This document shows positions 1 to 64,000 of a DNA stretch of 64,000 nucleotides, piece after piece; positions within the stretch are counted from its first letter, which is position 1, and every line of letters starts with the position of its first letter. The translations under genes were made by a program, and so were the position numbers. This stretch comes from Armatimonadota bacterium (GTDB lineage: Bacteria; Armatimonadota; SYMT01). The stretch covers positions 448,001 to 512,000 of the forward strand of contig JAWLHY010000001.1 in the NCBI GenBank assembly GCA_041690135.1, in the 5' to 3' direction. The notes beneath the pieces were generated by a model, which did not search any database, was not told where the DNA came from, and saw only the letters and a program-made list of their open reading frames with translations.

Positions 1-3000
1 GGTCTCATCCACGCGCGTCACGCGGCGGGACAATACCTGCCACGCTGCGAGCAGCGACTCCGCGGAGACCCCCTGCAGGCCCGCCTTGCGATCAAGTCGC
101 TGTGCGGAGAGTGTCTCCGCAATCCGTCTGAGGTCGTCGGCGGGACGGCGATCCGCCTCCGGATGCCAAACGTGGAGATCGCCGGAATCCAAGGCCAGGA
201 GCACGCGTTTGCCATCGGAAGTGAACCAGGCTCGTCCGCCGTCCTGGCCGATGCGGGTAGGCACGGTCAGGGCCTCTCCCGTGCGGACGTCCCAGAGTTG
301 TGCCATTCCCTGAGCAGTGAGCGTCACGAGGCGAAGACCGTCCGGGCTGAACTCCGCGCCGGCAAGTGCGCCGGCATGTCGCAGGACCGGCGCCAGCGGT
401 TGCCGGTCGGCGATGCGCCACACGCGGACCGACCGGTTCTCCCCACAGATAACCACGAGCTTTCCATCGGGACTGAAGGCGGCATGGACTACTATGCTGT
501 CGTGTTCCAGCGGAGGTCCGATTTGCCGGCCGGTGTCCGTGTGCCAGAGCCGCACCGCACGGTCACCGCCTCCCGTGAGCAGCAGGCTACCGTCAGGATT
601 GAAGGCGAGGGTCCGGGCATCCCGGTGATGGACGTGGTAGGCGCGAACGTCATCCCGGAGCCGGCGATGGAGCAACACCTGTCCCGCATCCCAGACGGCG
701 GCCATACCCTCTCCCGCGGTGCTGACGGCGACGAGTGGACGGTGATCTCCGCGGTTGAGGGTCGGCAGCGCGATCTCTCGGGTCTCCAGTTCCCAGAGGT
801 AGACGGACCCTTGCTGGCCCACGCACAACAGGCGTCGGTCGTTCGCGGTGAACTGGAGGTGCTGAATCGTTTGCGCCTGTACCACGGTGCGACCGATAGG
901 CCGGGCAGAGGCCACGTCCCACACGCGTACCTCGCCTCCCGGAGAGGCCACGGCCGCCTGCCGCCCGGCGCTATCGAGCGCGACCGCCACCACCCGAACT
1001 CCCGGCTGGATACGAGGCCCGACCGGCTTACCGGTGCCCACCTGAAGCACCCGGATCGAACCGTCGGCCTCCGCCGAGAGCACTCGCTGCCCATCGCGCG
1101 AGGGACTCAGGGGGAGGCGGGTTACAGGATGGTGCGACTGAACCTTCGCCCCCGCGGCGGTCAGATCCCACAGAAAGACCAGGCCCTCACCGCGCGAGAG
1201 CAGGACTCGATCCCGCTGCATGTCGAGGGCCGCACTCCAACCCGGTCCCGGAAGTGTGCGGGAAGGAGCTACTTCTTCTCCCGTAAGCGGGTGCCACAGG
1301 CGGACGGTTCCCTCCGCCGTGACGGTCTGCAGCCGCGTGCCCACGGGGTCGAACGCCAGGCTGAGGACGGCCTGGTCATGCTTCATGACGCGGCCGGTCT
1401 GCGCGCCGGCCACCAGGTCCCACACCCGGACGTGCCCGCCGCAGGCCGTGGCCAGGCGCCGGCTGTCCTCGCTGAACCGGAGGGCATGGATGTTTCCTTC
1501 CGGAATCGACAGGTGGAGACGGCCGGTGACGACTTCCCACACCAGGGCGCCGTGGCCCTGCCGCCCGACGAGCCAGCGCCCGTCCGGCGAAAAGCGCAGG
1601 TAATCCGGCAGCGCCTTCATTACGTGCGGGAGAGGCTCTACTCCGCCGCGGGGCCAGAGCCGGATGTTACCATCTTCAACGGCCGTGGCCACGAACTGCC
1701 CATCGGGACTGAAGGTGGCATATCTCACCGGTTTCCCGTCTTCCAGCGTAGGGCTCGCGGACCGGCCGGTTTGTAGGTCCCATACCTGCGACCGGGTGGT
1801 GTAGGCGGCTACGACCCGGGTGCCATCCGGACTGAACTCCGCCGACCGTAGTTCGCCGGCGTGACGCAAGGGGGCCCCGAGGGGCTCGCCTTGCGCCGTA
1901 TTGACGACGTGGATCGCCTCCTCTTCGCCCGCCACCAGGAGGCGCCGGCTATCCGCCGAGAAGTAGAGCGAACGAAGCGAGCCGTCGTAAGTCAGAGTCG
2001 GGCCGATTTGCCGGCCCGAGCGGGTGTCCCACATGCGGACGGTCCGGTTTGCGAACGCGCCGGCAGCGCGGGTTCCGTCGCCACTCAGGATCAGATCGAC
2101 GGCGCGCGCGTCCGCACCCCATACCTGGCGGACCCTGGGGCTTTCGCGCAGAAGGGAAGCGATGCGCTCCCGGTGCGCTCGCGCCTGCGCATCCGTTCCT
2201 TTCCGTTCGTCCAGTTCCAGGGCCTGTACCATCCAGAGGAGGCCTTCGTAGGGACGTCCCTCCGCCACCAGGCGGTTGCCGTTGGCTACCGACACTCGCA
2301 CGAGGCTTTCCCGGTTCTCCGCCCGTTCTCGCTCGGCGGTCTTCTGGAGACGAAGGGCCCGGCGCCGTCCCAACTCCGCCATGTCGGTCGCCTCCTCGGC
2401 CCGGAGACGGAGGTCATCGGCAACGTGGCGTTGCCGGTTGGCTCGCAGTTCCGACTGCCGGGCGCGCTCGGCCTCCCGGGTCGCGCGGTTCCGTTCTCGG
2501 CGTATGTTCTCCAGCGCATAGCGCAATTGGGACAGTGCCCGCTCCTTCTCCTGGAGGGCCGCTTCCCGTTCCGCCAGCGCCAGGCGTAGCCGTTCCGCCA
2601 GCCCGTGGGCCTCCCGTTCGTTGGTGACGGCCCAGCCCGCGAGGCCGGAAACCAGCGAAAGGACGACTCCGGAGACGAGCGCGGCGCGCGTGAGGCCCCG
2701 GCGAAATGCCGCCTGCTGGCGTCGCTGCTCCGCATGGGGCAGGTGTTCCCGGATCCAGGTCCGATCGAACACGGACGCGTAAATGCGGTTACGGGGCCGG
2801 AGGTATTCTCCCAGGGGACGTACCACGCCGGCCAGTTGCAGCAGGGCGGCGAGACGGTTGGTCTCGCGGTCTCTGATGGACTGCCCCTCGTGAATCCGGG
2901 CGTAGAGATCGAGCAGCGCGGCACGGTCGGCATCGGCCTGTAGCAGGCGCTCATGCACCAGGTGCAGGTTCGGATCGCGCTTGCGGGCCCCCGGTGCGAA

Positions 3001-3960
3001 GAAGAGGCTCCGGCATACCCGGTCCACGAGGTCCTGATGATCGGACCGGGACCAGAGAGGCCGGCGCCCGGAGAGCGCAGTCCGCAGGCGAGTTGCGAGG
3101 GAACTGCCAGAAGGTGGCTTCGCCGCACGCACCTCGACCAGCGCCTCCGCCACCGCCTGGCAGAGGCGCTGGGTCAGGTAGGGCTGTCCGGCCGTCCAGT
3201 AGAGGATCCGGGCGAGAAGATTTCGCGCGTGCTGTGACGGGTTGCGGGGTGTACCGGGTGCAATACCTGCCCCGCCAGCTTCAAGGCCCGGGGCCAGGGG
3301 CCAGGCTTCTTCCGCGGTGAAGTCCGTCAACTCGATCCGGCGCCCCACGTTGAAAGGGGTGGAGCGCGGATCGCGGATCAGGTCCGCGGGAATGGCTACG
3401 CCGAGCAAGCAGAAGGTCATGCGGGCGGCGCCGGGGTTCTCGGCCCGGCGATTGTGCAGTTCCCGGATGCCGGCGAAAAACTCGTCCGAGGAGAATGGGA
3501 GGCTCTGCACCGCGTCGATCTCGTCGACGAAGACCACCAGATCGGGCGCGGTGTCGGCAGCAGGAACGGTCGAGGCCGCCGTCTCCAGGGCCGCCATGAA
3601 CCGGCGAAACGGTCCCAGGTGAAGGTGCTTACTCCAGTACCGGGCCAGTTCGGTTTCCAGGCCCAACTGTTCTCCCACCAGATCCAGCAGAGAGCGATAC
3701 CACTGCTCCGCGGTAAGGTTCTTGCCGACCGCGGTGAGATCGAGAACCACCACGCGGCGTCCCTCGCGGCGCAGGCGCGCGGCAGTTCGCACCATCAGGG
3801 AAGATTTGCCCATCTGCCGCGAGGTGAGGAGATAGCAGAGCTCTCCCCGCGAAAGGGCGGCGAACAACTCCGCATCGGCCGCGCGTTCGATGTAACAGGG
3901 GGCGTCAGGCCGGAGCGTGCCGCCGGTTACGAAGAAGGGGTTCGGAAGTTCGACGGCCAT
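1..3960 (-). CDS. AAA_35 (STAND-like) NTPase - TM helix - coiled coil - multi-WD40 protein, >1320 aa, 3' end outside window (absent from ORF track)
   Basis: Manual translation from ATG 3960: MAVELPNPFFVTGGTLRPDAPCYIERAADAELF...LTSRQMGKSS (Walker A), LVVFVDEID (Walker B), PFNVG; hydrophobic AALVSGVVLSLVSGLAGWAV at ~2626-2685; many WD-type repeats downstream. Antisense shadow ORFs at 163, 1861, 2605, 2953 and 3454 share its register and the frame is still open at base 1. Confidence 0.9.
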   Translation of the reverse strand, partial: MAVELPNPFFVTGGTLRPDAPCYIERAADAELFAALSRGELCYLLTSRQMGKSSLMVRTAARLRREGRRVVVLDLTAVGKNLTAEQWYRSLLDLVGEQLGLETELARYWSKHLHLGPFRRFMAALETAASTVPAADTAPDLVVFVDEIDAVQSLPFSSDEFFAGIRELHNRRAENPGAARMTFCLLGVAIPADLIRDPRSTPFNVGRRIELTDFTAEEAWPLAPGLEAGGAGIAPGTPRNPSQHARNLLARILYWTAGQPYLTQRLCQAVAEALVEVRAAKPPSGSSLATRLRTALSGRRPLWSRSDHQDLVDRVCRSLFFAPGARKRDPNLHLVHERLLQADADRAALLDLYARIHEGQSIRDRETNRLAALLQLAGVVRPLGEYLRPRNRIYASVFDRTWIREHLPHAEQRRQQAAFRRGLTRAALVSGVVLSLVSGLAGWAVTNEREAHGLAERLRLALAEREAALQEKERALSQLRYALENIRRERNRATREAERARQSELRANRQRHVADDLRLRAEEATDMAELGRRRALRLQKTAERERAENRESLVRVSVANGNRLVAEGRPYEGLLWMVQALELDERKGTDAQARAHRERIASLLRESPRVRQVWGADARAVDLILSGDGTRAAGAFANRTVRMWDTRSGRQIGPTLTYDGSLRSLYFSADSRRLLVAGEEEAIHVVNTAQGEPLGAPLRHAGELRSAEFSPDGTRVVAAYTTRSQVWDLQTGRSASPTLEDGKPVRYATFSPDGQFVATAVEDGNIRLWPRGGVEPLPHVMKALPDYLRFSPDGRWLVGRQGHGALVWEVVTGRLHLSIPEGNIHALRFSEDSRRLATACGGHVRVWDLVAGAQTGRVMKHDQAVLSLAFDPVGTRLQTVTAEGTVRLWHPLTGEEVAPSRTLPGPGWSAALDMQRDRVLLSRGEGLVFLWDLTAAGAKVQSHHPVTRLPLSPSRDGQRVLSAEADGSIRVLQVGTGKPVGPRIQPGVRVVAVALDSAGRQAAVASPGGEVRVWDVASARPIGRTVVQAQTIQHLQFTANDRRLLCVGQQGSVYLWELETREIALPTLNRGDHRPLVAVSTAGEGMAAVWDAGQVLLHRRLRDDVRAYHVHHRDARTLAFNPDGSLLLTGGGDRAVRLWHTDTGRQIGPPLEHDSIVVHAAFSPDGKLVVICGENRSVRVWRIADRQPLAPVLRHAGALAGAEFSPDGLRLVTLTAQGMAQLWDVRTGEALTVPTRIGQDGGRAWFTSDGKRVLLALDSGDLHVWHPEADRRPADDLRRIAETLSAQRLDRKAGLQGVSAESLLAAWQVLSRRVTRVDET

Positions 3961-4042
3961 GGTGTTCCACTCCGTAGCTGGAAATGTACCGCGCTCTTTC
4001 GAGAACGCGGGCCGCAGTGCGGCGCCCTACGCGAGGCCGGCG

Positions 4043-5911
4043 TTAGCTCATGGGCGGGCAGCCATCGCGCGCCAGCCGGCGCCGGAGGTACGCGGCGTCG
4101 AGCTGGCAGCGGAAACGCGCGTCACGCGGAGCGAGGCCGGCGAGTATCCCGGCACTCCGAAGGCGATAGAAGTGCCCTTCCGGCGGCGGAGCCCCTCGCG
4201 CCAACAACTGGTCCACCGTTGCACACAGCTCCGGGTCCTGACCGAGAGCGGTGGCGAGGCGCTGAAGATGGTCCTGAAAAATGCCGCTCCCCTCGTCCGC
4301 CATCCGCAGGATCGCCCCCACCGTCAGCCCGTGATGGGATATTTCGTGGAAGGCCCGCCGGATCAGGTAGGGATGGCCACCCAGGAGGCCCATCAACGCC
4401 GCCAGCTCCGAAGGAGAGAGGGAGGAGAGACCGTAGCGAACCGCCAGGTCCGCGACCTGCGCCGGTTCGAAGTCGCCCACTTCCAGGCGGAGCCCCACGT
4501 TGAACGGGGATTGGTTCAGGTCGGTCACGAACAGGTGCGCTTCGGTGGCATAGGTAAGCGCGAGAGAGAGCCGGGACCACGGCCCGTTGGGGTCGAGGGC
4601 GCGCTCGTTGTGCCAGGAACGGAAGAGCCCAAATACCTCGCTGGCGTAAGGATAGGTGAAGAGCCGGTCCACCTCGTCCAGGGCCCAGACCAGGGGAGTG
4701 GAGGGGTTCGTGAGCACCTCCCGGCGCAGATAGCGACGCAGGTTCTGGTTGGGCCCGAACTGCGCGTCCCAGGTATCGCGCGGAAAGGTGTTCAACTCCA
4801 ACTGCTCCGCGAGACTTCCGGCCAGTGCCTGGAGAACGCCATCGAGCGAAGAGAGCTGTGCGGCGGAAAGGGTCTGGAGATCGGTGAAGACGACGCCGGC
4901 CCCCTGGCGCCGGGCTTCCTGGAGACCACGGGCCAGGAGGGAGGTCTTGCCGGTCTGGCGGGGACCCTTGATGAGCACCAGACTCTCCCGGCGCGCGAGC
5001 GCGCGCTCCAACTCGGCGTCCACCGTCCGCCGCACGTAAAAGGGCGAGTCGAGCGGGACGGCTCCTCCCAGAGACTCCAATACCACCCGGGAATCCGGTT
5101 CCGCGACTCGGACCGCGGGGGACGGGACGGGGACGAACCAACCGGTCTCGGCGCGCGGAGTGTCGCCCGCCTGCGCTTCGCGGATCGCCTGGAGGAGTGC
5201 TTCGCTTTCGGCTGAGGGCAGCCGCCCGAGCTCGTGCTGGAGGACACGAGCCATTTCCCGGTAATGCTGCAGCGCGAGGGCCGGCCTGCCGGCGGCGAGG
5301 TAGAGCCGGCAAAGGCGGGCGTGCTCCTGTTCGGAGAGGGGGTTGAAACTGATGGCGCGGGCGGCAAGCTCAATCGCCGTCTCCCACTCCCGTCGCTCTT
5401 CCAAGAGATCGAGCAGTTCCCGCAGGCAGGCGTCTTGCTGGGCCGCCAGCCGCACCTGCTCCGGAACCAGCCATTCCGCGCTGTAGCCGTGGAGCAATTC
5501 TCCCTGGTAGAGCGCCACCACCCGGCGCAGCTCTTCGCAGCGGACTGGGGGAGGGGCCGCACGCGCCCTTGCGCAGGCCGTCTGGAATTCGGCGACGTCC
5601 GTTTCTATCCGGGTCGCTTCGAGCCATACGGAGTTGCGGTCGGCATGCAAGATCTCCTCCGGCTGGATTCCCAGGGGGGCAAGGTCGTGTCGCAGAGCCC
5701 AGAGAGCCGTACTGAGACTATTGCGCCCGGCGTTTTCCGGACATTCCGGCCAGAACCGCTCGATCAAGTCGGCCCGGCGGTGGGCCTGCGGGTAGTAACC
5801 GAGGTAGGCGAGCAAAGCCCCGGTTTTCTCCGTACGGAAGCGGCAGACGCTGCGATCAGCCACACGGGCAACGAGCCCACCGAACAGCTCGAGGCGAAGG
5901 CGCAAAGACAA
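4043..5911 (-). CDS. SARP-type wHTH/BTAD transcriptional activator fused to AAA_35 NTPase
   Basis: LELFGG...LLAYL...FWPE...NSLSTALWALR; LYQGELLHG..EWL; PLSEQEHARLCRLY (BTAD); GGAVPLDSPFYVRR, GPRQTGKTS, LDEVD, SPFNVG, GGHPYL. Confidence 0.92.
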   Translation of the reverse strand: MSLRLRLELFGGLVARVADRSVCRFRTEKTGALLAYLGYYPQAHRRADLIERFWPECPENAGRNSLSTALWALRHDLAPLGIQPEEILHADRNSVWLEATRIETDVAEFQTACARARAAPPPVRCEELRRVVALYQGELLHGYSAEWLVPEQVRLAAQQDACLRELLDLLEERREWETAIELAARAISFNPLSEQEHARLCRLYLAAGRPALALQHYREMARVLQHELGRLPSAESEALLQAIREAQAGDTPRAETGWFVPVPSPAVRVAEPDSRVVLESLGGAVPLDSPFYVRRTVDAELERALARRESLVLIKGPRQTGKTSLLARGLQEARRQGAGVVFTDLQTLSAAQLSSLDGVLQALAGSLAEQLELNTFPRDTWDAQFGPNQNLRRYLRREVLTNPSTPLVWALDEVDRLFTYPYASEVFGLFRSWHNERALDPNGPWSRLSLALTYATEAHLFVTDLNQSPFNVGLRLEVGDFEPAQVADLAVRYGLSSLSPSELAALMGLLGGHPYLIRRAFHEISHHGLTVGAILRMADEGSGIFQDHLQRLATALGQDPELCATVDQLLARGAPPPEGHFYRLRSAGILAGLAPRDARFRCQLDAAYLRRRLARDGCPPMS

Positions 5912-5926
5912 AAGGAAACCCCAGTT

Positions 5927-7429
5927 TCAGGTTGTCGGAGCGGTGGACACTTGCAGTTCCCGCAAGCGCCGGGCCGCCAGTCGCGAATGGTGCGTGTCGA
6001 GGTTCATGGCTACGGCCTGCTGCCAGGCGACGACCGCGTTGTGGTAATCCCCCGATGCCAGGAGACACTCGCCGTAGTAATAGAGCGCGCCTGGCCGGAA
6101 TACCGGGTCGGGGTAGGTCTGGAAGTAGGCCTCCCAATGTTCCTGGCAGCGCGTTAGATCCCCCAGCGCATAGCACGCTCTTGCCACCATCGCCCGGCAG
6201 AGCGACTGCGTTTGCCGGTCGGCACTGAAGTGCGGCGCCTGGGTCTGCACTTCCCATATCTTCCGCTGTGCCTCGTCCGTGCGCCCCAAGGCGGCGAAGT
6301 ACCAGGCCTGTGCCGCCGTGCACCAGAGCGACAACTTGTCGTCCCCGTCCATTTCCGGCAGCGCACGATCCAGGTAGTCGATGGCGAGCTCCAGGTTTCC
6401 CTCTTCGGCTTCCAGCCAGGATAGCCCCAGGTCAATCGTGGCCCGGCCGCGCCGCTCCAGATCGGGTTGCGGGTAAGGCTGCGCGGCTCGGGACGCTTCG
6501 AAGCCCTCGCGGGCCTCCACGAAATGACCCATAATGCGCAGGCATTCCGCGCGAGTCATGTGGGCTAGCCGGCCGGCGGAGGGGTGGAGCGCCGCGGCCT
6601 CCTCACAGTGCCGGATCGCGTCCTCGAGCTTCCCGTGCTTCATCTCCACGTCGGCCAACTGTGCCAGCAACTCGCCCGTCAGGTGCTTGTTGCCGGTTTC
6701 GCGCGCCAGTTCGTAACCCTTGCGCCGGTGCACCTCGGCGGCCTCCAGGTTCGCCACACCGGAGTAGCCGAGTGCGGCGATGGAGTGCGCCATGATCAGG
6801 AGCTGCTTGAGGGGCTTGAGCGGAATCGCCTCTTCGGCATACCGGATCGCGTCGGAAGGACGGCCCGCGTTATAGGCGGCCAAACCAAGCTGCAGCAGGG
6901 CCTGGGCTTTAACCAGCGTGTTCCACTCCGGGATGAGGGGCAGGGCCTTGCCGTAGGCCTCACAGGCCAGCGCATACTTGTGCTGTTTGTCGAGAAAGTT
7001 CCCGCGGGTCAAATAGAAGCCGGCATCAAGCTGCGCTCCGGCCAGGACCTGCTCGGCGCGGCGCTCCTCGGCCTGCGACTCCGCCTGTTGGCCCAACCCG
7101 TCCAGGCAGTCAGCGAGCAGCAGGCGCTGGCGGGCCTCGTCCGCCGCCTTCGGCTTCCTCGCCAGTAACTGTCGGCAGAGGTCGGCCGCTTCCTGGTAGC
7201 GGCCTTCCTGCATATAGCTCCACACCAGGCCCTGCCGCCACTCCGCACGCGCCCGGTCCCCGAAAACCGAGGGCAGGCGCGTTACCAACTCGCGCAGTTG
7301 GCGCAGACGCTTCTGGTCGCCCCGGGTCTCCAGGAAGACCGCAAGCATACCCAGGCCCAGAAATACGCCCAGCTCGTAGACCCCGAGGATCAAGAGCAGG
7401 AGCCGGATCAGCGCGGGCCAGTCGGTCAT
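5927..7429 (-). CDS. Membrane-anchored TPR protein
   Basis: N-terminal hydrophobic segment followed by about ten TPR-like helical repeats. Confidence 0.85.
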   Translation of the reverse strand: MTDWPALIRLLLLILGVYELGVFLGLGMLAVFLETRGDQKRLRQLRELVTRLPSVFGDRARAEWRQGLVWSYMQEGRYQEAADLCRQLLARKPKAADEARQRLLLADCLDGLGQQAESQAEERRAEQVLAGAQLDAGFYLTRGNFLDKQHKYALACEAYGKALPLIPEWNTLVKAQALLQLGLAAYNAGRPSDAIRYAEEAIPLKPLKQLLIMAHSIAALGYSGVANLEAAEVHRRKGYELARETGNKHLTGELLAQLADVEMKHGKLEDAIRHCEEAAALHPSAGRLAHMTRAECLRIMGHFVEAREGFEASRAAQPYPQPDLERRGRATIDLGLSWLEAEEGNLELAIDYLDRALPEMDGDDKLSLWCTAAQAWYFAALGRTDEAQRKIWEVQTQAPHFSADRQTQSLCRAMVARACYALGDLTRCQEHWEAYFQTYPDPVFRPGALYYYGECLLASGDYHNAVVAWQQAVAMNLDTHHSRLAARRLRELQVSTAPTT

Positions 7430-7433
7430 GGGT

Positions 7434-8477
7434 TTACCGGACCCGGAAGGTCTTCAAGGGAGTGTTGGCGCCCCTGGAGACGGTGTAATGATCGCCTTCG
7501 ACCCGGACGCGCAGGAACTCACCCGAGCACTTCTCCTCCATATTCGCGATGAACTCCGGCTGGGTGTTGTCGTTCGGACCGGTGGTGATATTGCGATGGA
7601 GCTGGAAGATGCCCTCCAGCGTGGGGCTCTTCTTCAGCGTGGCATAGGTCGCCGCTGCTCCGCCCTTCTTCGGCCCGTTGCAAATAACCGCGCACCGTGG
7701 CTTGATCGCCTCGATCACGGCCGGGTTGTTGCTGGAGTCGGAGCCGTGATGGGTGACCTGGAACAGGTCTACCTCTCCCACGCGGTTCTTCGGGCAGGTC
7801 AGCTTGTGCTCGATATTCCAGGTAAGATCGCCGCAGTTCAGGAAGTCGAACCGTCCATACTTGAACAACAGCGCGATGCTTTTGCCGTTATCCGAGTTAT
7901 CCACCGGCTTGGAGGGGTGGCGCTTGCAGGAATGGCCCAGCTCCTTCTTGCCCTCGCCGAGGACTTTCCCCGAAGCAGCCACCACCTTGAGCTCGGCCGG
8001 CACCCCGCCGCCATTCAGCGGCAGGCGATCGCCCGGCTTCAGCATCGAGGTCTTTCCGCCGCTGGCCCGCTTGTAGGCCGCCATCAGGATAGGGAATCCG
8101 CGCGGGTCTTCCGGCAGGCTCTCCGGAATACCACGGTCCCAGTAGTGCCGCACCGGCATCAGCTTGGCGAGGTACTCGATTCCGCCGTAGTGGTCCGTGT
8201 GCCAGTGCGTGGTGACATAGTGGTCGATCTGGCTCAGCCCGGCCACGTAGCGGGCGGCATGCTCGATCCGCTTGGCGTCCCGTCCGTCCTCGCGGGGCCA
8301 GCCGCAATCGACGAGCACGGATTCCCCGCGAGGGGTGACCATCAGCGTGGCGGCGCCGCCTTCCACGTCGATGAAGTAGATGTCGAGGGGGCGGACCGGG
8401 GCCGCCTGGGGTCGGGAGTTGGAGGAAAAGGCCAGTGCGGCGGCGACGCCGACGGTGATGGCGATGATCCGTTTCAT
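7434..8477 (-). CDS. Secreted MBL-fold metallohydrolase (ComEC/Rec2-like)
   Basis: Signal peptide MKRIIAITVGVAAALA; FIDVEGGAATL, THWHTDHYGG, GDL, HHG motifs. Confidence 0.9.
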   Translation of the reverse strand: MKRIIAITVGVAAALAFSSNSRPQAAPVRPLDIYFIDVEGGAATLMVTPRGESVLVDCGWPREDGRDAKRIEHAARYVAGLSQIDHYVTTHWHTDHYGGIEYLAKLMPVRHYWDRGIPESLPEDPRGFPILMAAYKRASGGKTSMLKPGDRLPLNGGGVPAELKVVAASGKVLGEGKKELGHSCKRHPSKPVDNSDNGKSIALLFKYGRFDFLNCGDLTWNIEHKLTCPKNRVGEVDLFQVTHHGSDSSNNPAVIEAIKPRCAVICNGPKKGGAAATYATLKKSPTLEGIFQLHRNITTGPNDNTQPEFIANMEEKCSGEFLRVRVEGDHYTVSRGANTPLKTFRVR

Positions 8478-8602
8478 AGGCACACTCTTGAGGAAAGGGA
8501 CTACCGAAGGTACATAGCCCGGACTCTTAGTACAGAATTGTGCGTGCGGCGGGAGAATCCTCGTACCCTACGGCGATAGAGGCCCGCTTTTTGATTCCAT
8601 CG

Positions 8603-8902
8603 ATGCAACTCACCACCAAACAACGCGCGTACCTGCGCAGCCTGGGGCAGGAGCTTCGGGTCCAGCTACACATCGGTCACGAAGGCTACACGGAAGGAGT
8701 CCAGCGCTCGCTGGAAGAGCTGTTCAAGCGGCGAGAACTGGTAAAGGTCCGGGTGCTGAACACCACGGAAGAAGAGCCGAAGGAAGTGGCCGAGCGGATG
8801 GCGGAAGCTGCCCGGGCCGCCGTGGTCGGCGTGGTCGGCAAAACGTTCGTCCTCTACCGCCCGAACCCCGATCTTAAGGAGCCGATCGTGCTTCCCCGTT
8901 AA
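8603..8902 (+). CDS. yhbY: CRM-domain RNA-binding protein YhbY
   Basis: MQLTTKQRAYLRSLG...IGHEG...ELVKVRVL...VGKTFVLYR; start moved to ATG 8603. Confidence 0.92.
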   Translation: MQLTTKQRAYLRSLGQELRVQLHIGHEGYTEGVQRSLEELFKRRELVKVRVLNTTEEEPKEVAERMAEAARAAVVGVVGKTFVLYRPNPDLKEPIVLPR

Positions 8903-8904
8903 AG

Positions 8905-8977
8905 GATAAGGAACCGGGGAAGATAACGAACCGGGAAGATAAGGAACCGGGAAGATAAGGAACCGGGAAGATAAGGA
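8905..8977 (+). repeat. Purine-rich 16-bp tandem repeat GATAAGGAACCGGGAA, ~4.5 copies
   Basis: Units start at 8905 (17 bp), 8922, 8938 and 8954, with a partial unit at 8970. Confidence 0.95.
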
Positions 8978-9044
8978 TAAAGACGAGGATGGTCTGATTT
9001 GGCTCCGAGACGGACGCGAATGGGCTAGCCCGCCAGGCTAATAC

Positions 9045-9303
9045 GCGTCATTGCGAGCCCCGACCGGTAGGCCAGAGGCGACGCATGCCGTGATCTGGAT
9101 CGCGCCGTATGCGAATGCGCGGTACGTCCTTTGCGGGAGGTGGCAATCCCCGGGTGAGCGGAGGTAGGGATTTGATTCCAGCGGGCCGTCCGCCGGTTTG
9201 GGCCTCCGCTGTCGGTTCTGCAAAGCCTGCGTGGTGTGGCGGAGGTGGCGGCGCGGAATACAGTGGGATTGCCGCGGTCGCTAAGGCTCCCTCGCAATGA
9301 CGC
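9045..9303. repeat. CGTC-tagged palindromic (REP/RPE-like) element
   Basis: Perfect 13-bp terminal inverted repeats GCGTCATTGCGAG (9045-9057) / CTCGCAATGACGC (9291-9303); inner pair GGCAATCCC (9142-9150) / GGGATTGCC (9265-9273). Confidence 0.8.
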
Positions 9304-9399
9304 CGTCTTCCCCTCGGTTCTGGCTTCGCCAGATTGAGGTGACTGGGTGATGGGAGAGGACCGGGCGTCTCCGTTGTCCTCTCCCAGATTCTGGAACTG

Positions 9400-10086
9400 C
9401 TAGGAGCCGGTCTGGGGTTCTACTGCCTTCTTCGCCGTCCGCTCCTTGAGGAAATGGATGAAGGCGGGGAGCACCGAGAGGAAGATGATTCCAAGGATCA
9501 CCTTTTCGTTGTGCTCCTTCACGAACTCCACGCCGCCCAGGAAGAAGCCGAGCAGCGTCATGCTGAGGACCCACGTAATGCCGCCGACCACGTTGTAGGT
9601 CATGAACTCGCCGTACGGCATCTCGGCGACCCCGGCCACGATGGGGGCGAAGGTGCGGGCGAACGGCATCCAGCGCGCCAGGATGATCGTCTTTCCGCCA
9701 TGCTTCTCGTAGAACTCCTGGGTCTTGATCAGGTGCTCGCGCTTGAAGACCCGGGAGTCCGGCCGATTGAACAGCCGCGGGCCGGTCTTACGTCCGAACC
9801 AGTAGCCCACCGTGTCGCCGGCGATGGCGGCGACGATGAGGGTAGCGCAAAGGGCGGCCACCGACCCGGCCGGGTCCTGGGGGAGCGGTGCGGGGGCCTT
9901 CAGGATGCCCGTGCCGACCAGCGCCCCCGCGGTGAACAGCAGGGAATCTCCGGGAAGGAAGAAGCCGGCGAGCAGGCCCGTTTCGGCGAAAACAATAGCA
10001 AAGAGGATGACGAAACCGCCCCAGCGGATGAGGTCCGCGAGTTGTTCGCCGTGGAGACTGTGCAAGAAGTGCTGTATGGCTTCCAT
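9400..10086 (-). CDS. DedA/VTT family membrane protein
   Basis: FAETGLLAGFFLPGDSLLF, GDTVGYWFGR, HGGKTIILARWMPFARTF. Confidence 0.95.
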   Translation of the reverse strand: MEAIQHFLHSLHGEQLADLIRWGGFVILFAIVFAETGLLAGFFLPGDSLLFTAGALVGTGILKAPAPLPQDPAGSVAALCATLIVAAIAGDTVGYWFGRKTGPRLFNRPDSRVFKREHLIKTQEFYEKHGGKTIILARWMPFARTFAPIVAGVAEMPYGEFMTYNVVGGITWVLSMTLLGFFLGGVEFVKEHNEKVILGIIFLSVLPAFIHFLKERTAKKAVEPQTGS

Positions 10087-10109
10087 TTAGCTTCCGGGGA
10101 TAATGAGCC

Positions 10110-12182
10110 TTATGGCGGGGGCTCACCGAGTACTGCGTCGAGGTCGGGGGGCGGCGCGCTGCGCTGGCTGTAGCCGCCCATCTCCCAGTCGGCGGGGGGC
10201 GCCGGCCGAGTCGCGGAACTCCCCGCCCCCTTCTTCCCTGAACCGGCTGGGACCGGGGACGGCCCGCTGAACGCGGCTTCGAGAGTGGGGGCCAGACCAT
10301 GAAGTCGGCGCGCGGCGGGCAGAGACCGCAGTACAACCTCTCCATATCGCATCGTCACCACCCTTTTGTCGAGGATGGCGACCAATCCCTGGTCCGTTCG
10401 GGTGCGGATTAGCCTCCCGAAGCCCTGCTTCAACATCAGGATCGCTTTCGGCAGCATGTACCCCCCGAACCAGTCCTCGGAGCGGGCTTTCATCCGGTCT
10501 GTGCGGGCCTGAACCACCGGGTCGTCCGGGCTGGCGAACGGCAGCTTGTCGATGATGACGCAGGAGAGGGCGTCACCCGGCACGTCCACTCCTTCCCAGA
10601 AGGTGGCGGTGGCAAACAACACCGCGTTGGGGGTGGACTTGAACCACTCGATCAGGCGGGTGCGCGGCAGATCTTCCTGCGTCTTGCAGGGATAGGGGAG
10701 CGTGCTGAGGAGCCGGCCGGAGATCTCCCGCAGCGCGCGGTACGAAGTGCAGAGCACGAAGGCGCGCCCCTCGGTCATCGCCAGGATCTGCTCGATCTCC
10801 GGGCAAACGGCCTCCAGGAAGCGGGGGTCGTTCGGCATCGGGAGGTGCCGCGGCACGTACAGCAACGACTGGTTCGGGTAGTCGAAGGGCGAGCCGAGCA
10901 CGCACTCCAGAGACTTCTCGGGCAGCCCGAGCTCCTTCTTCACGAACTCGAATTTGCCGTCCACCGCAAGGGTGGCCGAAGTAAGGACGCAAGTACGCTT
11001 GTCCCACAGGAGATGGCGGAGTGGCTCGCTCACGTCGAGCGGCGCCGATTGGAGCTCGAAGTAGTCGCGGCCGGGATCGAGGTACATCCAGTTCGCCCGG
11101 TTCGCATCGCGGCCCAGGGTAGCGAAGTGGTCCCACCGGGTCGCGAGGTCCGTGGCGACCGACTGCATTTGCTCCCGCTGGACTTCGGCCCTCTCCTTCG
11201 CCAATCCGGGTTCGGTCTCCAGCAGCACCATCTGACCGGGGTCGGCCCGGCCGATCCATTCGGAGAGCTGGGCCAGTGCTTCCGACAGCTTGAGAGAGTG
11301 GTCCTGGAACTCCGCCTCCGGTTCGATCCGGAACTGACCGCGCCCCCGGCGGTAGAGGTGGTCCATCAAGCCGACTTCGGCGTCGGTGATGTCCTGCACC
11401 AGCCCCGAGGGCACGTTCGAGAACCGCCGCTGCACGCGTTGGAGCAGCTTGTTGTTCATCCAGCGGGTGAGCTGCACCGATAGCGCGCCGACGGCGGCCC
11501 GGTCGAGGTGGTGTGCCTCGTCGAAGACGACCACGTCGTGTTTGGGAAGGATGCCGGCCTCGCGCGCCAGGTCGGTGAAGTAGAGCGCGTGGTTGGCGAT
11601 GATGATCTGTGCTTCCTCGCACTCGGCCCGCGCGAGCCGGTGGGGGGTGTAGGTCCAATTCGGACACTTCGGCCCCAGGCAGTCCTCGGGGTCCGAAGCG
11701 AGTGCGTCCGCCCAGAACCGGCCCTCGATGTTGAAGGGGAGCTCGCCCCGGTCACCGTTCCAGAGGCGGCTGCTGGAGATCTGGACCAGGCTATCCAGCA
11801 CGGGGCGCTGGGGGTCCGTAAGGGGGAGGGTCCGGCGCGCCTCTTCCAGCTTGTTGAGACAGACGTAGTTCGAACGGCCCTTGGCAATGGCGACCTTGAT
11901 CTCCTTCCCATACGCCTGGGCGAGGAAGGGGATATCCTTGGTCAGCAACTGTTCCTGCAGGGCAATGGTGCCGGTAGAGATCACCGCCACCTTCCCCGAC
12001 TCGATGAGGGGAATCAGGTAGCCGAACGACTTGCCGCTGCCGGTGCCCGCTTCGATGAGTGCGTGACGGTTGCCGGAGATCGCCTCGCTGATCGTTTCCG
12101 CCATGCGGATCTGCTGCGGGCGGGGCTCGTAGCCCGGCAGTTGGGAGACGATATCCTCGATGACGCGATGAATGGGGCGCAA
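10110..12182 (-). CDS. DinG/YoaA family ATP-dependent DNA helicase
   Basis: EAGTGSGKS, KGRSNYVC, DEAH, TSAT, FWEGVDVPG, KLPF, QGFGRLIR. Confidence 0.95.
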   Translation of the reverse strand: MRPIHRVIEDIVSQLPGYEPRPQQIRMAETISEAISGNRHALIEAGTGSGKSFGYLIPLIESGKVAVISTGTIALQEQLLTKDIPFLAQAYGKEIKVAIAKGRSNYVCLNKLEEARRTLPLTDPQRPVLDSLVQISSSRLWNGDRGELPFNIEGRFWADALASDPEDCLGPKCPNWTYTPHRLARAECEEAQIIIANHALYFTDLAREAGILPKHDVVVFDEAHHLDRAAVGALSVQLTRWMNNKLLQRVQRRFSNVPSGLVQDITDAEVGLMDHLYRRGRGQFRIEPEAEFQDHSLKLSEALAQLSEWIGRADPGQMVLLETEPGLAKERAEVQREQMQSVATDLATRWDHFATLGRDANRANWMYLDPGRDYFELQSAPLDVSEPLRHLLWDKRTCVLTSATLAVDGKFEFVKKELGLPEKSLECVLGSPFDYPNQSLLYVPRHLPMPNDPRFLEAVCPEIEQILAMTEGRAFVLCTSYRALREISGRLLSTLPYPCKTQEDLPRTRLIEWFKSTPNAVLFATATFWEGVDVPGDALSCVIIDKLPFASPDDPVVQARTDRMKARSEDWFGGYMLPKAILMLKQGFGRLIRTRTDQGLVAILDKRVVTMRYGEVVLRSLPAARRLHGLAPTLEAAFSGPSPVPAGSGKKGAGSSATRPAPPADWEMGGYSQRSAPPPDLDAVLGEPPP

Positions 12183-12279
12183 TGCGGGTACCTGTTCCGT
12201 GGGGAGGACAGCGTACTGTAACGCGACGCGGGAAAGCCGTCAACATCCGTTTGCCATACTTGGAGCAGGCCCGCCGGAA

Positions 12280-14883
12280 CTAACGGATGAGCTTTTTCTC
12301 CACTCCCCGAGGCGCATGCATCAGCCGCGCGGTGTCCCAGAGGATCACGTTGCCGTCCATCCCTCCGGATGCCAGCCTTCCGCTGCGAGAGTCCCAGGCG
12401 ATCGATAGCGCGCGCTTGGTGTTCTCTTCCCCCTCGAGGCGCTCCTCGCCGGTGGCCGCGTCTACCTGGTGGAACTTCCGGTCGCCGCCCATGTAAAGGA
12501 TCTGCGAGCCGTCCGCACTCCAGGCAAGAGAAAGTGCGAGATAGCGCGGGAGATGGATGGAGGCGCTCATTTCCCCACTCTCGGCATTCCAGAGGTGGAT
12601 GCCGTGGTTGGAAGCCGTAGCCAGCCGGTCGCCGCGCGGACTCCAGGCCAGGGAATGGAGTAAGTTCGGCGCTAGGGGTAGGGAATGCATCGGCTTAAGC
12701 GTCGCGGCATCCCACAGCGAGACCTCAGAGGCCGGAATTCCCAACGACACCGCCAGGCGCGTGCCATCGGGCCGGAGTGCCAGGGCGCGAACCTCCCCGG
12801 CGAGATTGGGTAGCACCCGCACCTGCTTTCCCGCACGGATGTCCCAGACCCGGAGCGTCCGATCTTCCCCGCCGGAGAGAAGTCGCTCCGATGACTGCCA
12901 GGCCAGGGCTAGCACCCGTCCCTGATGACCGCGCATCGTTTTAAGGAGAGCGGACGCCTCCACGTCCCACAGGCGAACGGTCCCATCCGAACCGCCACTC
13001 GCCAGCCGCGAACCGTCCGGACTCCAGGCCACCGTACGCACGTGGCGGTTATGGCCGGCCAGCATCCCCACCAATTCGCCCGATGCAGAGGCGATACTGA
13101 TGCGGCCGTCCCACCCGGCCGCCGCGAGACGGCTTCCGTCTGGGCTCCAGGTTACGGCCGATACGCCGCCGGCATGCCCGTGCACCACGCGTAACTGCGG
13201 CGCCGAGGGCACTTCCGCGGGCGGCAAGAGATCGTCGTACCGCTTCCTGGGGTTCTTAACGCGATAAGCATGCTGGTGGCCGTGAGACGCATGCTGCTGA
13301 ACACCCTTTATCCAGTTCGCGATTTGCTTCCGCTCTTCCGCGGTCCGGAGCACCCGCGGGTAGAGCATGCCGCGAGCATCCCGGCTTTTGAAATTGTAGA
13401 GCACCTCCGCCGCGGCGATGCGGTCGTAACTGTGTTCGAACTCCGTCCGAGCCGTGGTCTCGGCGATCTTCTGGAGCTTGGCCGCATCCCCAAACCACTT
13501 GTCCTGGTAGATTTCGAAACCCCAGAAGAGCGCGCTGGTGCCGGTGCTGCCCAGCTCGATTCCCTTCCAGAGAGCCTGGTCCGCTGTCCGGGCATCACTG
13601 TTGAAGGTCGCCGCGTATGCCAACTCTACCCAGAGATCACCCATGGTGGGATCGAGGGTCACCGCCTGCTGTGCCGCTTCCTGGCGGGCGGCGTAGAGCG
13701 GGCGGAGCAACTCCCATTCCTTTGCGGAAATCCGGTTCACCGTGCGTCCCCTCCGGATGGCCTGCGCCTGGTTGCCCAGGGCCTGCGAAAGGGGGTGCCA
13801 CGCAAGCGCGTTCCGGGTGGCACAGCGAATAGCTTCTTCCTCCAGGTAACGCGTCTGTACCCAGTTCTGCGACAGGGCGGTCAGGTTGGCATAAGCGGAA
13901 CGGATCTGGTAGTTGCCGGATTGCTTCTGAGCCAGTTGCTCAATCCGCTGCGACAGCTTGCCCGCGGTGGAGGAGCCGGAATTGTAGTGACACAGGCCGA
14001 TGGTGCCCCATGCCACGGGATGGTCCGGTACGAGCTGAAGCAGTACCTCGGAACGCCGGGTGATCTCCTCGCCCGACCCGGACGCGAGACCGTCGAATAC
14101 GTACAGCGTGCCCGCGAGAGGAGAAGTGGCCGCGAGACTCGCCAGGCGCGCGGTCTGTTGGGCACTCAGTATCGACCGCTGCGGGCGCGGCAGCCCGCCC
14201 AGCAACTGGAGATCCGCCGGGCTCTCGACCACCCGCTCGCTGACAGCCGGCCGGGGAATTCCAAGACCGGAGCAGAGCTGTCGGGCCATCTGGGGGAGTT
14301 GCGACGCCACCTTCGTCAGTGAGCCGGATACTTTGAGGGAGGGACCTACCGGCCGTTTCGCGGGTACCTCGTAAAGCTGATATTCCAGCGTGCAGCTTTG
14401 GACAGAACCGGAGATACGGCCCACGGCGGCGTGAGTGGCGCCCACCCGCGTGGAGAGGTGTGCCGCCTCTTCCGGCGTCATCCACCCCTTGCGCCGATCC
14501 AGGGCGATCATCACGTCGTTCAGGTTGTCCCATGTGGGCGTCTTCCCCAATTCGGGATGGCCCGCCACCTGGAAATGCAGCCAACGGGAGCAACCTGCCC
14601 CGAAGTCTCGCAGGGGCCGAGGCATCCCGGCGGCTACCGGCTCACACACCACCACCCCGGGGCCATTGTCGAGCTGGATCAGTTCGGAAATGGATCTCGG
14701 CCTGGGGTCGACCGGCGAGGCGCCCCTACCTCCCCCGTTACGCGCGGCCTGCTCGCGAGCATATCGTGGTGTGCCCGGCAGCGCCGGCCGGTCGAGAGGG
14801 TTGCGCAGTCCGGAGCAACCGGCGAGCAGGCCGGTGGCCACGACCGCGCCCAGTACTGCCTTCCAGCCTCGAAGGTTCCCCAT
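12280..14883 (-). CDS. Lipoprotein with TolB_N-like, TPR-like and C-terminal WD40 domains
   Basis: Lipobox LLAGC after hydrophobic leader; GAGGTG RBS; helical repeats; about 7 WD40 repeats (GH...WSPDGSRLASGGSDGTVRLWD). Confidence 0.88.
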   Translation of the reverse strand: MGNLRGWKAVLGAVVATGLLAGCSGLRNPLDRPALPGTPRYAREQAARNGGGRGASPVDPRPRSISELIQLDNGPGVVVCEPVAAGMPRPLRDFGAGCSRWLHFQVAGHPELGKTPTWDNLNDVMIALDRRKGWMTPEEAAHLSTRVGATHAAVGRISGSVQSCTLEYQLYEVPAKRPVGPSLKVSGSLTKVASQLPQMARQLCSGLGIPRPAVSERVVESPADLQLLGGLPRPQRSILSAQQTARLASLAATSPLAGTLYVFDGLASGSGEEITRRSEVLLQLVPDHPVAWGTIGLCHYNSGSSTAGKLSQRIEQLAQKQSGNYQIRSAYANLTALSQNWVQTRYLEEEAIRCATRNALAWHPLSQALGNQAQAIRRGRTVNRISAKEWELLRPLYAARQEAAQQAVTLDPTMGDLWVELAYAATFNSDARTADQALWKGIELGSTGTSALFWGFEIYQDKWFGDAAKLQKIAETTARTEFEHSYDRIAAAEVLYNFKSRDARGMLYPRVLRTAEERKQIANWIKGVQQHASHGHQHAYRVKNPRKRYDDLLPPAEVPSAPQLRVVHGHAGGVSAVTWSPDGSRLAAAGWDGRISIASASGELVGMLAGHNRHVRTVAWSPDGSRLASGGSDGTVRLWDVEASALLKTMRGHQGRVLALAWQSSERLLSGGEDRTLRVWDIRAGKQVRVLPNLAGEVRALALRPDGTRLAVSLGIPASEVSLWDAATLKPMHSLPLAPNLLHSLAWSPRGDRLATASNHGIHLWNAESGEMSASIHLPRYLALSLAWSADGSQILYMGGDRKFHQVDAATGEERLEGEENTKRALSIAWDSRSGRLASGGMDGNVILWDTARLMHAPRGVEKKLIR

Positions 14884-14987
14884 GCTCATCTCACCTCTCT
14901 CCTTTGCTCCGACCGCCTTCGTCCCCACATAGCGGTAAACTGGTTGCCCGTCGCCGCCTCTCCCAACCTGTCTCTACGCCGGCACGC

Positions 14988-16202
14988 TTAACGGCGCCAG
15001 AAGGCCCAAGCGGGACGGGTGTTGCTCTTAACCCGTGGATCCTCGGCGTACTTCCGTTCCCATTCCTTCCACGCCCCACCAGAGGCCGCCGCGCGTACCG
15101 CAGCCATGCAGCGGGCCGCAGCATCCACGGAGCCGTTCCCGGCGAGCGAGCCCGGAGTCGCCTTCGCCAGCAGCGCGTCCGCCAGTCTTCGCGGCTCGGC
15201 AGCGGATTTCAGTAGATCGATCACCACTTCGGGATCGCCGCCCAGAAAAGAACCGACCTGGTGCGGCGCTCGCTCCGCCAGGGCCGCCAACGCCAGGGGA
15301 GCTAGGGGAACTGCGCGCGGCGGGCTGACCCCGTCGTTTCCCGTCTCGCCGCAGATCGCCTGGCGGACCGCCTCGGCTTCCGCCACATTCCCGCTTTTCA
15401 ACGTGCGCGCCAGCCAGCGCACGTAGGCGCCAGCCGACGCCGTCGGCTCCGGCCTTACCGTAGCCGCCTCCAGATCGAAGGTGACGTAGGGGTTCCGCTG
15501 GCTTGGCCCCTCGCTTCCCGAGCGCACCGTGGCGATCCGGAACTGCTGGCGGTGGTGATCGCATGCCCGGTAAAAGTGGGTGGAGAAGGTCACTCCGAGC
15601 CGGTCCTGGGAGGGGAGCGCGAAGAGGAGCGCACCCAGTAACGCCCGGGACTCCGCTTCCGGACCGATCACCAGCCCCGGCTTTTCCGCCAAACCCAGTG
15701 CCGCTCCGACCCAGGCTTCCAGCCACTTCTCCGGAAGACGCTCGAATGCTTGGCTGGGGGCCGGCCGAGATACAGCGCCCAGCACCCTGGGCTCCAGGGC
15801 TCGGGGTGCCAGATCCAAAGACTCCATGGCGGGCCACTCTTGATCGAGAAGCGTAAACGGATCGGCGCCCAGGGCCAGGTACTGATCCTCCGGCAGGACC
15901 CAGTGGTACGCCAGGTAGTTCCCGCTGCGACCCGTGTGACTACTGCCCCAGTCGATGGTCTTACCCACGGCAACGGCGCCGGAAGGTAGGCGAAAGCAGC
16001 TCTCTTTCAAGGGCAGGTCGCCCTGCGCTCTTCGATCCGCGGTCACCTCGTAGTAGGCCGCCATGTCCTCCAGGCGACGCAAGTCGTCCGTGCCGACCAG
16101 GGCCTCGGAAACGGCCACCGTCTGGAACCCGGCGCCCTTCTGGGGAAAGTACCCTTTCTCCACATTTGAAGCCAGGTGCTGAAGTGCCTGCGCGGTAACC
16201 AT
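14988..16202 (-). CDS. GAP1-N2-like (GTPase-associated protein 1) protein
   Basis: GFQTVAVS..., GRSGNYLAYHWVL motif, VTFSTH; directly downstream of a TRAFAC GTPase. Confidence 0.72.
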   Translation of the reverse strand: MVTAQALQHLASNVEKGYFPQKGAGFQTVAVSEALVGTDDLRRLEDMAAYYEVTADRRAQGDLPLKESCFRLPSGAVAVGKTIDWGSSHTGRSGNYLAYHWVLPEDQYLALGADPFTLLDQEWPAMESLDLAPRALEPRVLGAVSRPAPSQAFERLPEKWLEAWVGAALGLAEKPGLVIGPEAESRALLGALLFALPSQDRLGVTFSTHFYRACDHHRQQFRIATVRSGSEGPSQRNPYVTFDLEAATVRPEPTASAGAYVRWLARTLKSGNVAEAEAVRQAICGETGNDGVSPPRAVPLAPLALAALAERAPHQVGSFLGGDPEVVIDLLKSAAEPRRLADALLAKATPGSLAGNGSVDAAARCMAAVRAAASGGAWKEWERKYAEDPRVKSNTRPAWAFWRR

Positions 16203-16205
16203 CGC

Positions 16206-17129
16206 TTACATCACCCCCGCGGAGCGGAAAATCCAGAAAAGCGGATCGCGCACCCGGAAGGGCGCCGGCTTGCGGGTGAGCCGCAGCTCCACATCCCGGG
16301 TACGGTCACCCCCACACGTACTGCACTGCTGCTGTACATCCATCTCCATGGCGCTGCAATGGGGGCAACGCCAGGAAGGCTGATGGCCAATGGAGGAGAG
16401 GGCGCAGAAACGCGTGTCGGCGGGAACACGATTGATGAAGCCGCGGCCGCCCTGGGCTCCGTCCAGCCACCAATCCCGAAGCATCCGCGAAAGCGTATCC
16501 ATTTCGCGGTGATACTCCGCGAGGCGTTCACCTCGCGGCGGGTCGTCCGGCCAGAGGTCGGCGATCATCTCCGCCCAATCGTTCTCGTGACGCAGTTCGT
16601 CCATCTTCGAAAGGACCACGATGAAGTTCTTCTTATCGCTTCCCGGAACCAGGCGAGAGATCTTGTCGCGGAGATCCGCAGCCTGCAGGGCACGGACGGT
16701 GAAGTCCGTACGGGTAGGATCAAAGAGGAAGAGAATGTCCGTAGCCGCCGGCAGGAAGGGCGCATTCTCCAACAGCCACTCTTCGTCCGACACCGCTTCA
16801 CCTGGAATGTCGTAGAACGTGATCTTCAGACTCTGGCGCTTTCCCTTCAGCGTTGGTATGCCGGTGAATTCCAGCACGGCGGGCTCCGGCGGCGTGCGCG
16901 GGCTGGACGGAGGCAGCGTCATCTTGCTCAGCGTGATTGCGTTTCCGAAGAACACCTCCGCGGCCTTCGGATTAGCGGCCCGTACCGCGTACGGGTGGCG
17001 ATCGTGCGCGAACGACTCCGAGAGCGCAAAGAAGCTGTCCCAGAACAACCCGGCCAAGAACACGGTTTTGCCGTGGTTCGGGTATCCAATGATTACGGCG
17101 GTCCTATCTTTTGGCTTCTGCCACCACAT
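16206..17129 (-). CDS. TRAFAC-clade GTPase (double-GTPase conflict-system type) with Zn-ribbon insert
   Basis: G1 GYPNHGKT, G2 PRT, G3 YDIPGE, G4 SKMD, G5 SSIG; CPHC...CSTC; start moved to ATG 17129. Confidence 0.85.
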   Translation of the reverse strand: MWWQKPKDRTAVIIGYPNHGKTVFLAGLFWDSFFALSESFAHDRHPYAVRAANPKAAEVFFGNAITLSKMTLPPSSPRTPPEPAVLEFTGIPTLKGKRQSLKITFYDIPGEAVSDEEWLLENAPFLPAATDILFLFDPTRTDFTVRALQAADLRDKISRLVPGSDKKNFIVVLSKMDELRHENDWAEMIADLWPDDPPRGERLAEYHREMDTLSRMLRDWWLDGAQGGRGFINRVPADTRFCALSSIGHQPSWRCPHCSAMEMDVQQQCSTCGGDRTRDVELRLTRKPAPFRVRDPLFWIFRSAGVM

Positions 17130-17166
17130 CCCGGAGCCGATCTCCCTGTCAAAGCCGCTTCCGGCT

Positions 17167-18699
17167 TCAATTCCGATCCTCGTAAACGGAATGCTGTATC
17201 GCTCCGTAGGCGCCCAGGCGGTAAAGCGATTGACACACGTCGCAACTGGGGTGGTCTGGCAACTGCTTTTCCAGTTGTTTGAGTACCGCAACCGCCCGTG
17301 CGTCCTCCGTGTGGCCTAACGCTTTAACCACCGAAGTCAAGACTTCCCTGTCGGAGATGGGGAGGGCCCCGATGAGCGCCGACGCCGACCGTCGACCCGC
17401 GCAATGTTCCAGGGCAAGTCCCGCTGCCCGCTGGAGATCCACACTGGGGTCCTTCAAAGCTGCCACCAGGGCGGGCACCACTTCGTCGGTGGGTGGAGCG
17501 AACAGTCCACTCTCCCGATCGGCGAGGTAGATCTCGTTGCCGTTCCAGTTGTGGCTCCGCCGAAATCCGGTGGAGAGCGCCTTGGCCGCCGCCAGCCGCA
17601 CTTCCAGCCGGACATCTCGGATGGCGCCAGCGAGGCCCCGGAGAACTTGCGTGAGGTCAGGAGGCCGCACGCGTTCATAGGAAGGTGGGGATACCTGCTC
17701 ACCGTAGCGGATCGCCTGAACCAGCCGCATCTGCTCGTCGCTGGCGGATTTCGCAATCTCGCCCAGGGATTCTGCCGCGGCAACCCGCACCCTAAGCTCC
17801 CGGTCGCGCAGCGCCGCCACTACCGGCTGTACGGCCGACGCGTCGGCAGACATTCCCAGGGCCACGACCGCGGCCTCCCGGATACTTGCCTCCTCACTCT
17901 TCAGGTGCCGCACCAGCACCGGAAGGACCTGCGGAACCACGTTCCGAATGAACGTGCTGACGGAAGTAAGATCTTGACGGTCCTGCGTCGCGGCCATGGC
18001 CAGCAACAATGGAGTGACGGCCCGTTCATCGAAGTGGTCCTGAAAGTAGTAGCGAGCCGCCGAACGCACGGAACTATCCGAGTCCCGCATCGCCGTCAGC
18101 AACATCGGCACACTGGAGGGATCCGGGTGCGCCCGGAGCGCGTAGACCGCCCTGGCCCGCACGCTGGCGTTCGGGTCGGTAACCGCGGCTTGAATGGGCG
18201 CCAACGGCACCGGCCTGCAGTCCTTGATGATAGCGAGTGCGGCCGCCTTGACTTCCGGGTCCGTATCGCGAGCTGACGCGGCGAGTGCGTAGCCTGCCCG
18301 ATGTCCGCCTATCTGGAAGAGTAATTGAGGAAAGCGCGCCGGGAGCAGTCCCAGCGCGGCCGTGGCCAGGAGAAGCTCGCAGGCGATGATTCCCGCTGCG
18401 AAAAGTCCGGCGACCGAGTGGAGCACCTGCATCCAGTTCCGGCTCTTCTCGCGCAGCACCAGCAGCGCAAGGATGACGGCGGCAGCTAGGGGCAGCCCAA
18501 CCAGAATGTCGCCCACCAGGGCGGGATAACTCCGCTTGACCACCCAGTAGCCCACCCCGCCAAGCAAGGCCGCGCCCGCCAGTCCCAACCGCTGAACGAG
18601 CCGGGCGGCTTGGGGAGCTTCCAGTCGCACTCCCCAACGGAACAGGGGAATGGCGAGAATGCCTCCGGCAAGCGTACCCACGATCAAAGCCAGCGTCAT
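17167..18699 (-). CDS. Multi-TM HEAT-repeat protein
   Basis: About four N-terminal hydrophobic helices; repeated D.D..VR..A..AL motifs; terminal CDVC. Confidence 0.88.
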   Translation of the reverse strand: MTLALIVGTLAGGILAIPLFRWGVRLEAPQAARLVQRLGLAGAALLGGVGYWVVKRSYPALVGDILVGLPLAAAVILALLVLREKSRNWMQVLHSVAGLFAAGIIACELLLATAALGLLPARFPQLLFQIGGHRAGYALAASARDTDPEVKAAALAIIKDCRPVPLAPIQAAVTDPNASVRARAVYALRAHPDPSSVPMLLTAMRDSDSSVRSAARYYFQDHFDERAVTPLLLAMAATQDRQDLTSVSTFIRNVVPQVLPVLVRHLKSEEASIREAAVVALGMSADASAVQPVVAALRDRELRVRVAAAESLGEIAKSASDEQMRLVQAIRYGEQVSPPSYERVRPPDLTQVLRGLAGAIRDVRLEVRLAAAKALSTGFRRSHNWNGNEIYLADRESGLFAPPTDEVVPALVAALKDPSVDLQRAAGLALEHCAGRRSASALIGALPISDREVLTSVVKALGHTEDARAVAVLKQLEKQLPDHPSCDVCQSLYRLGAYGAIQHSVYEDRN

Positions 18700-19652
18700 A
18701 CCGCACCTCCCTGCCCAACTCTTGGAGCCTCCGCCGCGGCAACCTCCACCGTTCCCGGATCTTCACTGCCTCGTGACCGCCGAGGATCCGCGATCGAGTC
18801 CGGACCCAGGAACGCTTCCGCAGGGACCCGGTACTCCACCTCACCGAACCGAGACGATAGTAGGCGCTGTGCGGCGGGATCGAGCTCCGCGGCTGCAACG
18901 CGAACCCGGATAGCGGCGAGACGGTCCTCCGAAAGCTCAGCTCGGCTTACCAGGTGATCGATAATCTGCCCCAACCGGAGGGGATCACCCTCGGAGATCC
19001 ACACGGAAGTCAAACCATGTACGGCGTGGCTCCGGGGGAGCACATCCTGCTCCCGTGTCAGGTCTTCCAGGCAGAGGTTCCACTCCACTAGGCCCTCACG
19101 CTCCCGCGCAAAGCACCGCACGCCCGCAACCGTCCTGGTTTCGGCCTCGCCTCGCGCAGCTAACTCGAGAAAGTCGTGCGCCGTCACCGCTCCGTGGACC
19201 ACCACTTTGCGCTCGTGGAGCTGCCCGGCGTCGCCAGTAGCCCGGCACTGTCCGCAGTAAGCGTGCAGGCGATCGGCGCCGGACTCCGACCACTTGGCGC
19301 CGCAGTGCGGGCAACGACAGCCTAACAGTTCGCCCCCCAGGGCCGCGCGCGGATCGACTTCCTGCCCGCAGGAGTTGCATGCATAGCGAAACTCATCGCG
19401 GTGTAGGCAAGCGGGGCAGAGAAAAGCGTGCTCCGACCGCCGGTGTCGCGCCCGCTCGCGAGCCACGGACCGGTTCACCAGGGCCCATCCGCTCCCCATC
19501 AATCCCAGCAGCAGCCCCAGGTAACCGGCAATCCCTATCCAGCCCAGGGAGGGGCTCTCCCGCTGCAGACCCACCAGGAGCGCAATCAGGACCGGAAGCC
19601 ACCAGAGTTGCGTCAGGATGCGTAGCGCCGGGTTTCGCAACAGTAACTGCAT
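18696..19652 (-). CDS. 2-TM, multi-Zn-ribbon protein; possible degenerate GTPase partner
   Basis: Two TM helices; CPAC, CNSC, CPHC, CGQC; 4-bp overlap with HEAT gene. Confidence 0.78.
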   Translation of the reverse strand: MQLLLRNPALRILTQLWWLPVLIALLVGLQRESPSLGWIGIAGYLGLLLGLMGSGWALVNRSVARERARHRRSEHAFLCPACLHRDEFRYACNSCGQEVDPRAALGGELLGCRCPHCGAKWSESGADRLHAYCGQCRATGDAGQLHERKVVVHGAVTAHDFLELAARGEAETRTVAGVRCFAREREGLVEWNLCLEDLTREQDVLPRSHAVHGLTSVWISEGDPLRLGQIIDHLVSRAELSEDRLAAIRVRVAAAELDPAAQRLLSSRFGEVEYRVPAEAFLGPDSIADPRRSRGSEDPGTVEVAAAEAPRVGQGGAV

Positions 19653-19661
19653 GTTCTGCCT

Positions 19662-21203
19662 CTAATGTCTATGCGGTCGCGCTAGCTCGCGCGCAAGCTG
19701 GAGAATTTGCCCCGCTTCCTTTTGCACGTCTTCCAGGCGTCGCGCTTGCTCGGAGCTCAATTCTTCCGCACCGTGTTTTCCTCGCGACAGCATCAACCGC
19801 GCGGAGCTCTGTGCCAGCTTCGCGTAGCGGACCGCCTCCTCGCCATTCCGGTACTCCAGTAAAGTACGAGCGAGAAGCGCCAGCCACTCCGGTTGCTCGA
19901 CGGGAGGGGCATGGCGCAAGGCAGCCAGCGCATATCGCTCTGCCTCGCTCAGGTTCAGGTCTTGGCGGTGGTAATCGAACAGGTAGCGGGCTGCCGCCGG
20001 GGCTAAGGGACTGTCGGGGTATTCGGTCAACAGGCTGACCGCCACGCCTGAACGGAGTTGATCATCGATCTGGGTGGTGGCAGGATCGAGTAAAGAAGCC
20101 AGAAACTCCGCGGAGATCCCGTACTTGAGGGCGCTGATTTGCGGAGATGAATAGTTGCCGCTCGCTTGGGAGAACCAGAGGCGGAGCTCCGCATTGAGCT
20201 CCCGGGTCAGTGCCGGAGCCCACACGCTGTGGGGCCACCTGTCAACGGCGTACCGCAGTTGTTCGAGACGCCGCGCGGCGACATCCGCCGCCTTCTCACG
20301 CCGGCCCTCACCGACATAGGCCGCGTATGCCGGCCCGAACAGACGAGCTGCGGGGAGGGGGCGGAAGTGCTCCAGATGCTGCCCCAATTGTACCGGGGTA
20401 ACTCCCAGATCCCAGCCGGCGATGATGGTGCCAAGCGTAAGCGCGGTCACCAGCCCGCTCACCCGTTCCACGGCCAGAATGCCGGCCGTCAGCACCAGTA
20501 GGTGAGCCGGCGTGGCAGCGAGGCGAGGACGGATGGAAGCGGGGATCAGCCGCAGGTGGATGGCCCACAAGACAGCACACGCCCCGGACAGCACCATCTT
20601 GTTCAGGGGCCATAGCTGGTGGAAAATATCACGATCGGCCACAGCCCGGTAACTCCAGAGCGAGAAGAGCGGGTTCTCCGCGAAGCTCCAGAGCGCCGAA
20701 CTGAGCCAGAGGACGAGTGCCAGAACCATTCCGGCCGCGGCGCTCCGGAAATAGGAGGCGGTGAGACTGGCCAGAAGAGCAAGGAACGTGGCGCCCGGAA
20801 GCGCTCCCAACAACGGCGTAACTACATCGGAGCCGGCCCCGAGAAAGCTCACGGCCACCACTCCGCACAGACCCACCACCAGGCCGAAGCCCAGGCTGGT
20901 CAGGATCCGGAGAGCCAGAGCCCGGCCGCGACCACTTCCTTTTCCGCAGAGGAGGGCATCCAACCCCGAACGCTCGGAGTCGGCCGCCAACCGTCCCGCA
21001 CACAAGGCGGCAACGAGCGACGGAAAACCCTCCGCCACCCAAACTGGGGCATCGGCATCCTTTGAGAGCAGGGCCACGAGCGCGGGCGCACCCAGAATTG
21101 CGATGGCTGCGCCCGCCCATAACGAAGGCCGCCAGAGGGAAGCCAGGCTGATCCACCAGTACTTCCAAACAGAGGGATCCGAACGCGTCTGGGTCGCTGT
21201 CAT
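19662..21203 (-). CDS. ABC-2-type permease-like membrane protein with C-terminal TPR domain
   Basis: About seven TM helices; RWPHSVWA and EYPDSPLA TPR-like caps. Confidence 0.75.
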   Translation of the reverse strand: MTATQTRSDPSVWKYWWISLASLWRPSLWAGAAIAILGAPALVALLSKDADAPVWVAEGFPSLVAALCAGRLAADSERSGLDALLCGKGSGRGRALALRILTSLGFGLVVGLCGVVAVSFLGAGSDVVTPLLGALPGATFLALLASLTASYFRSAAAGMVLALVLWLSSALWSFAENPLFSLWSYRAVADRDIFHQLWPLNKMVLSGACAVLWAIHLRLIPASIRPRLAATPAHLLVLTAGILAVERVSGLVTALTLGTIIAGWDLGVTPVQLGQHLEHFRPLPAARLFGPAYAAYVGEGRREKAADVAARRLEQLRYAVDRWPHSVWAPALTRELNAELRLWFSQASGNYSSPQISALKYGISAEFLASLLDPATTQIDDQLRSGVAVSLLTEYPDSPLAPAAARYLFDYHRQDLNLSEAERYALAALRHAPPVEQPEWLALLARTLLEYRNGEEAVRYAKLAQSSARLMLSRGKHGAEELSSEQARRLEDVQKEAGQILQLARELARPHRH

Positions 21204-21206
21204 GCC

Positions 21207-22499
21207 TTACTCCCTCGTTTGCGCCACCAGGGCCGCTACCTGGTTCCGGAGTATCCCGGCCTCCAACCTGCCCTCGTGCCGGATCTGCCGTACGATGCGT
21301 TGCCGGTCCGTCACCACCAGCAGCGGCAACTCCGCGGCTTGATAGGCCCGCATCACCGCAGAGGCCGGAGCCCGATCGGAGGCGGTGGCGCTGGTGTCCA
21401 GTCCAATGGGGAAACGGTACTCGCCAACGCGCGCGATGGCCCACCGGTCCGCGACATTGGGGCTGATGCAAACCCCCAACGGCTGCACTCCTTCGGTTCC
21501 GAATTCGCGCTGAACGCTTTGCAGTGCTTCCAGCGAGGCGACCGCTTCCGGGTCGCTGGCGGAGAACAAGAGAACCAGCAGGATCTTTCCGGGGTAGTCG
21601 GCGGTGCGAAGAATGCCGCCCCGACCGTCTGGCAGACTCAGTCCCGGTATCCGGTCACCCACTCGCAGTTCCTGGGCCTCCATCCGGCGCCACCATGTAG
21701 CCGTGACTTCGGTGTGCGTGGGACGGCCGCGATAGGCCAGGGCGGCACTCCCGAATACCGACATCGCCAGCGCACCCAGAACCGCCGCGGTCGTCCAATG
21801 CCGGTACGGTTCGCCCCGCCTACTGCGCTCCAGAATGAGAGCGACTCCGACCACACCCAGGACCACCAGCAGCAGCCAGGCACCACTGTTCTGGGCGTAG
21901 GCCGCCGAGATTCCCCACCGGCGGAACGCCGGATCGAGAACGAACCAGCCGATAGTGGCGAGGATTCCCGCGGGCGGCCACCGTAACGCTCGGGTGGCCG
22001 TGAACGCCAGGGTGACCAGAATGATCACCTGAGTTGCGGCCCGGCCCATGGCAGCGAGCGGGCTAAGCAGACCGGTAGCGCCGCTCGCTGCGAAAATGGC
22101 CACCGGCATCAGGAAGCCCCCTGCAAGCAGCACCAGCCAGAGCCCAATTCCACAGACCCAGTCCACCAGCAGGCGCTGTGCCCCGTCTCCCGGTTTTGCG
22201 CGAAACAGAGCACCCTGGTCCTTTCCTCCGTGCAGATCAGTAGCCGCGCGAGTGGTGACCCAGACCCCACCCGCCAATCCGTAAAGACTGCCGAGCCAAT
22301 CCCCCAGCGCAATAGAGGCATAGGCAGGACTGTTCCGGAGAAGGACGGCCGCCAGGCCGGTCAGGATCGCCGCAGCCAGTGCCGGACGGCGCAGTGAGGA
22401 ATTCCGCAACTCATGGACCAATCCCAACCGGAGCAACTGCAGCAGGCGCTGCATCCGGTGAATCGGAAAGCCGCGAGTCTCTTGCCAGAATCCAGACAT
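21207..22499 (-). CDS. ABC permease-like membrane protein fused to Cys-less TlpA/redoxin domain
   Basis: About seven TM helices, then LRVGDRIPGLSLPDGRGG...YPGKILLVLLFSASDPEA...ELPLLVVTD; GGAGG before ATG 22499 (alternative ATG 22454). Confidence 0.78.
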   Translation of the reverse strand: MSGFWQETRGFPIHRMQRLLQLLRLGLVHELRNSSLRRPALAAAILTGLAAVLLRNSPAYASIALGDWLGSLYGLAGGVWVTTRAATDLHGGKDQGALFRAKPGDGAQRLLVDWVCGIGLWLVLLAGGFLMPVAIFAASGATGLLSPLAAMGRAATQVIILVTLAFTATRALRWPPAGILATIGWFVLDPAFRRWGISAAYAQNSGAWLLLVVLGVVGVALILERSRRGEPYRHWTTAAVLGALAMSVFGSAALAYRGRPTHTEVTATWWRRMEAQELRVGDRIPGLSLPDGRGGILRTADYPGKILLVLLFSASDPEAVASLEALQSVQREFGTEGVQPLGVCISPNVADRWAIARVGEYRFPIGLDTSATASDRAPASAVMRAYQAAELPLLVVTDRQRIVRQIRHEGRLEAGILRNQVAALVAQTRE

Positions 22500-23340
22500 A
22501 GGCGTCCTCCAGGGTGGGGGGAACGGGTTGCGCTTCGGGTACGGGCGAGGCCGGGGCGACACCGCGGAGTGTGAGCTTGCCGTCCACTCGCGTCAGCCCG
22601 GTCCTGAGGAATGAGGGCGGCAAAGGCGGCATTCTTCCGTCGAACTCCAGGCGCCACACCTGGCCACGCACCAACTCCAGCAGGTCCGCGTGAGCGGCGT
22701 AGGCCAGCACGCGTCCTTCGTGCAAAATCAGAACCCGCTCCGCCAGCGCCTCGGCCTCGGCTGGGGACGAGGTTCCTACCAGCACCAGGTATTCCTGGCC
22801 AAGGGCGGCAATTACGGAGCGGACTTCCCAGGCGTCGGTCTCGGGAAGGTTTCGTGTCGGCTCATCCAGCAACAGGGTGGAGATCTGTCCTAAGCAGGCC
22901 TGCGCCAGAGCCACACGCCGGTGGACCCCCGGTGGCAAGGCGCGGATCCTCTGATCGCGGTGTAGTGTGAGGTTGAACCGCTCCATCACCCGGCTGATCC
23001 GGAGTTGCCGCGCTGCCGGGAGGTCCAGGTTGCAGAGGAGTGCGAGGTAATCCAGCATCTCGTACACCGTGAGATCGGGAAGCAAACCGGCTTCTTCTGG
23101 AACAAAGCCGATCCGGCGGCGGACCTGCGTGGCCTGTTTTCGCGTGTCGCAACCGTCCACCCGGATGGACCCTCCCGATGGCTGGTCGAGAGCGGCTATC
23201 AGGGAGAGAAGGGAGGTCTTACCGGCTCCCGCCGGACCCAATACGGCTAAAACGCCAGTCTCGACCTCGAAGCTCACCCCCCGCAAGCCATGCCCGGCAC
23301 CCCGCTGCTTTTTGCTGACCTGAATGAACTGGATTCCCAT
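22411..23340 (-). CDS. ABC transporter ATP-binding protein with degenerate motifs
   Basis: GPAGAGKT, LLLDEPT, PTLEDAY; signature reads LPPGV and the switch His is absent. Confidence 0.9.
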   Translation of the reverse strand: MGIQFIQVSKKQRGAGHGLRGVSFEVETGVLAVLGPAGAGKTSLLSLIAALDQPSGGSIRVDGCDTRKQATQVRRRIGFVPEEAGLLPDLTVYEMLDYLALLCNLDLPAARQLRISRVMERFNLTLHRDQRIRALPPGVHRRVALAQACLGQISTLLLDEPTRNLPETDAWEVRSVIAALGQEYLVLVGTSSPAEAEALAERVLILHEGRVLAYAAHADLLELVRGQVWRLEFDGRMPPLPPSFLRTGLTRVDGKLTLRGVAPASPVPEAQPVPPTLEDAYVWILARDSRLSDSPDAAPAAVAPVGIGP

Positions 23341-23343
23341 GGA

Positions 23344-24492
23344 TCAGAAGCCCTGATACTGCTGTGCCTGTTCAGCGGCGATTTGAAGGAGAAGCGCGGG
23401 AGGGATCCGTAGGCGACGGATTCGGTTCCCCTCATACTCCGCCACGTAGGTCGTCCCATCCTCATCCACAATCAACGCACACGGCGCTGTGAGGCGAGCA
23501 ACGTCCCCGTTTCCATCCACGGATGCGGGAGAGTTAGCCCGCCCCATGGGAGTACCACCCGCCAGGAGCACCTGTGAGCCTTCCCCTCGATCCAGAAGTA
23601 TCAGGTGGTTCTCCGGATCGGGGTACACCTGCGGCAGGCCGGCCGTCGCCAGTACGGACCCACCCAGGCGGGAGTTGTCGGCAAATGCTCTCCCCGCGGT
23701 GAGAAAACGCGTCCGTACCATGGTCGTGGCCGACCAGTAGGCGTCGATTCGATCCGGCACATGGTTGCCCTGGTAATCACCCAGGATGCTGCGGACGGTC
23801 TTGGGAGGCTGCGTTGGGGTCGTCACGTTGCCGGCTGCATCTACCCTCCGCACACAGCGGTTGCCGACATCCGCTACCCACAAGGCCCCATCCGGCCCCC
23901 AGGTCAGCGCGGAAGGGGAGCGGAAACGGGCGGCTGAACCTTTGCCTTCCGCCTTTCCGGCCTTTGAGCCGGCCAGGGTGCTCACCACGCCGTTCTGGAT
24001 GCGACAGATGCGATGGTTGCCCGTGTCTGCCAGATAGATGACGCCGGACGGAGACACGGCTACGCCCGTAGGATAGCGAAAGCGGGCGCTGTCCACGGGA
24101 CCATCGCTTTTGCCGCCGGGACCGCCAGGTTCTCCTCCACCCGCCAGCGTGGACACCTCACCTTCCCGGCTGATGCGGCGAAGGCGATGATTGCGACTGT
24201 CGCAGACCAGAATGCTGTGGTCCGGTCCGAACGCCAGGCCCGTGGGCCCGCAGAATCGGGCCTTCCAGCGCGGGCCGTCCGCGAATCCCGGCTCCGCTCC
24301 GGTGAGCGTTTCAACGCGAATGTGTTCGTATCCCCGCGCTTGCTCTCGGGGAGTGAGGGTGCTGGTGGTTCCGTAGGTGGAGTTGCTCCGCTGCGCCACC
24401 TGCGAACTGGGCCAGTAGAGGTACACGGCGATGCCGGTCAGCCCCGCAAGTATGGCGGCGGCGGTCCCGGGATTGATTCGGTTACCGAACAT
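23344..24492 (-). CDS. Membrane-anchored NHL-repeat beta-propeller protein
   Basis: N-terminal TM; ARF..PTG.A...DTGNHRI repeats. Confidence 0.9.
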   Translation of the reverse strand: MFGNRINPGTAAAILAGLTGIAVYLYWPSSQVAQRSNSTYGTTSTLTPREQARGYEHIRVETLTGAEPGFADGPRWKARFCGPTGLAFGPDHSILVCDSRNHRLRRISREGEVSTLAGGGEPGGPGGKSDGPVDSARFRYPTGVAVSPSGVIYLADTGNHRICRIQNGVVSTLAGSKAGKAEGKGSAARFRSPSALTWGPDGALWVADVGNRCVRRVDAAGNVTTPTQPPKTVRSILGDYQGNHVPDRIDAYWSATTMVRTRFLTAGRAFADNSRLGGSVLATAGLPQVYPDPENHLILLDRGEGSQVLLAGGTPMGRANSPASVDGNGDVARLTAPCALIVDEDGTTYVAEYEGNRIRRLRIPPALLLQIAAEQAQQYQGF

Positions 24493-25519
24493 ACCCTTCG
24501 TCCTCCACCTGAACCGCCACCGGTGTGGTGCCGCCCACCTGAAACAGTTGGTCCTGGTCGGCTACCACGCGCCCTGAGAGTGAACCGGGGAGTCGTTCGG
24601 CGGGCGCACGCCCGCGAAGCGCATACCAGCCGTCGGAAGCGAACCGGACCCCTTGAGGCGTCCCCAGGAGGACCCCGTTTTCCGGCAACCAATCACCGAC
24701 CAGGACAACGTTCCCAGCGCTTCCGAGGGTCCGGACGCAGCGCATCCCGGTGGCGGGGCTGGCTTCATCGGAGGGTGCGGTCCAGAAGAGCGTGCCCTCG
24801 TACAAAACCGCGGACTGTGAACCGCTCTCGACGGCCACGCGCTCCGCCTTTCCGTCGGCCAGCGCGATCCGGAGGAACTCCGTGCTGGCAGGCCTCCGGA
24901 CGCGGCAGAAAAGATAGTCCTCAGTCACTCCCAGCAGATCCTGGGCGGGAAGTTCGGTACCGGAAGGCCCACCTCCCGGCCACTCTGCCAGCGTGCGGAC
25001 CGCGCCGCTCCCATCACGCATCCGTAGGATCGCGGTCCAGCCTTCCGTGGGAATATAGCGGAAGGCCGCCGCTCGAGGAGCCCGGTTCTCCAGCCAGTAC
25101 AAACGGCCGTTGTCCGCGAAGAGTCCCGAGGGTTGTGCAAGGCCAGACACCACCTTTTCGGGCGTCACATCGCGGCCCGGGCGCAGCCGACAGAGGTGAC
25201 CCTGGTCCCGCTGCTGCTGCGTCAGCCAGAGTGCTTGGCCATCCCAGGCCAGAGCGCTCCAGCCGGATCCGGTAGCCAAAGATACCGGCGCACGCCCTGG
25301 CCCACCTTCAAAGAGGGTCTCTTGTCCCCCGGAGGCGTGAGTCCAGAACCACCGATCACCCCCCGAAGCGAAAAGGACGATCCCGTCGCGGAAGGGCCCT
25401 CCTACGAGTGACAGCGCGGGGTTACGGTCAGGCTGCGCGGCTACCAGGCTCGCGGTTGCGACACACACGAGTACTGCCGCCGTAAACCGGATGCGACGGA
25501 TCGATGCGTAGGTGTCCAT
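24482..25519 (-). CDS. Secreted beta-propeller-like hypothetical protein
   Basis: Signal peptide; LAWDGQALW, ADNGRLYW, LYEGTLFW blade-like motifs; overlaps NHL gene start. Confidence 0.72.
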   Translation of the reverse strand: MDTYASIRRIRFTAAVLVCVATASLVAAQPDRNPALSLVGGPFRDGIVLFASGGDRWFWTHASGGQETLFEGGPGRAPVSLATGSGWSALAWDGQALWLTQQQRDQGHLCRLRPGRDVTPEKVVSGLAQPSGLFADNGRLYWLENRAPRAAAFRYIPTEGWTAILRMRDGSGAVRTLAEWPGGGPSGTELPAQDLLGVTEDYLFCRVRRPASTEFLRIALADGKAERVAVESGSQSAVLYEGTLFWTAPSDEASPATGMRCVRTLGSAGNVVLVGDWLPENGVLLGTPQGVRFASDGWYALRGRAPAERLPGSLSGRVVADQDQLFQVGGTTPVAVQVEDEGYVR

Positions 25520-25712
25520 GAGATCGTAAAATGCAGCCGGTCCGAGCCCGCCCCAGGTCGGGAAGGCTCACGCACAGATCGTATTCTGCACGACCCATTT
25601 TCGACCCAACTCGCTCAGTCTCCTTTGTGTTGCGGAAAAAAGTGTCTGGCTGTTGTGCTCGGCCGCCAGACGGCCGTGGTCCCGTCCCAGACCATACCGC
25701 TGGTCCCTATGC

Positions 25713-28598
25713 TTAACCCAGGCGCAGGTTGCGCAGCAAACGACCCTGCCGGAGATCCACCACCAGGAGACGTCCCCGGTCATCGGTGACGGTGAGAGTC
25801 TCTTCCTGGAAACGGCAGGCGATACTCCCGGCGCCCTCCAGGAGGATCTTCGCGCACAAGCTCCGTCGCCCCTGGTCGAACAGGAACAGCTCACAGGCTT
25901 CCGGGGTGCGAATCCCGGCCACCACCCATTCCTCGGAGGCTATCGGGGAGAGGCGCATCGCGTCGTTTGGAACGGACGCGAAGAGCCACTCCCGATCGGC
26001 GATGGCTACCGATCCCGCACTGTAAGGGGTCACCGCCTGGGCTGACCCTTCCGTGTTGCCGGGCGGGGGCAGGCCTGCCAGCCGGCCTTGCGGAGTGATG
26101 GAGCGCCACGGTGCCGAGCTCCAGCTTTCCCGCACGGGGCCGCGCTGGCGCAGCACGAGTTGGGGAAGCTGGTAGGTCCACCGCTCCCAGCTCTCGGTGG
26201 GAGGGATGGGGTTTCCCCAACTGTCCCGGTCCTCGTAGGCGTGGATCAGCAGGGAGCAGTGACCGGCATTCCGCGCGAGGGCGATGATCCGGCCCGGCAC
26301 TTCCTTCGTCCGCCAGAGGGCGGCGAACCGGGGCGCCGTGGCATCAATAGCGAGAAACCCTTCTTTCCCAGCCGCGAACCAGAGGGAGCCGTCGTAGTCG
26401 GACGCCCAGGCGTCCAGGCGCGCTTCGCACCAGCTTTCCGCGCGACGCGAAAGCAGGTCCAGCCGGGCGATGCGGTAGATGTCCCCGCGCCGGGCAAGAG
26501 CCAGGGCGCGGTCGCCGCGGTCCGAAACCACCAGGTGGTGAGCCGGCTGGTCGAAGTGAGCGACGGTGCGGCCGTCCCGCGTGAGCAGGCGGACCCCCGC
26601 CTCGCCCAGGGCTGCCAGGCACCGACCGCCGGGCAGGTAAGCCGCGTCCATAACCGGCAGCGCGCCCACGTCGGCGGCGGAGAACGCGAACTCCAGCGGG
26701 GTGGTGCGCAGGTGCAACTCCGACCGCTTCTCCGGCGGAAGCGGCGGCAGATCGGTGCGCAGGGCGCTGTCGCCGGCATACTGGATCAACTGGCGGAAGT
26801 CGGCGCCGGGAAGACGCTCGAGACCTGCTCCCGCATCACGGACCAACGCACGGACGGTGGCGCGCGCGAGGGTGGCGCTCGCGGGGGTCCGCTCCGTCTT
26901 CCGGAGGGCATCCGCGAAAGCCATGCGTTCCGGTCCGGACTCGGCGTCCTCCCGCGCCAGAAGCTCGAGGGCCCGGGTGCGGACTTCTCCCCAGGTTTCC
27001 GGCAACAGGGCCAGCTTGCGGGGCAGCATGCGGGCCGCCGGCACTCCGCCCAGCGCGAGTACGCGCTCGATCCACTCCTGAACGAGCGGGCGACCTTCCT
27101 CGATCGGCCAGGCGGCCTCGACCGCCCCGGCATAATCTCCCGCGGATGCCAGGGCATCCGCCCAGAGGAGGCGGGTATAACGGGCCAGTTGCGGATCGGT
27201 CTGTTCCAGGCGCGTCACCGCGTCCGCGAAGGCGCCGGTTCGGCGGGCGATCCGGACGGCCCTATCCCGATCACCCGCGAGGAGCCAGAGCCGGATGATC
27301 AGCCCCGGCGGCAGTTCCCTTGCTTCCGCGATCTCGGCGGCGAGTTGGAAGCGCCCGTGTCGTTCCAGGAAGGCAGCCGCCTCCGCGTAGGCCTGGAGTA
27401 GTTCTACAAGAACGAAGGCGGCCTCGTCGATGCGGCCCTCTGCGGCCAGGCGCTCGTGGGCACGACGGTAGATGCTCTCCAGGTCCTGGAAGAGACCGCC
27501 TCCCATGCCGATCGCGGATCTCACCGGTGCGCCGAACGGCTGGATCGTCAGGTCCGCCCGTGGAGCGAGGAAGCCGAGGGATGGCGGCAGGAACTCGGTG
27601 CCGGGAAGGCTCCCCAGCGGAATGGCATGGCGCAGCGCCTCGGTGAGGTCGCCCCGCTCAAACATGTCGAGCATGCGCGCCACGTACTCCGCCTGTCGCC
27701 GGCCTACCAGTCCGGACAGCCGGAAGTTGATCAACATCCGCGCGGCCGCCCGGCGCGCCACGCGAGAGAGACGGTCCAGTAGCGGAAGCTCCCAATCCGG
27801 TGGGATCACTCCGGGAGAAGATGGCGCTCGCCCCGCGCCATGGACCGGGAGACCGCCTGCCGGACCCTTCCCGGCGGCGCCACTGCTGGAAAGAAGGCCG
27901 CCCAGTTCCCGGAACAACCCTCGGAAGGCACTCCCCAGGGCCGTCGCCGCCCGCGCCATGCGGGGATCGACCTCGAAGCCCTGGTCGCGGTCAGGGGTGC
28001 GGCTCGTGGGCCGTTCCCGTGCCTTCTGCAACAGGAACAGGAGATCGCGTAACTCGGGAGAGGCGGGGGGAACCCCCTCCATTCGGGAGCGGGCCTCGAA
28101 GGGAGCCTCTTCGATCAGCACTTCGGCCGGTGGGGGCGGGGTCCCGAGCGAACGGGGTTCCACGTACTGGAATTCCGCCACCTCCAGCCATTTCGACAAC
28201 CACTCGGAGACATCAACTTCCGAGGCTGCGGAGAGGGCCTCGGTGAAGATCTCCCCCTTCCGGGCATACACCACCGCATCCGGGTTAGGAGAAAGGATAG
28301 CCCATTCCTGGGGAGCGAGGGGAAGCGAGCTCAGTATAAAGCCTGTTTCCGCGCCAGCCCGGCCGGTACCGAGACGAACCAGGGGGAGGCCGGGCGCAGT
28401 TGCGCAATCGACCCGAACCGAGGTCGGCAGGCGCAGGAGCCAACCGCCGCCGCAGCGATGCACCCGGGAGCCCGAAACCCACGCCTGTAGCACCCGCCGG
28501 CGGACTTCGGCTTCTCCCACGAGATCCGGGAAGAAGAGGAACCCGGAAGCTTCCACGGATCCCCGGTGCACCAGTTCTCGCGGTCGCAGCGGGTTCAT
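25713..28598 (-). CDS. bpX6-domain / helical repeat / beta-propeller protein of MoxR-vWA ternary system
   Basis: Start moved to MNPLRPRELVHRGSVEASGFLF (4-bp overlap with upstream gene); APGLPL, FERGDLTEALRHAIPLG, GRIDEAAFVLVELL. Confidence 0.82.
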   Translation of the reverse strand: MNPLRPRELVHRGSVEASGFLFFPDLVGEAEVRRRVLQAWVSGSRVHRCGGGWLLRLPTSVRVDCATAPGLPLVRLGTGRAGAETGFILSSLPLAPQEWAILSPNPDAVVYARKGEIFTEALSAASEVDVSEWLSKWLEVAEFQYVEPRSLGTPPPPAEVLIEEAPFEARSRMEGVPPASPELRDLLFLLQKARERPTSRTPDRDQGFEVDPRMARAATALGSAFRGLFRELGGLLSSSGAAGKGPAGGLPVHGAGRAPSSPGVIPPDWELPLLDRLSRVARRAAARMLINFRLSGLVGRRQAEYVARMLDMFERGDLTEALRHAIPLGSLPGTEFLPPSLGFLAPRADLTIQPFGAPVRSAIGMGGGLFQDLESIYRRAHERLAAEGRIDEAAFVLVELLQAYAEAAAFLERHGRFQLAAEIAEARELPPGLIIRLWLLAGDRDRAVRIARRTGAFADAVTRLEQTDPQLARYTRLLWADALASAGDYAGAVEAAWPIEEGRPLVQEWIERVLALGGVPAARMLPRKLALLPETWGEVRTRALELLAREDAESGPERMAFADALRKTERTPASATLARATVRALVRDAGAGLERLPGADFRQLIQYAGDSALRTDLPPLPPEKRSELHLRTTPLEFAFSAADVGALPVMDAAYLPGGRCLAALGEAGVRLLTRDGRTVAHFDQPAHHLVVSDRGDRALALARRGDIYRIARLDLLSRRAESWCEARLDAWASDYDGSLWFAAGKEGFLAIDATAPRFAALWRTKEVPGRIIALARNAGHCSLLIHAYEDRDSWGNPIPPTESWERWTYQLPQLVLRQRGPVRESWSSAPWRSITPQGRLAGLPPPGNTEGSAQAVTPYSAGSVAIADREWLFASVPNDAMRLSPIASEEWVVAGIRTPEACELFLFDQGRRSLCAKILLEGAGSIACRFQEETLTVTDDRGRLLVVDLRQGRLLRNLRLG

Positions 28599-30427
28599 CC
28601 GGCCCCCTCTCCGGTCAGGCGGTACAGGTATGTCTCCAGCGGCAGGGAGTAGACGCAGACGTCTCCCGTAGTCGTGGAGTAGGCGACGAGCGGATCGTAC
28701 GGGCTCACGGCGACATGGGCGATTGCCGCGGAGGCACGCGGAAGCACTACATGCCGCTCTCGCCCGAGCAGCCAGAGCGTGTGCCGGTCCGCACCCAGGA
28801 CCACCAGCGCCGGGCCTGTCCAAGATGCTCCGGGAAAGACCACCCCCACGACCCGGCCGTCGCCCGGGGGCCGGAAGAGCTGTTGCCCATTCCGATCGTA
28901 TACGATCCACTCCCGCTCGCCGCTGCGCGCGGCCACCAGCCCGAACTGTGGGTCGGCATCCACACCGCCCCAACCGAAGTAGACTTGCGGGGGGACATCG
29001 CAGCCACCGGGAAGCAGCGGGGTCTCCAGCTTGACGGTCCGTTGCGTGCCGCCGGTGGGGTAGGTGGTGAGGGAATAGCCCCAGGCCATCCGGACCGCGG
29101 CGATGACCTGGCCCGAGGGTCCCGCTCCGGCCGCGATTACTCCTGGCAATTGCCGCACCGCCAGGTGCCCGGTACCCTGCCGTAACGAGCGGGCACTGGA
29201 CAGCAGGTACAGCACTCCGCCGAACAGCAGATGCATACAAACCGCCGCACCATCCGCTCCCGGGCTGAACCAGAGCGGCAGGAGGTCCTGTTGAAGTCCG
29301 CTCGTCCTGGTGGAGTTGATGCCTTCCAGGTAGTAAGTTCCCTCCGGCACGTAGCCCGCGCGGCCGGTCAGGATCTCGATCCGGAACTCACCGGCCTTCT
29401 CTCCCAGCGTCAGGACCACGTTATTCTTGCGGACTCGCCCCGCCGCCAGGATCGACCGCTGCGAATTCGGCCGTCGCAGCTTCGGCTTACCTGCTTCACT
29501 ACGCGGGCTGTTCGGAATGGAGTAGGTGACCAGCGTGTTGTCCGCGGCCCGCGCAAACAATTTGGTGCTGTTAGGCCCCCAAACCAGGGACGAGGTCGGC
29601 GCGTAACAGTTCGCGACCTGCGCCACCGGCGCCACGGCGGATCCGAAGGGGTCACGCAGGAGCCGAACGCAGGCCGCGGCCGGGGGCAGCTCCAGTTGGA
29701 TCCGCCGGTCTCCCCGATCCGGCCGACGGATGGTGACTTCCAGGTGGTGGGTTTCGGGTTCGTAAGGGTCCTCCACCTGGAGGGCGGAAGCGGACGTTTC
29801 CGCCGCGAGACAAGTCGCCGGCCGGCCGCCGACGAGCCAGAAGTCATCGGCTGGTCCCGCCTCCGTGCCCAGTTCCGCCCGCCACGCTTCCAGGTGTGCT
29901 GTTGTGGATGGGAGGGCGGTGCGGGCGCCCAGCAACTGGAGCACCCCGTCCCGGTCCGGTATCGCACGCAGCCGGCACTCCGGATCCTGAAGGAGACCCC
30001 ACCGGAACTTTGTACCGTGGACCTCCGCGCGCCGTGCCAGGACTACCAGGGAGGCCAGGTGCGCGAGCCGAGGAGTACCCACCTGGTCCGGCCCGGCATC
30101 AAACAGCGCCACGGAAACACGTGCCCCTCCCGGCTCCCGGCGGGCGAGTTCCAGGAAGCCATGTTCTCCCATCGCGGCACGGCGGGCGAACTCCTCGGGG
30201 AGTTCCTCGGCCAGGAGCCACTCGGATAACAGGAGACGCTCGTAAGGTCCCCGCCGCGTCAGGCCGGCAAACCCCTCGGGATCGCCGCTGCCCGGATGGT
30301 AGAGCGCCTGCATGGGGCCGATCGCCAGGTCCAGGCGTTGCACCAGGGGTCCCAGTAGCAGGGCGAGATCCCGGGGGAAGAGCGAAAGGCTCTCGGCCCA
30401 TGGCGCCAGTCCGCGCGGAAGTTCCAC
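28595..30427 (-). CDS. vWA-like plus beta-propeller component of MoxR ternary system
   Basis: GTG 30427 overlaps upstream TAG; GLTRRGPYERLLLSEWLLA, VALFDAGPDQVGTPRLAHLA (degenerate MIDAS). Confidence 0.8.
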   Translation of the reverse strand: MELPRGLAPWAESLSLFPRDLALLLGPLVQRLDLAIGPMQALYHPGSGDPEGFAGLTRRGPYERLLLSEWLLAEELPEEFARRAAMGEHGFLELARREPGGARVSVALFDAGPDQVGTPRLAHLASLVVLARRAEVHGTKFRWGLLQDPECRLRAIPDRDGVLQLLGARTALPSTTAHLEAWRAELGTEAGPADDFWLVGGRPATCLAAETSASALQVEDPYEPETHHLEVTIRRPDRGDRRIQLELPPAAACVRLLRDPFGSAVAPVAQVANCYAPTSSLVWGPNSTKLFARAADNTLVTYSIPNSPRSEAGKPKLRRPNSQRSILAAGRVRKNNVVLTLGEKAGEFRIEILTGRAGYVPEGTYYLEGINSTRTSGLQQDLLPLWFSPGADGAAVCMHLLFGGVLYLLSSARSLRQGTGHLAVRQLPGVIAAGAGPSGQVIAAVRMAWGYSLTTYPTGGTQRTVKLETPLLPGGCDVPPQVYFGWGGVDADPQFGLVAARSGEREWIVYDRNGQQLFRPPGDGRVVGVVFPGASWTGPALVVLGADRHTLWLLGRERHVVLPRASAAIAHVAVSPYDPLVAYSTTTGDVCVYSLPLETYLYRLTGEGAG

Positions 30428-30849
30428 TACCTGCTCTCCCGTAGCCACCCCGCCAGCATCTGACGGTCGACCGTTTGCGCGCAGCCCACCGGGATCACGA
30501 GAGAATGCTCCGGCACCAACACAAAGGGAGGCGCCGCGAGCGGAAAACGGCGCCGCAAAGCGCGCTCCAGCAGAGGAACCGGCACGCTGGGAGCCAGCCG
30601 GGTGGGCATCAGTAGACCGGTAGTCCCGTCCTCCCGCCCCAGGTAGACGACCCCGTCGGCCCAGGGAAGCTCTTCCTCCGGTCCCGATAACACGAGGACA
30701 CCGGCGGCAGCGCATCCGCTGAGCTTCGCGAGCCGTTCATCCGGTCGATCCAGTGACCGCCGCGCCAGGGCTGTCGCGGCAGCACCGATACCGAGCACAG
30801 CTACCGGTGGCAGGGGTTCCGCGCGTGGAACCCAGCCAATCCCGTTCAT
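30427..30849 (-). CDS. bpX5-domain protein
   Basis: WVPRAEPLPP...LPWADGVVYLG...LLMPTRLAPSVP. Confidence 0.78.
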   Translation of the reverse strand: MNGIGWVPRAEPLPPVAVLGIGAAATALARRSLDRPDERLAKLSGCAAAGVLVLSGPEEELPWADGVVYLGREDGTTGLLMPTRLAPSVPVPLLERALRRRFPLAAPPFVLVPEHSLVIPVGCAQTVDRQMLAGWLRESR

Positions 30850-31322
30850 GGTACCGGAGGTAGCTTCGCCCGCAGTTTCGCGCATGCTTTGAGTACCTCG
30901 TCCCGGTGGCCGGCCGCCTTCAACCAACCCGGCAGCCGATTAGCGAGACTGTTATTCGACCAGCCGCTCTCTGGACGGCGGCGGTGCTCGCGCAGCGTTG
31001 CCCCTACGAACCGCTCGATAAAATACAGATGTCTTTCATTATAGGCCCAGAGGAGCTCGCCGCAGCAGGTCGTCGAGAGCCAGAGAGGTTGGTAGAAATA
31101 GGGGTCCTGACCCTCGGGCGATCCCACCCCAGATTGCCTCCAGTCGCGGATACAGCCACAAGAGGAGCAGATAAGGCGACGGGCAGTGAAAATGGAAAAC
31201 GGCTCTTCGCCAGTGGGTAAAACACGTGCGCAACGGCGACATGTCGGACATTCCACCAGCACTTCTTCCAGGAACTCGTAGATGCGCAGGTCGGGATCCT
31301 GGAACCGGCTCGGCTCGGGCAT
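30846..31322 (-). CDS. Zn-ribbon-containing hypothetical protein
   Basis: VLVECPTC...CSSC...DPYFYQPLWL...CCGELLWAYNERHL...LPGW; GGAGG RBS. Confidence 0.82.
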   Translation of the reverse strand: MPEPSRFQDPDLRIYEFLEEVLVECPTCRRCARVLPTGEEPFSIFTARRLICSSCGCIRDWRQSGVGSPEGQDPYFYQPLWLSTTCCGELLWAYNERHLYFIERFVGATLREHRRRPESGWSNNSLANRLPGWLKAAGHRDEVLKACAKLRAKLPPVP

Positions 31323-31337
31323 ATCTGTTCGCACCTC

Positions 31338-32489
31338 CTAGCCGGCCGGCTGCGGAGGCGAGAACAATGCCGCGATCTCCGCCCGCACGCCAGCCAGATC
31401 GGCCGGGAGTTCTTCGGGGCTGAAACCGGCGTCGATCTCTCGAACGATCCCTTCCAGTCGCAGCAGCCACGCCTGCCGTTCTCCGTTCGCATCGGCGGGC
31501 GGTTGGGCCAGGATCTCTTGCCCAGCCGTGATCAGACGTTGCGCTCGAACCAGGGGGCCCAGGGAGGCATCCTCCGCCGCGGCGGTAAGGGCACGGCTGG
31601 AAGTGGTGGCGAGAAACTCCCGCAGGGCTTCGCGCGCCAGTGCCTGCTCCTCGCGGGTCGGCACTGCCAGGACAATCGGCCAGAGGTCGGTCGCGGTCGG
31701 CGACGCTCGACCGTCGAGCACGGCGGCCGCGGCGATCAGGCGCTGGACCTTGACGGCACGTCGGTCGGTGAAGAAGACGCCGGCGCCGCGCAGAATCCGG
31801 ATCGCCTGCGCGAGAAGTGGGCGCACCGGGGCAAGGTCGGCCTCGCGTACGGCCTGTGCCAGCACATCCAGATCCGCCAGGGAGGCGGAGGGCGAGGCAA
31901 CCTCTTCCGCCCCCAGCGACCAGCCGCCCCGGAGCAGGTCCTCCAGATGTGGATCGGGGATTGGGTCCAGGAAGACACGCACGAGGAAGCGGTCGGCGAA
32001 TGCCGCGAGCGACTCGTCCACCGGCAGCGCGTTTGAGGCGCCGACGCAGAGGCGCAACGGACAGGCGACCTGGGTGTGGCCCCGCCGGAACTGCCGCTCG
32101 TTCAGGATGCCGAGGAGGGTGTTCAGGATCGCCGTGGAACCCAGGAAGATCTCGTCCAGAAACGCGATCTCCGCCTCCGGAAGCATGCCGGAGGTTTCGG
32201 TCTCCACCACGCCCTCCCGCAGCTTGCGGAGATCGACCGGGCCGAAGATCTCGCTCGGCTCGGTGAACCGGCCCAGAAGGTACTCGAAGTAGCGCCCGCC
32301 CGTCGCCCGCGCGACCCGCCGGACGGCCTCGCTTTTCGCGGTGCCCGGCGGCCCGATCACCAGCAGGTGCTCGCCCGCCACCGCGGCGAGGGCAACGGTC
32401 TGCACCAGGGCTTCCCGCTCGATCAGTCCTCGGGAAGCGCCGTTAACGGCCGTGCGTAAGCGTTCGGAGACGGAGAATAGGTCTGGCAT
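31338..32489 (-). CDS. MoxR/RavA-type AAA+ ATPase
   Basis: GPPGTAKS, YLLGRFTEPSEIFGP, FLDEIF, ASN, AFADRF. Confidence 0.95.
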   Translation of the reverse strand: MPDLFSVSERLRTAVNGASRGLIEREALVQTVALAAVAGEHLLVIGPPGTAKSEAVRRVARATGGRYFEYLLGRFTEPSEIFGPVDLRKLREGVVETETSGMLPEAEIAFLDEIFLGSTAILNTLLGILNERQFRRGHTQVACPLRLCVGASNALPVDESLAAFADRFLVRVFLDPIPDPHLEDLLRGGWSLGAEEVASPSASLADLDVLAQAVREADLAPVRPLLAQAIRILRGAGVFFTDRRAVKVQRLIAAAAVLDGRASPTATDLWPIVLAVPTREEQALAREALREFLATTSSRALTAAAEDASLGPLVRAQRLITAGQEILAQPPADANGERQAWLLRLEGIVREIDAGFSPEELPADLAGVRAEIAALFSPPQPAG

Positions 32490-32703
32490 GCGGATTAACT
32501 AGCGTTGACGGCTACCCCCAGGGCGTCGGGCAACTCCAGATCACCGTTGAAGCCTGCGTCGATGGTGGCTCGCCAGGATTTCCCATCAACAGGCACGTCA
32601 CGGTAGTTGCCATGCTAACATCTCCTGACTGGAATTATTCCACCCGGATACAAAACTTGCAACCAGGCTACGGTCGAGTACGGGGGAAGGTGGACGGACC
32701 AAA

Positions 32704-33309
32704 GTGCGCACAGCTCTGATTTCGGATATCCACGGCAGCTTGCGCCGGCTCCAACGGGTGTTGGCGGACATCGCGGACCAGGGCTGCGACCGCATCCTCT
32801 GCCTGGGGGACCTGGTGGATGGGGAAGAACAGGGCGTGGAAGCCGTGCGCCTTCTGCGGGACGCGGGCATTCCGATGGTGCGCGGCAACCACGACGAAAC
32901 CGCGCTCTACGACCCGAATCTTCCGGAGGACGTACGGGAGTTCCTGCGCGGCCTCCCGGAAGACCGGATCGAGGGCAACGCGATCTACACGCACTCCTCG
33001 CCCCGCGGCAAGCGCCGGAAGGTGCGGGATGAGATCGAAGCCTGGAACGTCTTCGAAGAGACGGAATGGCGACGCATCTTCGTCGGGGACGTTCACGTTC
33101 CGTTCCTGTTCGGGAGCCGGAGCGAACACCGCTTCACCCCGACGGTCTACCCGGTGGTCTACGGCGTGGAGTTTCCATTCGACGCAGACGACCGATACCT
33201 CGTTTGCCCGGGAGCGGTCGGATACAGCCGCGACGCGGATCCCCGTCCGCGGTACGCGATCTATGACGCAGTCAGGGACACCATTCGCTTTCGCGTGTTT
33301 GAGGGATAG
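32704..33309 (+). CDS. Calcineurin-like metallophosphoesterase
   Basis: SDIHG, LGDLVD, RGNHD, THSSP, GDVH, PGAVG. Confidence 0.92.
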   Translation: MRTALISDIHGSLRRLQRVLADIADQGCDRILCLGDLVDGEEQGVEAVRLLRDAGIPMVRGNHDETALYDPNLPEDVREFLRGLPEDRIEGNAIYTHSSPRGKRRKVRDEIEAWNVFEETEWRRIFVGDVHVPFLFGSRSEHRFTPTVYPVVYGVEFPFDADDRYLVCPGAVGYSRDADPRPRYAIYDAVRDTIRFRVFEG

Positions 33310-33321
33310 CGCGTCCCCGGC

Positions 33322-35331
33322 TCAGGAGCCCGGGAATCCCTGCGGTCCGCCCGGACCACCACCGGGGCCGCCCGGTCCGCCCGGAAAGCCGCCAGGCCCC
33401 CCAGGACCGAACGACGGTCCGCCTGGACCTCCTGGGCCGCCGGGCCCAAAGCTCGGGCCGCCGGGACCACCCGGTCCAAACCGGGGATCGCCGGGGCCCG
33501 AGGGGCCGGTAGGCAATGTCGGCGACCCGGGGCCGCCTTCGGGACCCCTACGGGGGCCTCCCCCGGGGCCATACGGGGACCCACCCGGGCGCATGCGCGG
33601 GAAGTCCGGTCGGCCCATCTCCGGACGTGAAAACTCCGGCCGGGGCATCTCGGGTGCGCTGATTTCCGGGTGTTGGATCTCCGGCATCGGCCGCGGCTGG
33701 TAGCGGGGAATCCGCGGCGCCGTCAGACCAGCACCGGGCATCCGGGAGGGGGCGCTGCCGATCCGGCCCGCCAGCGTTCCCGCTCCGGGCGCGCCCGCGA
33801 AGGACGGGGAGATGCTCAGCGAGTCGAGAAAGCGGTTCACTCCGGCCGTGTTAAGGTCCCGTTCCTTCTCCAGCAGGCACCCAACGGCAAAGACCCGCGG
33901 CGGATCCGCCACGATGCGCACGCGACCGTGCCGGGTCTTGCCGCCTTCCACGGACGTGAACCGGAACTCTTCGCCGGGACGGCCCTGATGAGGGCGGGGC
34001 ATGGAACGGCCTCCCTGGAGGCGGCGCGCTTTCTCCAATCCCTTCCGCAGGTCACCAATTAGCTTGGTGCCGTCCGCGGAGCCGCTGCCGACCTGGGTCG
34101 CGGCCACGAAAACCTCTCCCGGACCCGCGTTGGCACCGTAACCCACGGAGTTGGCGCCGATGCGCGTTCCGGGAATCTGGCGCGGTGTGGGGTTCATGAA
34201 GGCGGCCGGAAAAGCGACACTGAACCCGAGACGCGCATCACTCACCTGAGGACCGGGCTGCGTGCTGCTGAGGCCCGATCCGAAGTGCCGTGACGTGCGC
34301 CAGATCCGGCCTCCGTACTTGAGGGCGAACAGGCCGAGCACCACCACGCCAACCACGGCGCCGGCAGTAGCCTTCAAGCCGGAATTCGTGCTGGAAGAAG
34401 AGGAACTCGAACCGGGAGGTGGCCCGGAGTGCGGCGGAAGCGGGTTGGGTCCGGGGCCTCCGTAGGATCCGGGACCCGAGGAATTGCTACCGGGCCAGTG
34501 CGAGGCCGCTCCGGTAATACCTGGGTCGGGAATACCGGAGAAGGCCGACGGCGGCCAGGCCCCCGGCGTGGGTTTAGTAGGTACCGAAAGCAATGCCGGA
34601 TCGATGGACGGAACCGCCGGTACGCTTCCGGTGGCAAAAAGACCGGCGGAGGGTGGCGGTCCGGGCGGAGCGGGTGGCGGACTGCCGGGATTCGCCCAGG
34701 GAGAAACCGCGGGCGCCGTGGGTTGGGGGGCGGACGGGGCCGGTGGGGGAGTGGCGGGAACTGCTCCGGGAAGAGCAAAGTCATCCAGCCCGGGGACGGC
34801 GGAGACCGACGGCCCGACGTTAGGCGTGGGCGCCGAAGCCGCAGGGGGCGGTGGGAAAGGCGCCGGGCCGGAGGAACCCGGAGGCGGTACGCTGCCGGGC
34901 GCACCCGGTGAGAACGAGGATCCCGTCCCGGACGGACTTGGAAACGAGGGCGAGGCGGCAGGGGGTGCGGGGACCGCAGTTGCCGGGATACTGGCGGAAA
35001 GGCGCTCGACGGCCGCGGCAGCCTGGCGATGGGAGCTATCGAGTTGAACAGCACGCCGGTAAGCGATCAGGGCCTCCGGGGCTTTCTGAACCTGCTCCAG
35101 CGCTCGGCCCAGGTTGTAGTGGAGCGAAGCCTGCTGCGGAACCAGGGCCACGGCCTTCTCCAGAGCGCCGACCCCGTCGCCCACCCGGCCCGCCTGGCAA
35201 TAGGCGATGCCCAGGCCGCCCCAGGCGTGTCCATCCTGGGGTGCCTGCTGGACTGCCTGGCGGAACAATTCGATGGCCCGCGCGGCATCTCCGGCCCGGA
35301 GCGCCTCGAGGCCCTGGTCGCGTGCACTCAT
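33322..35331 (-). CDS. TPR / Pro-rich / TM / extracytoplasmic domain / Gly-Pro-repeat protein
   Basis: Three TPRs, long Pro-rich linker, TM AVVGVVVLGLFAL, PE-x3 repeats and GPGG tail. Confidence 0.82.
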   Translation of the reverse strand: MSARDQGLEALRAGDAARAIELFRQAVQQAPQDGHAWGGLGIAYCQAGRVGDGVGALEKAVALVPQQASLHYNLGRALEQVQKAPEALIAYRRAVQLDSSHRQAAAAVERLSASIPATAVPAPPAASPSFPSPSGTGSSFSPGAPGSVPPPGSSGPAPFPPPPAASAPTPNVGPSVSAVPGLDDFALPGAVPATPPPAPSAPQPTAPAVSPWANPGSPPPAPPGPPPSAGLFATGSVPAVPSIDPALLSVPTKPTPGAWPPSAFSGIPDPGITGAASHWPGSNSSGPGSYGGPGPNPLPPHSGPPPGSSSSSSSTNSGLKATAGAVVGVVVLGLFALKYGGRIWRTSRHFGSGLSSTQPGPQVSDARLGFSVAFPAAFMNPTPRQIPGTRIGANSVGYGANAGPGEVFVAATQVGSGSADGTKLIGDLRKGLEKARRLQGGRSMPRPHQGRPGEEFRFTSVEGGKTRHGRVRIVADPPRVFAVGCLLEKERDLNTAGVNRFLDSLSISPSFAGAPGAGTLAGRIGSAPSRMPGAGLTAPRIPRYQPRPMPEIQHPEISAPEMPRPEFSRPEMGRPDFPRMRPGGSPYGPGGGPRRGPEGGPGSPTLPTGPSGPGDPRFGPGGPGGPSFGPGGPGGPGGPSFGPGGPGGFPGGPGGPGGGPGGPQGFPGS

Positions 35332-35333
35332 TA

Positions 35334-36866
35334 CTATTGACTTCCCAGTTTCCGGGTTCCGGCCTTGACGCGCTTGGTGCGGGAGAGATCTCGCGTGCCG
35401 CTAGCGACATCGTCCGCCGCGGCATCCATTTCGTCGGCGAGCGCGCTCGCGCCCATCGAACGCAGCATGCGTGTGGCGGATTTCAGGTGCTTGGTGGCGC
35501 TCTCCTGGTCTCCTCTCGCCATCGCGGCCGCGGCGTGGCGCTCTTCCCGATAGATCTCCAGGCGACGAACGGCATCCAGAACCTCATCGTCGCGGGCCTG
35601 GAGTAGAACGCGGTCCTCGGTGTAGAAGAGCCGGATCGGCGCCTGCGCCGCGAACAGGTCGCTGCCCACCGGGTTCAAGCCCTCCACCCGCACGATCCCC
35701 AGGCGGGCCTCGCCGGCTGTAAGCGCCGCGGGAGCCAGCTCCACGAGAAAGTCCAGTTCGTCGGTGGCGGAGAGATCTCCGATAGGGAACTTCCAGGTGC
35801 CCCCCTCCAGCCAGACCGCCTGGAACTCCGACAGGGTCGGGGCCACGGGGTACACGTCGTGGATTACCGTGCCCTTCAACGGCTGGACCCGCAGGGCAGC
35901 CCGGCGCCCCACGGCACGCGTCACCGCCTGAAGCTCACGGGTGAGGGCCTGTTCGACTTCCGGCGCCGTGGCTGCATAGGAGTAGTTGCCGCGCGCCAGG
36001 TCCGCGATCGGCATCAGGAATTCTTCGTCGAAATCGTCGCCCACGCCAACGACGCTGATCACCACGCCCCGATCAACCGCCAGGTCTATCAACTCGCGGC
36101 ATTCCTGCGCGTCCTCGATGACGCCATCGCTGACCAGTACCAGCCGCCGCACCAGGGGCGTATCGGAATCCGTGGAGAGACGGTCCAGAGCGTGCCGCAG
36201 GGCGCCCGCCAGCCGGGTGCCGCGCCCGAGGCCGCTCTCATCCGCTCCGCCGCCCAGGCGCGCGAGACCGGCCTTGGCGGTCTCGAGGCGCTGGCCGCGC
36301 TCCGCGACACCGGTGTCTTCGTACACCACTCCCCAATGGTCCGCAAACCCGAGGACGCTCACCCGGTCGGTTAGTTCGAGGCTCTCCAGGCTCTGCCACA
36401 CGCCGCGAAGGGCGCTGATCATCGGTGTGCTGACCAACTGCTGGAGCTCCCGCAGCGTCTGGCCCGTCCAGATCAATCCGGTGCGCCCATCCGCTTGCTG
36501 GCGGGTGATCTCACCCCGCTGTTCGGCGCGCTGCTGCCAGTAGGCCCGCTGTTCTGGGTTGAGCACGAAACGGTGCATGCTGGCACTGGCATCCAGAAGG
36601 AAGCAGAGATCCAGTTGCGGGCGCACCGCCGCGTCCGCGCGCGGTCGCACGCGGATCCGGGCGTAAACGGATTCTTCCGGCTCGATTTCCGCCGTCACGG
36701 CGGGGCAGGCGAGCGTCACCTCCAGGTCTACCGGCGCGCCGGCCGTCGCCTGGAGTTCCTGCACGGGTAGGGTCGGGGCAGGGGGCGGGGTGGGCAACTC
36801 CGGTAGGGTGCCCTCTCCCAACCTGCGAGTGGAGGACTCATTGTCGATCGGCTGTCCCGTTGACAT
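35334..36866 (-). CDS. vWA domain protein (YfbK-like)
   Basis: CFLLDASASM MIDAS, GTRL, LVSDG, VGVGDDFDEEFL, C-terminal TKRVKAGTRKL. Confidence 0.9.
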   Translation of the reverse strand: MSTGQPIDNESSTRRLGEGTLPELPTPPPAPTLPVQELQATAGAPVDLEVTLACPAVTAEIEPEESVYARIRVRPRADAAVRPQLDLCFLLDASASMHRFVLNPEQRAYWQQRAEQRGEITRQQADGRTGLIWTGQTLRELQQLVSTPMISALRGVWQSLESLELTDRVSVLGFADHWGVVYEDTGVAERGQRLETAKAGLARLGGGADESGLGRGTRLAGALRHALDRLSTDSDTPLVRRLVLVSDGVIEDAQECRELIDLAVDRGVVISVVGVGDDFDEEFLMPIADLARGNYSYAATAPEVEQALTRELQAVTRAVGRRAALRVQPLKGTVIHDVYPVAPTLSEFQAVWLEGGTWKFPIGDLSATDELDFLVELAPAALTAGEARLGIVRVEGLNPVGSDLFAAQAPIRLFYTEDRVLLQARDDEVLDAVRRLEIYREERHAAAAMARGDQESATKHLKSATRMLRSMGASALADEMDAAADDVASGTRDLSRTKRVKAGTRKLGSQ

Positions 36867-36877
36867 GGATGTAGTGA

Positions 36878-38407
36878 TTACCCTTTGCGGAAGCGGTCCT
36901 TCAGCGCGGTAAGCAGCCCGGCCGAGCGCCGAACGGCAGCCGATATCGGGATGGGTGGACGTGGGTTCCCCTCGACCATCCAGCGCAGTTCCGTGTGCGC
37001 CTCGGCTTCGCCCAACACGCTGGCATCGACGGAAATCGTCACTTCCTGGCGACCCTGCGGAGACAGGACGAACTCCTCGGGCTGGATGCCGATTGTCAGT
37101 TCCGGCGGGGCGGAAAGCATGAGCCGGGCGGCGGCAGAGCCCTGATTGTGGAAGCTGATCTTTCCGCTGCCGAAGGCGCCGGGCGGAACGGAGACACGGA
37201 GCGAAGTAGGCTGGGCTTTGACTTCCGCGACCTGGACCGACCGCCGGAGATAGACCGGAAGCTCCAGGATCGAGTTCTGAAAAGTCAAGACGACCCGGCC
37301 GGCGGCCTGGGTTCCGGGCGGCACTCGCTCGGGGTAGGCGATGACCCGCACCGTCTGGCGGTTCCGCTCGAACATCGCGTTCTTGCCGGTAACCGCTCCG
37401 GAAGTCCCGATCTCCAACCAGTCACCGTCCGCCGCAATTTCGGCGCGGAGGGTGCCGCCCCCCACGTTGTAGGCCTGGACGCTCATCTCCCGCGGCGTGG
37501 TGTCCTCTGCCATCCCGAAATCCAGGGCGGCGGGACGGACTCTTCCAACCGGAGGGGCCGCCGGGGTGATGTCTTCCGCCAACTCTACGCCACTGGGGTA
37601 GCGGCGCTCCGGATCGTAAGCGACAGACTTGAACACCGCCCGGACAAAAGAGATATCCAGCTTCCCGCTGTGCAAGATTTCGCCGTAAAGTTGGTCTTGC
37701 CTGCTGTTGATCTCATCCTGGGTGAGGCGCTTACCCACCATGAGCTCGACGAAGATCCGCCCCATCGCGAAGACGTCCATCCGCTTGCCGGCTACTTCGT
37801 CCTCTTCCGCCCGCTCCAGGTACTCCGGCGCCAGGTAGCTGTCCGAACCGTAGAGCTGATCCGTCTTCTCACCCGGCCGCCGGAACCAGTGGGCCGCGCT
37901 GAAGTCCACGATTACCGGGTCGCCCTGCTCGTTCAGGCGGACATTGGCCGGCTTCAGATCGTGGTGCACGACATTGCGACTGTGCAGGAAGGAGAGCTCG
38001 TGGCAAAGGCAGACGCACCACCGGGTAAGCGTCTCCACATCCGGCTTCTGACCGGATTTCAGCACCGCTTCCAGATCCGGACCCGGAACGAAGTCGGTAA
38101 CGAGATAGGAGTACCCTTCGTGCTCGAAGGCATCCCAGAACCGGGGGATCAGTTCATACGTGCCGATGCGACGCACGACGTCCCGTTCCGTCGCATAGAC
38201 TCGAGCCAACTCGGCCGCCTCGCTGGGCCGGCTGGGCGGGAAGTACTCCTTGACAAAGCAGACTTCCCCCTTCTCGTTCTTCGCCTGGTACGCAGCGGCG
38301 AACGCTCCCTGCCCGAGAAAGCGCTGAATCTGGTAGCGCTCTTTACCGGGAAGCCATTCTCCGGAGGCCAGCAAGTAGCGTTCGTTCGCTCGGACGCGTT
38401 TAGGCAT
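36878..38407 (-). CDS. Hanks-type Ser/Thr kinase with C-terminal Ig/BACON-like domains
   Basis: LGQGAFA, VKE, HHDLKPAN, DFS, YLAPE, DVFAMG; NVGGGTL beta-rich tail; no TM. Confidence 0.93.
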   Translation of the reverse strand: MPKRVRANERYLLASGEWLPGKERYQIQRFLGQGAFAAAYQAKNEKGEVCFVKEYFPPSRPSEAAELARVYATERDVVRRIGTYELIPRFWDAFEHEGYSYLVTDFVPGPDLEAVLKSGQKPDVETLTRWCVCLCHELSFLHSRNVVHHDLKPANVRLNEQGDPVIVDFSAAHWFRRPGEKTDQLYGSDSYLAPEYLERAEEDEVAGKRMDVFAMGRIFVELMVGKRLTQDEINSRQDQLYGEILHSGKLDISFVRAVFKSVAYDPERRYPSGVELAEDITPAAPPVGRVRPAALDFGMAEDTTPREMSVQAYNVGGGTLRAEIAADGDWLEIGTSGAVTGKNAMFERNRQTVRVIAYPERVPPGTQAAGRVVLTFQNSILELPVYLRRSVQVAEVKAQPTSLRVSVPPGAFGSGKISFHNQGSAAARLMLSAPPELTIGIQPEEFVLSPQGRQEVTISVDASVLGEAEAHTELRWMVEGNPRPPIPISAAVRRSAGLLTALKDRFRKG

Positions 38408-39386
38408 GGGTGCTGGGAATCTCGATGACGCGGATGAGGGTCAGTTCGCCGACTTCGATCTCATCGCCGGGGCTGAGAACGATTTCGCTTTCGGGCTGCA
38501 CCCACTGCCGGTTATGGCGGGTGCCGTTGGTGCTGTTCAGATCGGTCAGCACGTACTTTCCGTCCCGGATGAAGATCTTGGCATGCCGGCGCGACACCGC
38601 GTCGTCCTGCCGCAGGTCGATCTCGGGGTGGATGCCGCGCGTGGCGTCCGGACGACCGATGAGGGCTTCGCCGCGTATGTCCTGCTCAAAGGTGCGGCGC
38701 CCGATAGTGACTTCCACCCGGAGTGGGGCGGCCGCGAGGTTTTCCGCGGGCGGCGCCACCGGGGGAATGGGTGGCCCAAACGGGGTCATCGGCGCCGGTC
38801 CGCCCGTCGGAGAAGCCGGTGGCTGTACTGGGGTCGCGGCGGCGGCGGGCGGTGGCACGCCGAAAGGAGAAGGAGGTGGGGCCGGAGCGGGGCTGGGCGC
38901 TTCCGCGGGGGCGAAGGGGTTCCCGGCCGGTACGGGTCCGGCCAGGTTGCCCAGGTCCAGATCGAAATCGCCCACGGGCGGCGCGGCCGGGGAAGTGGCG
39001 GGCGGCGGTAGTGGCGCCGCCGGTCCGGACTCCGGAACCGCCGGGACCGCTGGCGCCGGCGCTCCCGGCACGGCGTCAATCGCCAGGTCCCAATCGCCGC
39101 CGGCCGCCGGGGAGGCTCCCTCGGCAATGCCGGCGAACGGATCGACCGGCGCGGAGGGAGGCCAGAGGGCGGCCAGGTCCGAGGGGCTGGCGGAGGATGT
39201 TGGCAGGGCGGTAGGAGGCGGAACCAACGGATCGTCGGGAGGGAGTGACTTCAACCAGGCGGCCAGAACATCGTCGTCGACCGGACCGGACTTGTCCGTT
39301 CCATCTTGCGACGGGGTTTTGTCCGCTGAACCCCCGGCCTGGCCGGAACCGGCTCCCCACTGTTCCCAGAACTTGTCTTGACTCAA
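38400..39386 (-). CDS. FHA-domain protein with Pro/Ala-rich N-terminus
   Basis: IGR...VSRRHA...DLNSTNGT; probable TTG start 39386 after GAAGGG. Confidence 0.9.
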   Translation of the reverse strand: MSQDKFWEQWGAGSGQAGGSADKTPSQDGTDKSGPVDDDVLAAWLKSLPPDDPLVPPPTALPTSSASPSDLAALWPPSAPVDPFAGIAEGASPAAGGDWDLAIDAVPGAPAPAVPAVPESGPAAPLPPPATSPAAPPVGDFDLDLGNLAGPVPAGNPFAPAEAPSPAPAPPPSPFGVPPPAAAATPVQPPASPTGGPAPMTPFGPPIPPVAPPAENLAAAPLRVEVTIGRRTFEQDIRGEALIGRPDATRGIHPEIDLRQDDAVSRRHAKIFIRDGKYVLTDLNSTNGTRHNRQWVQPESEIVLSPGDEIEVGELTLIRVIEIPSTHA

Positions 39387-39619
39387 CTGCGTTTCCCTTC
39401 GGATGGCCCGGAACGGCAAGCGGAACAGCGGAAGCAAGTGTCGCGCTTCCTGGAGATTACGGTCGCACCCCTATCATTCCCGGCTGCCGTATCGCGGGTT
39501 GGTGGGATAGTCGTTCTTAGTTCGAATGTTCCCGCAGCGCCGCGCTTTTTCCTTGTCTCCCGACAGATCGGCACAGGATTGGGACAGATTGGGAAGGATT
39601 CGAGTGGTGACGTTTGTGG

Positions 39620-40819
39620 TCAGGGTCGGATCACCGTGCCGTCCGCCCTGCGAATGGCCGGCCACGCGCCGTTGTAGGGATGTTCCGGCAGCGGATAACG
39701 CGCCGCTTTCTCCTCATCGATATCCACGCCGAGACCGGGGCGGTCGCTGGGCCACATGCAGCCGTCCCGCACTTCCGGCGAGCCCGGGAACACCTCGCGG
39801 GTCGCTTCGGGAATGGGCGACAACTCCTGAATGCCGAAGTTGTAGCAGGCCAGGTCCAGGTGCATATTAGCGGCGTGGCCCACCGGAGACACATCGCCGG
39901 GGCCATGCCAGGCGGTGCGGATTCCGAAATACTCGCAAAGAGCCGCCAGCTTCCGCGCCGGGCTGAGACCGCCGATGGTGGAAACGTGCACCCGAATGAA
40001 GTCGATCAGCCGGTCCTGAATCAGGGGGAGGTACTCGTTTACGTTGGAGAAGAGTTCCCCCATGGCGATCGGAATACTGGTCTGCTGTCGCAGCAGCGGG
40101 AAGTAGCCGATGTCCTCGGGCGCGAACGGGTCTTCCAGGAAGAAGAGGTGGAACGGCTCCAGTTGCCGGGCCAGGTGGATGGCCTGGATGGGGGGGATCC
40201 GCTCGTGGATGTCGTGCAGGAGTTCGACTGGTTCGGTGATTTCCGTGCGCAGGTGCTCGAAGAGGCGGACGGCGGAAGTGACATAAGGCGTCGGTTCCCA
40301 TACCGCCTGCTGGGCGGCCTGGCCCTTGGCGCCGTAGGTGCTGTAGCCGGGAACATCCACCTGGGCTCTCACGTGGGTGAAGCCTTCCGCCATGGCGGCC
40401 CGAATGTGGTCGGCAACCTCCTGGGGATCACGACCGGACGCGTGGCAATAGAGCGGCACACGGTCGCGGCACTTGCCGCCCAGCAGTTGATACACCGGCA
40501 TTCCGGCGCGTTTGCCCTTGATGTCCCACAGGGCCTGGTCCACGCCGCTTAGCGCGTTGTTGAGGACCGGGCCGTTACGCCAGTACGAGCTAACGAAGGC
40601 CGATTGCCAGGCGTCTTCGATGGCGTCGACGTCGCGGCCCAACAGGAACGGACGCAGGTACTCGTCGACAGCCGCAGCCACGGTGAGCGGACGCTGGGTA
40701 AACGTGGCGCAGCCCAGGCCGTACAGACCGGGCTCGCTGGTATCCACCCGCACGACGATCAAACGGATTCCATCGGGCGCGGTCAGGATGGTACGGATAT
40801 TGGTGATAGTGACAGGCAT
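39620..40819 (-). CDS. RspA/ManD-like enolase-superfamily dehydratase
   Basis: GLGCATFTQR, SYWRNGP, LWDIKGK, LLHDIHER, FFLEDP, WHGPGDVSP. Confidence 0.93.
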   Translation of the reverse strand: MPVTITNIRTILTAPDGIRLIVVRVDTSEPGLYGLGCATFTQRPLTVAAAVDEYLRPFLLGRDVDAIEDAWQSAFVSSYWRNGPVLNNALSGVDQALWDIKGKRAGMPVYQLLGGKCRDRVPLYCHASGRDPQEVADHIRAAMAEGFTHVRAQVDVPGYSTYGAKGQAAQQAVWEPTPYVTSAVRLFEHLRTEITEPVELLHDIHERIPPIQAIHLARQLEPFHLFFLEDPFAPEDIGYFPLLRQQTSIPIAMGELFSNVNEYLPLIQDRLIDFIRVHVSTIGGLSPARKLAALCEYFGIRTAWHGPGDVSPVGHAANMHLDLACYNFGIQELSPIPEATREVFPGSPEVRDGCMWPSDRPGLGVDIDEEKAARYPLPEHPYNGAWPAIRRADGTVIRP

Positions 40820-41140
40820 GGCGTGAGGTTTGGGCAGCAGTGCCCTGGCGGACGGGAGAGGCGGAACCGTCGCAACGGACGGAATGCGGAAGTGCCATGG
40901 GCAGCCCAACCCGTAATGCGGCGGGGAAGGGCCTGAACCCTCCTAATTGTGACGCATGGACCCGGGGAAATGGCTCGCGGTATCGCCCCCATCTGTGGGC
41001 GAGTTTGCCGGGAGGAGGCGGAGACGTAGCAGTCGGGGTGAGACGGCGCAGGCGCCCCCATGGATGGCGGAAGACGCGGCAGACACGGTCTTCCGATTAC
41101 GGGCGGCTGCCTGCGGGCAGGTTGGGAGCCGAAGGTACGG

Positions 41141-41347
41141 CTACTTCTTGATAGGCAGCAGAATACCGCCGAGGAGCAGCCCGGCCAGGGCCCCGACCAT
41201 GCCCACGGGAATCAGAATCGGTAGGGCTTCGGCCGCGATTTCGATGTGGCTCGGGCCACCCGCCTTCTGGATGAAGACTTCCAGCACGCGGAATGAACCC
41301 CACACTCCGGCGGCCATGCTCGCGATGAGAAACAACATACGGAACAA
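41141..41347 (-). CDS. Small 2-TM membrane protein
   Basis: Two hydrophobic helices, GGGGAG RBS, KK tail. Confidence 0.65.
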   Translation of the reverse strand: MFRMLFLIASMAAGVWGSFRVLEVFIQKAGGPSHIEIAAEALPILIPVGMVGALAGLLLGGILLPIKK

Positions 41348-41450
41348 GCGGCTACTCCCCCGGGACTTCGGCCGCAGCGGCGCCTACGGCTCCACACCGG
41401 CGGCGACTCGTCCCGCTCTCTCTCGATTGTGGCGAGCGGGCAATGTCTCT

Positions 41451-42455
41451 TCAGGGGCGTGGTCGCAAAGTGTCTCCCTTGAATACGACGAAGAGCAGCG
41501 CGAGCGAGGGGGCCAGCAGTAGCACGCCGGGAATGAGGCTCCAGAGCACGAAGCGGAGCGTGGGAGCCGGCGAGGCGGCCTGGGCCAGGGTAAAGTGCGG
41601 ATAGACGAGGTAGGGCTGCTGTGCCACAGCCCAGCCCAGCACGACGAGGGAAACCTGGACGATGGTCGCGGTGCGCGCCAGAGCGTACCGCCGCTTCCAG
41701 ACCGCCCAGGCGGAGAGGCTCGCGAGGCCTCCAGCGCCCAGCAGTACCGGCGCGGCCTCCGGAGCGGTGATCCGCGCAAAAAAGACTGGAGCGTCAAAGC
41801 GGGCCGCGGCCAGCGTCACCAGGGCCAGCACCACCAGCACGCCTCCCGCATTCAAGCTCTTCTTCCGAAAGTCTTCCCGGGTCTCCCCGTCCGTTTCCAG
41901 GGTCAGGTAAACGGCCGTGACGTAGGCGCAGATCGCCAGGCTCAACGCCCCCAGGCACCAGGAGAAGGCTCCCAGCCAGGGTGTCCACGGATCGGAGACG
42001 ACCTGTCCACCTTCCAACCGGATTCGGCCCGCCGCCACGGCACCCAGGCACATCCCCAACAAAACCGGGGTGATGGTGCTGGCGATGCCGAAGACGCGCG
42101 TCCAGAGCCGCGTAGCTTCGGAGCGCTCGTCGCCATAAGAGCGGAAGACAAAGGCCGCACCGCGGAGCACGATCCCCAGGAGCGCCAGGTGGAACGGCAC
42201 GAAGAGGGCCACGCTGAGCGCTGCAAACGCCGGCGGAAAGCACGAAAACAGCAGGACGATCAGGAAGATCAACCAGACGTGGTTGGCTTCCCAAACCGGT
42301 CCCATAGCTTTTGCGATGGCTTTCCGCTGCGCTTCCGCGCGTGGCCCGCGAGCCAGGAGATCCCAGACCCCCGCGCCGAAGTCCGCCCCACCCAACACGG
42401 CATAGGCGATCAGGGCCGCGGCTCCTACCAGGGCAATCATTACTTCCGGTGACAT
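41451..42455 (-). CDS. cydB: Cytochrome bd oxidase subunit II
   Basis: GGADFGAG, GPVWEANHVWL, LRGAAFVFR. Confidence 0.95.
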   Translation of the reverse strand: MSPEVMIALVGAAALIAYAVLGGADFGAGVWDLLARGPRAEAQRKAIAKAMGPVWEANHVWLIFLIVLLFSCFPPAFAALSVALFVPFHLALLGIVLRGAAFVFRSYGDERSEATRLWTRVFGIASTITPVLLGMCLGAVAAGRIRLEGGQVVSDPWTPWLGAFSWCLGALSLAICAYVTAVYLTLETDGETREDFRKKSLNAGGVLVVLALVTLAAARFDAPVFFARITAPEAAPVLLGAGGLASLSAWAVWKRRYALARTATIVQVSLVVLGWAVAQQPYLVYPHFTLAQAASPAPTLRFVLWSLIPGVLLLAPSLALLFVVFKGDTLRPRP

Positions 42456-42469
42456 CGAGGTTAGCTCCA

Positions 42470-42601
42470 GGTGTTCGGGTGTTCAGGTATTCGGGTGCTC
42501 AGGCGTTGGGCGTCCAGGCTTTCGGCGTTCAGGTGTTCAGGCGTTCAGGCAGTCGGTTTTCAGGTCTTCAGGTGTTCGGTCATTCCGTGTTTAAGCGTTC
42601 G
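42470..42601 (+). repeat. Degenerate 7-8 bp tandem repeat (GGTGTTCA consensus), ~17 units
   Basis: ggtgttcg ggtgttca ggtattcg ggtgctca ggcgttg ggcgtcca ... Confidence 0.9.
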
Positions 42602-42627
42602 GGATGTTGGTGGTGAATTCGGATTGA

Positions 42628-42808
42628 TCGGCTGCAGTGGCACTGCAGCCGAACGGGTGCCCCTTGGGCGATCGTGCGCAGTTGCACTGCGCCGCTCCCG
42701 ACCCGGTGCCGGCATTGGCGACCCAGGTGGGCCGCGACGACTGCGAGACCACGGGCTTCCGCAGTGCAACTGCGGGACGAAGGCTTCCACGGGCAGAGCA
42801 ACTGCCCG
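42628..42808. repeat. Four GCAG-N5-CTGC palindromes (REP-like cluster)
   Basis: Cores at 42634, 42678, 42761 and 42793, each with different complementary flanks. Confidence 0.75.
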
Positions 42809-42857
42809 CGATCGAGTTTCCCAACAGCATCTTCCGAACGTTCAGGCGGTCGGACAT

Positions 42858-44234
42858 TCAACCATGAGCCGGAGCGTGGGCCTCGCGTCCCCCCGTCCTC
42901 TCTGGTTCGCCCGGTCTCTTTTCACCGGACTCGTTCGCCGGGCCAGACTCTTCTATTCCCGCGAGACGGAGCAGCAGCCAGCCCAGGGCGACGGCGAGCA
43001 CGGTGTAGAGCGCCAGGAAGCCGAAGAACGTCACCTCGACGTACGGGGCGGTGGTCACCGCCTCGCGGGTGCGCATGATCCCATAGATCGTCCAGGGCTG
43101 GCGTCCCACCTCGGAAACGATCCAGCCGGCCTCCAACGCGGCGAAGGCCATTACTCCGGTGGGAACCAGCAGGCGCATCACCCAGTCCGGTAACTCGCCG
43201 CGCCTCTTCCGGAAGATTGCCCAGTAGAGGGCGGAAAGTCCCATCAGCGCGAAGCCACTGCCGATCATCACCTGGAAGGCGCCGTGGACCAACGGCACAT
43301 TCGGCCACTGGTCGCGGGGGATCTCTTCCAGACCCTTCACCTCGGCATGGGGATCATGATGCGCCAGCAGGCTGAGTCCAAAAGGAATCTCGAGGGCATA
43401 GGGGACCTCCTGCCGGGTGGTATCCGGCAGGCCGCCGATTTTCAGTGCGGCGCCCCGTTCGGTGCGGAAGTGGGCTTCCATGGCGGCCAGTTTGGCCGGC
43501 TGGCGGTGGGCCACATGCCCCGCACTGAAGTGACCGCTAAACGGCATGATGAACGCTACGAGGGCGCCCACGGTCATCGCGAGCCGCAGGGCGGCCCGCT
43601 GGTAGTCCGTACGGCGGCCCTTCAGGTAGCCCCACGCATAGACGGACGCGATGCTGAAGGCACTGGCCATGTAACAGGAGAGCGTGGAGTGCACCGCCAT
43701 GACCGCCCAGGTCGGATTGAACAGCGCGGCCATCGGGTCGATGTTCACCGCCTTGCCGCCTGCCAGCTCGAACCCGACAGGGTTTTGCATCCAGGCGTTG
43801 GCCGAAACGACCAGGATCCCCGAAACGGCGCCGCTCACGGCCACCGGCACGCCGCACAGCCAGTGATGGACCGGCTTCAGGCGGTCCCACCCATAGAGGT
43901 AGAGACCGAGAAAGATCGCCTCGATGAAGAAGGCGTAACCCTCCAGCGCAAAGGCCGGTCCGATCAACGGGCCCGCGAACTCCATGAAGCGGGGCCACAG
44001 GAGGCCCAACTCGAACGAGAGCGCCGTCCCCGACACGGCGCCAACCGCAAACAGCAAGCCGGTAGCCTTGGCCCATTTCCTGGCCAGGGCGAGATACTCG
44101 GGTCGCTTCGTACGCAGGTAAAGCCCTTCCGCCAGCACCATGAAGAGCGGCAGCCCGATTCCCAGGGCCGCGAAGATCATGTGGAACCCGAGCGAAAATG
44201 CCATCTGCGCCCGGGCTGCCCCCAGTGGGTCCAT
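42858..44234 (-). CDS. cydA: Cytochrome bd oxidase subunit I (short Q-loop type)
   Basis: SLGFHMIF, GAVSGT, ALEGYAFFIEA, NAWMQNP, QPAKLAAMEA, EVGRQPW. Confidence 0.96.
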   Translation of the reverse strand: MDPLGAARAQMAFSLGFHMIFAALGIGLPLFMVLAEGLYLRTKRPEYLALARKWAKATGLLFAVGAVSGTALSFELGLLWPRFMEFAGPLIGPAFALEGYAFFIEAIFLGLYLYGWDRLKPVHHWLCGVPVAVSGAVSGILVVSANAWMQNPVGFELAGGKAVNIDPMAALFNPTWAVMAVHSTLSCYMASAFSIASVYAWGYLKGRRTDYQRAALRLAMTVGALVAFIMPFSGHFSAGHVAHRQPAKLAAMEAHFRTERGAALKIGGLPDTTRQEVPYALEIPFGLSLLAHHDPHAEVKGLEEIPRDQWPNVPLVHGAFQVMIGSGFALMGLSALYWAIFRKRRGELPDWVMRLLVPTGVMAFAALEAGWIVSEVGRQPWTIYGIMRTREAVTTAPYVEVTFFGFLALYTVLAVALGWLLLRLAGIEESGPANESGEKRPGEPERTGGREAHAPAHG

Positions 44235-44516
44235 TTCAACCCATCCTTCTACGACCCCGCCGCGCCCTGCCTCACTGCCTGCGCGCCTGGCGGGATCCAC
44301 TTCATGCGTAGTTTAACGGGGCCGCTCGTAAGTATTGCTTATGATTTTCTCTCTTTGAATAAGCATGATTTATTTATCGGCGCGTGGTAGGAAGTCCTGA
44401 ATCGCATTTGCGTGAACTGACAGAATGAATGCAGTGGCCGGAGTGTCTACCGGCCGCCCCCTAATCTATAATTCCGGCGGCCGATCCAATTTCGAGACGG
44501 GTCCACGAGGGAAAAG

Positions 44517-45761
44517 ATGGTCGCCGAGATCCTGAGCGTAGGGACGGAACTGCTGCTGGGCCAGATCAACGATACGAATGCCAGCTACCTGGCGCGCACC
44601 CTGGCGGGGCTGGGCATCGATATCTACCACAAAAGTACCGTGGGGGATAACGAAGGGCGCGTCATCGACACCCTGCAGCGGGCGCGCGAGCGGGCGGACC
44701 TCATCATCACCACGGGGGGTCTCGGGCCGACGGAGGATGATCTTACCAAGGAGTGCATAGCCAGGGTCTTCGACGAGGAACTGGTGATGCATGAGCCTTC
44801 CCTCGCATGGATTCGGGGGTTCTTCGCCCGCCGCGGGGTCGAGATGCCGGCCCGGAACGCGAAGCAGGCACTGATTTACCGGAACGGGCGTCCCCTGGAT
44901 AATCCCCACGGCACGGCTCCGGGCGCGCTGCTGGAGAAGGACGGCAAAATCGTCATCTCCCTGCCCGGCCCCCCGAACGAGATGGTGCCGATGGTGGAGA
45001 ACCAGGTGGTGCCGTTCCTTACGGAGCGAATCTCCGGCCACCGCCAGTATCTCGTGACCCGGGTCTTCCGCCTGATCGGTATCGGAGAGTCGTCCGTCGA
45101 GGAAAAGGTGCAGGACCTGATCCGGGGACATAACCCCAGCCTGGCGCCGCTCGCCCACACCGGGGAGGTCCATCTCCGGGCGGGCGCCAAGGCGGACAGC
45201 ATCGAGGCGGCGGAAGCCCTGATCGGGCCCCTGGAGGCGGAACTCCGCGCGCGGATCGGCCGTTTTATTTACGGCGTGGACAGCACCACCCTGGAACAGG
45301 CCGTGGTGCAGGAACTGGCGACCCGCGGCCGAACCATCGCCGTGGCGGAGTCTTGCACCGGGGGATTGCTCGGTGCCCGGCTGACGGAGGTCGCGGGCAG
45401 CAGCGCGGTGTTCCTGGGCGGCGTGGTCTCCTACGCGAACGAGGCCAAGGTGCGCCTGCTGGGGGTGGACCCGGATCTGCTCGCCCGGTACGGAGCTGTG
45501 AGCCGGGAGGTCGCCACGGCGATGGCCCAGGGAGTGCGGGAACGTCTCGGCGCGGACCTGGGGGTGTCGATCACCGGCGTCGCGGGTCCCGGCGGCGGCA
45601 CGGAGGAAAAGCCGGTCGGCCTGGTCTATATCGGGCTGGCGACTCCGGATCGCGTGCGGGTCACGGAGAACCACTTTATCGGCATCCGGCAGGACGTGCG
45701 GCGTCGCTCCACCCAGGTGGCGCTCCAGATGGTCCGTGACGAGTTGCTGGGGGAAAGCTAG
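44517..45761 (+). CDS. cinA: Competence/damage-inducible protein CinA
   Basis: GTELLLGQINDTN, GGLGPTEDD, AESCTGG, ITGVAGPGGG. Confidence 0.96.
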   Translation: MVAEILSVGTELLLGQINDTNASYLARTLAGLGIDIYHKSTVGDNEGRVIDTLQRARERADLIITTGGLGPTEDDLTKECIARVFDEELVMHEPSLAWIRGFFARRGVEMPARNAKQALIYRNGRPLDNPHGTAPGALLEKDGKIVISLPGPPNEMVPMVENQVVPFLTERISGHRQYLVTRVFRLIGIGESSVEEKVQDLIRGHNPSLAPLAHTGEVHLRAGAKADSIEAAEALIGPLEAELRARIGRFIYGVDSTTLEQAVVQELATRGRTIAVAESCTGGLLGARLTEVAGSSAVFLGGVVSYANEAKVRLLGVDPDLLARYGAVSREVATAMAQGVRERLGADLGVSITGVAGPGGGTEEKPVGLVYIGLATPDRVRVTENHFIGIRQDVRRRSTQVALQMVRDELLGES

Positions 45762-45764
45762 GCG

Positions 45765-46379
45765 ATGCCGGACACCCCACGGCCTTTGCGCCTGTTCATC
45801 GCCGTCCCCACGGCCGCGGAAGTGCGGAGCGCGGCGGAACGGGTGCTGCGGGGCCTGCGGGGCCGGGGAGACGTTCGTTGGGTAACCCCGGAACGTCTTC
45901 ACCTGACGTTGAAGTTCCTCGGCGAGACGCCGGGCGACCGAGTGCCGGAAATCATCGCGGCACTCGAAAAATCATCGAACAAGTTTTCTCCTCTTGTGGT
46001 AGAATTGGAAGGTGTCGGAGCCTTCCCGAACCTCCGGAAACCCCAGACGATCTGGCTGGGGATCGGGCGGGGCGAGAGGCTGGCCGGCCTGGCGGAATCG
46101 GTAGAGAGTGCGCTTCAGAACCTGGGGTTCGAGCGGGAGAAGCGGGCGTTTCGCCCCCATCTTACCCTCGGCCGGCTCCGCTCCCCGAAAGAAGTGCGGG
46201 AACTGACCCAGGCGCTGGAAGCGGTACAGGCCGATGCCGTCGGGCTGGTGGAGTGGCCCGTGACGGAAGTGCAGCTCGTGCAGAGCGTGCTGCGGCCCTC
46301 GGGACCCGAGTATACCGTGCTGCATACGTTCCCCCTGGCTCGTGTATCCGGGCCGGAAGAACGGGAGCCGCATGCGTAG
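45765..46379 (+). CDS. thpR: RNA 2',3'-cyclic phosphodiesterase
   Basis: Two HLTL motifs, RLFIA, SVLRPSGPEY. Confidence 0.94.
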   Translation: MPDTPRPLRLFIAVPTAAEVRSAAERVLRGLRGRGDVRWVTPERLHLTLKFLGETPGDRVPEIIAALEKSSNKFSPLVVELEGVGAFPNLRKPQTIWLGIGRGERLAGLAESVESALQNLGFEREKRAFRPHLTLGRLRSPKEVRELTQALEAVQADAVGLVEWPVTEVQLVQSVLRPSGPEYTVLHTFPLARVSGPEEREPHA

Positions 46380-46455
46380 CTGGACTTGCATATCCTGGTG
46401 ATGGTAACTGGACACGGACGGCGCATACGTTGGCCCGGCGTGTGGAGGAACGGCA

Positions 46456-47490
<1,035 letters not shown>

Positions 47491-47579
47491 GCGCTCTCAC
47501 CCTGCCGTGCTTCCGGCGGTGGGTGCACGCGGTAGTGGCATGGAGGTCGCTACCGTCCAATTGATCGACCTGCATTCGG

Positions 47580-47607
47580 TGGGGGCAGCCCGTTAGGGCT
47601 GCCCCCA
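47580..47607. terminator. 12-bp GC hairpin between recA and recX (attenuator or REP-like)
   Basis: TGGGGGCAGCCC-GTTA-GGGCTGCCCCCA; weak U-tract. Confidence 0.5.
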
Positions 47608-47622
47608 TTGTGGTATTAGTCT

Positions 47623-48297
47623 ATGGACGAAGGATTTACGTCGCCGGCCTCCGAACCCTCAGCTATCACTGCGATCGAGCCCCAGAAGAAGAACCCGGAC
47701 CGCGTCTCCGTCTTCGTGGATGGAGAGTTTGCGATCGGCGTGCATTCGGAGGTGCTGCTGGCGGTCGGCTTGTACGTCGGGCGCCGGGTTTCCGTTCCGG
47801 AGTTGCAGCAACTGGCGCTGAAGGAAGAGACGCGCCGGGCACGGGAGAGCGCGCTGACTCTCCTCGGCGTCCGAGCGCGCAGCCGCAAAGAGCTTCAGGT
47901 TCGCCTGCAGCAAAAGGGCTACGATCCGGCGGCCATCGCCGGCGCGCTGGAGTCGCTGGAGCGCAGTGGCTTCGTGGATGACGCGGAGTTCAGTCAGAGC
48001 TGGGTGCGGGGCCGCACCGGCGGACGTCCAATGGGTCCGAACCGGCTGGCCGCGGAACTGCGCCAGAAGGGCGTGGACCGGGAGCTGATTGATGAGGCGC
48101 TCCAGGCGATCGATCCCGAAATGGAACTGGAACTGGCGTTGACGGTGGGGCGCCAGAAGGTAGAACAGATGCGCGGGGACATGGGCGACGAGAAGCAGGC
48201 GGTGCGCCGCAAAGTGACGGCGATGCTGCAGCGCCGCGGCTTTACCTGGCAAACATGCTCGCGCGCGCTGGACATACTCATGCAGGACGACGAATAG
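47623..48297 (+). CDS. recX: Regulatory protein RecX
   Basis: [27 protein letters not shown]; downstream of recA. Confidence 0.94.
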
Positions 48298-48346
48298 ATC
48301 GTCGCGATGCGTTCTCCCGGCGCCCCACCTTCGGCCGGAGTGCTTA

Positions 48347-49888
48347 ATGGATCCCGTGACGTTAACGCTCCTGGTCGCCGCCCTGCTGACGCTGGCGGCC
48401 GGCCTGGTGCTTTTCTATAGAGTGAGTCAACAGAAGGCCGAGCTTTCGGCCCTTCAACAACAACTGGAACGCGAACGCCAGAACATCGCCCGGGACGCGG
48501 AAGCGACCAAGAAGGAGACCCTCCTCGAAGCACGCGACGAAGCCCACATCATCCGCGAAAAGGCCGAGCAGGAGGCCCGTGAGCTCCGCGCGCAGGTCCA
48601 GAAGTTGGAAGAGCGCGTGAACCAGCGGGAAGAAACCCTGGAGCGACGCTCGACCAGCCTGGAGCAGCGGGAAGCGGAGGCCAAAGAGCGCGACCGGGAG
48701 CTAGAAGGCCTCCGCCAGGAGGTGCAGACGCTCATCGCACGACAGCGTTCGGAGCTGGAGCGGATCGCGGGTTTGGGCCACGAAGAGGGTCGCACCCTCT
48801 TGATGAAGCAGCTCGAAGATGAGCTGCGCATGGACATGGCTCGCCTGATCAAGCAGATCGAGGAAGAGACCCGCGGCGAGGCCGATCGCCGCGCCCGGCA
48901 GATCATTGTCCAGGCGATCCAGCGCTGCGCGGTCGACCAGGTTTCCGAGACTACGGTGTCGGTGGTGCCGCTTCCCAGCGACGATATGAAGGGGCGCATT
49001 ATCGGGCGGGAGGGGCGGAACATTCGCGCCTTCGAGACGCTGACCGGCGTCGACCTCATCATCGATGATACCCCCGAGGCGGTCGTCCTTTCCGCCTACG
49101 ATCCCGTACGTCGCGAAACGGCGCGGGTGGCGCTCTCGAACCTTATTCTCGACGGCCGGATCCACCCGGGCCGCATCGAGGAGACGATCCAGAAGGCGCG
49201 CGACGAAGTCGAACAGAAGATCCGCGAGGCCGGTGAACTGGCGGTGATGCGGGCGGGGGTCGGCGGCCTTCATCCCGAGCTGATCCGGCGGCTCGGCAAG
49301 CTGCGCTACCGCACCAGTTACGGGCAGAACGTGCTGGACCACTCCGTAGAAGTCGCCCTGCTGGCCGCCTCCCTCGCCGCCGAGCTGGGGGTGGACGCTG
49401 AAATTGCGCGCCGCGCCGGTCTGCTTCACGACGTGGGTAAGGCCGAGGACCACGAGATGGAGGGGTCCCATCTCGACATCTCCGTGGACCTGGTGCGCAA
49501 GTTCGGGGAAGCCCCGGGAGTGGTGCACGCCGTGGAGGCGCACCACGGGGATGTGGACTTCGGGAGCGTGGAAGCGGTGCTGGTCCAGGTCGCGGACGCC
49601 ATCTCCGCCTCGCGGCCGGGCGCCCGCCGGGAGATGCTCGAGACCTATATCAAACGGATGCAGCGCCTCGAAAACATCGTCAACGACGTGCCCGGCGTGG
49701 AGAAGACCTTCGCCGTGCAGGCCGGCCGGGAACTCCGGATCATCGTCCGCCCCGAGCAGGTCGACGACCTGAGCTCGGCCAAGCTCGCCCACGACACCGC
49801 CCGCCGCATCGAGGAGCAGATCGAGTACCCCGGCCAGATCAAGGTCGTCGTAATCCGCGAGACCCGGACTTCGGAGTACGCCCGGTAG
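48347..49888 (+). CDS. rny: Ribonuclease Y
   Basis: N-terminal TM, coiled coil, KH ([12 protein letters not shown]), HD (LLHDVGK). Confidence 0.98.
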
Positions 49889-49892
49889 AATC

Positions 49893-49982
49893 AGGGTAAG
49901 GGAGTGTGGGACTAGGGGAGTGGGTGTGTGTGGGAGCCGCCTGGATCACCCCCAAACCTCCATACTTCCACACCCCCTACCC
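49893..49982. repeat. Inverted pair of degenerate 8-bp tandem arrays (GGAGTGTG / CATACTCC-like) between convergent genes
   Basis: G-rich arm 49893-49936 and C-rich arm 49949-49982. Confidence 0.75.
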
Positions 49983-49984
49983 GG

Positions 49985-51019
49985 CTACAGCCTCACCTCG
50001 GCGCCGATGCGGGCTGACTCGTAGAGGGCGTCCAGCAAACGCATCACGATCAGGCCCTCCTCTCCCGTCGCCATCGGTTCCGTGTCGTTCAGGATGGCAC
50101 GGCAGAAGTGCTGCTGCGGCGTTTCGACGTGCTCCGGAATCCAGGGGTGTTCCGTGATGACATCGCCATCCGTACCCTTAAAGAGACGGGCTTCGAACTG
50201 GTAGCCCTCGTCCCAGTTACGGATCAGGGCCCCGCCGTCGATGCCGAAGAGCTGCGTCCACTGGTCCTCGCGCTTCTCCGAGTTCGAGGCCCAACTCGTC
50301 TCCAGCGTCAACGTGGCGCCGTTGTCGAAGCGGATGAACGCCGAAGCCAGATCGTCTACGTCGAACGTCTTGCCTTCCCGCTCCGCCAGGCGCTGTCCCA
50401 GATGGCTGTAAGTCGCTCCGGAAACGCTCACCGGCTTCGGGTATCCCATCAACCAGAGGACCAGGTCGAGGCGATGAACGCCGAGATCGATCAGGGCGCC
50501 GCCTCCCGACATGCTCTTGTTGGTGAACCAGCCCCCCAGCTGTGGGATGCCGCGCTTACGATGCCACACCGAACGGGCGTAGTAGATAGGTCCCAATGCT
50601 CCCGCGTCGATAGCGGACTTGATCGCCTGGGACGTGGGGAAGAAGCGCACGTTGAAGTGCATCATCATCTTGCGGCCCAGCTTGCGGGCGGTGGAGACCA
50701 TCTCCGCACCCTCGGCGGCGTTCATGGCCAACGGCTTCTCACACATCACGTGCTTGCCCGCGTGGAGCGCCGCCAGGGTCACCGGCGCATGCATCACATT
50801 CGGCAATACGATGCTGACCGCGTCGATCTCCCGGTCCGCCAGCAGGTCCTCGTAATTCGTGTAGGTCCGCCAGGGATGGACTTCCGCCGCCACCTGCTCC
50901 AACCGGTGCGGGTTGACGTCGCAAATGGCCACCAGGTCGGCTTCCGGGCAATCTCGATAATGCACGGCATGGTTTCGTCCCATCCCCATGCCGATCACAC
51001 CAACGCGTACTCGCTCCAA
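49985..51019 (-). CDS. Gfo/Idh/MocA oxidoreductase
   Basis: VGVIGMGMG, CEKP, GGGALIDLGVH; TTG start after GGAG. Confidence 0.95.
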   Translation of the reverse strand: MERVRVGVIGMGMGRNHAVHYRDCPEADLVAICDVNPHRLEQVAAEVHPWRTYTNYEDLLADREIDAVSIVLPNVMHAPVTLAALHAGKHVMCEKPLAMNAAEGAEMVSTARKLGRKMMMHFNVRFFPTSQAIKSAIDAGALGPIYYARSVWHRKRGIPQLGGWFTNKSMSGGGALIDLGVHRLDLVLWLMGYPKPVSVSGATYSHLGQRLAEREGKTFDVDDLASAFIRFDNGATLTLETSWASNSEKREDQWTQLFGIDGGALIRNWDEGYQFEARLFKGTDGDVITEHPWIPEHVETPQQHFCRAILNDTEPMATGEEGLIVMRLLDALYESARIGAEVRL

Positions 51020-51240
51020 ATCGCTTCTCCAATCCAACGGCTGTGCAGAATTCGGGGGCACATCTCAGATGTCGGCGCCGGACAGAGCGCTGACACAGTT
51101 CCCGGTCGCTCGGTAATACCCGCCGGATGTGGCGCTGAAGCATCCCAACACCCTTGCGGCAGGAAGTCGGGCTCCGGCGGCGGAACAGCGGGGTGGTCCT
51201 TCGAGGGCCGTCCAGAGATGCTGCGAGAGGGAAGGGAAGA

Positions 51241-51996
51241 ATGCAAAATATCATTGCGGTCAACATCGGCAGCTACCGGAAACACCGGGAGCGTGCCCTG
51301 GAGCTCCTACCGGAGCTCGGGGTCCGGAATGTCGAAATCCCCGTACCCGCCGCGGATGAGGTGGATGCCGTCCGGCAGCGGCTCGAGCGGAATGGCCTCA
51401 TCGCGACCACCCTGATCTGCCCTTGCGACCTTACCCAGGACGCGGAAACGATGCGCGAGAAGCTGGAGATCGGTCGGGCCATGGGAGTGCCGATCTTCTT
51501 CATCAGCGCCAAGGCGGGAGAACTGTCGAAGCCCGAGGCCTATGCCCGACTGCGAGCGCGCGCAGAACTGGCCGAGGAATACGGGATCACCCTGTCCCTG
51601 GAGACCCATCCGGATCTGGGGGAGAACGCCACCGAGGCCCGTGCCACGCTTCTGGCGGTGAACCATCCCCGCTTACGCTGGAACCTGGATACCGCCAATC
51701 TCTACTACTACAACCAGAATATAGACGCGGTCTCCCAGGCCCAGAAAGGCCTGGACCTGATTGCGAGCGTCCACCTGAAGGAGACCAACGGCGGTTTCAA
51801 GTGCTGGTGGTTCCCCGCCCTGGGAGAAGGAGTGGTGGACTTCGCCGGCGTGTTCCGCGTGCTCAACGAAGCCGGGTTCTACGGCCCCTTCACCTTCGAG
51901 CTGGAAGGCATCCAGGGCGAGGAGCTGAGTGAAGCGGAAGCCCAGGCCCGCGTGGCGAAGAGCCTCGCGCATCTGCGGAGCCTGGGCTTGACTTAA
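51241..51996 (+). CDS. Sugar phosphate isomerase/epimerase (TIM barrel)
   Basis: LETH, DTAN, VHLKE, GEGVVDF, FELE. Confidence 0.92.
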   Translation: MQNIIAVNIGSYRKHRERALELLPELGVRNVEIPVPAADEVDAVRQRLERNGLIATTLICPCDLTQDAETMREKLEIGRAMGVPIFFISAKAGELSKPEAYARLRARAELAEEYGITLSLETHPDLGENATEARATLLAVNHPRLRWNLDTANLYYYNQNIDAVSQAQKGLDLIASVHLKETNGGFKCWWFPALGEGVVDFAGVFRVLNEAGFYGPFTFELEGIQGEELSEAEAQARVAKSLAHLRSLGLT

Positions 51997-52008
51997 ACAA
52001 CTTTTGAT

Positions 52009-52905
52009 TTAAACAAACTCTGGGGCCAGGCGCTCGATCAACCAGTCCGCATACGCTTCCGTGTCGGCGTCGAGTTGGATCGTGGCCTCCCGCACGTGGG
52101 TGTTGCGGATCACCCCCATTGTTTTCAGCAGCCGCTTTTCCACGTGCAGGAACAGCTCCATGTGCTGCAGCTCGAACACGATCAACGGCAGCACCTGCTG
52201 GAAGGCTGCATAGGCCCCTTCGACATCCCCCTCGCGCCGCCGCTCGAAGGCTTCGCGCAGGGGGATGAGCGAGGCCGTGCCGGGCATCACCCCACAGATG
52301 CCGCACGGCACCAACTCCATCATGTACATCCCGCCCCAGCCCTCCAGCACCCCGATCTCGCCGTTCGTGGCTTCGAGGATCGACCGCACCCGGGGACCCA
52401 TCATCGGGTCTTCCAGCTTGAGGTAGCGGAAGTTAGGACATTCCCGGTGGAGCCGCGCGGCAAAGGAGGCTCCGACCGTCGGGCCGCCGGGGTTGAAGTC
52501 CTGAATCAGCAGCGGACCGCGGATCTGGCGGCATACGCCCGTGAAGTAGCGGAGCAGGTCCTCTTCGCTGAGCCCGAATACCCGAGGGGCGGCCATGCTG
52601 ATCAGGTTCGCACCCGCCTCTTCCATCTGTCGGGCCAACTCGACCGCCACGGACACGGAAGCGTGGTTCGCCTGACCGATGACCGGCACCCTTCCTCCCG
52701 ACGCCTCGACGGCGACCCGCACAACATAGAGCCGTTCCGCTTCGGAAAGTTTGTAGAACTCGCTGCCGTAGGCCGGCAGGCAAACGGCGGCCGCTTCCCC
52801 CTGCACGCAGAATTCGACCAGCGAGCGGAGATCTTCTTCGTCGATGGCCCCATCAGGGCGAAAGGGGATGGGAACGATCGGAACGATACCGGTAAGTGGT
52901 TGCAT
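52009..52905 (-). CDS. DapA-family aldolase
   Basis: PIPF..DG.ID, GSEFYKLSEAER, IQDF, KLED. Confidence 0.92.
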   Translation of the reverse strand: MQPLTGIVPIVPIPFRPDGAIDEEDLRSLVEFCVQGEAAAVCLPAYGSEFYKLSEAERLYVVRVAVEASGGRVPVIGQANHASVSVAVELARQMEEAGANLISMAAPRVFGLSEEDLLRYFTGVCRQIRGPLLIQDFNPGGPTVGASFAARLHRECPNFRYLKLEDPMMGPRVRSILEATNGEIGVLEGWGGMYMMELVPCGICGVMPGTASLIPLREAFERRREGDVEGAYAAFQQVLPLIVFELQHMELFLHVEKRLLKTMGVIRNTHVREATIQLDADTEAYADWLIERLAPEFV

Positions 52906-52928
52906 GGGTTATTCAAAGGACCGGTGCT

Positions 52929-53915
52929 TCAGGAGTGGCTTTCGTCCTGACGGCAGAGCCGGGCGAGCCGTTCCACGAACCGACGGCCGAAACCCTCGGC
53001 ATCCACCTCCAGGCAGATCTCCGCGTTGGGCTCCCGCGCTTCGGAATGGGCTCCGGGACGGAAATCCGCCACCGTCACCCCGCGGGTCAAGACACCTTCC
53101 GTTTCGACGTCCACCCGGCGTGCCACCTTCCGGAGCAGTAGGTCCGGCCACAACACGAGCCCGACGGGCAACGGATCGTGCAAGATACAGGCACGCTCCC
53201 CGAACCCCTGGAGATGATGCTCCATGTAGAAGTGGGTGATGGCGTGTACGAACCTTGCGGCCTCCGAGGACTGCAGGCCCTCCACGTCGGCAGGTCGCAG
53301 CAGGCACTGATGGGTGACGTCGAGCGGAACCCAGAGTTGCGGCACTCCGGATTCACACACCTGCTGAGCCGCCTCCGGATCTGCGAAGATGTTGAATTCC
53401 GCGACCGGGGAGGCATTGCCCGTCTCGCGGAACGCTCCGCCCATGATCACGATTCGCCTAAGCTGGCGGAAGGTGACCGGATCTTCCTGAAAGGCCAGCG
53501 AGAGGTTGGTCAGCGGGCCGAGAGTGATCAGGGTGATCTCACCCGGTCGCTGGCGGGTATGGTTCAGGAGTGAAGTGACAGCATCCACCGGGGAAAGCTG
53601 AGCGTGGGGCGGGTAAAGGGGCTGGCCATCCTCCGTGGTGTGCGAAACCACCCCCCCGAGTCCGTCCCAGCCGTGGACGAACTCCGCCGTTTCCCGCCCG
53701 GACGCGAAACCGCGGTGGATCGGGGGATTGGGGCGATCCGGCCAGGCCATTGGCACGATCCGGCGCGCGTTCTCGGTGGCCAGGTCCAGGCTCACGTTGC
53801 CGCCAACCGTGTGGACCGCCAAAACCTCCAATTCCGACGACGCCCCCGCCAGCAGCAGGGCGAGGGCGTCGTCGACTCCGGGGTCCGTATCGAGGATGAC
53901 CGGGAGGGGGGTCAC
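52929..53915 (-). CDS. Nucleoside hydrolase
   Basis: DTDPGVDDA, HGWDGLG, GPLTN, AEFNIFADPEAA, HDP. Confidence 0.95.
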   Translation of the reverse strand: MTPLPVILDTDPGVDDALALLLAGASSELEVLAVHTVGGNVSLDLATENARRIVPMAWPDRPNPPIHRGFASGRETAEFVHGWDGLGGVVSHTTEDGQPLYPPHAQLSPVDAVTSLLNHTRQRPGEITLITLGPLTNLSLAFQEDPVTFRQLRRIVIMGGAFRETGNASPVAEFNIFADPEAAQQVCESGVPQLWVPLDVTHQCLLRPADVEGLQSSEAARFVHAITHFYMEHHLQGFGERACILHDPLPVGLVLWPDLLLRKVARRVDVETEGVLTRGVTVADFRPGAHSEAREPNAEICLEVDAEGFGRRFVERLARLCRQDESHS

Positions 53916-53916
53916 G

Positions 53917-54579
53917 TTATTCGACGAACTTGACAACCCGCGTCACCGCGGGCAGCCCATCCACCGTCACCGTGAGGGTGATCGTGTCCGCTTCTTCGGC
54001 ATCGATCTGTGCTATCACCTCTCCGGAGCTATCGGTGATCTCCGCCTCGGTATCGATCTCGCCCTTGTCGACCTTGAACGCAACCCGAGTGGCCGGTAGC
54101 CGGCGACCTTTGGCGTCCAGCACGCGGACCGTCAGCTCGCACGGCTCTCCCAATTTGTAGTCCTTCTTCTGATACTCCACCGTGAACCGGCCTGGCTTGA
54201 CCGGCTTGTTGCGGATTCCGAGCGTCAGGTCCTCCCGGACATCCTGCGGCATGCCCTGGACTAGCACGCGGTACTTGATGGTCACCAGATAGAGGCCGTC
54301 CGGCAGTAGGCTGGTATCGGTGCGAGAAGTGCAGACGTTGGTTTGCGGGTTCCGGGCCGCGGGGAGCTTCTGAACTTCCTCGCCATACTCGTTCTGGAGA
54401 ATGACTTCCGGGTTCTGAAGGAACAGCTCACCCTGCGCGTGCTCCGGTAGGATGTTGAATTCCGCGATGCCCTTGAGGATAGCCCGGTCCGCGGGGGCGA
54501 GGATCTTGAGCTCCGCGGCGGCGGCAGGCCTGGCGCCGGCCGGCAGGAGGAGGGGAAGCAGCAGCAAGAGCCGTTTCAA
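53917..54579 (-). CDS. Secreted Ig-like (Big-1) domain protein
   Basis: TTG start after AGGAG; signal peptide LKRLLLLLPLLL...AAA; TVRVLDAKG, TDSSGE. Confidence 0.8.
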   Translation of the reverse strand: MKRLLLLLPLLLPAGARPAAAAELKILAPADRAILKGIAEFNILPEHAQGELFLQNPEVILQNEYGEEVQKLPAARNPQTNVCTSRTDTSLLPDGLYLVTIKYRVLVQGMPQDVREDLTLGIRNKPVKPGRFTVEYQKKDYKLGEPCELTVRVLDAKGRRLPATRVAFKVDKGEIDTEAEITDSSGEVIAQIDAEEADTITLTVTVDGLPAVTRVVKFVE

Positions 54580-54674
54580 GTGGGAATCTCCTGACCGGCC
54601 GAGAAACACAACAACGGGAAGACGGCCGGCACACGACATGGAGACGGAAAGCCGGCGTGGATGGTTCCGAAACG

Positions 54675-54920
54675 CTATTCCCAGGTGAGTGCGTCGAGGC
54701 TCTTCGCGTCCATCGCGCGCTCCAGGAACTGCTCGCACCACTCGGCGTCCGCGGCTTCGATCCGCTCTTCCAGGCGCCGGGGAAGCTCGCCGAATTGCTT
54801 CCGCAGCAGGCGGAGCGTCAACCTTCTGGCTTCTCGCTCTTCGCCACGTGCCTCCCCGCGTGCCTCGCCACGCGCCTCGCCTTCTGCGATCCATTCGTCG
54901 GTAATGGTTGCACCCTGCAT
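54675..54920 (-). CDS. Stand-alone Rpn C-terminal (DUF4351/RpnS-like) small protein
   Basis: EG(EARG)3, LRLLRKQFGELP...RIEAAD...SLDAL; GAGGA RBS. Confidence 0.8.
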   Translation of the reverse strand: MQGATITDEWIAEGEARGEARGEARGEEREARRLTLRLLRKQFGELPRRLEERIEAADAEWCEQFLERAMDAKSLDALTWE

Positions 54921-55017
54921 GGCAGGTAGTTCCTCTCGGAAGAGCGACTCCAGTAACGACCACTGTAAGGGTCCCCTCCCTATTGTCCAGGCTACGGCGT
55001 CGGTTCCTTCTCACCCA

Positions 55018-55050
55018 AACAAATTAGGGGACCGCCACCTGGCGGCCCCC
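55018..55050 (-). terminator. Intrinsic terminator downstream of the stress-protein gene
   Basis: Minus strand GGGGGCCGCCA-GG-TGGCGGTCCCC followed by TAATTTGTTT. Confidence 0.6.
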
Positions 55051-55098
55051 GTCTATTGACCTACCGAACGGAGGCGTTGCGAACTACCTATTGCGGCT

Positions 55099-56016
55099 TC
55101 ACGCCGCCTTCCGGATGTGGACGCCTTCCTCTTCCGTCTCGTCCTGAACGGCGCTGCCGCGGGCGTGCTCCAGTTCCGTCCGGTAGAGGTCTTCTTCCGG
55201 GGTCAGAGTGTCGACATGTTCGACGGAGTCGATTGGTTCCGGACGGTGGCCGCCGCGGGTTACGGGTGTGTGGCGATCCCAGGCACTGGCGGCACCCGGA
55301 TGGATGTCGACATCGTTGATCCGGTCGAAAGTACCCCCATCGACCATGCCTTCCGTGGGCAGGAAACCGGAGGTGTGCGCCCCCGATACTTCCAGCGGAA
55401 GATCGCGCGTAATCGGGACTCCGCCCGGCGACGCCGCCATGGTACCCACGAGGGCGGCCTGACTGTCGCTGCTGACGTCCGCAACGTAGCTGTTCGGGCC
55501 GGGATCGGCTTCACCGCCGGCGTGCGACCGGGTGTGATCGGCTCCCATTTCCCGTAGGATCAGGTGAGCCTCGCCTTCGCGGGCGGTGTCGTGTACCGCA
55601 ACGAGAACCCCACCCGCCCGGATGGCTTCTTCGTAGATTGCGGCTTCATCCTCCGGAATGCCGGACCCGATGAGCGCACCGATCAAACCGCCGGCCGCGG
55701 CGCCACCGACCAGTCCCGCAAGTGCGCCCAGGAGGGGTCCCGCGATAACTGCTGCGCCCATGCCCGGGATTAGAAGCGTGGACATGCCGAGTGCCCAGCC
55801 TCCGGCGGCCCCCAGCGCGCTTCCGGAGATCACCCCGAGAATCGTTCCCTGCTCGGCCTTATTGCCCGTCGCTTCCGCCATTTGCTGGACGCGTCCCGTG
55901 TCGTCCACTGCGATAACGCTGATCTGTTCTTGCGAGAAGCCCCGCTCGATCAGGCGGTCCACGGCGGCTCGGGCTCGCTCCCGATCGTTGAAAACTCCTA
56001 CTGCTGTGCGCTCCAT
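55099..56016 (-). CDS. General stress protein (YflT/17M-like, glycine zipper)
   Basis: AVGVF..RERARAAVDRL..GFSQEQISV; IAGPL; GIPEDEA..YE...GGVLVAV. Confidence 0.88.
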   Translation of the reverse strand: MERTAVGVFNDRERARAAVDRLIERGFSQEQISVIAVDDTGRVQQMAEATGNKAEQGTILGVISGSALGAAGGWALGMSTLLIPGMGAAVIAGPLLGALAGLVGGAAAGGLIGALIGSGIPEDEAAIYEEAIRAGGVLVAVHDTAREGEAHLILREMGADHTRSHAGGEADPGPNSYVADVSSDSQAALVGTMAASPGGVPITRDLPLEVSGAHTSGFLPTEGMVDGGTFDRINDVDIHPGAASAWDRHTPVTRGGHRPEPIDSVEHVDTLTPEEDLYRTELEHARGSAVQDETEEEGVHIRKAA

Positions 56017-56152
56017 TCCTGCTCCCCCTTCATTGCTCCCCTTTGCGAGGCCGCCTCCCGCAATTCCGGTGGGCCGTTGTCCCACCCACGCGTGGCCGGC
56101 ATCACACCGGGGCTTCTTCAAGATTGTTTCCGGGGGAGGGGAGGGCGAAACG

Positions 56153-57079
56153 TCAGGCGGCCAGCAGCATCCGGCCGTAGCGAGGATCCGCCTCGAGCAG
56201 GTCGAGGACTTCCCGTACGGCAAGGTCCTTGCCCTTGCACTCGAACATGATGTCGAAGTCCTGTTTCAAGGACCGGGTATCCGTCAGAAAACGCTCCAAC
56301 TCATCCCGGTCGATGCCGTAAGCGTGGGCGCCCGGCTTCTTGTCGGGGTCCTGGGACGAGAAGTGGATCTTGGGGGCTCCCATCTCGGGAGCCCAGGTCT
56401 GAAAGACCCGATCCAGCAGTTCCGCACAGGGCATTCCCGCCCACTGGCCTGGGATCACCGCGTGATGCAGCACATCCACTACGACGGGGAGACCAGTGCG
56501 GCGGCTGACCTCGATCGTCTCCTCGACGCTGTAGTACCGGTCGTCGTTCTCGATGACGAGATGCCGGCGGTGCTCGGGAGCCACCCGGTCGACCGCGCGC
56601 GCGAAGCGGTCCACCGCCTCTTCACGGGTAGGGGATTTCACCCCCACGTGCAGGATGATCTTGTGCTCCGGTCCCAGTTCCATCGTTTCCAGGACCCGGC
56701 CCATGTACTCCACGTCCGCCAGGGAGGCCTCGGCGACTTCCGGCTGTACCGAATTGAGGATGGTGAAGTGGCTAGCGTGGAAGGACAGCCGATGGCCGTG
56801 CGAACGGGCCCACCGGCCCACTTCCCGCAAGCGCCAGCCGAAGTCGGACCACCATTCCAGCGTGTTCACGGCGTGAGACGCGAACGGGATGAAGGCATTG
56901 CCGATCCGGAAGAGCCGCAGGCCGTGCCCCTCATTGTACCGAAGGACCTCCTGAAGGCCGTCGATGTTGGCGTGGATCAGGCTCCGGAGCTTCTCGGGGG
57001 TCGCGTTACGCAACACCGTGGTCCGCTGGCAGCGTGCTTCGTCGCATCCCAGGCTGATGCAGGCGTATCCCACTCGCAT
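56153..57079 (-). CDS. uvsE: UV DNA damage endonuclease
   Basis: RVGYAC, PFASH, ILHVG, IENDD, DVLHH, KIHFS, ECKGKD. Confidence 0.95.
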   Translation of the reverse strand: MRVGYACISLGCDEARCQRTTVLRNATPEKLRSLIHANIDGLQEVLRYNEGHGLRLFRIGNAFIPFASHAVNTLEWWSDFGWRLREVGRWARSHGHRLSFHASHFTILNSVQPEVAEASLADVEYMGRVLETMELGPEHKIILHVGVKSPTREEAVDRFARAVDRVAPEHRRHLVIENDDRYYSVEETIEVSRRTGLPVVVDVLHHAVIPGQWAGMPCAELLDRVFQTWAPEMGAPKIHFSSQDPDKKPGAHAYGIDRDELERFLTDTRSLKQDFDIMFECKGKDLAVREVLDLLEADPRYGRMLLAA

Positions 57080-57300
57080 GCTCAATGCTCCCTTTCCATG
57101 TGTCCGGCCGTCTCTGTTTCCGATCCGGGATCACCCTTTCCGGCGTCTCCGCCCCGTTGTATCCAGAGAGTAGCGATTTTGCTACATGTCTACCCGCACT
57201 GCCGGAAGGGCACGACGCCGCGCGCCTCGAACGGCATAGCAAGATAAACCCCAGCGCTCATCCCTCGCGCTTACCCCCTCTTTACCGGAAAGGATCGGGA

Positions 57301-58320
57301 ATGAACCGACTGTTAACCCGCCGCACGGCAGCCGCACTCATTGCGGCCGGAACGGCGCTCACCCTGGTATCGACCGCCCACCGTGCCGAGGCCCAGAGCC
57401 GCCCGAAAACGGGCAAGGCGATCCAGCTTTTCAACGGCAAGGACCTGACCAACTTCTACACCTGGCTGGTCGGCACCAAGTACCAGGACCCGGATAAGGT
57501 CTTTACCGTGGTCCCGAACGTGGACGGAAAGCCGGCCATCCGCGTGAGCGGTCAGCACTTCGGCGCCTTCATCACCAAGGAAGAGTTCTCGGACTACCAC
57601 CTGGTGACCGAGTTCAAGTGGGGCGAGAAGACCTGGGCACCGCGCGAGAAGGCGACCCGCGACAGCGGGATTCTGGTCCACTGCCAGGGACCGGATGGAA
57701 ACACCGGCAAGGACTTCAACGGCCCATGGATGCTCTCGCAGGAGTGTCAGATCATTGAGGGCGGCGTCGGCGACTTCATCCTGGTGGGCGGGCACACGCA
57801 GAGCGGTGAGCGCATCATCCCGAAACTGACCGTGACCGCCGGTAAGGACCGCGACAACGAGAACATCTACGACCCGAAGGCTCCCGCGAAGGAGTTCCAG
57901 GGAGGCCGCATCAACTGGTGGGGCCGCGACCCTGATTGGAAGGACACGATCGGCTTCCGCGGCAAGCAGGACGTGGAGAGCCCGTTCGGCGAGTGGACGC
58001 GTGTCGAGGTCATCTGCGACGGGGACAGCATCACCAACATCGTCAACGGCAAGGTGGTGAACCACGGGACGAAGTCGAGCCTCACCCGCGGCAAGATCAT
58101 CTTCCAGTCCGAGGGGGCGGAGCTGTTCTTCCGCAAGATCGAGCTGCGGCCGATCCAGAAGGCCGGCGCGGCGAACGGCGTCCGGACGGCCGGCCTGGAC
58201 AACCACCACCATCCCTCGCCGAAGGTGCTGCGCGGCAACCGCGGCTTCCACTACGGCGATCACCTGAATATCTACACGCTCAAAAACGCCGCCACCGCCT
58301 CCCACAAGAAGGCGAAGTAA
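57301..58320 (+). CDS. DUF1080 (3-keto-disaccharide hydrolase-like) secreted protein
   Basis: Tat-like TRRT leader; LFNGKDL, RDSGIL, GEWTRVE, FQSEGAE. Confidence 0.92.
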   Translation: MNRLLTRRTAAALIAAGTALTLVSTAHRAEAQSRPKTGKAIQLFNGKDLTNFYTWLVGTKYQDPDKVFTVVPNVDGKPAIRVSGQHFGAFITKEEFSDYHLVTEFKWGEKTWAPREKATRDSGILVHCQGPDGNTGKDFNGPWMLSQECQIIEGGVGDFILVGGHTQSGERIIPKLTVTAGKDRDNENIYDPKAPAKEFQGGRINWWGRDPDWKDTIGFRGKQDVESPFGEWTRVEVICDGDSITNIVNGKVVNHGTKSSLTRGKIIFQSEGAELFFRKIELRPIQKAGAANGVRTAGLDNHHHPSPKVLRGNRGFHYGDHLNIYTLKNAATASHKKAK

Positions 58321-58340
58321 CTCTGGAGTTGCTTACTCCA

Positions 58341-58389
58341 AAAAAGCGAAAGGGCACCTCTCATCACGTGAGGTGCCCTTTCGCCTTTG
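58341..58389. terminator. Probable bidirectional intrinsic terminator
   Basis: 15-bp stem GCGAAAGGGCACCTC / GAGGTGCCCTTTCGC with an A-run before and CTTT after. Confidence 0.85.
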
Positions 58390-58496
58390 GTCTCCCTGGC
58401 GTGTATCTGGCAAGAGTAGCTAAGTTTTCCGTACGCGATGCTGCGGCCACTCCGAGAGTAGTCAGGACTCGATCTCTGCCATAGGAGACCCGAACA

Positions 58497-58664
58497 GTAG
58501 GGAATGCGACGTACACCCGGCGGAGTTAGGGCCGTTCCATTCCGCAATCTGTAAAGCTGATCCGGCTGCGCCAAACCGAACCGATCCTGTTCCTAGACGG
58601 CTACGCGTTGGCGGGACGGGATCGGATCCCGTCCGACGGAACGCTACGGTGAGACGTTCCCTAC
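58497..58664. repeat. Inverted GTAG-type REP doublet with internal hairpin
   Basis: GTAGGGAATG at 58497; GGAACG-N11-CGTTCC-CTAC at 58638-58664; GGACGGGATC-G-GATCCCGTCC at 58614-58634. Confidence 0.6.
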
Positions 58665-58700
58665 GGGTGCCGCTCTCGAAAACTTTGGATGGAACCCGGC

Positions 58701-59654
58701 TCACACTGCCGGACGTGTCCCGCCACCGTGAGCAGCTGCCTGCCAGTTACCGGCTACGCCGCTTAGCCGGGCGTACTGCCGGCTGGGGAGCGGGTGGGGG
58801 AGGTGGCCCGCTATCAGCGCGGAGGCCCGGGCAATGCCCTCCAGGGAGACGCCGGTGGCGTATCCCATCCTCTCCAGCATGTACACCAGGTCCTCCGTGG
58901 CCAGGTTTCCGGCTGCGCCGGGCGCGTAGGGGCACCCGCCCAGGCCGCCCGCGGAGCTGTCGAACGTCGTGATGCCCGCCTCCAGCGAGGCGAGGACGTT
59001 GGCGAGCGCCGTGCCCGAGGTGTCGTGGAAGTGCATCGCCAGTTGGTCGCGAGGCAGGTCATCCGGCAAGGCCGCGAGCAGGCGTTCCACGTCCGTGGGC
59101 ACGGCCGCCCCCACCGTGTCGCCGATCGAGACCTCGTCCACGCCCAGGTCGAATAACTCGCGGACCACCGGCTCTACCTGGGCGGGCGCCATCTCCCCTT
59201 CGTAGGGGCAGACGAAACAGGTGGAGACATATCCCCGCGCGGTCAGCCCGGCCGCCGTCGCCCGTTCCGCGATCCCCCGGAAGGTATCGAGGGACTGCCG
59301 GATCGTCATGCCGATGTTGCGCTGGACAAAGGTCTCCGAGGCGGCGGTAAAGACGGCGATGCGCGGAATGCCGGAGGCGAGGGCGCGCTCCAGGCCCCGC
59401 TCATTCGGGACCAGCGCCGAGTAGCGGGTTCCACTTCCCGCCGGGAGACCGGCAATCACCGCCTCGGCGTCGGCCAATTGCGGGATGCGGCCGGGGTGGA
59501 CGAAGGAGGTCGCCTCGATTTCCCGCAGGCCTGCCTCCGTCAGCGCCCGGATGAACGCCAGCTTGACTTCCGTGGGGATGGGGGTCGGCTCGTTCTGCAG
59601 GCCGTCGCGCGGTCCGACTTCGATGATCCGGATTGGGGTAGCCACAGATTTCAC
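58701..59654 (-). CDS. Hydroxymethylglutaryl-CoA lyase
   Basis: EVGPRDGLQNE, HFHDT, GGLGGCPYAPGAAGNLATED. Confidence 0.96.
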   Translation of the reverse strand: MKSVATPIRIIEVGPRDGLQNEPTPIPTEVKLAFIRALTEAGLREIEATSFVHPGRIPQLADAEAVIAGLPAGSGTRYSALVPNERGLERALASGIPRIAVFTAASETFVQRNIGMTIRQSLDTFRGIAERATAAGLTARGYVSTCFVCPYEGEMAPAQVEPVVRELFDLGVDEVSIGDTVGAAVPTDVERLLAALPDDLPRDQLAMHFHDTSGTALANVLASLEAGITTFDSSAGGLGGCPYAPGAAGNLATEDLVYMLERMGYATGVSLEGIARASALIAGHLPHPLPSRQYARLSGVAGNWQAAAHGGGTRPAV

Positions 59655-60172
59655 AGATTTATCTTGATTTTGAGGATGAGCTGGCCCTGATCGACGAGCT
59701 CCCCTTCGGCTGCGAGGATCTCCTGAACGGTACCGGCGCCGGGAGCGGGGAGGGAGAGTTGCATCTTCATCGACTCCAGCACGAACACCGGCGCGCCGGC
59801 CTCCACGGGATCTCCCACCGCCACCAAGACCTTGCGGACGATGCCCGGCATCGGGGCCGTCAGATCTCCGTGTGAGGCAGCGGCGGACCGGCGGTCCGCA
59901 GTCGCCTCGTCGGTTCGGGACAGTTCGAACACAAAGGTGTCGCCGTCGATCCAGAGGTGTAGTTCACTGCCGGTGCGCGCCCAGTAGCAGGGGAGCACCT
60001 GGGTTCCGTGCCGCAGAATGCCGCCCTGGTTCCCCAGAAGCTCCAGTTCCCCTTCCGCCGCTCCCGACGGCCCTTCCAGGGTCAGGCGGACCGGCCCCTC
60101 TCGTAGGGCTTGCTTTTCGAGGCGCAGCTCCAGCGGTTCGGCACCCAGGGGGCAGAGTGTGACCCTGTCCAT
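59651..60172 (-). CDS. Biotin carboxyl carrier subunit
   Basis: APMPG, ESMKM; ATG overlaps upstream TGA. Confidence 0.92.
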   Translation of the reverse strand: MDRVTLCPLGAEPLELRLEKQALREGPVRLTLEGPSGAAEGELELLGNQGGILRHGTQVLPCYWARTGSELHLWIDGDTFVFELSRTDEATADRRSAAASHGDLTAPMPGIVRKVLVAVGDPVEAGAPVFVLESMKMQLSLPAPGAGTVQEILAAEGELVDQGQLILKIKINL

Positions 60173-61668
60173 CAGGCAAGCCTCCAGTTTCCGGCTTCCA
60201 GCCATGGTGAGGGTCGTGCTCCCGCGCCGGAGCGCGAAGGCCGGTTGCCCGCAGCTACCGTAGGCCTTTCCGTAGCGGCCCATCCCGCCACCAGGAGGGC
60301 CTCCTGGAGAACGCCTGGTGGCGCGGGAGCAATGGCATGTTCGTCCAGGAAGTGCGTGTGCAGGTCCCCGGTCGCAAACGAGGGATGGCGGATCAGGTTG
60401 CGCAGGAACGGGATATTGGTGCGCACGCCCAGGATCACGAACCGCGATAGGGCCAGGTCCATCCGGGCCAGGGCGGACGGACGGTCTTCAGCCCAGACGA
60501 TCAACTTCGCCAGCAGGGGATCGTAGTGGATCGTCACCTCGGAGCCTTCCTCCACGCCGCTGTCCACGCGGATGCCGGGCCCCGCCGGAGCGCGATAGAC
60601 CTGGATCCGTCCCGTGCTGGGAAGATATCCCCGGGAGGGGTCCTCCGCATAGACCCGGCACTCCAGGGCGTGGCCCTCTTGCTTCAGCTCTTCCTGGCGG
60701 AACGGCAGGGGTTGCCCCGCGGCAATGGCGAACTGCGCGCGCACAAGATCGAGGCCGGTGACCAGCTCCGTAACCGGGTGCTCCACTTGCAGGCGGGTGT
60801 TCACCTCCAGGAAGTAGAAGTTGCGCTGCGCGTCCAGGATGAACTCCACCGTTCCCGCGTTCTCATAGCCCAGCGCCTGGGCGGCCCGGACCGCCGCCTC
60901 TCCCATCCGGGCGCGGAGATCCGGGTCGAGCGCGGGAGAAGGGGACTCCTCGATGATCTTCTGGTGGCGCCGCTGCACGGAGCACTCCCGCTCGAACAGG
61001 TGCACCGCGGCGCCATGGCGGTCGCCGAAGATCTGCACCTCCACGTGCCGGGGCCGTTCCAGGTACTTTTCCAGAAAGACGCGCCCGTCCCCAAAGCTCT
61101 TCTCCGCTTCGGAGCGCGCGTCGGCGATGGCAGCCTCCAGGCCGGCCGGGGTGTCCACGCGCCGCATGCCGCGGCCGCCGCCGCCCGCCGCCGCCTTCAC
61201 CAGGATGGGGTAACCCAGCCCTTCCGCGGCGCGCCGGGCTTCCGCCAGGGCCGAGACATCCCCCGTCCAGCCGGGCACCACCGGTACGCCCGCCTCCTCC
61301 ATTACCTGCTTGGCCGTCACTTTGTCGCCCATGGCCGCAATGACCTGGGACGAAGGACCAATGAGGCGGATTCCTGCCGCTTCCAGCTTGGCGGCGAACT
61401 CCGCGTTCTCGGAGAGGAAGCCGTAGCCCGGGTGGACCGCCTCCGCGCCGCACTCCCGGGCGACCTCCACCAGCCGGTCCGCGTTGAGGTACGTTTCCGC
61501 GGCGGATGCCCCTTCCAGGCGATGGCTTTCGTCGGCCAGGCGCGCGTGGAGGGCCTGGCGGTCCGGATCGGAGTAGACCGCCACCGACGGGATGCCCACC
61601 TCGCGCAGGGACTGAAGCACGCGGACCGCGATCTCGCCGCGGTTGGCGACGAGAACTTTACGCAGCAC
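60172..61668 (-). CDS. Biotin carboxylase (methylcrotonyl-CoA carboxylase alpha, BC part)
   Basis: KVLVANRGEIA, HPGYGFLSEN, GGGGRGM, RLQVEHPVTE. Confidence 0.96.
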   Translation of the reverse strand: MLRKVLVANRGEIAVRVLQSLREVGIPSVAVYSDPDRQALHARLADESHRLEGASAAETYLNADRLVEVARECGAEAVHPGYGFLSENAEFAAKLEAAGIRLIGPSSQVIAAMGDKVTAKQVMEEAGVPVVPGWTGDVSALAEARRAAEGLGYPILVKAAAGGGGRGMRRVDTPAGLEAAIADARSEAEKSFGDGRVFLEKYLERPRHVEVQIFGDRHGAAVHLFERECSVQRRHQKIIEESPSPALDPDLRARMGEAAVRAAQALGYENAGTVEFILDAQRNFYFLEVNTRLQVEHPVTELVTGLDLVRAQFAIAAGQPLPFRQEELKQEGHALECRVYAEDPSRGYLPSTGRIQVYRAPAGPGIRVDSGVEEGSEVTIHYDPLLAKLIVWAEDRPSALARMDLALSRFVILGVRTNIPFLRNLIRHPSFATGDLHTHFLDEHAIAPAPPGVLQEALLVAGWAATERPTVAAGNRPSRSGAGARPSPWLEAGNWRLA

Positions 61669-62461
61669 CGTCCAGGTCTCCCGGATGCCAGGAGGGCCGG
61701 CGTTTATCCAGAAAGGCGCGGATCCCCTCCTGGCCCTCCGAAGAGGCACGGCGATCCGCCAATCGCCCCGCCATCTCCTTCAGCACCGCTTCCCACTCCG
61801 CGTCCGAAAGCGGGTCGGTGAGCGCCTTGGCTCCGGCCATCGCCTCCGGCCCGTTGGTGAGAATCTGGCGGATCCAGCGCTGCACCGTTTCATCCAGCTC
61901 GGGAAGCGACCCGACCGTTTCGGAAACGAGGCCCAGCTCGCGGGCAGCCGGGGCCGGGATCCGCTCGCCGGTGAGGAAGTACCGGCGGACCTGTCCGTGC
62001 GGCGCCTTGCGGAAGACGAACGGCGAGATGACCGCCGGAACCAGTCCCAGCTTGACCTCGCTGAAGCAGAAGCCGACGGTTTCGAGCGCCACCGACATGT
62101 CACACGCCGCCGCCAGGCCCACGCCACCCCCGTACACGGAGCCGTGGATGCGGGCAATGACCGGCTTGGGGCACCGGTACAGGGTAAGGAGCATGCGCCC
62201 CAGGCGCAGCGCTTCCTCTGTGCTTTCCTCCCGGCTGACGCTGGCCGAAGACCGCAGCCAGTTCAGGTCGCCGCCCGCACAGAAGGAGGGTCCCGTCCCC
62301 TGGAGGACGATAGCCCGCACCCCCGGCGCCGCACCCATTCCCTGGAAGGCGCGCTGAAGCTCATCGATCATCTGCGGGTTGAGCGCGTTATGAACCTCGG
62401 GCCGGTTCAGGGTGACCTGGGCCCAGGTTCCGCGGATGGTAACTCGAATGGTGTCCCACAT
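61658..62461 (-). CDS. Methylglutaconyl-CoA hydratase (crotonase family)
   Basis: LNRPEVHNA, FCAGGDL, GGGVGL, SEVKLGL; leucine-catabolism context. Confidence 0.93.
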   Translation of the reverse strand: MWDTIRVTIRGTWAQVTLNRPEVHNALNPQMIDELQRAFQGMGAAPGVRAIVLQGTGPSFCAGGDLNWLRSSASVSREESTEEALRLGRMLLTLYRCPKPVIARIHGSVYGGGVGLAAACDMSVALETVGFCFSEVKLGLVPAVISPFVFRKAPHGQVRRYFLTGERIPAPAARELGLVSETVGSLPELDETVQRWIRQILTNGPEAMAGAKALTDPLSDAEWEAVLKEMAGRLADRRASSEGQEGIRAFLDKRRPSWHPGDLDGAA

Positions 62462-62463
62462 GC

Positions 62464-62525
62464 TCGTAGTGCGTGTTGCGTAGTGCGTGCTGCGTAGTGC
62501 GTGCTGCGTATTTCGTGATGCGTAA
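62464..62525 (+). repeat. 7-bp tandem repeat TGCGT(AG/GC), ~9 units with 14-bp higher-order period
   Basis: tgcgtgt tgcgtag tgcgtgc tgcgtag tgcgtgc tgcgtat ttcgtga tgcgtaa. Confidence 0.92.
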
Positions 62526-62647
62526 CTGGAACCAATTGACGCCCAAAGCGGTTGCCTCGAACCGTCGATGGGAAAGTGTTCCCGTCACCCCCGGTTCATT
62601 CTTCCCTTCCAATCTGCGAAATCTGTGGCTTCCTTTCGCCGTCGGCA

Positions 62648-64000
62648 TCACATGCGGAACACACCGGTCCGCCGGTCGGGCCACGGGGCGTTGAGGGAGG
62701 CGGAGATCCCCAGGGCCAGGACCATGCGCGTGTCCAGCGGATCGATGATGCCGTCGTCCCACAGGCGGGCCGTGCTGTAGTAAGCGCTGCTTTCCCCGGC
62801 GTAACGGTCCAGGATCGGTTGCTTGAACGCTTCTTCCTCTTCCGGGCTCATCGCCGGTTGGCCCTGGGCGGCGGACTGGTCCTTCTTGATCGTGAGCAGC
62901 ACGTTAGCCGCCTGCTCGCCGCCCATTACCGAGATCCGGGCATTCGGCCACATCCAGAGCTGCCGCGGTCCGTAGGCGCGGCCGCACATGCCGTAGTTTC
63001 CGGCCCCGAACGATCCGCCGATGACGACGGTGAACTTCGGCACGGAGGCGTTAGCGACGGCCTGGACCATCTTCGCGCCGTCCTTCGCAATGCCGCCGGT
63101 CTCGTATCGTTTGCCGACCATGAAGCCGGTGATGTTCTGGAAAAAGACCAATGGGATGCGTCGCTGTTCGCACAACTCGATGAAGTGGGTCGCCTTGAGC
63201 GCGCTCTCCGAAAAGAGGACGCCGTTGTTGGCCAGGATGCCGACGAGGTGACCCCAGATCCGCGCGAAACCGCAGACGAGCGTGGTGCCGTACAGTGCCT
63301 TGAACTCCTGGAAGCGGCTCCCGTCCACAATCCGCGCCAGGATCTCCCGCACGTCATATTGCACGCGGGGATCGGCCGGCAGGATGCCGTAGAGCTCCTC
63401 GGGATCGTAGCGCGGCTCTTCGGGCTCGGCGATGTCGAGGGGCTGTTTCTCCGGTCGATTGAGGGATTCCACGATGCCCCGGGTGATCCGGAGCGCATCC
63501 TCGTCATCCAGGGCATAGTGGTCCGCCACCCCGGAGGTCCGGCAGTGGACGTCCGCCCCGCCGAGCTCTTCCGCGGAGACTTCCTCCCCCGTGGCCGCCT
63601 TTACCAGGGGCGGGCCGCCGAGGAAGATGGTCCCCTGGTTGCGCACCATCACCGCCTCGTCGCTCATCGCCGGCACGTAGGCGCCGCCCGCAGTGCACGA
63701 GCCCATCACCACGGCGATCTGCGGCACGTTCAGCGCCGACATCCGCGCCTGGTTATAGAAGATCCGCCCGAAGTGGTCGCGGTCCGGAAACACCTCCGCC
63801 TGCAGCGGGAGGTAGGCGCCGCCCGAATCAACCAGGTAGATACACGGCAGGTGGTTCTCCAGCGCGATCTCCTGCGCCCGCAGGTGCTTCTTCACGGTGA
63901 GCGGATAATAGGTGCCCGCCTTGACCGTGGCGTCGTTGGCGACCACCATCACCTCGCGCCCGTGAACCACGCCGATCCCGATCACGATCCCCGCGGCAGG
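62648..64000 (-). CDS. Methylcrotonyl-CoA carboxylase beta (carboxyltransferase), 5' truncated by window
   Basis: [43 protein letters not shown]. Confidence 0.96.

Follow-up and report, generated by a model that had tools for sequence, protein, structure and literature searches.

Why would two neighbouring genes each carry a complete copy of the same NTPase module? The two genes, here called REG and REC, lie in a 64,000-nt stretch of DNA from an Armatimonadota bacterium (the window). They sit next to each other in the same orientation, on the minus strand like all features given below, and each encodes an intact AAA_35 module, as the first-pass annotation had proposed and as Pfam matches and motifs confirm. 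We suggest, with a probability of roughly 0.55, that the pair is a split, membrane-spanning STAND-like switch cassette, here wired to transcription, and that the family to which it belongs probably carries signals across the membrane.

REG (4043-5911) encodes the output subunit, a protein of 622 aa with a TTG start in which SARP domains (wHTH and BTAD) are joined to AAA_35. The in-window part of REC, the sensor subunit, occupies positions 1-3960 and holds codons 1-1320 of 1569. Its frame is still open at the window start and continues in the genome for 750 nt past it, giving 1569 aa (L015:9251-13960). The receptor gene had been noticed as missing from the ORF track, and this is indeed the case, because open-ended frames were dropped there; it is listed once open ends are allowed. 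The REG stop codon and the REC ATG are separated by 82 nt (3961-4042); this spacer has a GGAG some 10 nt ahead of the ATG and contains no terminator-like site. A gene for a TPR protein of 500 aa with a hydrophobic N-terminus (5927-7429) ends 15 nt before REG and may be co-transcribed with it, while a metallo-beta-lactamase-fold gene (7434-8483) ends 4 nt before the TPR gene and may head the same transcription unit. The TPR gene has no relatives at E<=1e-5 among the ORFs of 80 other loci and is no conserved part of the REG-REC module.

The N-terminal part of REG is of the SARP type. A BTAD (5180-5602, residues 104-244) is found by Pfam at 57.2 bits (cut-off 22.1), and the preceding residues 1-100 (5612-5911) form a putative DNA-binding winged helix of the OmpR/SARP type. 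In REG itself the wHTH escapes Pfam, which gives 0 families at E<=1 for residues 1-110. A profile of 13 homologous N-termini with REG at its head, however, aligns end-to-end with the SARP modules of EmbR (4-263 of the profile to 9-271 of EmbR, E 2.7e-25) and AfsR (E 3.8e-22). The earlier assignment of an N-terminal SARP wHTH-BTAD is therefore borne out by Pfam for the BTAD, and by the homologue profile for the winged helix. The full AAA_35 module (4082-5065, residues 283-610; 265.3 bits, cut-off 27) lies at the C-terminal end, and the protein has neither a TM helix nor a repeat sensor. Neither SARP-type repeats nor target genes were found for REG.

REC begins with its AAA_35-type module (2695-3960, residues 1-422), predicted to be cytoplasmic and matched by Pfam AAA_35 over residues 14-224 (73.6-74 bits, cut-off 27). 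The module ends in a basic juxtamembrane motif, RRQQAAFRRG (2695-2724), and is followed by a single TM helix (2626-2694, residues 423-445; Kyte-Doolittle 1.95) with RRQQAAFRRGLTR directly N-terminal, in agreement with the earlier description of a helix preceded by basic residues. Beyond the helix, residues ~446-560 (2281-2625) are 78% R/E/K/D/Q/A/L with zero proline, and by this composition they are a putative coiled-coil stalk. Residues ~620-1270 (151-2103) match many Pfam WD40/beta-propeller models; a single-sequence AF2 model of this region, of low confidence (pLDDT 59.8), is all-beta with 49 strands. Thus the WD40 part of the proposed coiled coil and WD40 array is upheld by Pfam, while the coiled coil is a call from composition. 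The final 269 aa, beyond the window, are TPR, and REC is without an output domain.

The motifs named in the first-pass annotation are present in both proteins. REC contains RQMGKSS (Walker A; 3799-3819, residues 48-54), DEID (Walker B; 3514-3525, residues 146-149), PFNVG (3343-3357, residues 202-206) and GQPY (3178-3189), and REG contains RQTGKTS (Walker A; 4940-4960, residues 318-324), DEVD (Walker B; 4667-4678, residues 412-415), PFNVG (4493-4507, residues 469-473) and the GxP-type motif GGHPY (4367-4381). When all 64 kb of the window are translated in six frames, RQxGK[ST]S and PFNVG turn up twice each, always in REG or REC. An hhalign comparison of the two modules (337 columns, probability 100, E 5e-40, 28% identity) indicates that they are full-length paralogues. 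Across 62 REG and 80 REC sequences the Walker A and B residues show little or no variation. The AF2 model of the REG module (pLDDT 94.3) has as fold neighbours the archaeal ATPases PAB2304 and SSO1545, ORC/Cdc6, CED-4, Avs3, Apaf-1 and MalT; its fold falls between ORC/Cdc6 and STAND.

The NTPase hetero-oligomer that had been proposed was examined by complex modelling. The REG-REC models reach ipSAE values, a measure of model confidence, of 0.65, 0.65 and 0.66 against 0.40 for the best control; of 80 solved complexes 58 attain that mark, as do 2 of 110 mismatched pairs, a calibration that is only rough here, where own alignments were used. Contacts agree between runs by at least 78%, the partner pLDDT is at least 78, and the modelled interface takes in the Walker A and B face of REC. 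This supports binding of the two modules to each other, although AAA+-type paralogues resemble many solved oligomers and the pass may thus partly reflect likeness. REG and REC distances also correlate (r=0.73 over 49 pairs, with 0 of 2000 shuffles as high), a comparison confounded by shared ancestry; within the genome, a weak test, r=0.60 and 5 of 120 re-pairings are as high.

From these data a mechanism can be proposed. REG would be the output half, a SARP activator on a sensor-less AAA_35 module, and REC the sensor half, in which an output-less AAA_35 module is followed by one TM helix and then, beyond the cytoplasmic membrane, by a stalk and WD40 and TPR repeats. A ligand outside the cytoplasm would alter the conformation or clustering of REC, and the TM helix, together with the conserved basic juxtamembrane motif, would relay the change to the NTPase module of REC. 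This module would then join that of REG by an AAA+-like interface, with REG on the P-loop face of REC, and NTP-dependent co-oligomerisation would gather the SARP domains, leading to binding of promoter repeats and activation of transcription. Sensor translocation, ligand binding, the direction of the signal, recruitment versus release and the target genes are all points that we infer. As far as computation goes, the receptor-to-transcription reading of the first-pass annotation is supported: the propeller is predicted outside the cytoplasm, the homologues are paired and the NTPase domains are modelled in contact.

The AfsR/MalT/GutR-type STAND activators resemble REG in having an N-terminal DNA-binding output, a SARP in AfsR, on a STAND-type NTPase, and in this type nucleotide-dependent assembly controls transcription. 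AfsR is a SARP-NB-ARC-TPR protein (structures 8k60, 8jke and 8hvr); the wHTH and BTAD of AfsR and EmbR are those aligned by the REG N-terminal profile, and MalT is a fold neighbour of the REG module. However, REG has AAA_35 instead of NB-ARC and is itself without a sensor arm. Sensing falls instead to a partner protein that carries a paralogous NTPase, and the sensor is predicted to be on the other side of the membrane.

Plant paired (sensor/helper) NLRs and the NAIP/NLRC4 inflammasome also consist of two related NOD-type NTPases, one sensing and one executing, which co-assemble and are often encoded side by side. These are eukaryotic, fully intracellular systems with NB-ARC or NACHT, and each partner usually has its own repeat domain, whereas in REG/REC the sensor half is predicted to span the membrane and the output half is repeat-free. 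An extracytoplasmic sensor, a single TM helix and a cytoplasmic output are found in ToxR/CadC-type one-component regulators and in PknD-like Ser/Thr kinase-TM-beta-propeller sensors, which are without NTPase modules. Outputs of the wHTH type are common to this group and the REG family, but in REG/REC sensor and DNA-binding domain are on separate proteins joined by paralogous NTPases.

Among bacterial systems, nSTAND2 is described in the relevant passages of Kaur, Burroughs, Iyer and Aravind (eLife 2021, PMC8195603) as a mobile operon of two genes whose products both contain a STAND-type core; a hetero-multimer is proposed for them, and one partner carries variable effector modules. According to these passages one nSTAND2 module has eroded NTP-binding motifs and the effectors are GT4 or HEPN, while Walker A and B are kept in both REG and REC and the REG-type outputs are SARP, wHTH, kinase and TIR. 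The same passages mention no TM helix or extracytoplasmic sensor, and it is by this description only that AAA_35 is set apart from nSTAND2. The eLife paper (PMC8195603) also names, citing Leipe et al. 2004, an 'Npun2340/2341 family' in the MNS clade of STAND. This family is called after two Nostoc genes with consecutive numbers, and Nostoc is rich in AAA_35, with 20 of the 45 plasmid records. SSO1545, the second-closest solved fold to the REG module, presumably belongs to the MNS clade. An identity of REG/REC with this family is a lead only.

The pair in the window represents a very large bacterial gene-pair family without a name, of which we found no published account. The source genome has five REG-REC pairs in the same order (three SARP, two TIR), a tandem TIR-AAA_35 pair without a receptor (C16) and one solo receptor, and 12 more pairs are found in eight related genomes. 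A wider set of 80 loci comes from Acidobacteriota, Armatimonadota, Verrucomicrobiota, Chloroflexota, Actinomycetota and a Beggiatoa relative. Of its 76 evaluable receptors, counted over at least six other phyla, 54 have a REG-type gene directly upstream, which in many cases overlaps the receptor gene or is only tens of nt away; in 16 of the 76, REG is absent from the locus. On RefSeq plasmids of Nostoc and Chlorohelix the genes of the pair overlap, and both are annotated only as 'AAA-like domain-containing protein'.

The output domain appears to be swappable on a constant REG module. By Pfam, 56 REG-type proteins carry Pkinase (22), TIR_2 (17), Trans_reg_C (15), BTAD (13), cyclase (2) and trypsin (1); a local HMM finds TIR in 18, ten of them alongside a kinase or SARP. 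The description of a kinase-free two-protein system is thus correct for the copy in the window but not for the family, as 22 of 56 have a Ser/Thr kinase. This diversity brings in the strongest rival, in which the same machinery is a counter-invader or cell-death system, as are other STAND/NLR systems of bacteria, and which we consider a serious but less probable explanation. The sensor would detect phage or foreign-cell components outside; SARP/wHTH forms would switch on defence genes, while TIR, trypsin and kinase forms would act directly. The TIR and trypsin forms and nine kinase+TIR combinations speak for it, as do several copies with differing outputs per genome, a pattern of conflict systems in the relevant passages of Kaur et al. 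(PMC8195603; PMC7159879). The spread is patchy (6 of 6 same-family genomes, few among the rest of the phylum) with ~50% identity across phyla, plasmid records number 45, the Nostoc plasmid copy has IS elements alongside, and a patatin gene is divergent from one SARP cassette. Sensors also diverge much faster than the cytoplasmic module, which in one example is 89% identical between two tandem receptors, against 44% for the sensor. The TIR and trypsin variants, the diverse copies, the patchy spread, the plasmid/IS setting and the fast sensors fit immunity as well as ordinary signalling. However, plain DNA-binding domains make up 24 of the 56 outputs (SARP-type in 13, wHTH alone in 11) and 13 are a kinase alone, which is typical of signal transduction. 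PADLOC models match the P-loop region only (best E 8.5e-06), and the neighbouring genes are neither defence genes nor conserved. Moreover, known anti-phage STANDs sense the invader inside the cell, unlike the sensor predicted here.

It is improbable, but worth weighing, that REC instead keeps REG inactive at the membrane by NTPase-NTPase contact, like an anti-sigma factor, until a trigger frees it. The pairing and the predicted interface would be equally expected, REG has all that a soluble STAND activator needs bar the sensor, and REG-type genes without an adjoining receptor exist, for example the tandem pair C16. Against this, the NTP-binding motifs are intact in both modules family-wide, suggesting an active joint cycle and not passive tethering. 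Single-chain tandem forms also cannot act by release. Such a chain, kinase-REG-REC-TM-WD40, is P0025, one protein on one contig, whose fusion could be a lost stop codon; tandem REC-type modules number two in 24 of 259 family proteins and three in one.

In the family, a hydrophobic window of KD>=1.6 (median KD 2.43) follows directly on the module in all 76 receptors, and none of the 76 has a second window of KD>=1.8; the segment has ~20 uncharged residues, conserved in position and not in sequence. In the 15-residue flanks K+R averages 5.29 N-terminally and 3.45 C-terminally; the N-terminal count is the larger in 59 receptors, the two are equal in 14, and the N-terminal count is the smaller in 3. 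With the NTPase taken as cytoplasmic, a single span and the positive-inside bias predict the coiled coil, WD40 and TPR outside the cytoplasm. The extracytoplasmic propeller of the first-pass annotation is in line with this prediction, and the repeat sensor is probably outside the cell. Could the segment be a non-span or peripheral anchor of a wholly cytoplasmic receptor, sensing inside the cell like an NLR with its partner as helper? In Apaf-1 and other known STANDs the WD40 sensors lie in the cytosol, the stalk past the helix is highly charged, and the span was called from hydrophobicity and charge counts, without a trained topology predictor. Nevertheless the conserved segment and the charge bias make this unlikely, and two further points weigh in the same direction: one relative has, behind its WD40 part, a PPC domain of the kind usual in secreted proteins, and there is, weakly, a cysteine content of 1.48% in the module against 0.57% past the helix. 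Counting against the predicted topology, the stretch after the receptor TM helix is arginine-rich itself (3.45 K+R in the first 15 residues).

That REG and REC are adjoining but independent products of a tandem duplication is disfavoured and very unlikely, for although their modules are paralogous and some family members stand alone, the REG-then-REC order recurs across phyla with tiny or negative spacers, the halves are complementary (output without sensor, sensor without output), the predicted interface passes its controls and the two co-diverge. One rare relative, P0124, combines BTAD, NB-ARC, TPR and AAA_35 in a single chain.

Two genes at the start of the window encode proteins that share an NTPase module. 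REG, the output protein, is a long ORF of 622 aa (window 4043-5911, minus strand) with a BTAD domain at residues 104-244 (Pfam, 57.2 bits, cut-off 22.1) and AAA_35 (PF14516) at residues 283-610 (265.3 bits, model positions 4-330). The AAA_35 domain forms its C-terminal end, and a hydrophobic span is absent. REC, the receptor, follows head to tail on the same strand, starting at window position 3960, and is 1569 aa long in the genome. Its first 224 residues match model positions 4-211 of AAA_35 (73.6-74 bits), a single hydrophobic segment lies at residues 423-445 with the basic motif RRQQAAFRRGLTR just before it, Pfam WD40/beta-propeller models cover residues ~620-1270, and TPRs occupy the last 269 aa, beyond the window. 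The single-sequence fold of the WD40 region is of low confidence (pLDDT 59.8) and is used solely to call this region all-beta. The spacer between the genes is 82 nt long and contains no terminator-like site, and GGAG precedes the ATG of REC. The first-pass annotation had described adjacent, co-oriented AAA_35 genes, one with a TM helix after basic residues; both observations are confirmed, with both minus-strand ORFs above the Pfam gathering cut-off of 27 bits. As it also remarked, REC is missing from the ORF track, because the frame is still open where it runs off the window start and the track omits open-ended frames. The source genome is 9.1 Mb with 67% G+C, and Chthonomonadaceae (Armatimonadota) and Acidobacteriota supply its closest named protein relatives.

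Both modules contain GK[ST]S (Walker A) and DE[IV]D (Walker B). All three motifs quoted in the first reading, RQxGK[ST]S, DE[IV]D and PFNVG, are present at the positions claimed, and when the 64-kb window is translated in six frames, RQxGK[ST]S and PFNVG occur at no other place. In the alignments of 62 REG and 80 REC sequences, the residues of Walker A and Walker B never vary or are conserved to at least 90%, so that both modules are probably active. With hhalign the two modules align over 337 columns (probability 100, E 5e-40, 28% identity). The homology is full-length, so that the module of REC is complete, if divergent, with its end at the TM helix.

Searched by sequence, the PDB gives no match for the REC profile and only P-loop-level matches for the REG profile (best E 0.0022). 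The AF2 model of the REG module (pLDDT 94.3, pTM 0.90) has the archaeal ATPases PAB2304 and SSO1545 as top Foldseek neighbours (TM 0.59). On the STAND side, CED-4 (TMq 0.57-0.58), Avs3 (0.54), Apaf-1 (0.52) and MalT (0.51) are found, and ORC/Cdc6 (0.42-0.51) is about level with these STAND proteins. As modelled, the fold of the REG module lies at the ORC/STAND boundary. GGHPY in REG and GQPY in REC are located at the place expected for what we take to be the GxP-type motif. The STAND layout, i.e., an N-terminal effector and a C-terminal repeat sensor around one NTPase, is found in neither REG nor REC singly; effector, NTPase and sensor come together only in the pair, or in the fused protein P0025.

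We regard the pair as a split, probably membrane-spanning form, here with a SARP output, of the known STAND-like kind. The STAND transcription activators AfsR, MalT and GutR differ from it, as sensor and output are in one soluble chain. The nSTAND2 operon is similar in that it has two adjacent genes, each with a STAND-type core, and a hetero-multimer is proposed (PMC8195603). However, in the part of that account available to us, one nSTAND2 module is inactive, with eroded NTP-binding motifs, and carries GT4 or HEPN, while REG and REC both keep Walker A and B; the same part mentions no membrane span. GT4 and HEPN are absent among the 20 families matched by the N-termini of 56 REG-type proteins. 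Kaur et al. 2021 (PMC8195603) place the nSTAND2 NTPase nearer to CR-ATPases and DAP3/mS29 than to the classical STANDs, and no DAP3/mS29 chain is among the 50 best Foldseek matches of the REG model, which is weak evidence on nSTAND2 kinship. PMC8195603 also cites, within the MNS clade, an "Npun2340/2341 family", to which the NTPase of the AAA_35 pair may belong. In the available parts, PMC7159879 concerns iSTAND and EACC1 systems, not the REG-REC pair, and PMC13581612 does not mention AAA_35. In the literature on AAA_35/STAND pairs we found no paper on a pair of this type; only the papers of Kaur et al. bear on it.

An N-terminal SARP wHTH-BTAD in REG had been claimed as well. Pfam finds the BTAD, and no Trans_reg_C or other winged helix in residues 1-110 even at E<=1; a wHTH is suggested only by a REG-headed profile of 13 homologous N-termini. 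Positions 4-263 of this profile align with EmbR 9-271 (E 2.7e-25), and the profile also matches AfsR (E 3.8e-22), in a span that takes in both wHTH and BTAD. Neither the NB-ARC nor the C-terminal TPR of AfsR-type proteins is found in REG by Pfam, and with the AfsR equivalog of NCBIfam REG reaches 15.8 bits, where the cut-off is 1430. All NCBIfam matches of REG are below threshold and REC has none. The 1465-aa relative P0124, with BTAD, NB-ARC, TPR and a C-terminal AAA_35 in its precomputed Pfam list, looks like an AfsR-like regulator fused to a REG-type module.

The pair is a family, not a coincidence. AAA_35 matches 14 places in the source genome, among them five pairs in the same order, a full-scoring gene and then a long gene with a weaker N-terminal match, as well as one tandem TIR-AAA_35 gene pair without a receptor and one solo receptor. 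The upstream gene of the pairs carries BTAD in three cases and TIR in two, and all six receptors are AAA_35-TM-WD40. From gene coordinates, 12 more pairs are found in 8 of 40 related genomes. For a wider survey, 80 loci were taken from one-genome-per-species contigs and their ORFs sorted by two HMMs built from the source genome's own copies; of 85 receptor-type ORFs, 9 with less than 1.3 kb of upstream DNA were excluded. A REG-type gene is directly upstream on the same strand for 54 of the 76 evaluable receptors (52, plus those in L059 and L079, added from coordinates because the overlap with the REG gene escaped the distance filter). Three others stand behind another receptor, three have a REG-type gene on the opposite strand and for 16 the locus contains no such gene. 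The sensor/effector pairing that the first-pass annotation proposed to survey is conserved. Represented among the loci are Acidobacteriota, Armatimonadota, Verrucomicrobiota, Chloroflexota, Actinomycetota and a Beggiatoa relative.

This is a very large family, and an unstudied one. When 8,000 candidates are scored against the first 450 residues of REC, more than 2,511 are relatives at E<=1e-5; they share ~50-55% identity, mostly with WD40 and in some cases with TPR instead. The receptor-module profile matches 12,533 cluster representatives among 1.84 billion at E<=0.001, the weaker of which include REG-type modules, and 5,875 at E<=1e-30. The receptor-module family is present in soil Acidobacteriota, Armatimonadota, Verrucomicrobiota, Chloroflexota and filamentous cyanobacteria, and an overlapping pair is also found on RefSeq plasmids of Nostoc flagelliforme and Ca. 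Chlorohelix allophototropha. Public annotation of the two genes goes no further than "AAA-like domain-containing protein", which is the label of both on these plasmids, or "WD40 repeat protein".

Some copies depart from the paired arrangement. The solo receptor of the source genome (L017:13204-16455, plus strand; G000:C7:155204-158455) has no adjoining REG gene and shows WD40 repeats of unusual regularity (Pfam WD40 489.6 bits, 12 separate stretches), which look recently homogenised. The tandem TIR-AAA_35 genes (L016:4163-7797, minus strand; G000:C16) lie between an acetyl-CoA synthetase-like gene before and a GAF histidine kinase after, and the upstream one also has a nucleotide cyclase domain. 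On the Nostoc flagelliforme plasmid pNFSY06 (L101), an AAA_35 pair is cut short, flanked by IS5, IS630 and IS481 transposases and adjoined by a CHASE2-domain fragment, which points to cassettes being shuffled or decaying on plasmids of cyanobacteria.

Modelling of the two NTPase domains together gives predictive support to REG-REC binding. With the alignments of 62 and 80 sequences as input, the complex model reaches ipSAE values of 0.65, 0.65 and 0.66, compared with 0.00, 0.40 and 0.00 for the controls. In calibration, 58 of 80 solved complexes reach that mark, as do 2 of 110 mismatched pairs, a rough guide here as our own alignments were used. Contacts agree by at least 78% between runs and partner pLDDT is at least 78. 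The predicted interface involves residues 114-127, 153-172 and 190-203 of REG (model numbering; +269 for the protein) and the face of REC with Walker A (48-60) and Walker B (147, 150). AAA+-type paralogues look like many oligomers of solved structure, so some of the score may reflect that likeness. A hint independent of the model is that REG and REC distances are correlated over 49 pairs (r=0.73, no value as high in 2000 shuffles), a comparison confounded by shared ancestry. Within the five pairs of the source genome r is 0.60, and 5 of 120 re-pairings give a value as high.

Fusions were also searched for. Only five long proteins have a REG-type module, and one of these, P0025, on one contig, is a kinase-REG-REC-TM-WD40 single chain; being rare, it is weak evidence for the partnership. 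Tandem REC-type modules in one chain are found as 24 double and one triple among 259 family proteins. Such single chains include P0004, P0008 and P0127-P0135; P0004 has an LptF/LptG-like multi-span segment between two AAA_35 modules and the cyanobacterial P0008 ends with a PPC domain.

Topology was evaluated for the 76 receptors with enough sequence from Kyte-Doolittle (KD) windows and K+R counts. All 76 have a 19-residue window with KD>=1.6 right behind the module (median 2.43), with an uncharged core of ~20 residues, and downstream of that segment none has a window with KD>=1.8. Mean K+R in the 15-residue flanks is 5.29 before the segment and 3.45 after it; 59 receptors have the higher count on the N side and 3 on the C side, and in 14 the counts are equal. 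Since the NTPase is cytoplasmic and the span single, the stalk, the WD40 propellers and the TPRs of REC are predicted to be outside the cytoplasm, and not, as would have spoken against the first reading, inside it. Cysteine makes up 1.48% of the cytoplasmic module and 0.57% past the helix, which is weak evidence, and in one relative a PPC domain stands behind the WD40 part.

The part behind the helix evolves fast. Where two receptors have similar cytoplasmic modules, their post-TM regions have drifted much further apart: 89% identity in the module against 44% behind the helix for two tandem receptors in one locus, and 88% against 52% and 82% against 49% for other receptor pairs.

The N-terminal outputs are diverse. 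Among 56 REG-type proteins from the 80 loci, Pfam finds Pkinase in 22, TIR_2 in 17, Trans_reg_C in 15, BTAD in 13, Guanylate_cyc in two and Trypsin_2 in one. In our local classes, 13 have a kinase alone, 9 a kinase and TIR, 8 TIR alone, 12 SARP, one SARP and TIR, 11 an OmpR-type wHTH alone, one trypsin and one no domain; DNA-binding outputs therefore account for 24 of 56. A FastTree phylogeny of 62 REG modules shows clustering of the output types but also several switches between them: 17 changes are counted, where 6 is the minimum and shuffling gives 38.5 on average. In this tree the source genome's three SARP copies group together (support 97).

We suggest that the pair is best read as a split STAND-like switch with the sensor half outside the cytoplasm and the output half engaged by NTPase-NTPase assembly. 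This agrees with the earlier interpretation of a receptor-to-transcription circuit and is supported as far as computation goes. What the analysis shows is the architecture, the pairing, the topology signals and a predicted interface; signal direction, ligand, targets and biological role are inferred. REC would sense something outside the cytoplasm, and REG, here a SARP activator, would be engaged through assembly of its NTPase with that of REC. STAND/NLR-type switches are known as intracellular sensors; a sensor predicted outside the cytoplasmic membrane, and a switch split into receptor and output halves that share only the NTPase module, are unlike these. We give a chance of roughly one in three (0.35) to the wider proposal that paired AAA_35 modules are a general, unrecognised mode of transmembrane signalling, in which a fast-evolving propeller/TPR ectodomain would drive NTP-dependent hetero-oligomerisation of the receptor and partner NTPases, and the output of the partner (transcription factor, Ser/Thr kinase, TIR, cyclase, protease) would be swapped freely. 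If true, this mode would stand beside two-component, ECF/anti-sigma and ToxR-type systems and would in effect be an NLR turned inside out, with the sensor outside the cell. It could be how many poorly studied soil bacteria link outside cues to transcription, phosphorylation and NAD-cleaving outputs without histidine kinases. The SARP/wHTH versions should give a reporter-gene readout, which would open the whole family to study.

These cassettes may have an immune or conflict role, which would fit the TIR and trypsin outputs, the many diverse copies per genome with their patchy spread, the plasmid location and the fast-evolving sensors, but no PADLOC model fits and the neighbouring genes are unremarkable. 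In PADLOC-DB 2.0, REC matches no family, the matches of REG are confined to short stretches at the P-loop (best E 8.5e-06, 22.7 bits, 61 residues), and those of the TIR paralogues to TIR models. The neighbours of other cassettes (DUF1552, patatin, histidine kinase, peroxidase, ZnuA) have no common theme. The patatin-like phospholipase gene (L019:5344-6450, minus strand; G000:C4) is transcribed divergently from another of the source genome's SARP-type cassettes; conflict systems often have patatins as effectors.

Just upstream of REG, a gene for a 500-aa TPR protein with a hydrophobic N-terminus (window 5927-7429, minus strand; 15-nt gap to REG) and a metallo-beta-lactamase-fold gene (7434-8483, minus strand; 4-nt gap to the TPR gene) may be co-transcribed with REG and REC. 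The TPR membrane protein was dropped as a member of the module, as none of the 80 other loci encodes a relative. The two spacers contain no direct repeats that would qualify as candidate SARP sites. A tandem array of GATAAGGAACCGGGAA (window 8905-8977; 4.5 copies of a 16-nt unit, 94% matches) was rejected as a SARP site, as it is outside the promoter of the REG/REC transcription unit; it lies directly downstream of a small yhbY-like gene (8540-8902, plus strand), in a 900-nt region of lower G+C.

Follow-up and report, generated by a model that had tools for sequence, protein, structure and literature searches.

A GAP1-N2/DO-GTPase module joined to a diverged ABC-like membrane cassette in two genera of Armatimonadota

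Introduction

GAP1/DO-GTPase systems are known from comparative genomics alone, and the conflict role of the GAP1-N2 systems is itself a prediction of this kind (eLife 2020, PMC7159879, main text). As set out in that text, a DO-GTPase gene lies directly before one for GAP1, a protein in which GAP1-N2 and GAP1-M domains are combined; two N-terminal zinc ribbons are found on the GTPase, transmembrane (TM) segments on a second GTPase; an FNIII-repeat protein is a component; TM pore effectors fused to GAP1 are described for other GAP1 systems. 'ABC' does not occur there as a whole word, and literature searches for a coupling of such systems to an ABC complex were likewise empty, in line with an earlier sequence-only reading of the DNA treated here, which knew of no such description. 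'ABC', 'GAP1-N2', 'HEAT', and 'Armatimonadetes' are also absent from two of the supplements of PMC7159879; the neighbourhood tables of its Figure 1-source data 1 could list such contexts.

The present locus, ten co-directional genes on the minus strand of the window (the whole stretch of 64,000 nucleotides that was analysed, from contig JAWLHY010000001.1 of a soil Armatimonadota bacterium of the SYMT01 lineage), is a composite of three parts: a paralogue of an ABC cassette (g1–g5), a GAP1-N2 core (g6–g9), and a WD40 lipoprotein (g10). For the cassette, ABC-2 or DrrA-GldA-type exporters with periplasmic partners, e.g., NosDFY and GldAFG, serve as comparison; shared with these are one ATPase gene, multi-TM partners, and periplasmic accessory proteins.

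Results

Layout of the locus

All ten genes are listed in Table 1. An ORF check bore out the coordinates and strand of the nine genes g1–g9 that the sequence-only reading had reported, and Pfam, TM, and motif checks bore out every one of its domain calls; its nine-gene operon is amended in that the block runs on to a tenth gene, g10. Genes are closely spaced (g1/g2, overlap of 11 nt; g2/g3, gap of 3 nt; g4/g5, gap of 3 nt; g5/g6, gap of 9 nt; g6/g7, overlap of 4 nt; g8/g9, gap of 3 nt). No terminator-like site falls at a gene junction of the cluster (4 sites found, 9.2 expected from shuffles). The block is flanked by a helicase gene downstream of g10 and a bpX6/MoxR system upstream of g1; a kinase/FHA/vWA group lies 17 kb off, past the MoxR system.

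Table 1 Genes of the cluster, with window coordinates and domain matches (Pfam bit scores).
Gene	Coordinates	Strand	Features
g1	24482..25519	-	Secreted beta-propeller; opens the ABC-like cassette
g2	23344..24492	-	NHL-repeat propeller protein; NHL 83.8 bits, TEN_NHL 64.8 bits
g3	22411..23340	-	ABC-type nucleotide-binding protein, catalytic motifs degenerate (pseudo-NBD); ABC_tran 89.4 bits
g4	21207..22562	-	Multi-TM permease with C-terminal thioredoxin-like domain lacking the CxxC cysteines; likely start 22454
g5	19662..21203	-	Multi-TM permease with helical (TPR-like) C-terminal domain
g6	18696..19652	-	Two TM helices, two zinc ribbons, C-terminal GTPase-like fold without P-loop (pseudo-GTPase)
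g7	17167..18699	-	N-terminal TM helices and HEAT repeats; HEAT_2 98.1 bits
g8	16206..17291	-	DO-GTPase type 2; likely start 17129; DO-GTPase2 26.6 bits
g9	14988..16202	-	GAP1; GAP1-N2 53.7 bits, GAP1-M 30 bits
g10	12280..14928	-	Lipoprotein with helical N-terminal part and WD40 propeller; WD40 156.7 bits

The ABC-like cassette and its canonical relatives

A five-gene cassette, defined here as propeller, NHL, ABC, permease-redoxin, and permease-TPR in that order, is widespread in Armatimonadota. The order g2-g3-g4 (NHL, ABC, permease-redoxin) is kept in 16/16 loci other than that of the window; g5 comes next in 14 of these, the remaining two contigs ending there, and a g1-like match is present in 12. 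Neither a GTPase nor a GAP1 match lies beside the cassette in any of the 16. One such canonical cassette is held separately by the window's own genome, on contig C20, where a NosD-like beta-helix protein follows it; the same contig bears a DUF1501 gene. The window cassette shares the five genes and their order, and its g2 and g4 branch within the family's own copies; it differs in being accelerated, in having lost the Q-loop, signature, and H-loop residues that all canonical copies examined retain, and in being fused to a GTPase module. It is a diverged, fast-evolving paralogue and not the canonical copy, with rates 2–10 times higher, and consists of five full-length ORFs without stops that align end to end with canonical copies.

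No Pfam family matched g1, which has a hydrophobic, signal-like segment at residues 9–30 and shares 34% identity with its g1-like counterpart in the C20 cassette; its AF2 model (pLDDT 79.5) is all-beta, with propeller domains of solved structures as Foldseek matches. In trees, g2 falls within the clade of family f1 (SH-aLRT 100) on a longer branch than the others (1.19 vs 0.5–0.94), as does g4 in the f1 clade (1.52 vs 0.27–0.76). The multi-TM protein g4 matches AhpC-TSA at residues 301–426 (33.3 bits). The cysteine-less thioredoxin domain seen earlier is confirmed in g4, and it is no peculiarity of this cluster: the CxxC position is devoid of cysteine in all seven aligned g4 copies. Like g1, g5 is without Pfam match; its nearest Atlas cluster (score 0.96) holds Armatimonadota proteins, 36% of them with TPR_14, and its branch length is 3.3 vs 0.5–0.6.

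The nearest NCBIfam models of g3 are DrrA and GldA, as for the exporters named above, from which the window cassette nevertheless differs by scores far under the equivalog cut-offs (137.7 vs 312 and 129.6 vs 403), by degenerate motifs, and by the lack of any ABC-2 membrane Pfam match in g4 or g5. Walker A (GPAGAGKT) and Walker B (LLLDEP, with catalytic glutamate) are present in g3; the Q-loop glutamine, LSGGQ signature, and H-loop histidine are all lost according to an alignment with three canonical copies, in which they are intact (FVPEEAG, LPPGVHRRV, and VGTSS in g3 vs YLPQDVG, LSGGMRQRV, and LSTHI). By its residues, g3 retains the motifs for nucleotide binding, and those predicted to serve hydrolysis and the canonical ATP-sandwich dimer are gone. 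Its branch length is 1.28, compared with 0.1–0.2 in canonical copies. Outside the GTPase-linked copies, no degenerate ABC copy was found in five genomes of family f1, where the three further high-scoring ABCs inspected have intact motifs.

The GTPase/GAP1 core and the WD40 lipoprotein

In g6, four cysteine pairs (C79/C82, C92/C95, C114/C117, C133/C136) are invariant in 7/7 sequences. Residues ~147–295 of its AF2 model (pLDDT 75) resemble small-GTPase G-domains (Z 6.2–7.5; about 30 GTPases among the 50 matches listed) and are without P-loop; an alignment of the g6 family with GTPases by hhalign gave no profile similarity, and the best Atlas cluster score, 0.77, is too low for use. TM segments of g7 lie at residues 1–24, 57–85, and 89–123.

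The assignment of g8 and g9 as GTPase and GAP1-N2 protein is upheld by profile scores and invariant motifs. DO-GTPase2 (PF19993) falls just below its cut-off of 27 in g8 and passes in homologues at 30.7, 33.2, and 27.8 bits, the first two being 46–51% identical; the five GTPase sequences aligned share HGKT, the Walker B motif D..GE, and K.D without variation, and a CxxC...CxxC insert is present in the window copy only. PF20013 (GAP1-N2) and PF20014 (GAP1-M) both exceed their cut-offs of 24 in g9, a gene also recovered by whole-genome family search. A Pfam search of its last 170 residues, with GAP1-C in view, gave nothing up to an E-value of 1; the C-terminal part is conserved among nine homologues, with W378, W381, and W399 invariant. 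A lipobox (LLAGC) lies near the N-terminus of g10. As the sequence-only reading had it, no enzymatic effector was detected by profile searches among the encoded genes.

Stand-alone cores

The four-gene core (TM-zinc-ribbon, HEAT, DO-GTPase, GAP1-N2) is found alone in Armatimonadota and Acidobacteriota, between variable housekeeping flanks; neither an effector nor a WD40 gene after GAP1 was seen in the stand-alone modules annotated. Within the module, the HEAT gene is upstream of the GTPase in L033, L036, L041, L044, L045, and L098 and between GTPase and GAP1 in L018. The window's genome also holds a separate zinc-ribbon/GTPase/GAP1 module on contig C2. Of the 11 other places where a close GTPase is preceded by 3.4 kb of sequence or more, 10 are without cassette genes.

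A general association of ABC genes with DO-GTPases was considered and rejected: a g3-like match lies within 10 kb of a DO-GTPase in just 5/54 loci, about the rate expected from ABC gene density in the window's genome. The three ABC-near loci annotated are a CcmA/CcmB cytochrome c maturation system (L084), a MacB-type pair after a LysM gene (L079), and an ABC-F-like protein with an ABC ATPase and a PD40 propeller (L069). Scanning metagenomes with g8 gave a single contig of 2.7 kb, on which a HEAT gene is followed by the GTPase (70% identity) and which does not extend to the genes upstream.

The second genus

One genome of another genus (G002, locus L045) is the sole other one with an orthologous GTPase module, and the only detected orthologue of the window cassette is again fused to it. 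The order there is ABC, an 801-aa fused permease, TM-zinc-ribbon, TM-HEAT, GTPase, GAP1, WD40; the block spans two contigs that overlap by 97 nt (99% identity) inside the GTPase gene. The GTPase is 76% identical over its N-terminal piece, GAP1 41%, and the WD40 protein, which follows GAP1 as in the window, 31%. The 801-aa permease resembles g5 in its C-terminal half, which aligns with g5 residues 129–506 (24% identity, E 6e-7), and the gap from permease to zinc-ribbon gene is 10 nt, compared with 9 nt in the window. Both flanks differ: downstream of WD40 are a 263-aa ORF and an aldo-keto reductase gene in place of the helicase, and upstream are divergent SDR and aminotransferase genes (joined via a 141-nt end overlap) in place of bpX6/MoxR.

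Changes in the ATPase are common to both loci, which keep Walker A and B: the Q-loop glutamine is gone, the H-loop histidine is replaced by serine, LSGG has become LPPG (window) or LPLG (L045), and Walker B is followed by T[ED]AW. The two degenerate ATPases form one bipartition (support 99/97); when only one of them is included, it joins the tree at family f1 or close to it. Their identity is 38.2%, compared with 78.3% for the canonical ABCs of the same two genomes. The redoxin domain has been lost in G002, and apparently the two propeller genes too, so that this part of the cluster is still changing and may be on its way to decay.

Comparison with GAP1-N2 systems

Measured against the main text of PMC7159879, the locus shares with GAP1-N2 systems the direct succession of DO-GTPase and GAP1 genes, the latter with both GAP1-N2 and GAP1-M, components that bear zinc ribbons and TM segments in a near-membrane setting, and a genome rich in MoxR-vWA-type systems. 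It differs in that zinc ribbons and TM segments are both on g6, whose GTPase-like fold without P-loop reaches Z scores of 6.2–7.5 only, and in that a TM-HEAT protein is a constant partner, with the ABC-like cassette and WD40 lipoprotein attached. No FNIII family was found in the 13 ORFs scanned (12280–32489), and of the themes tubulin, HSP70/GrpE, kinase/PP2C, SLATT, FGS, and GYF in that text none occurs in the ten genes. PADLOC-DB 2.0, a library that may be without GAP1 models, gave no defence-system match for g1, g2, g4–g6, g8, and g9 and only generic ones otherwise (ABC to mad3/mad8; HEAT and WD40 to a repeat model).

Discussion

The anatomy given in the sequence-only reading was right, and its unitary nine-gene system gives way to two independently conserved modules, each found alone in relatives. 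That reading had named separate occurrence of the ABC and GTPase blocks in relatives as what would speak against their link, and to the letter this is what was found, since each half occurs alone. The finding does not decide the matter, for what the window carries is not the canonical cassette but a fast-evolving paralogue; nor is the link refuted, because the orthologue in the second genus shares both the fusion and the degenerate motifs, with both flanks different. As the second genus keeps the same arrangement, this cassette copy and the GTPase switch probably work together. The ABC-like module and the WD40 lipoprotein are coherent additions, both being envelope-exposed, to a core that alone reaches the periplasm via short TM segments only. 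We give an even chance to a lineage-specific variant of the GAP1-N2 systems that captured an ABC-like transmembrane module. The earlier proposal of an ABC-like scaffold gating a GTPase switch may stand as a live reading of two related genomes.

In such a variant, ABC-like module and WD40 lipoprotein would both have been taken up by the GTPase core, as parts that face the envelope, in the common ancestor of the two genera. A ligand from the envelope or from an invader might be bound by the periplasmic propellers, lipoprotein, and ectodomains. Through the permease pair, the change would pass the membrane and reach the ABC subunit, which is predicted not to hydrolyse ATP. The GTP cycle of DO-GTPase and pseudo-GTPase, with TM-HEAT as their scaffold and GAP1 as timer, could be altered as a result. 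Since no enzyme is encoded, the output would probably lie in the membrane complex, through its assembly or its gating. Put at its fullest, an ABC-2 cassette would have turned transmembrane signal transducer for a GTPase switch, with a pseudo-enzyme ATPase, a pseudo-GTPase/GTPase couple, and GAP1, and with propellers, thioredoxin-like and TPR-like domains, and the WD40 lipoprotein as periplasmic sensing arm; we offer this tentatively and think it unlikely.

The two halves may instead be neighbours without dependence on each other: an ABC cassette duplicate that has subfunctionalised would lie head to tail with a four-gene GAP1-N2 module sufficient in itself, the two being co-transcribed by read-through. 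Both occur alone in many genomes between variable housekeeping flanks, and in this genome, too, a canonical cassette (C20) and a zinc-ribbon/GTPase/GAP1 module (C2) are found apart. With two linked genomes only and a single evolutionary origin, adjacency in G002 may be merely inherited and not selected. Yet the conserved block is bounded exactly by the ABC and WD40 genes, with both flanks differing; the junction is at most 10 nt in both genomes; and the predicted hydrolysis-dead ATPase is kept as an intact ORF down to 38% identity only beside this module. Mere neighbours are a possibility to be taken seriously, if a doubtful one. That the window cassette is simply a redundant duplicate on its way to pseudogenes, its motif losses reflecting relaxed constraint, would fit the long branches in all cassette proteins tested, the lost catalytic motifs, and the further losses in G002; five uninterrupted full-length ORFs with end-to-end alignment, Walker motifs conserved in both copies, and specific derived residues common to two genera make it very improbable.

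The signal could also run the other way. GTPase and GAP1 would then sense and time, and the output would be a gated membrane channel, formed by the permease pair together with the dead ATPase, in place of the SLATT-type pore effectors of other GAP1 systems. G002 conserves the TM domains and the pseudo-NBD while ectodomain genes are dispensable, no other effector is encoded, and TM pore effectors fused to GAP1 have a precedent in the main text of PMC7159879. A channel role for the permease pair is nevertheless putative and would leave the WD40 lipoprotein without a role; the stand-alone four-gene modules are likewise without effector, so that one may not be required. We regard such a reversal as quite improbable.

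Compared with the described systems, the usual FNIII 'sensor' is missing here, and in its place stand an envelope ABC-like module, with a predicted hydrolysis-dead ATPase, and a periplasmic WD40 lipoprotein. Two by-products of the comparison are a compact four-gene core (TM-zinc-ribbon pseudo-GTPase, HEAT, DO-GTPase, GAP1), stand-alone in two phyla, and an uncharacterised five-gene ABC cassette common across Armatimonadota. If the coupling is real, it would provide a concrete, testable path from the periplasm to a GTPase and an example of an ABC transporter reused as signalling scaffold; were the transducer reading true, the NTP-dependent conflict systems would gain their first reported receptor module of ABC descent.

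Organization of the cluster and its surroundings

The sequence-only reading had described nine genes on one strand, and this cluster is real and was correctly described: its domain calls were confirmed by family scans for g2–g4 and g6–g9 (see table) and by an AF2 model for g1, a protein with a signal-like N-terminus (hydropathy), no match in the family scan, and an all-beta propeller model (pLDDT 79.5) to which solved propellers were matched. The genes make up an ABC half or cassette (g1, propeller; g2, NHL; g3, ABC ATPase; g4, permease-redoxin; g5, permease-TPR) and a GTPase core (g6, TM-zinc-ribbon; g7, TM-HEAT; g8, DO-GTPase; g9, GAP1). Hydropathy indicated two TM segments in g6 and several in each of g4, g5, and g7; no terminator-like sites were found at the gene junctions of the cluster. 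The extent needs correction, as the nine genes stand but a tenth co-directional gene, g10, continues the block.

The cluster lies on contig C1 of its genome (G000; 9.1 Mb, 25 contigs), and the Atlas cluster closest to g5 is from Armatimonadota. Directly upstream is a MoxR-vWA-beta-propeller-type ternary system; its 706-aa ORF and its bpX6 ORF, as called, overlap by ~650 nt, which puts the probable start of the bpX6 protein near 28590. A DinG-like helicase is encoded downstream of g10. Upstream of the MoxR system, co-directional TPR, vWA, Ser/Thr kinase, and FHA genes may represent a further signalling or conflict module beside it. At the window edge, a protein combining an AAA_35 NTPase with many WD40 repeats is adjoined by a 622-aa BTAD + AAA_35 (STAND-like) protein.

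Features of the cluster, its surroundings, and compared loci. Positions refer to the window or to the locus named; domains of g2–g4 and g6–g9, bpMoxR score, and bpX6 assignment from family scans.
Feature	Location	Position (strand)	Description
g1–g9	window	14988–25519 (-)	nine ORFs, few-base gaps or overlaps
g2	window		NHL
g3	window		ABC_tran
g4	window		AhpC/TSA-like domain
g6	window		zinc ribbon, weak
g7	window		HEAT
g8	window	16206–17291 (-)	DO-GTPase2, 26.6 bits (cut-off 27)
g9	window		GAP1-N2, 53.7 bits; GAP1-M, 30 bits
g10	window	12280–14928 (-)	lipoprotein (LLAGC lipobox), helical part and WD40 propeller
MoxR-type system	window	25713–32489 (-)	ternary system
bpMoxR	window	31338–32489 (-)	283.5 bits
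706-aa ORF	window	28595–30715 (-)	no family found
bpX6-domain protein	window	25713–29240 (-)	
TPR, vWA, kinase, FHA genes	window	33322–39437 (-)	
AAA_35/WD40 and BTAD + AAA_35 proteins	window	1–5911 (-)	the former >1320 aa, extends past window edge
Canonical cassette	L011 (G000, C20)	7416–15342 (-)	
Second GAP1-N2 module	L012 (G000, C2)	7740–11761 (-)	
Third paralogous pair	L097 (G000, C1)	1236199–1238308	
Third paralogous pair	L096 (G006, C344)		
Distant GAP1-N2 locus	L018 (G017)	5604–11767 (+)	Armatimonadota
GTPase locus with ABC genes	L069	895–10343 (+)	Anaerolineae
GTPase locus with ABC genes	L079	9800–17238 (+)	Anaerolineae

The ABC cassette in other loci

Widespread in Armatimonadota, the canonical cassette keeps its ABC motifs intact and has a thioredoxin-like ectodomain that is Cys-less. 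On contig C20 of the same genome it has the same order (propeller, NHL, ABC, permease-redoxin, permease-TPR) at 34–44% identity to the window copy (27% for permease-TPR), followed by a 578-aa NosD-like/beta-helix protein and no GTPase. The permease-redoxin protein was matched in 146 of the 401 genomes of a phylum-wide search; among the matches listed, at least about 45 places, spread over 40 or more genomes, covered both membrane and redoxin parts, with all six other genomes of the family represented. Gene order NHL, ABC, permease-redoxin was kept in all 16 cassette loci fetched, with the second permease next in 14 (the remaining two contigs stop there), a g1-like match ahead in 12, and no match to g6–g9 in any; flanks vary and are of housekeeping type (creatininase, GidA, BrkB, amidohydrolase, PPIase, TldD/PmbA). 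The Cys-less redoxin is not special to the window, being common to all seven copies aligned. A more distant third paralogous pair (ABC ATPase, 33%; permease-redoxin-like, 26–28%) occurs in the same genome and in G006 without propeller genes.

The GTPase core in other loci

GAP1-N2 was matched in 16 of the 401 genomes. Contig C2 of the window's genome carries a second module (633-aa zinc-ribbon protein; GTPase, 46% identity, DO-GTPase2 30.7 bits; GAP1, 37% identity, 76.6 bits); its flanks are thymidine kinase and a PMT_2-like gene, and the locus has neither an ABC gene nor a separate HEAT gene. Matches to the permease-redoxin protein and to GAP1-N2 were both present only in G000, G002, G006, and G017, on different contigs in the latter three, and no cassette match was found in six GAP1 loci fetched. 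When a GTPase alignment was run against GTDB species genomes, 54 loci were recovered, none with a match to g1, g2, g4, or g5 and five with a g3-like ABC match. Zinc-ribbon, HEAT, GTPase, and GAP1 genes form a self-contained unit at four loci from Armatimonadota and Acidobacteriota (L033, L036, L041, L044), flanked by housekeeping or opposite-strand genes. The ABC and GTPase blocks, whose separate occurrence in relatives would according to the sequence-only reading count against a joint system, do, taken to the letter, occur separately: 16 cassette loci lack g6–g9 and six GAP1 loci lack the cassette; each block stands alone elsewhere.

Motifs HGKT, D..GE, and K.D of g8 were common to all five homologues; a ~22-residue CxxC...CxxC insert near its C-terminus is private to g8, being absent from four aligned homologues. 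Members of the g6 family share two TM helices and four Cys pairs that are invariant. In the g6 model (pLDDT 75) the C-terminus forms an alpha/beta domain, and structural matches to residues ~147–295 were mostly small-GTPase G-domains (Z 6.2–7.5; about 30 of the 50 rows listed), with GK[ST] absent at the P-loop position. A GTPase-like fold without P-loop is a lead rather than proof, as the Z values are low and profile comparison of the g6 family with the GTPase family gave no signal; should the lead prove right, an active and an inactive partner would here represent the "double GTPase" known from published systems.

Two Anaerolineae loci have same-strand ABC genes after GTPase and GAP1, of families that differ from that of g3: L069, ABC-F-like protein, ABC ATPase, and PD40 propeller; L079, LysM protein, ABC ATPase, and MacB-type permease. 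At L018, three genes lie between GTPase and GAP1 (345-aa ORF, FGE-sulfatase-like [FGS-type] protein, HEAT protein); the FGS theme is the one mentioned for planctomycetes by Kaur et al. 2020 (PMC7159879).

A second fusion in a related genus

Among the 54 GTPase loci is L045, a contig of 6 kb from G002, a genome of the same family and another genus. Its genes specify, in order, an ABC ATPase with 39% identity to g3; a multi-TM protein of 801 aa; 10 nt further, a g6-like TM-zinc-ribbon protein; a g7-like TM-HEAT protein; and the N-terminal ~120 residues of a GTPase, with 76% identity to g8. Residues 387–799 of the 801-aa protein align with residues 129–506 of g5 (E 6e-7); comparison with g4 and its redoxin domain gave no significant match. 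The end of L045 overlaps the start of L038/L015, further contig sequence of G002, by 97 nt (99% identity) within the GTPase gene; in addition, its terminal 136 nt repeat the initial 136 nt of that contig exactly, but as the reverse complement. This inverted repeat disrupts the reading frame at the two contig ends and has the appearance of a fold-back artefact of assembly. L038/L015 supplies the remainder of the GTPase (64%), then GAP1 (40%) and a 995-aa WD40 protein (31% to g10), followed in turn by an unrelated ORF of 263 aa and an aldo-keto reductase. At its other end, L045 shares its first 141 nt with the terminus of G002 contig C15 (100% identity). The SDR and aminotransferase genes on C15 are directed away from L045, and C15 has no propeller or NHL gene; we infer a link from this overlap, which is of assembly-graph size. 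Since the flanks on L038/L015 and C15 differ from those in the window, on the C15 side by way of that link, the conserved block in G002 runs from the ABC gene to the WD40 gene.

Degeneracy of the linked ABC copies

Motifs of the linked ABC copies compared with canonical copies from G000 (C20), G002, and G001, a further genome.
Motif	Canonical	Window (g3)	L045
Walker A, Walker B	present	kept	kept
Q-loop	YLPQD	FVPEE	YVPAG
Signature	LSGGMRQRV	LPPGVHRRV	LPLGTQRQV
After Walker B	EPTAGLDPEE	TDAW	TEAW
H-loop	LSTHI	VGTSS	VTTAS

The two linked ABCs form a bipartition (support 99/97) on branches of 1.28 and 3.3, compared with 0.1–0.2; when either was left out of the tree, the other attached in or beside the family's own copies. 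Longer branches also mark g2 and g4 of the window, which fall within the family clade with support 100; g5 and the L045 permease lie in the same clade, their branches being longer by a factor of five to six. Identity between G000 and G002 is 78.3% for the canonical ABCs and 38.2% for the linked pair. Among further strong ABC matches in the five other genomes of the family, the three places read all have intact motifs.

Comparison with published systems

In the main text of Kaur et al. 2020 (PMC7159879), GAP1-N2 systems are described as comprising a DO-GTPase with GAP1 next in order, together with zinc ribbons, TM segments, an FNIII-repeat protein, and several variable themes. The window cluster has the GAP1 and GTPase features but, unlike those systems, neither FNIII nor any theme listed there, and the word "ABC" is absent from that main text. 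No further description came up in full-text literature searches for GAP1-N2 and DO-GTPase, with a 2026 preprint making no more than brief mention of the clade, and PADLOC reported nothing specific for the cluster genes.

Relation of the two modules

The linked ABCs share a derived, degenerate motif state across two genera while the flanks changed, and the window cassette is a fast-evolving paralogue whose only detected orthologue is again fused to the GTPase module. From its motifs, g3 is predicted to be hydrolysis-dead and nucleotide-binding-competent; that the window cassette is merely decaying is very improbable. Functional coupling in which the ABC-like part acts as transducer has, on sequence comparison of two related genomes, an even chance of being correct, and is weakened because the sample is those two genomes and because G002 has lost the redoxin domain and, it appears, the propeller genes. 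The same adjacency would also be seen had the ABC and GTPase modules simply been inherited side by side, an explanation that we consider tenable but doubtful. Coupling with the ABC-like part as output is unlikely.

The cluster consists of two independently conserved modules and a WD40 lipoprotein. It is best filed as a lineage-specific form of the GAP1-N2 GTPase-centric systems rather than as a separate kind of system. The block is presumably one operon under selection, in which the ABC-like module and the lipoprotein would be the means by which the membrane-bound GTPase core reaches the periplasm.
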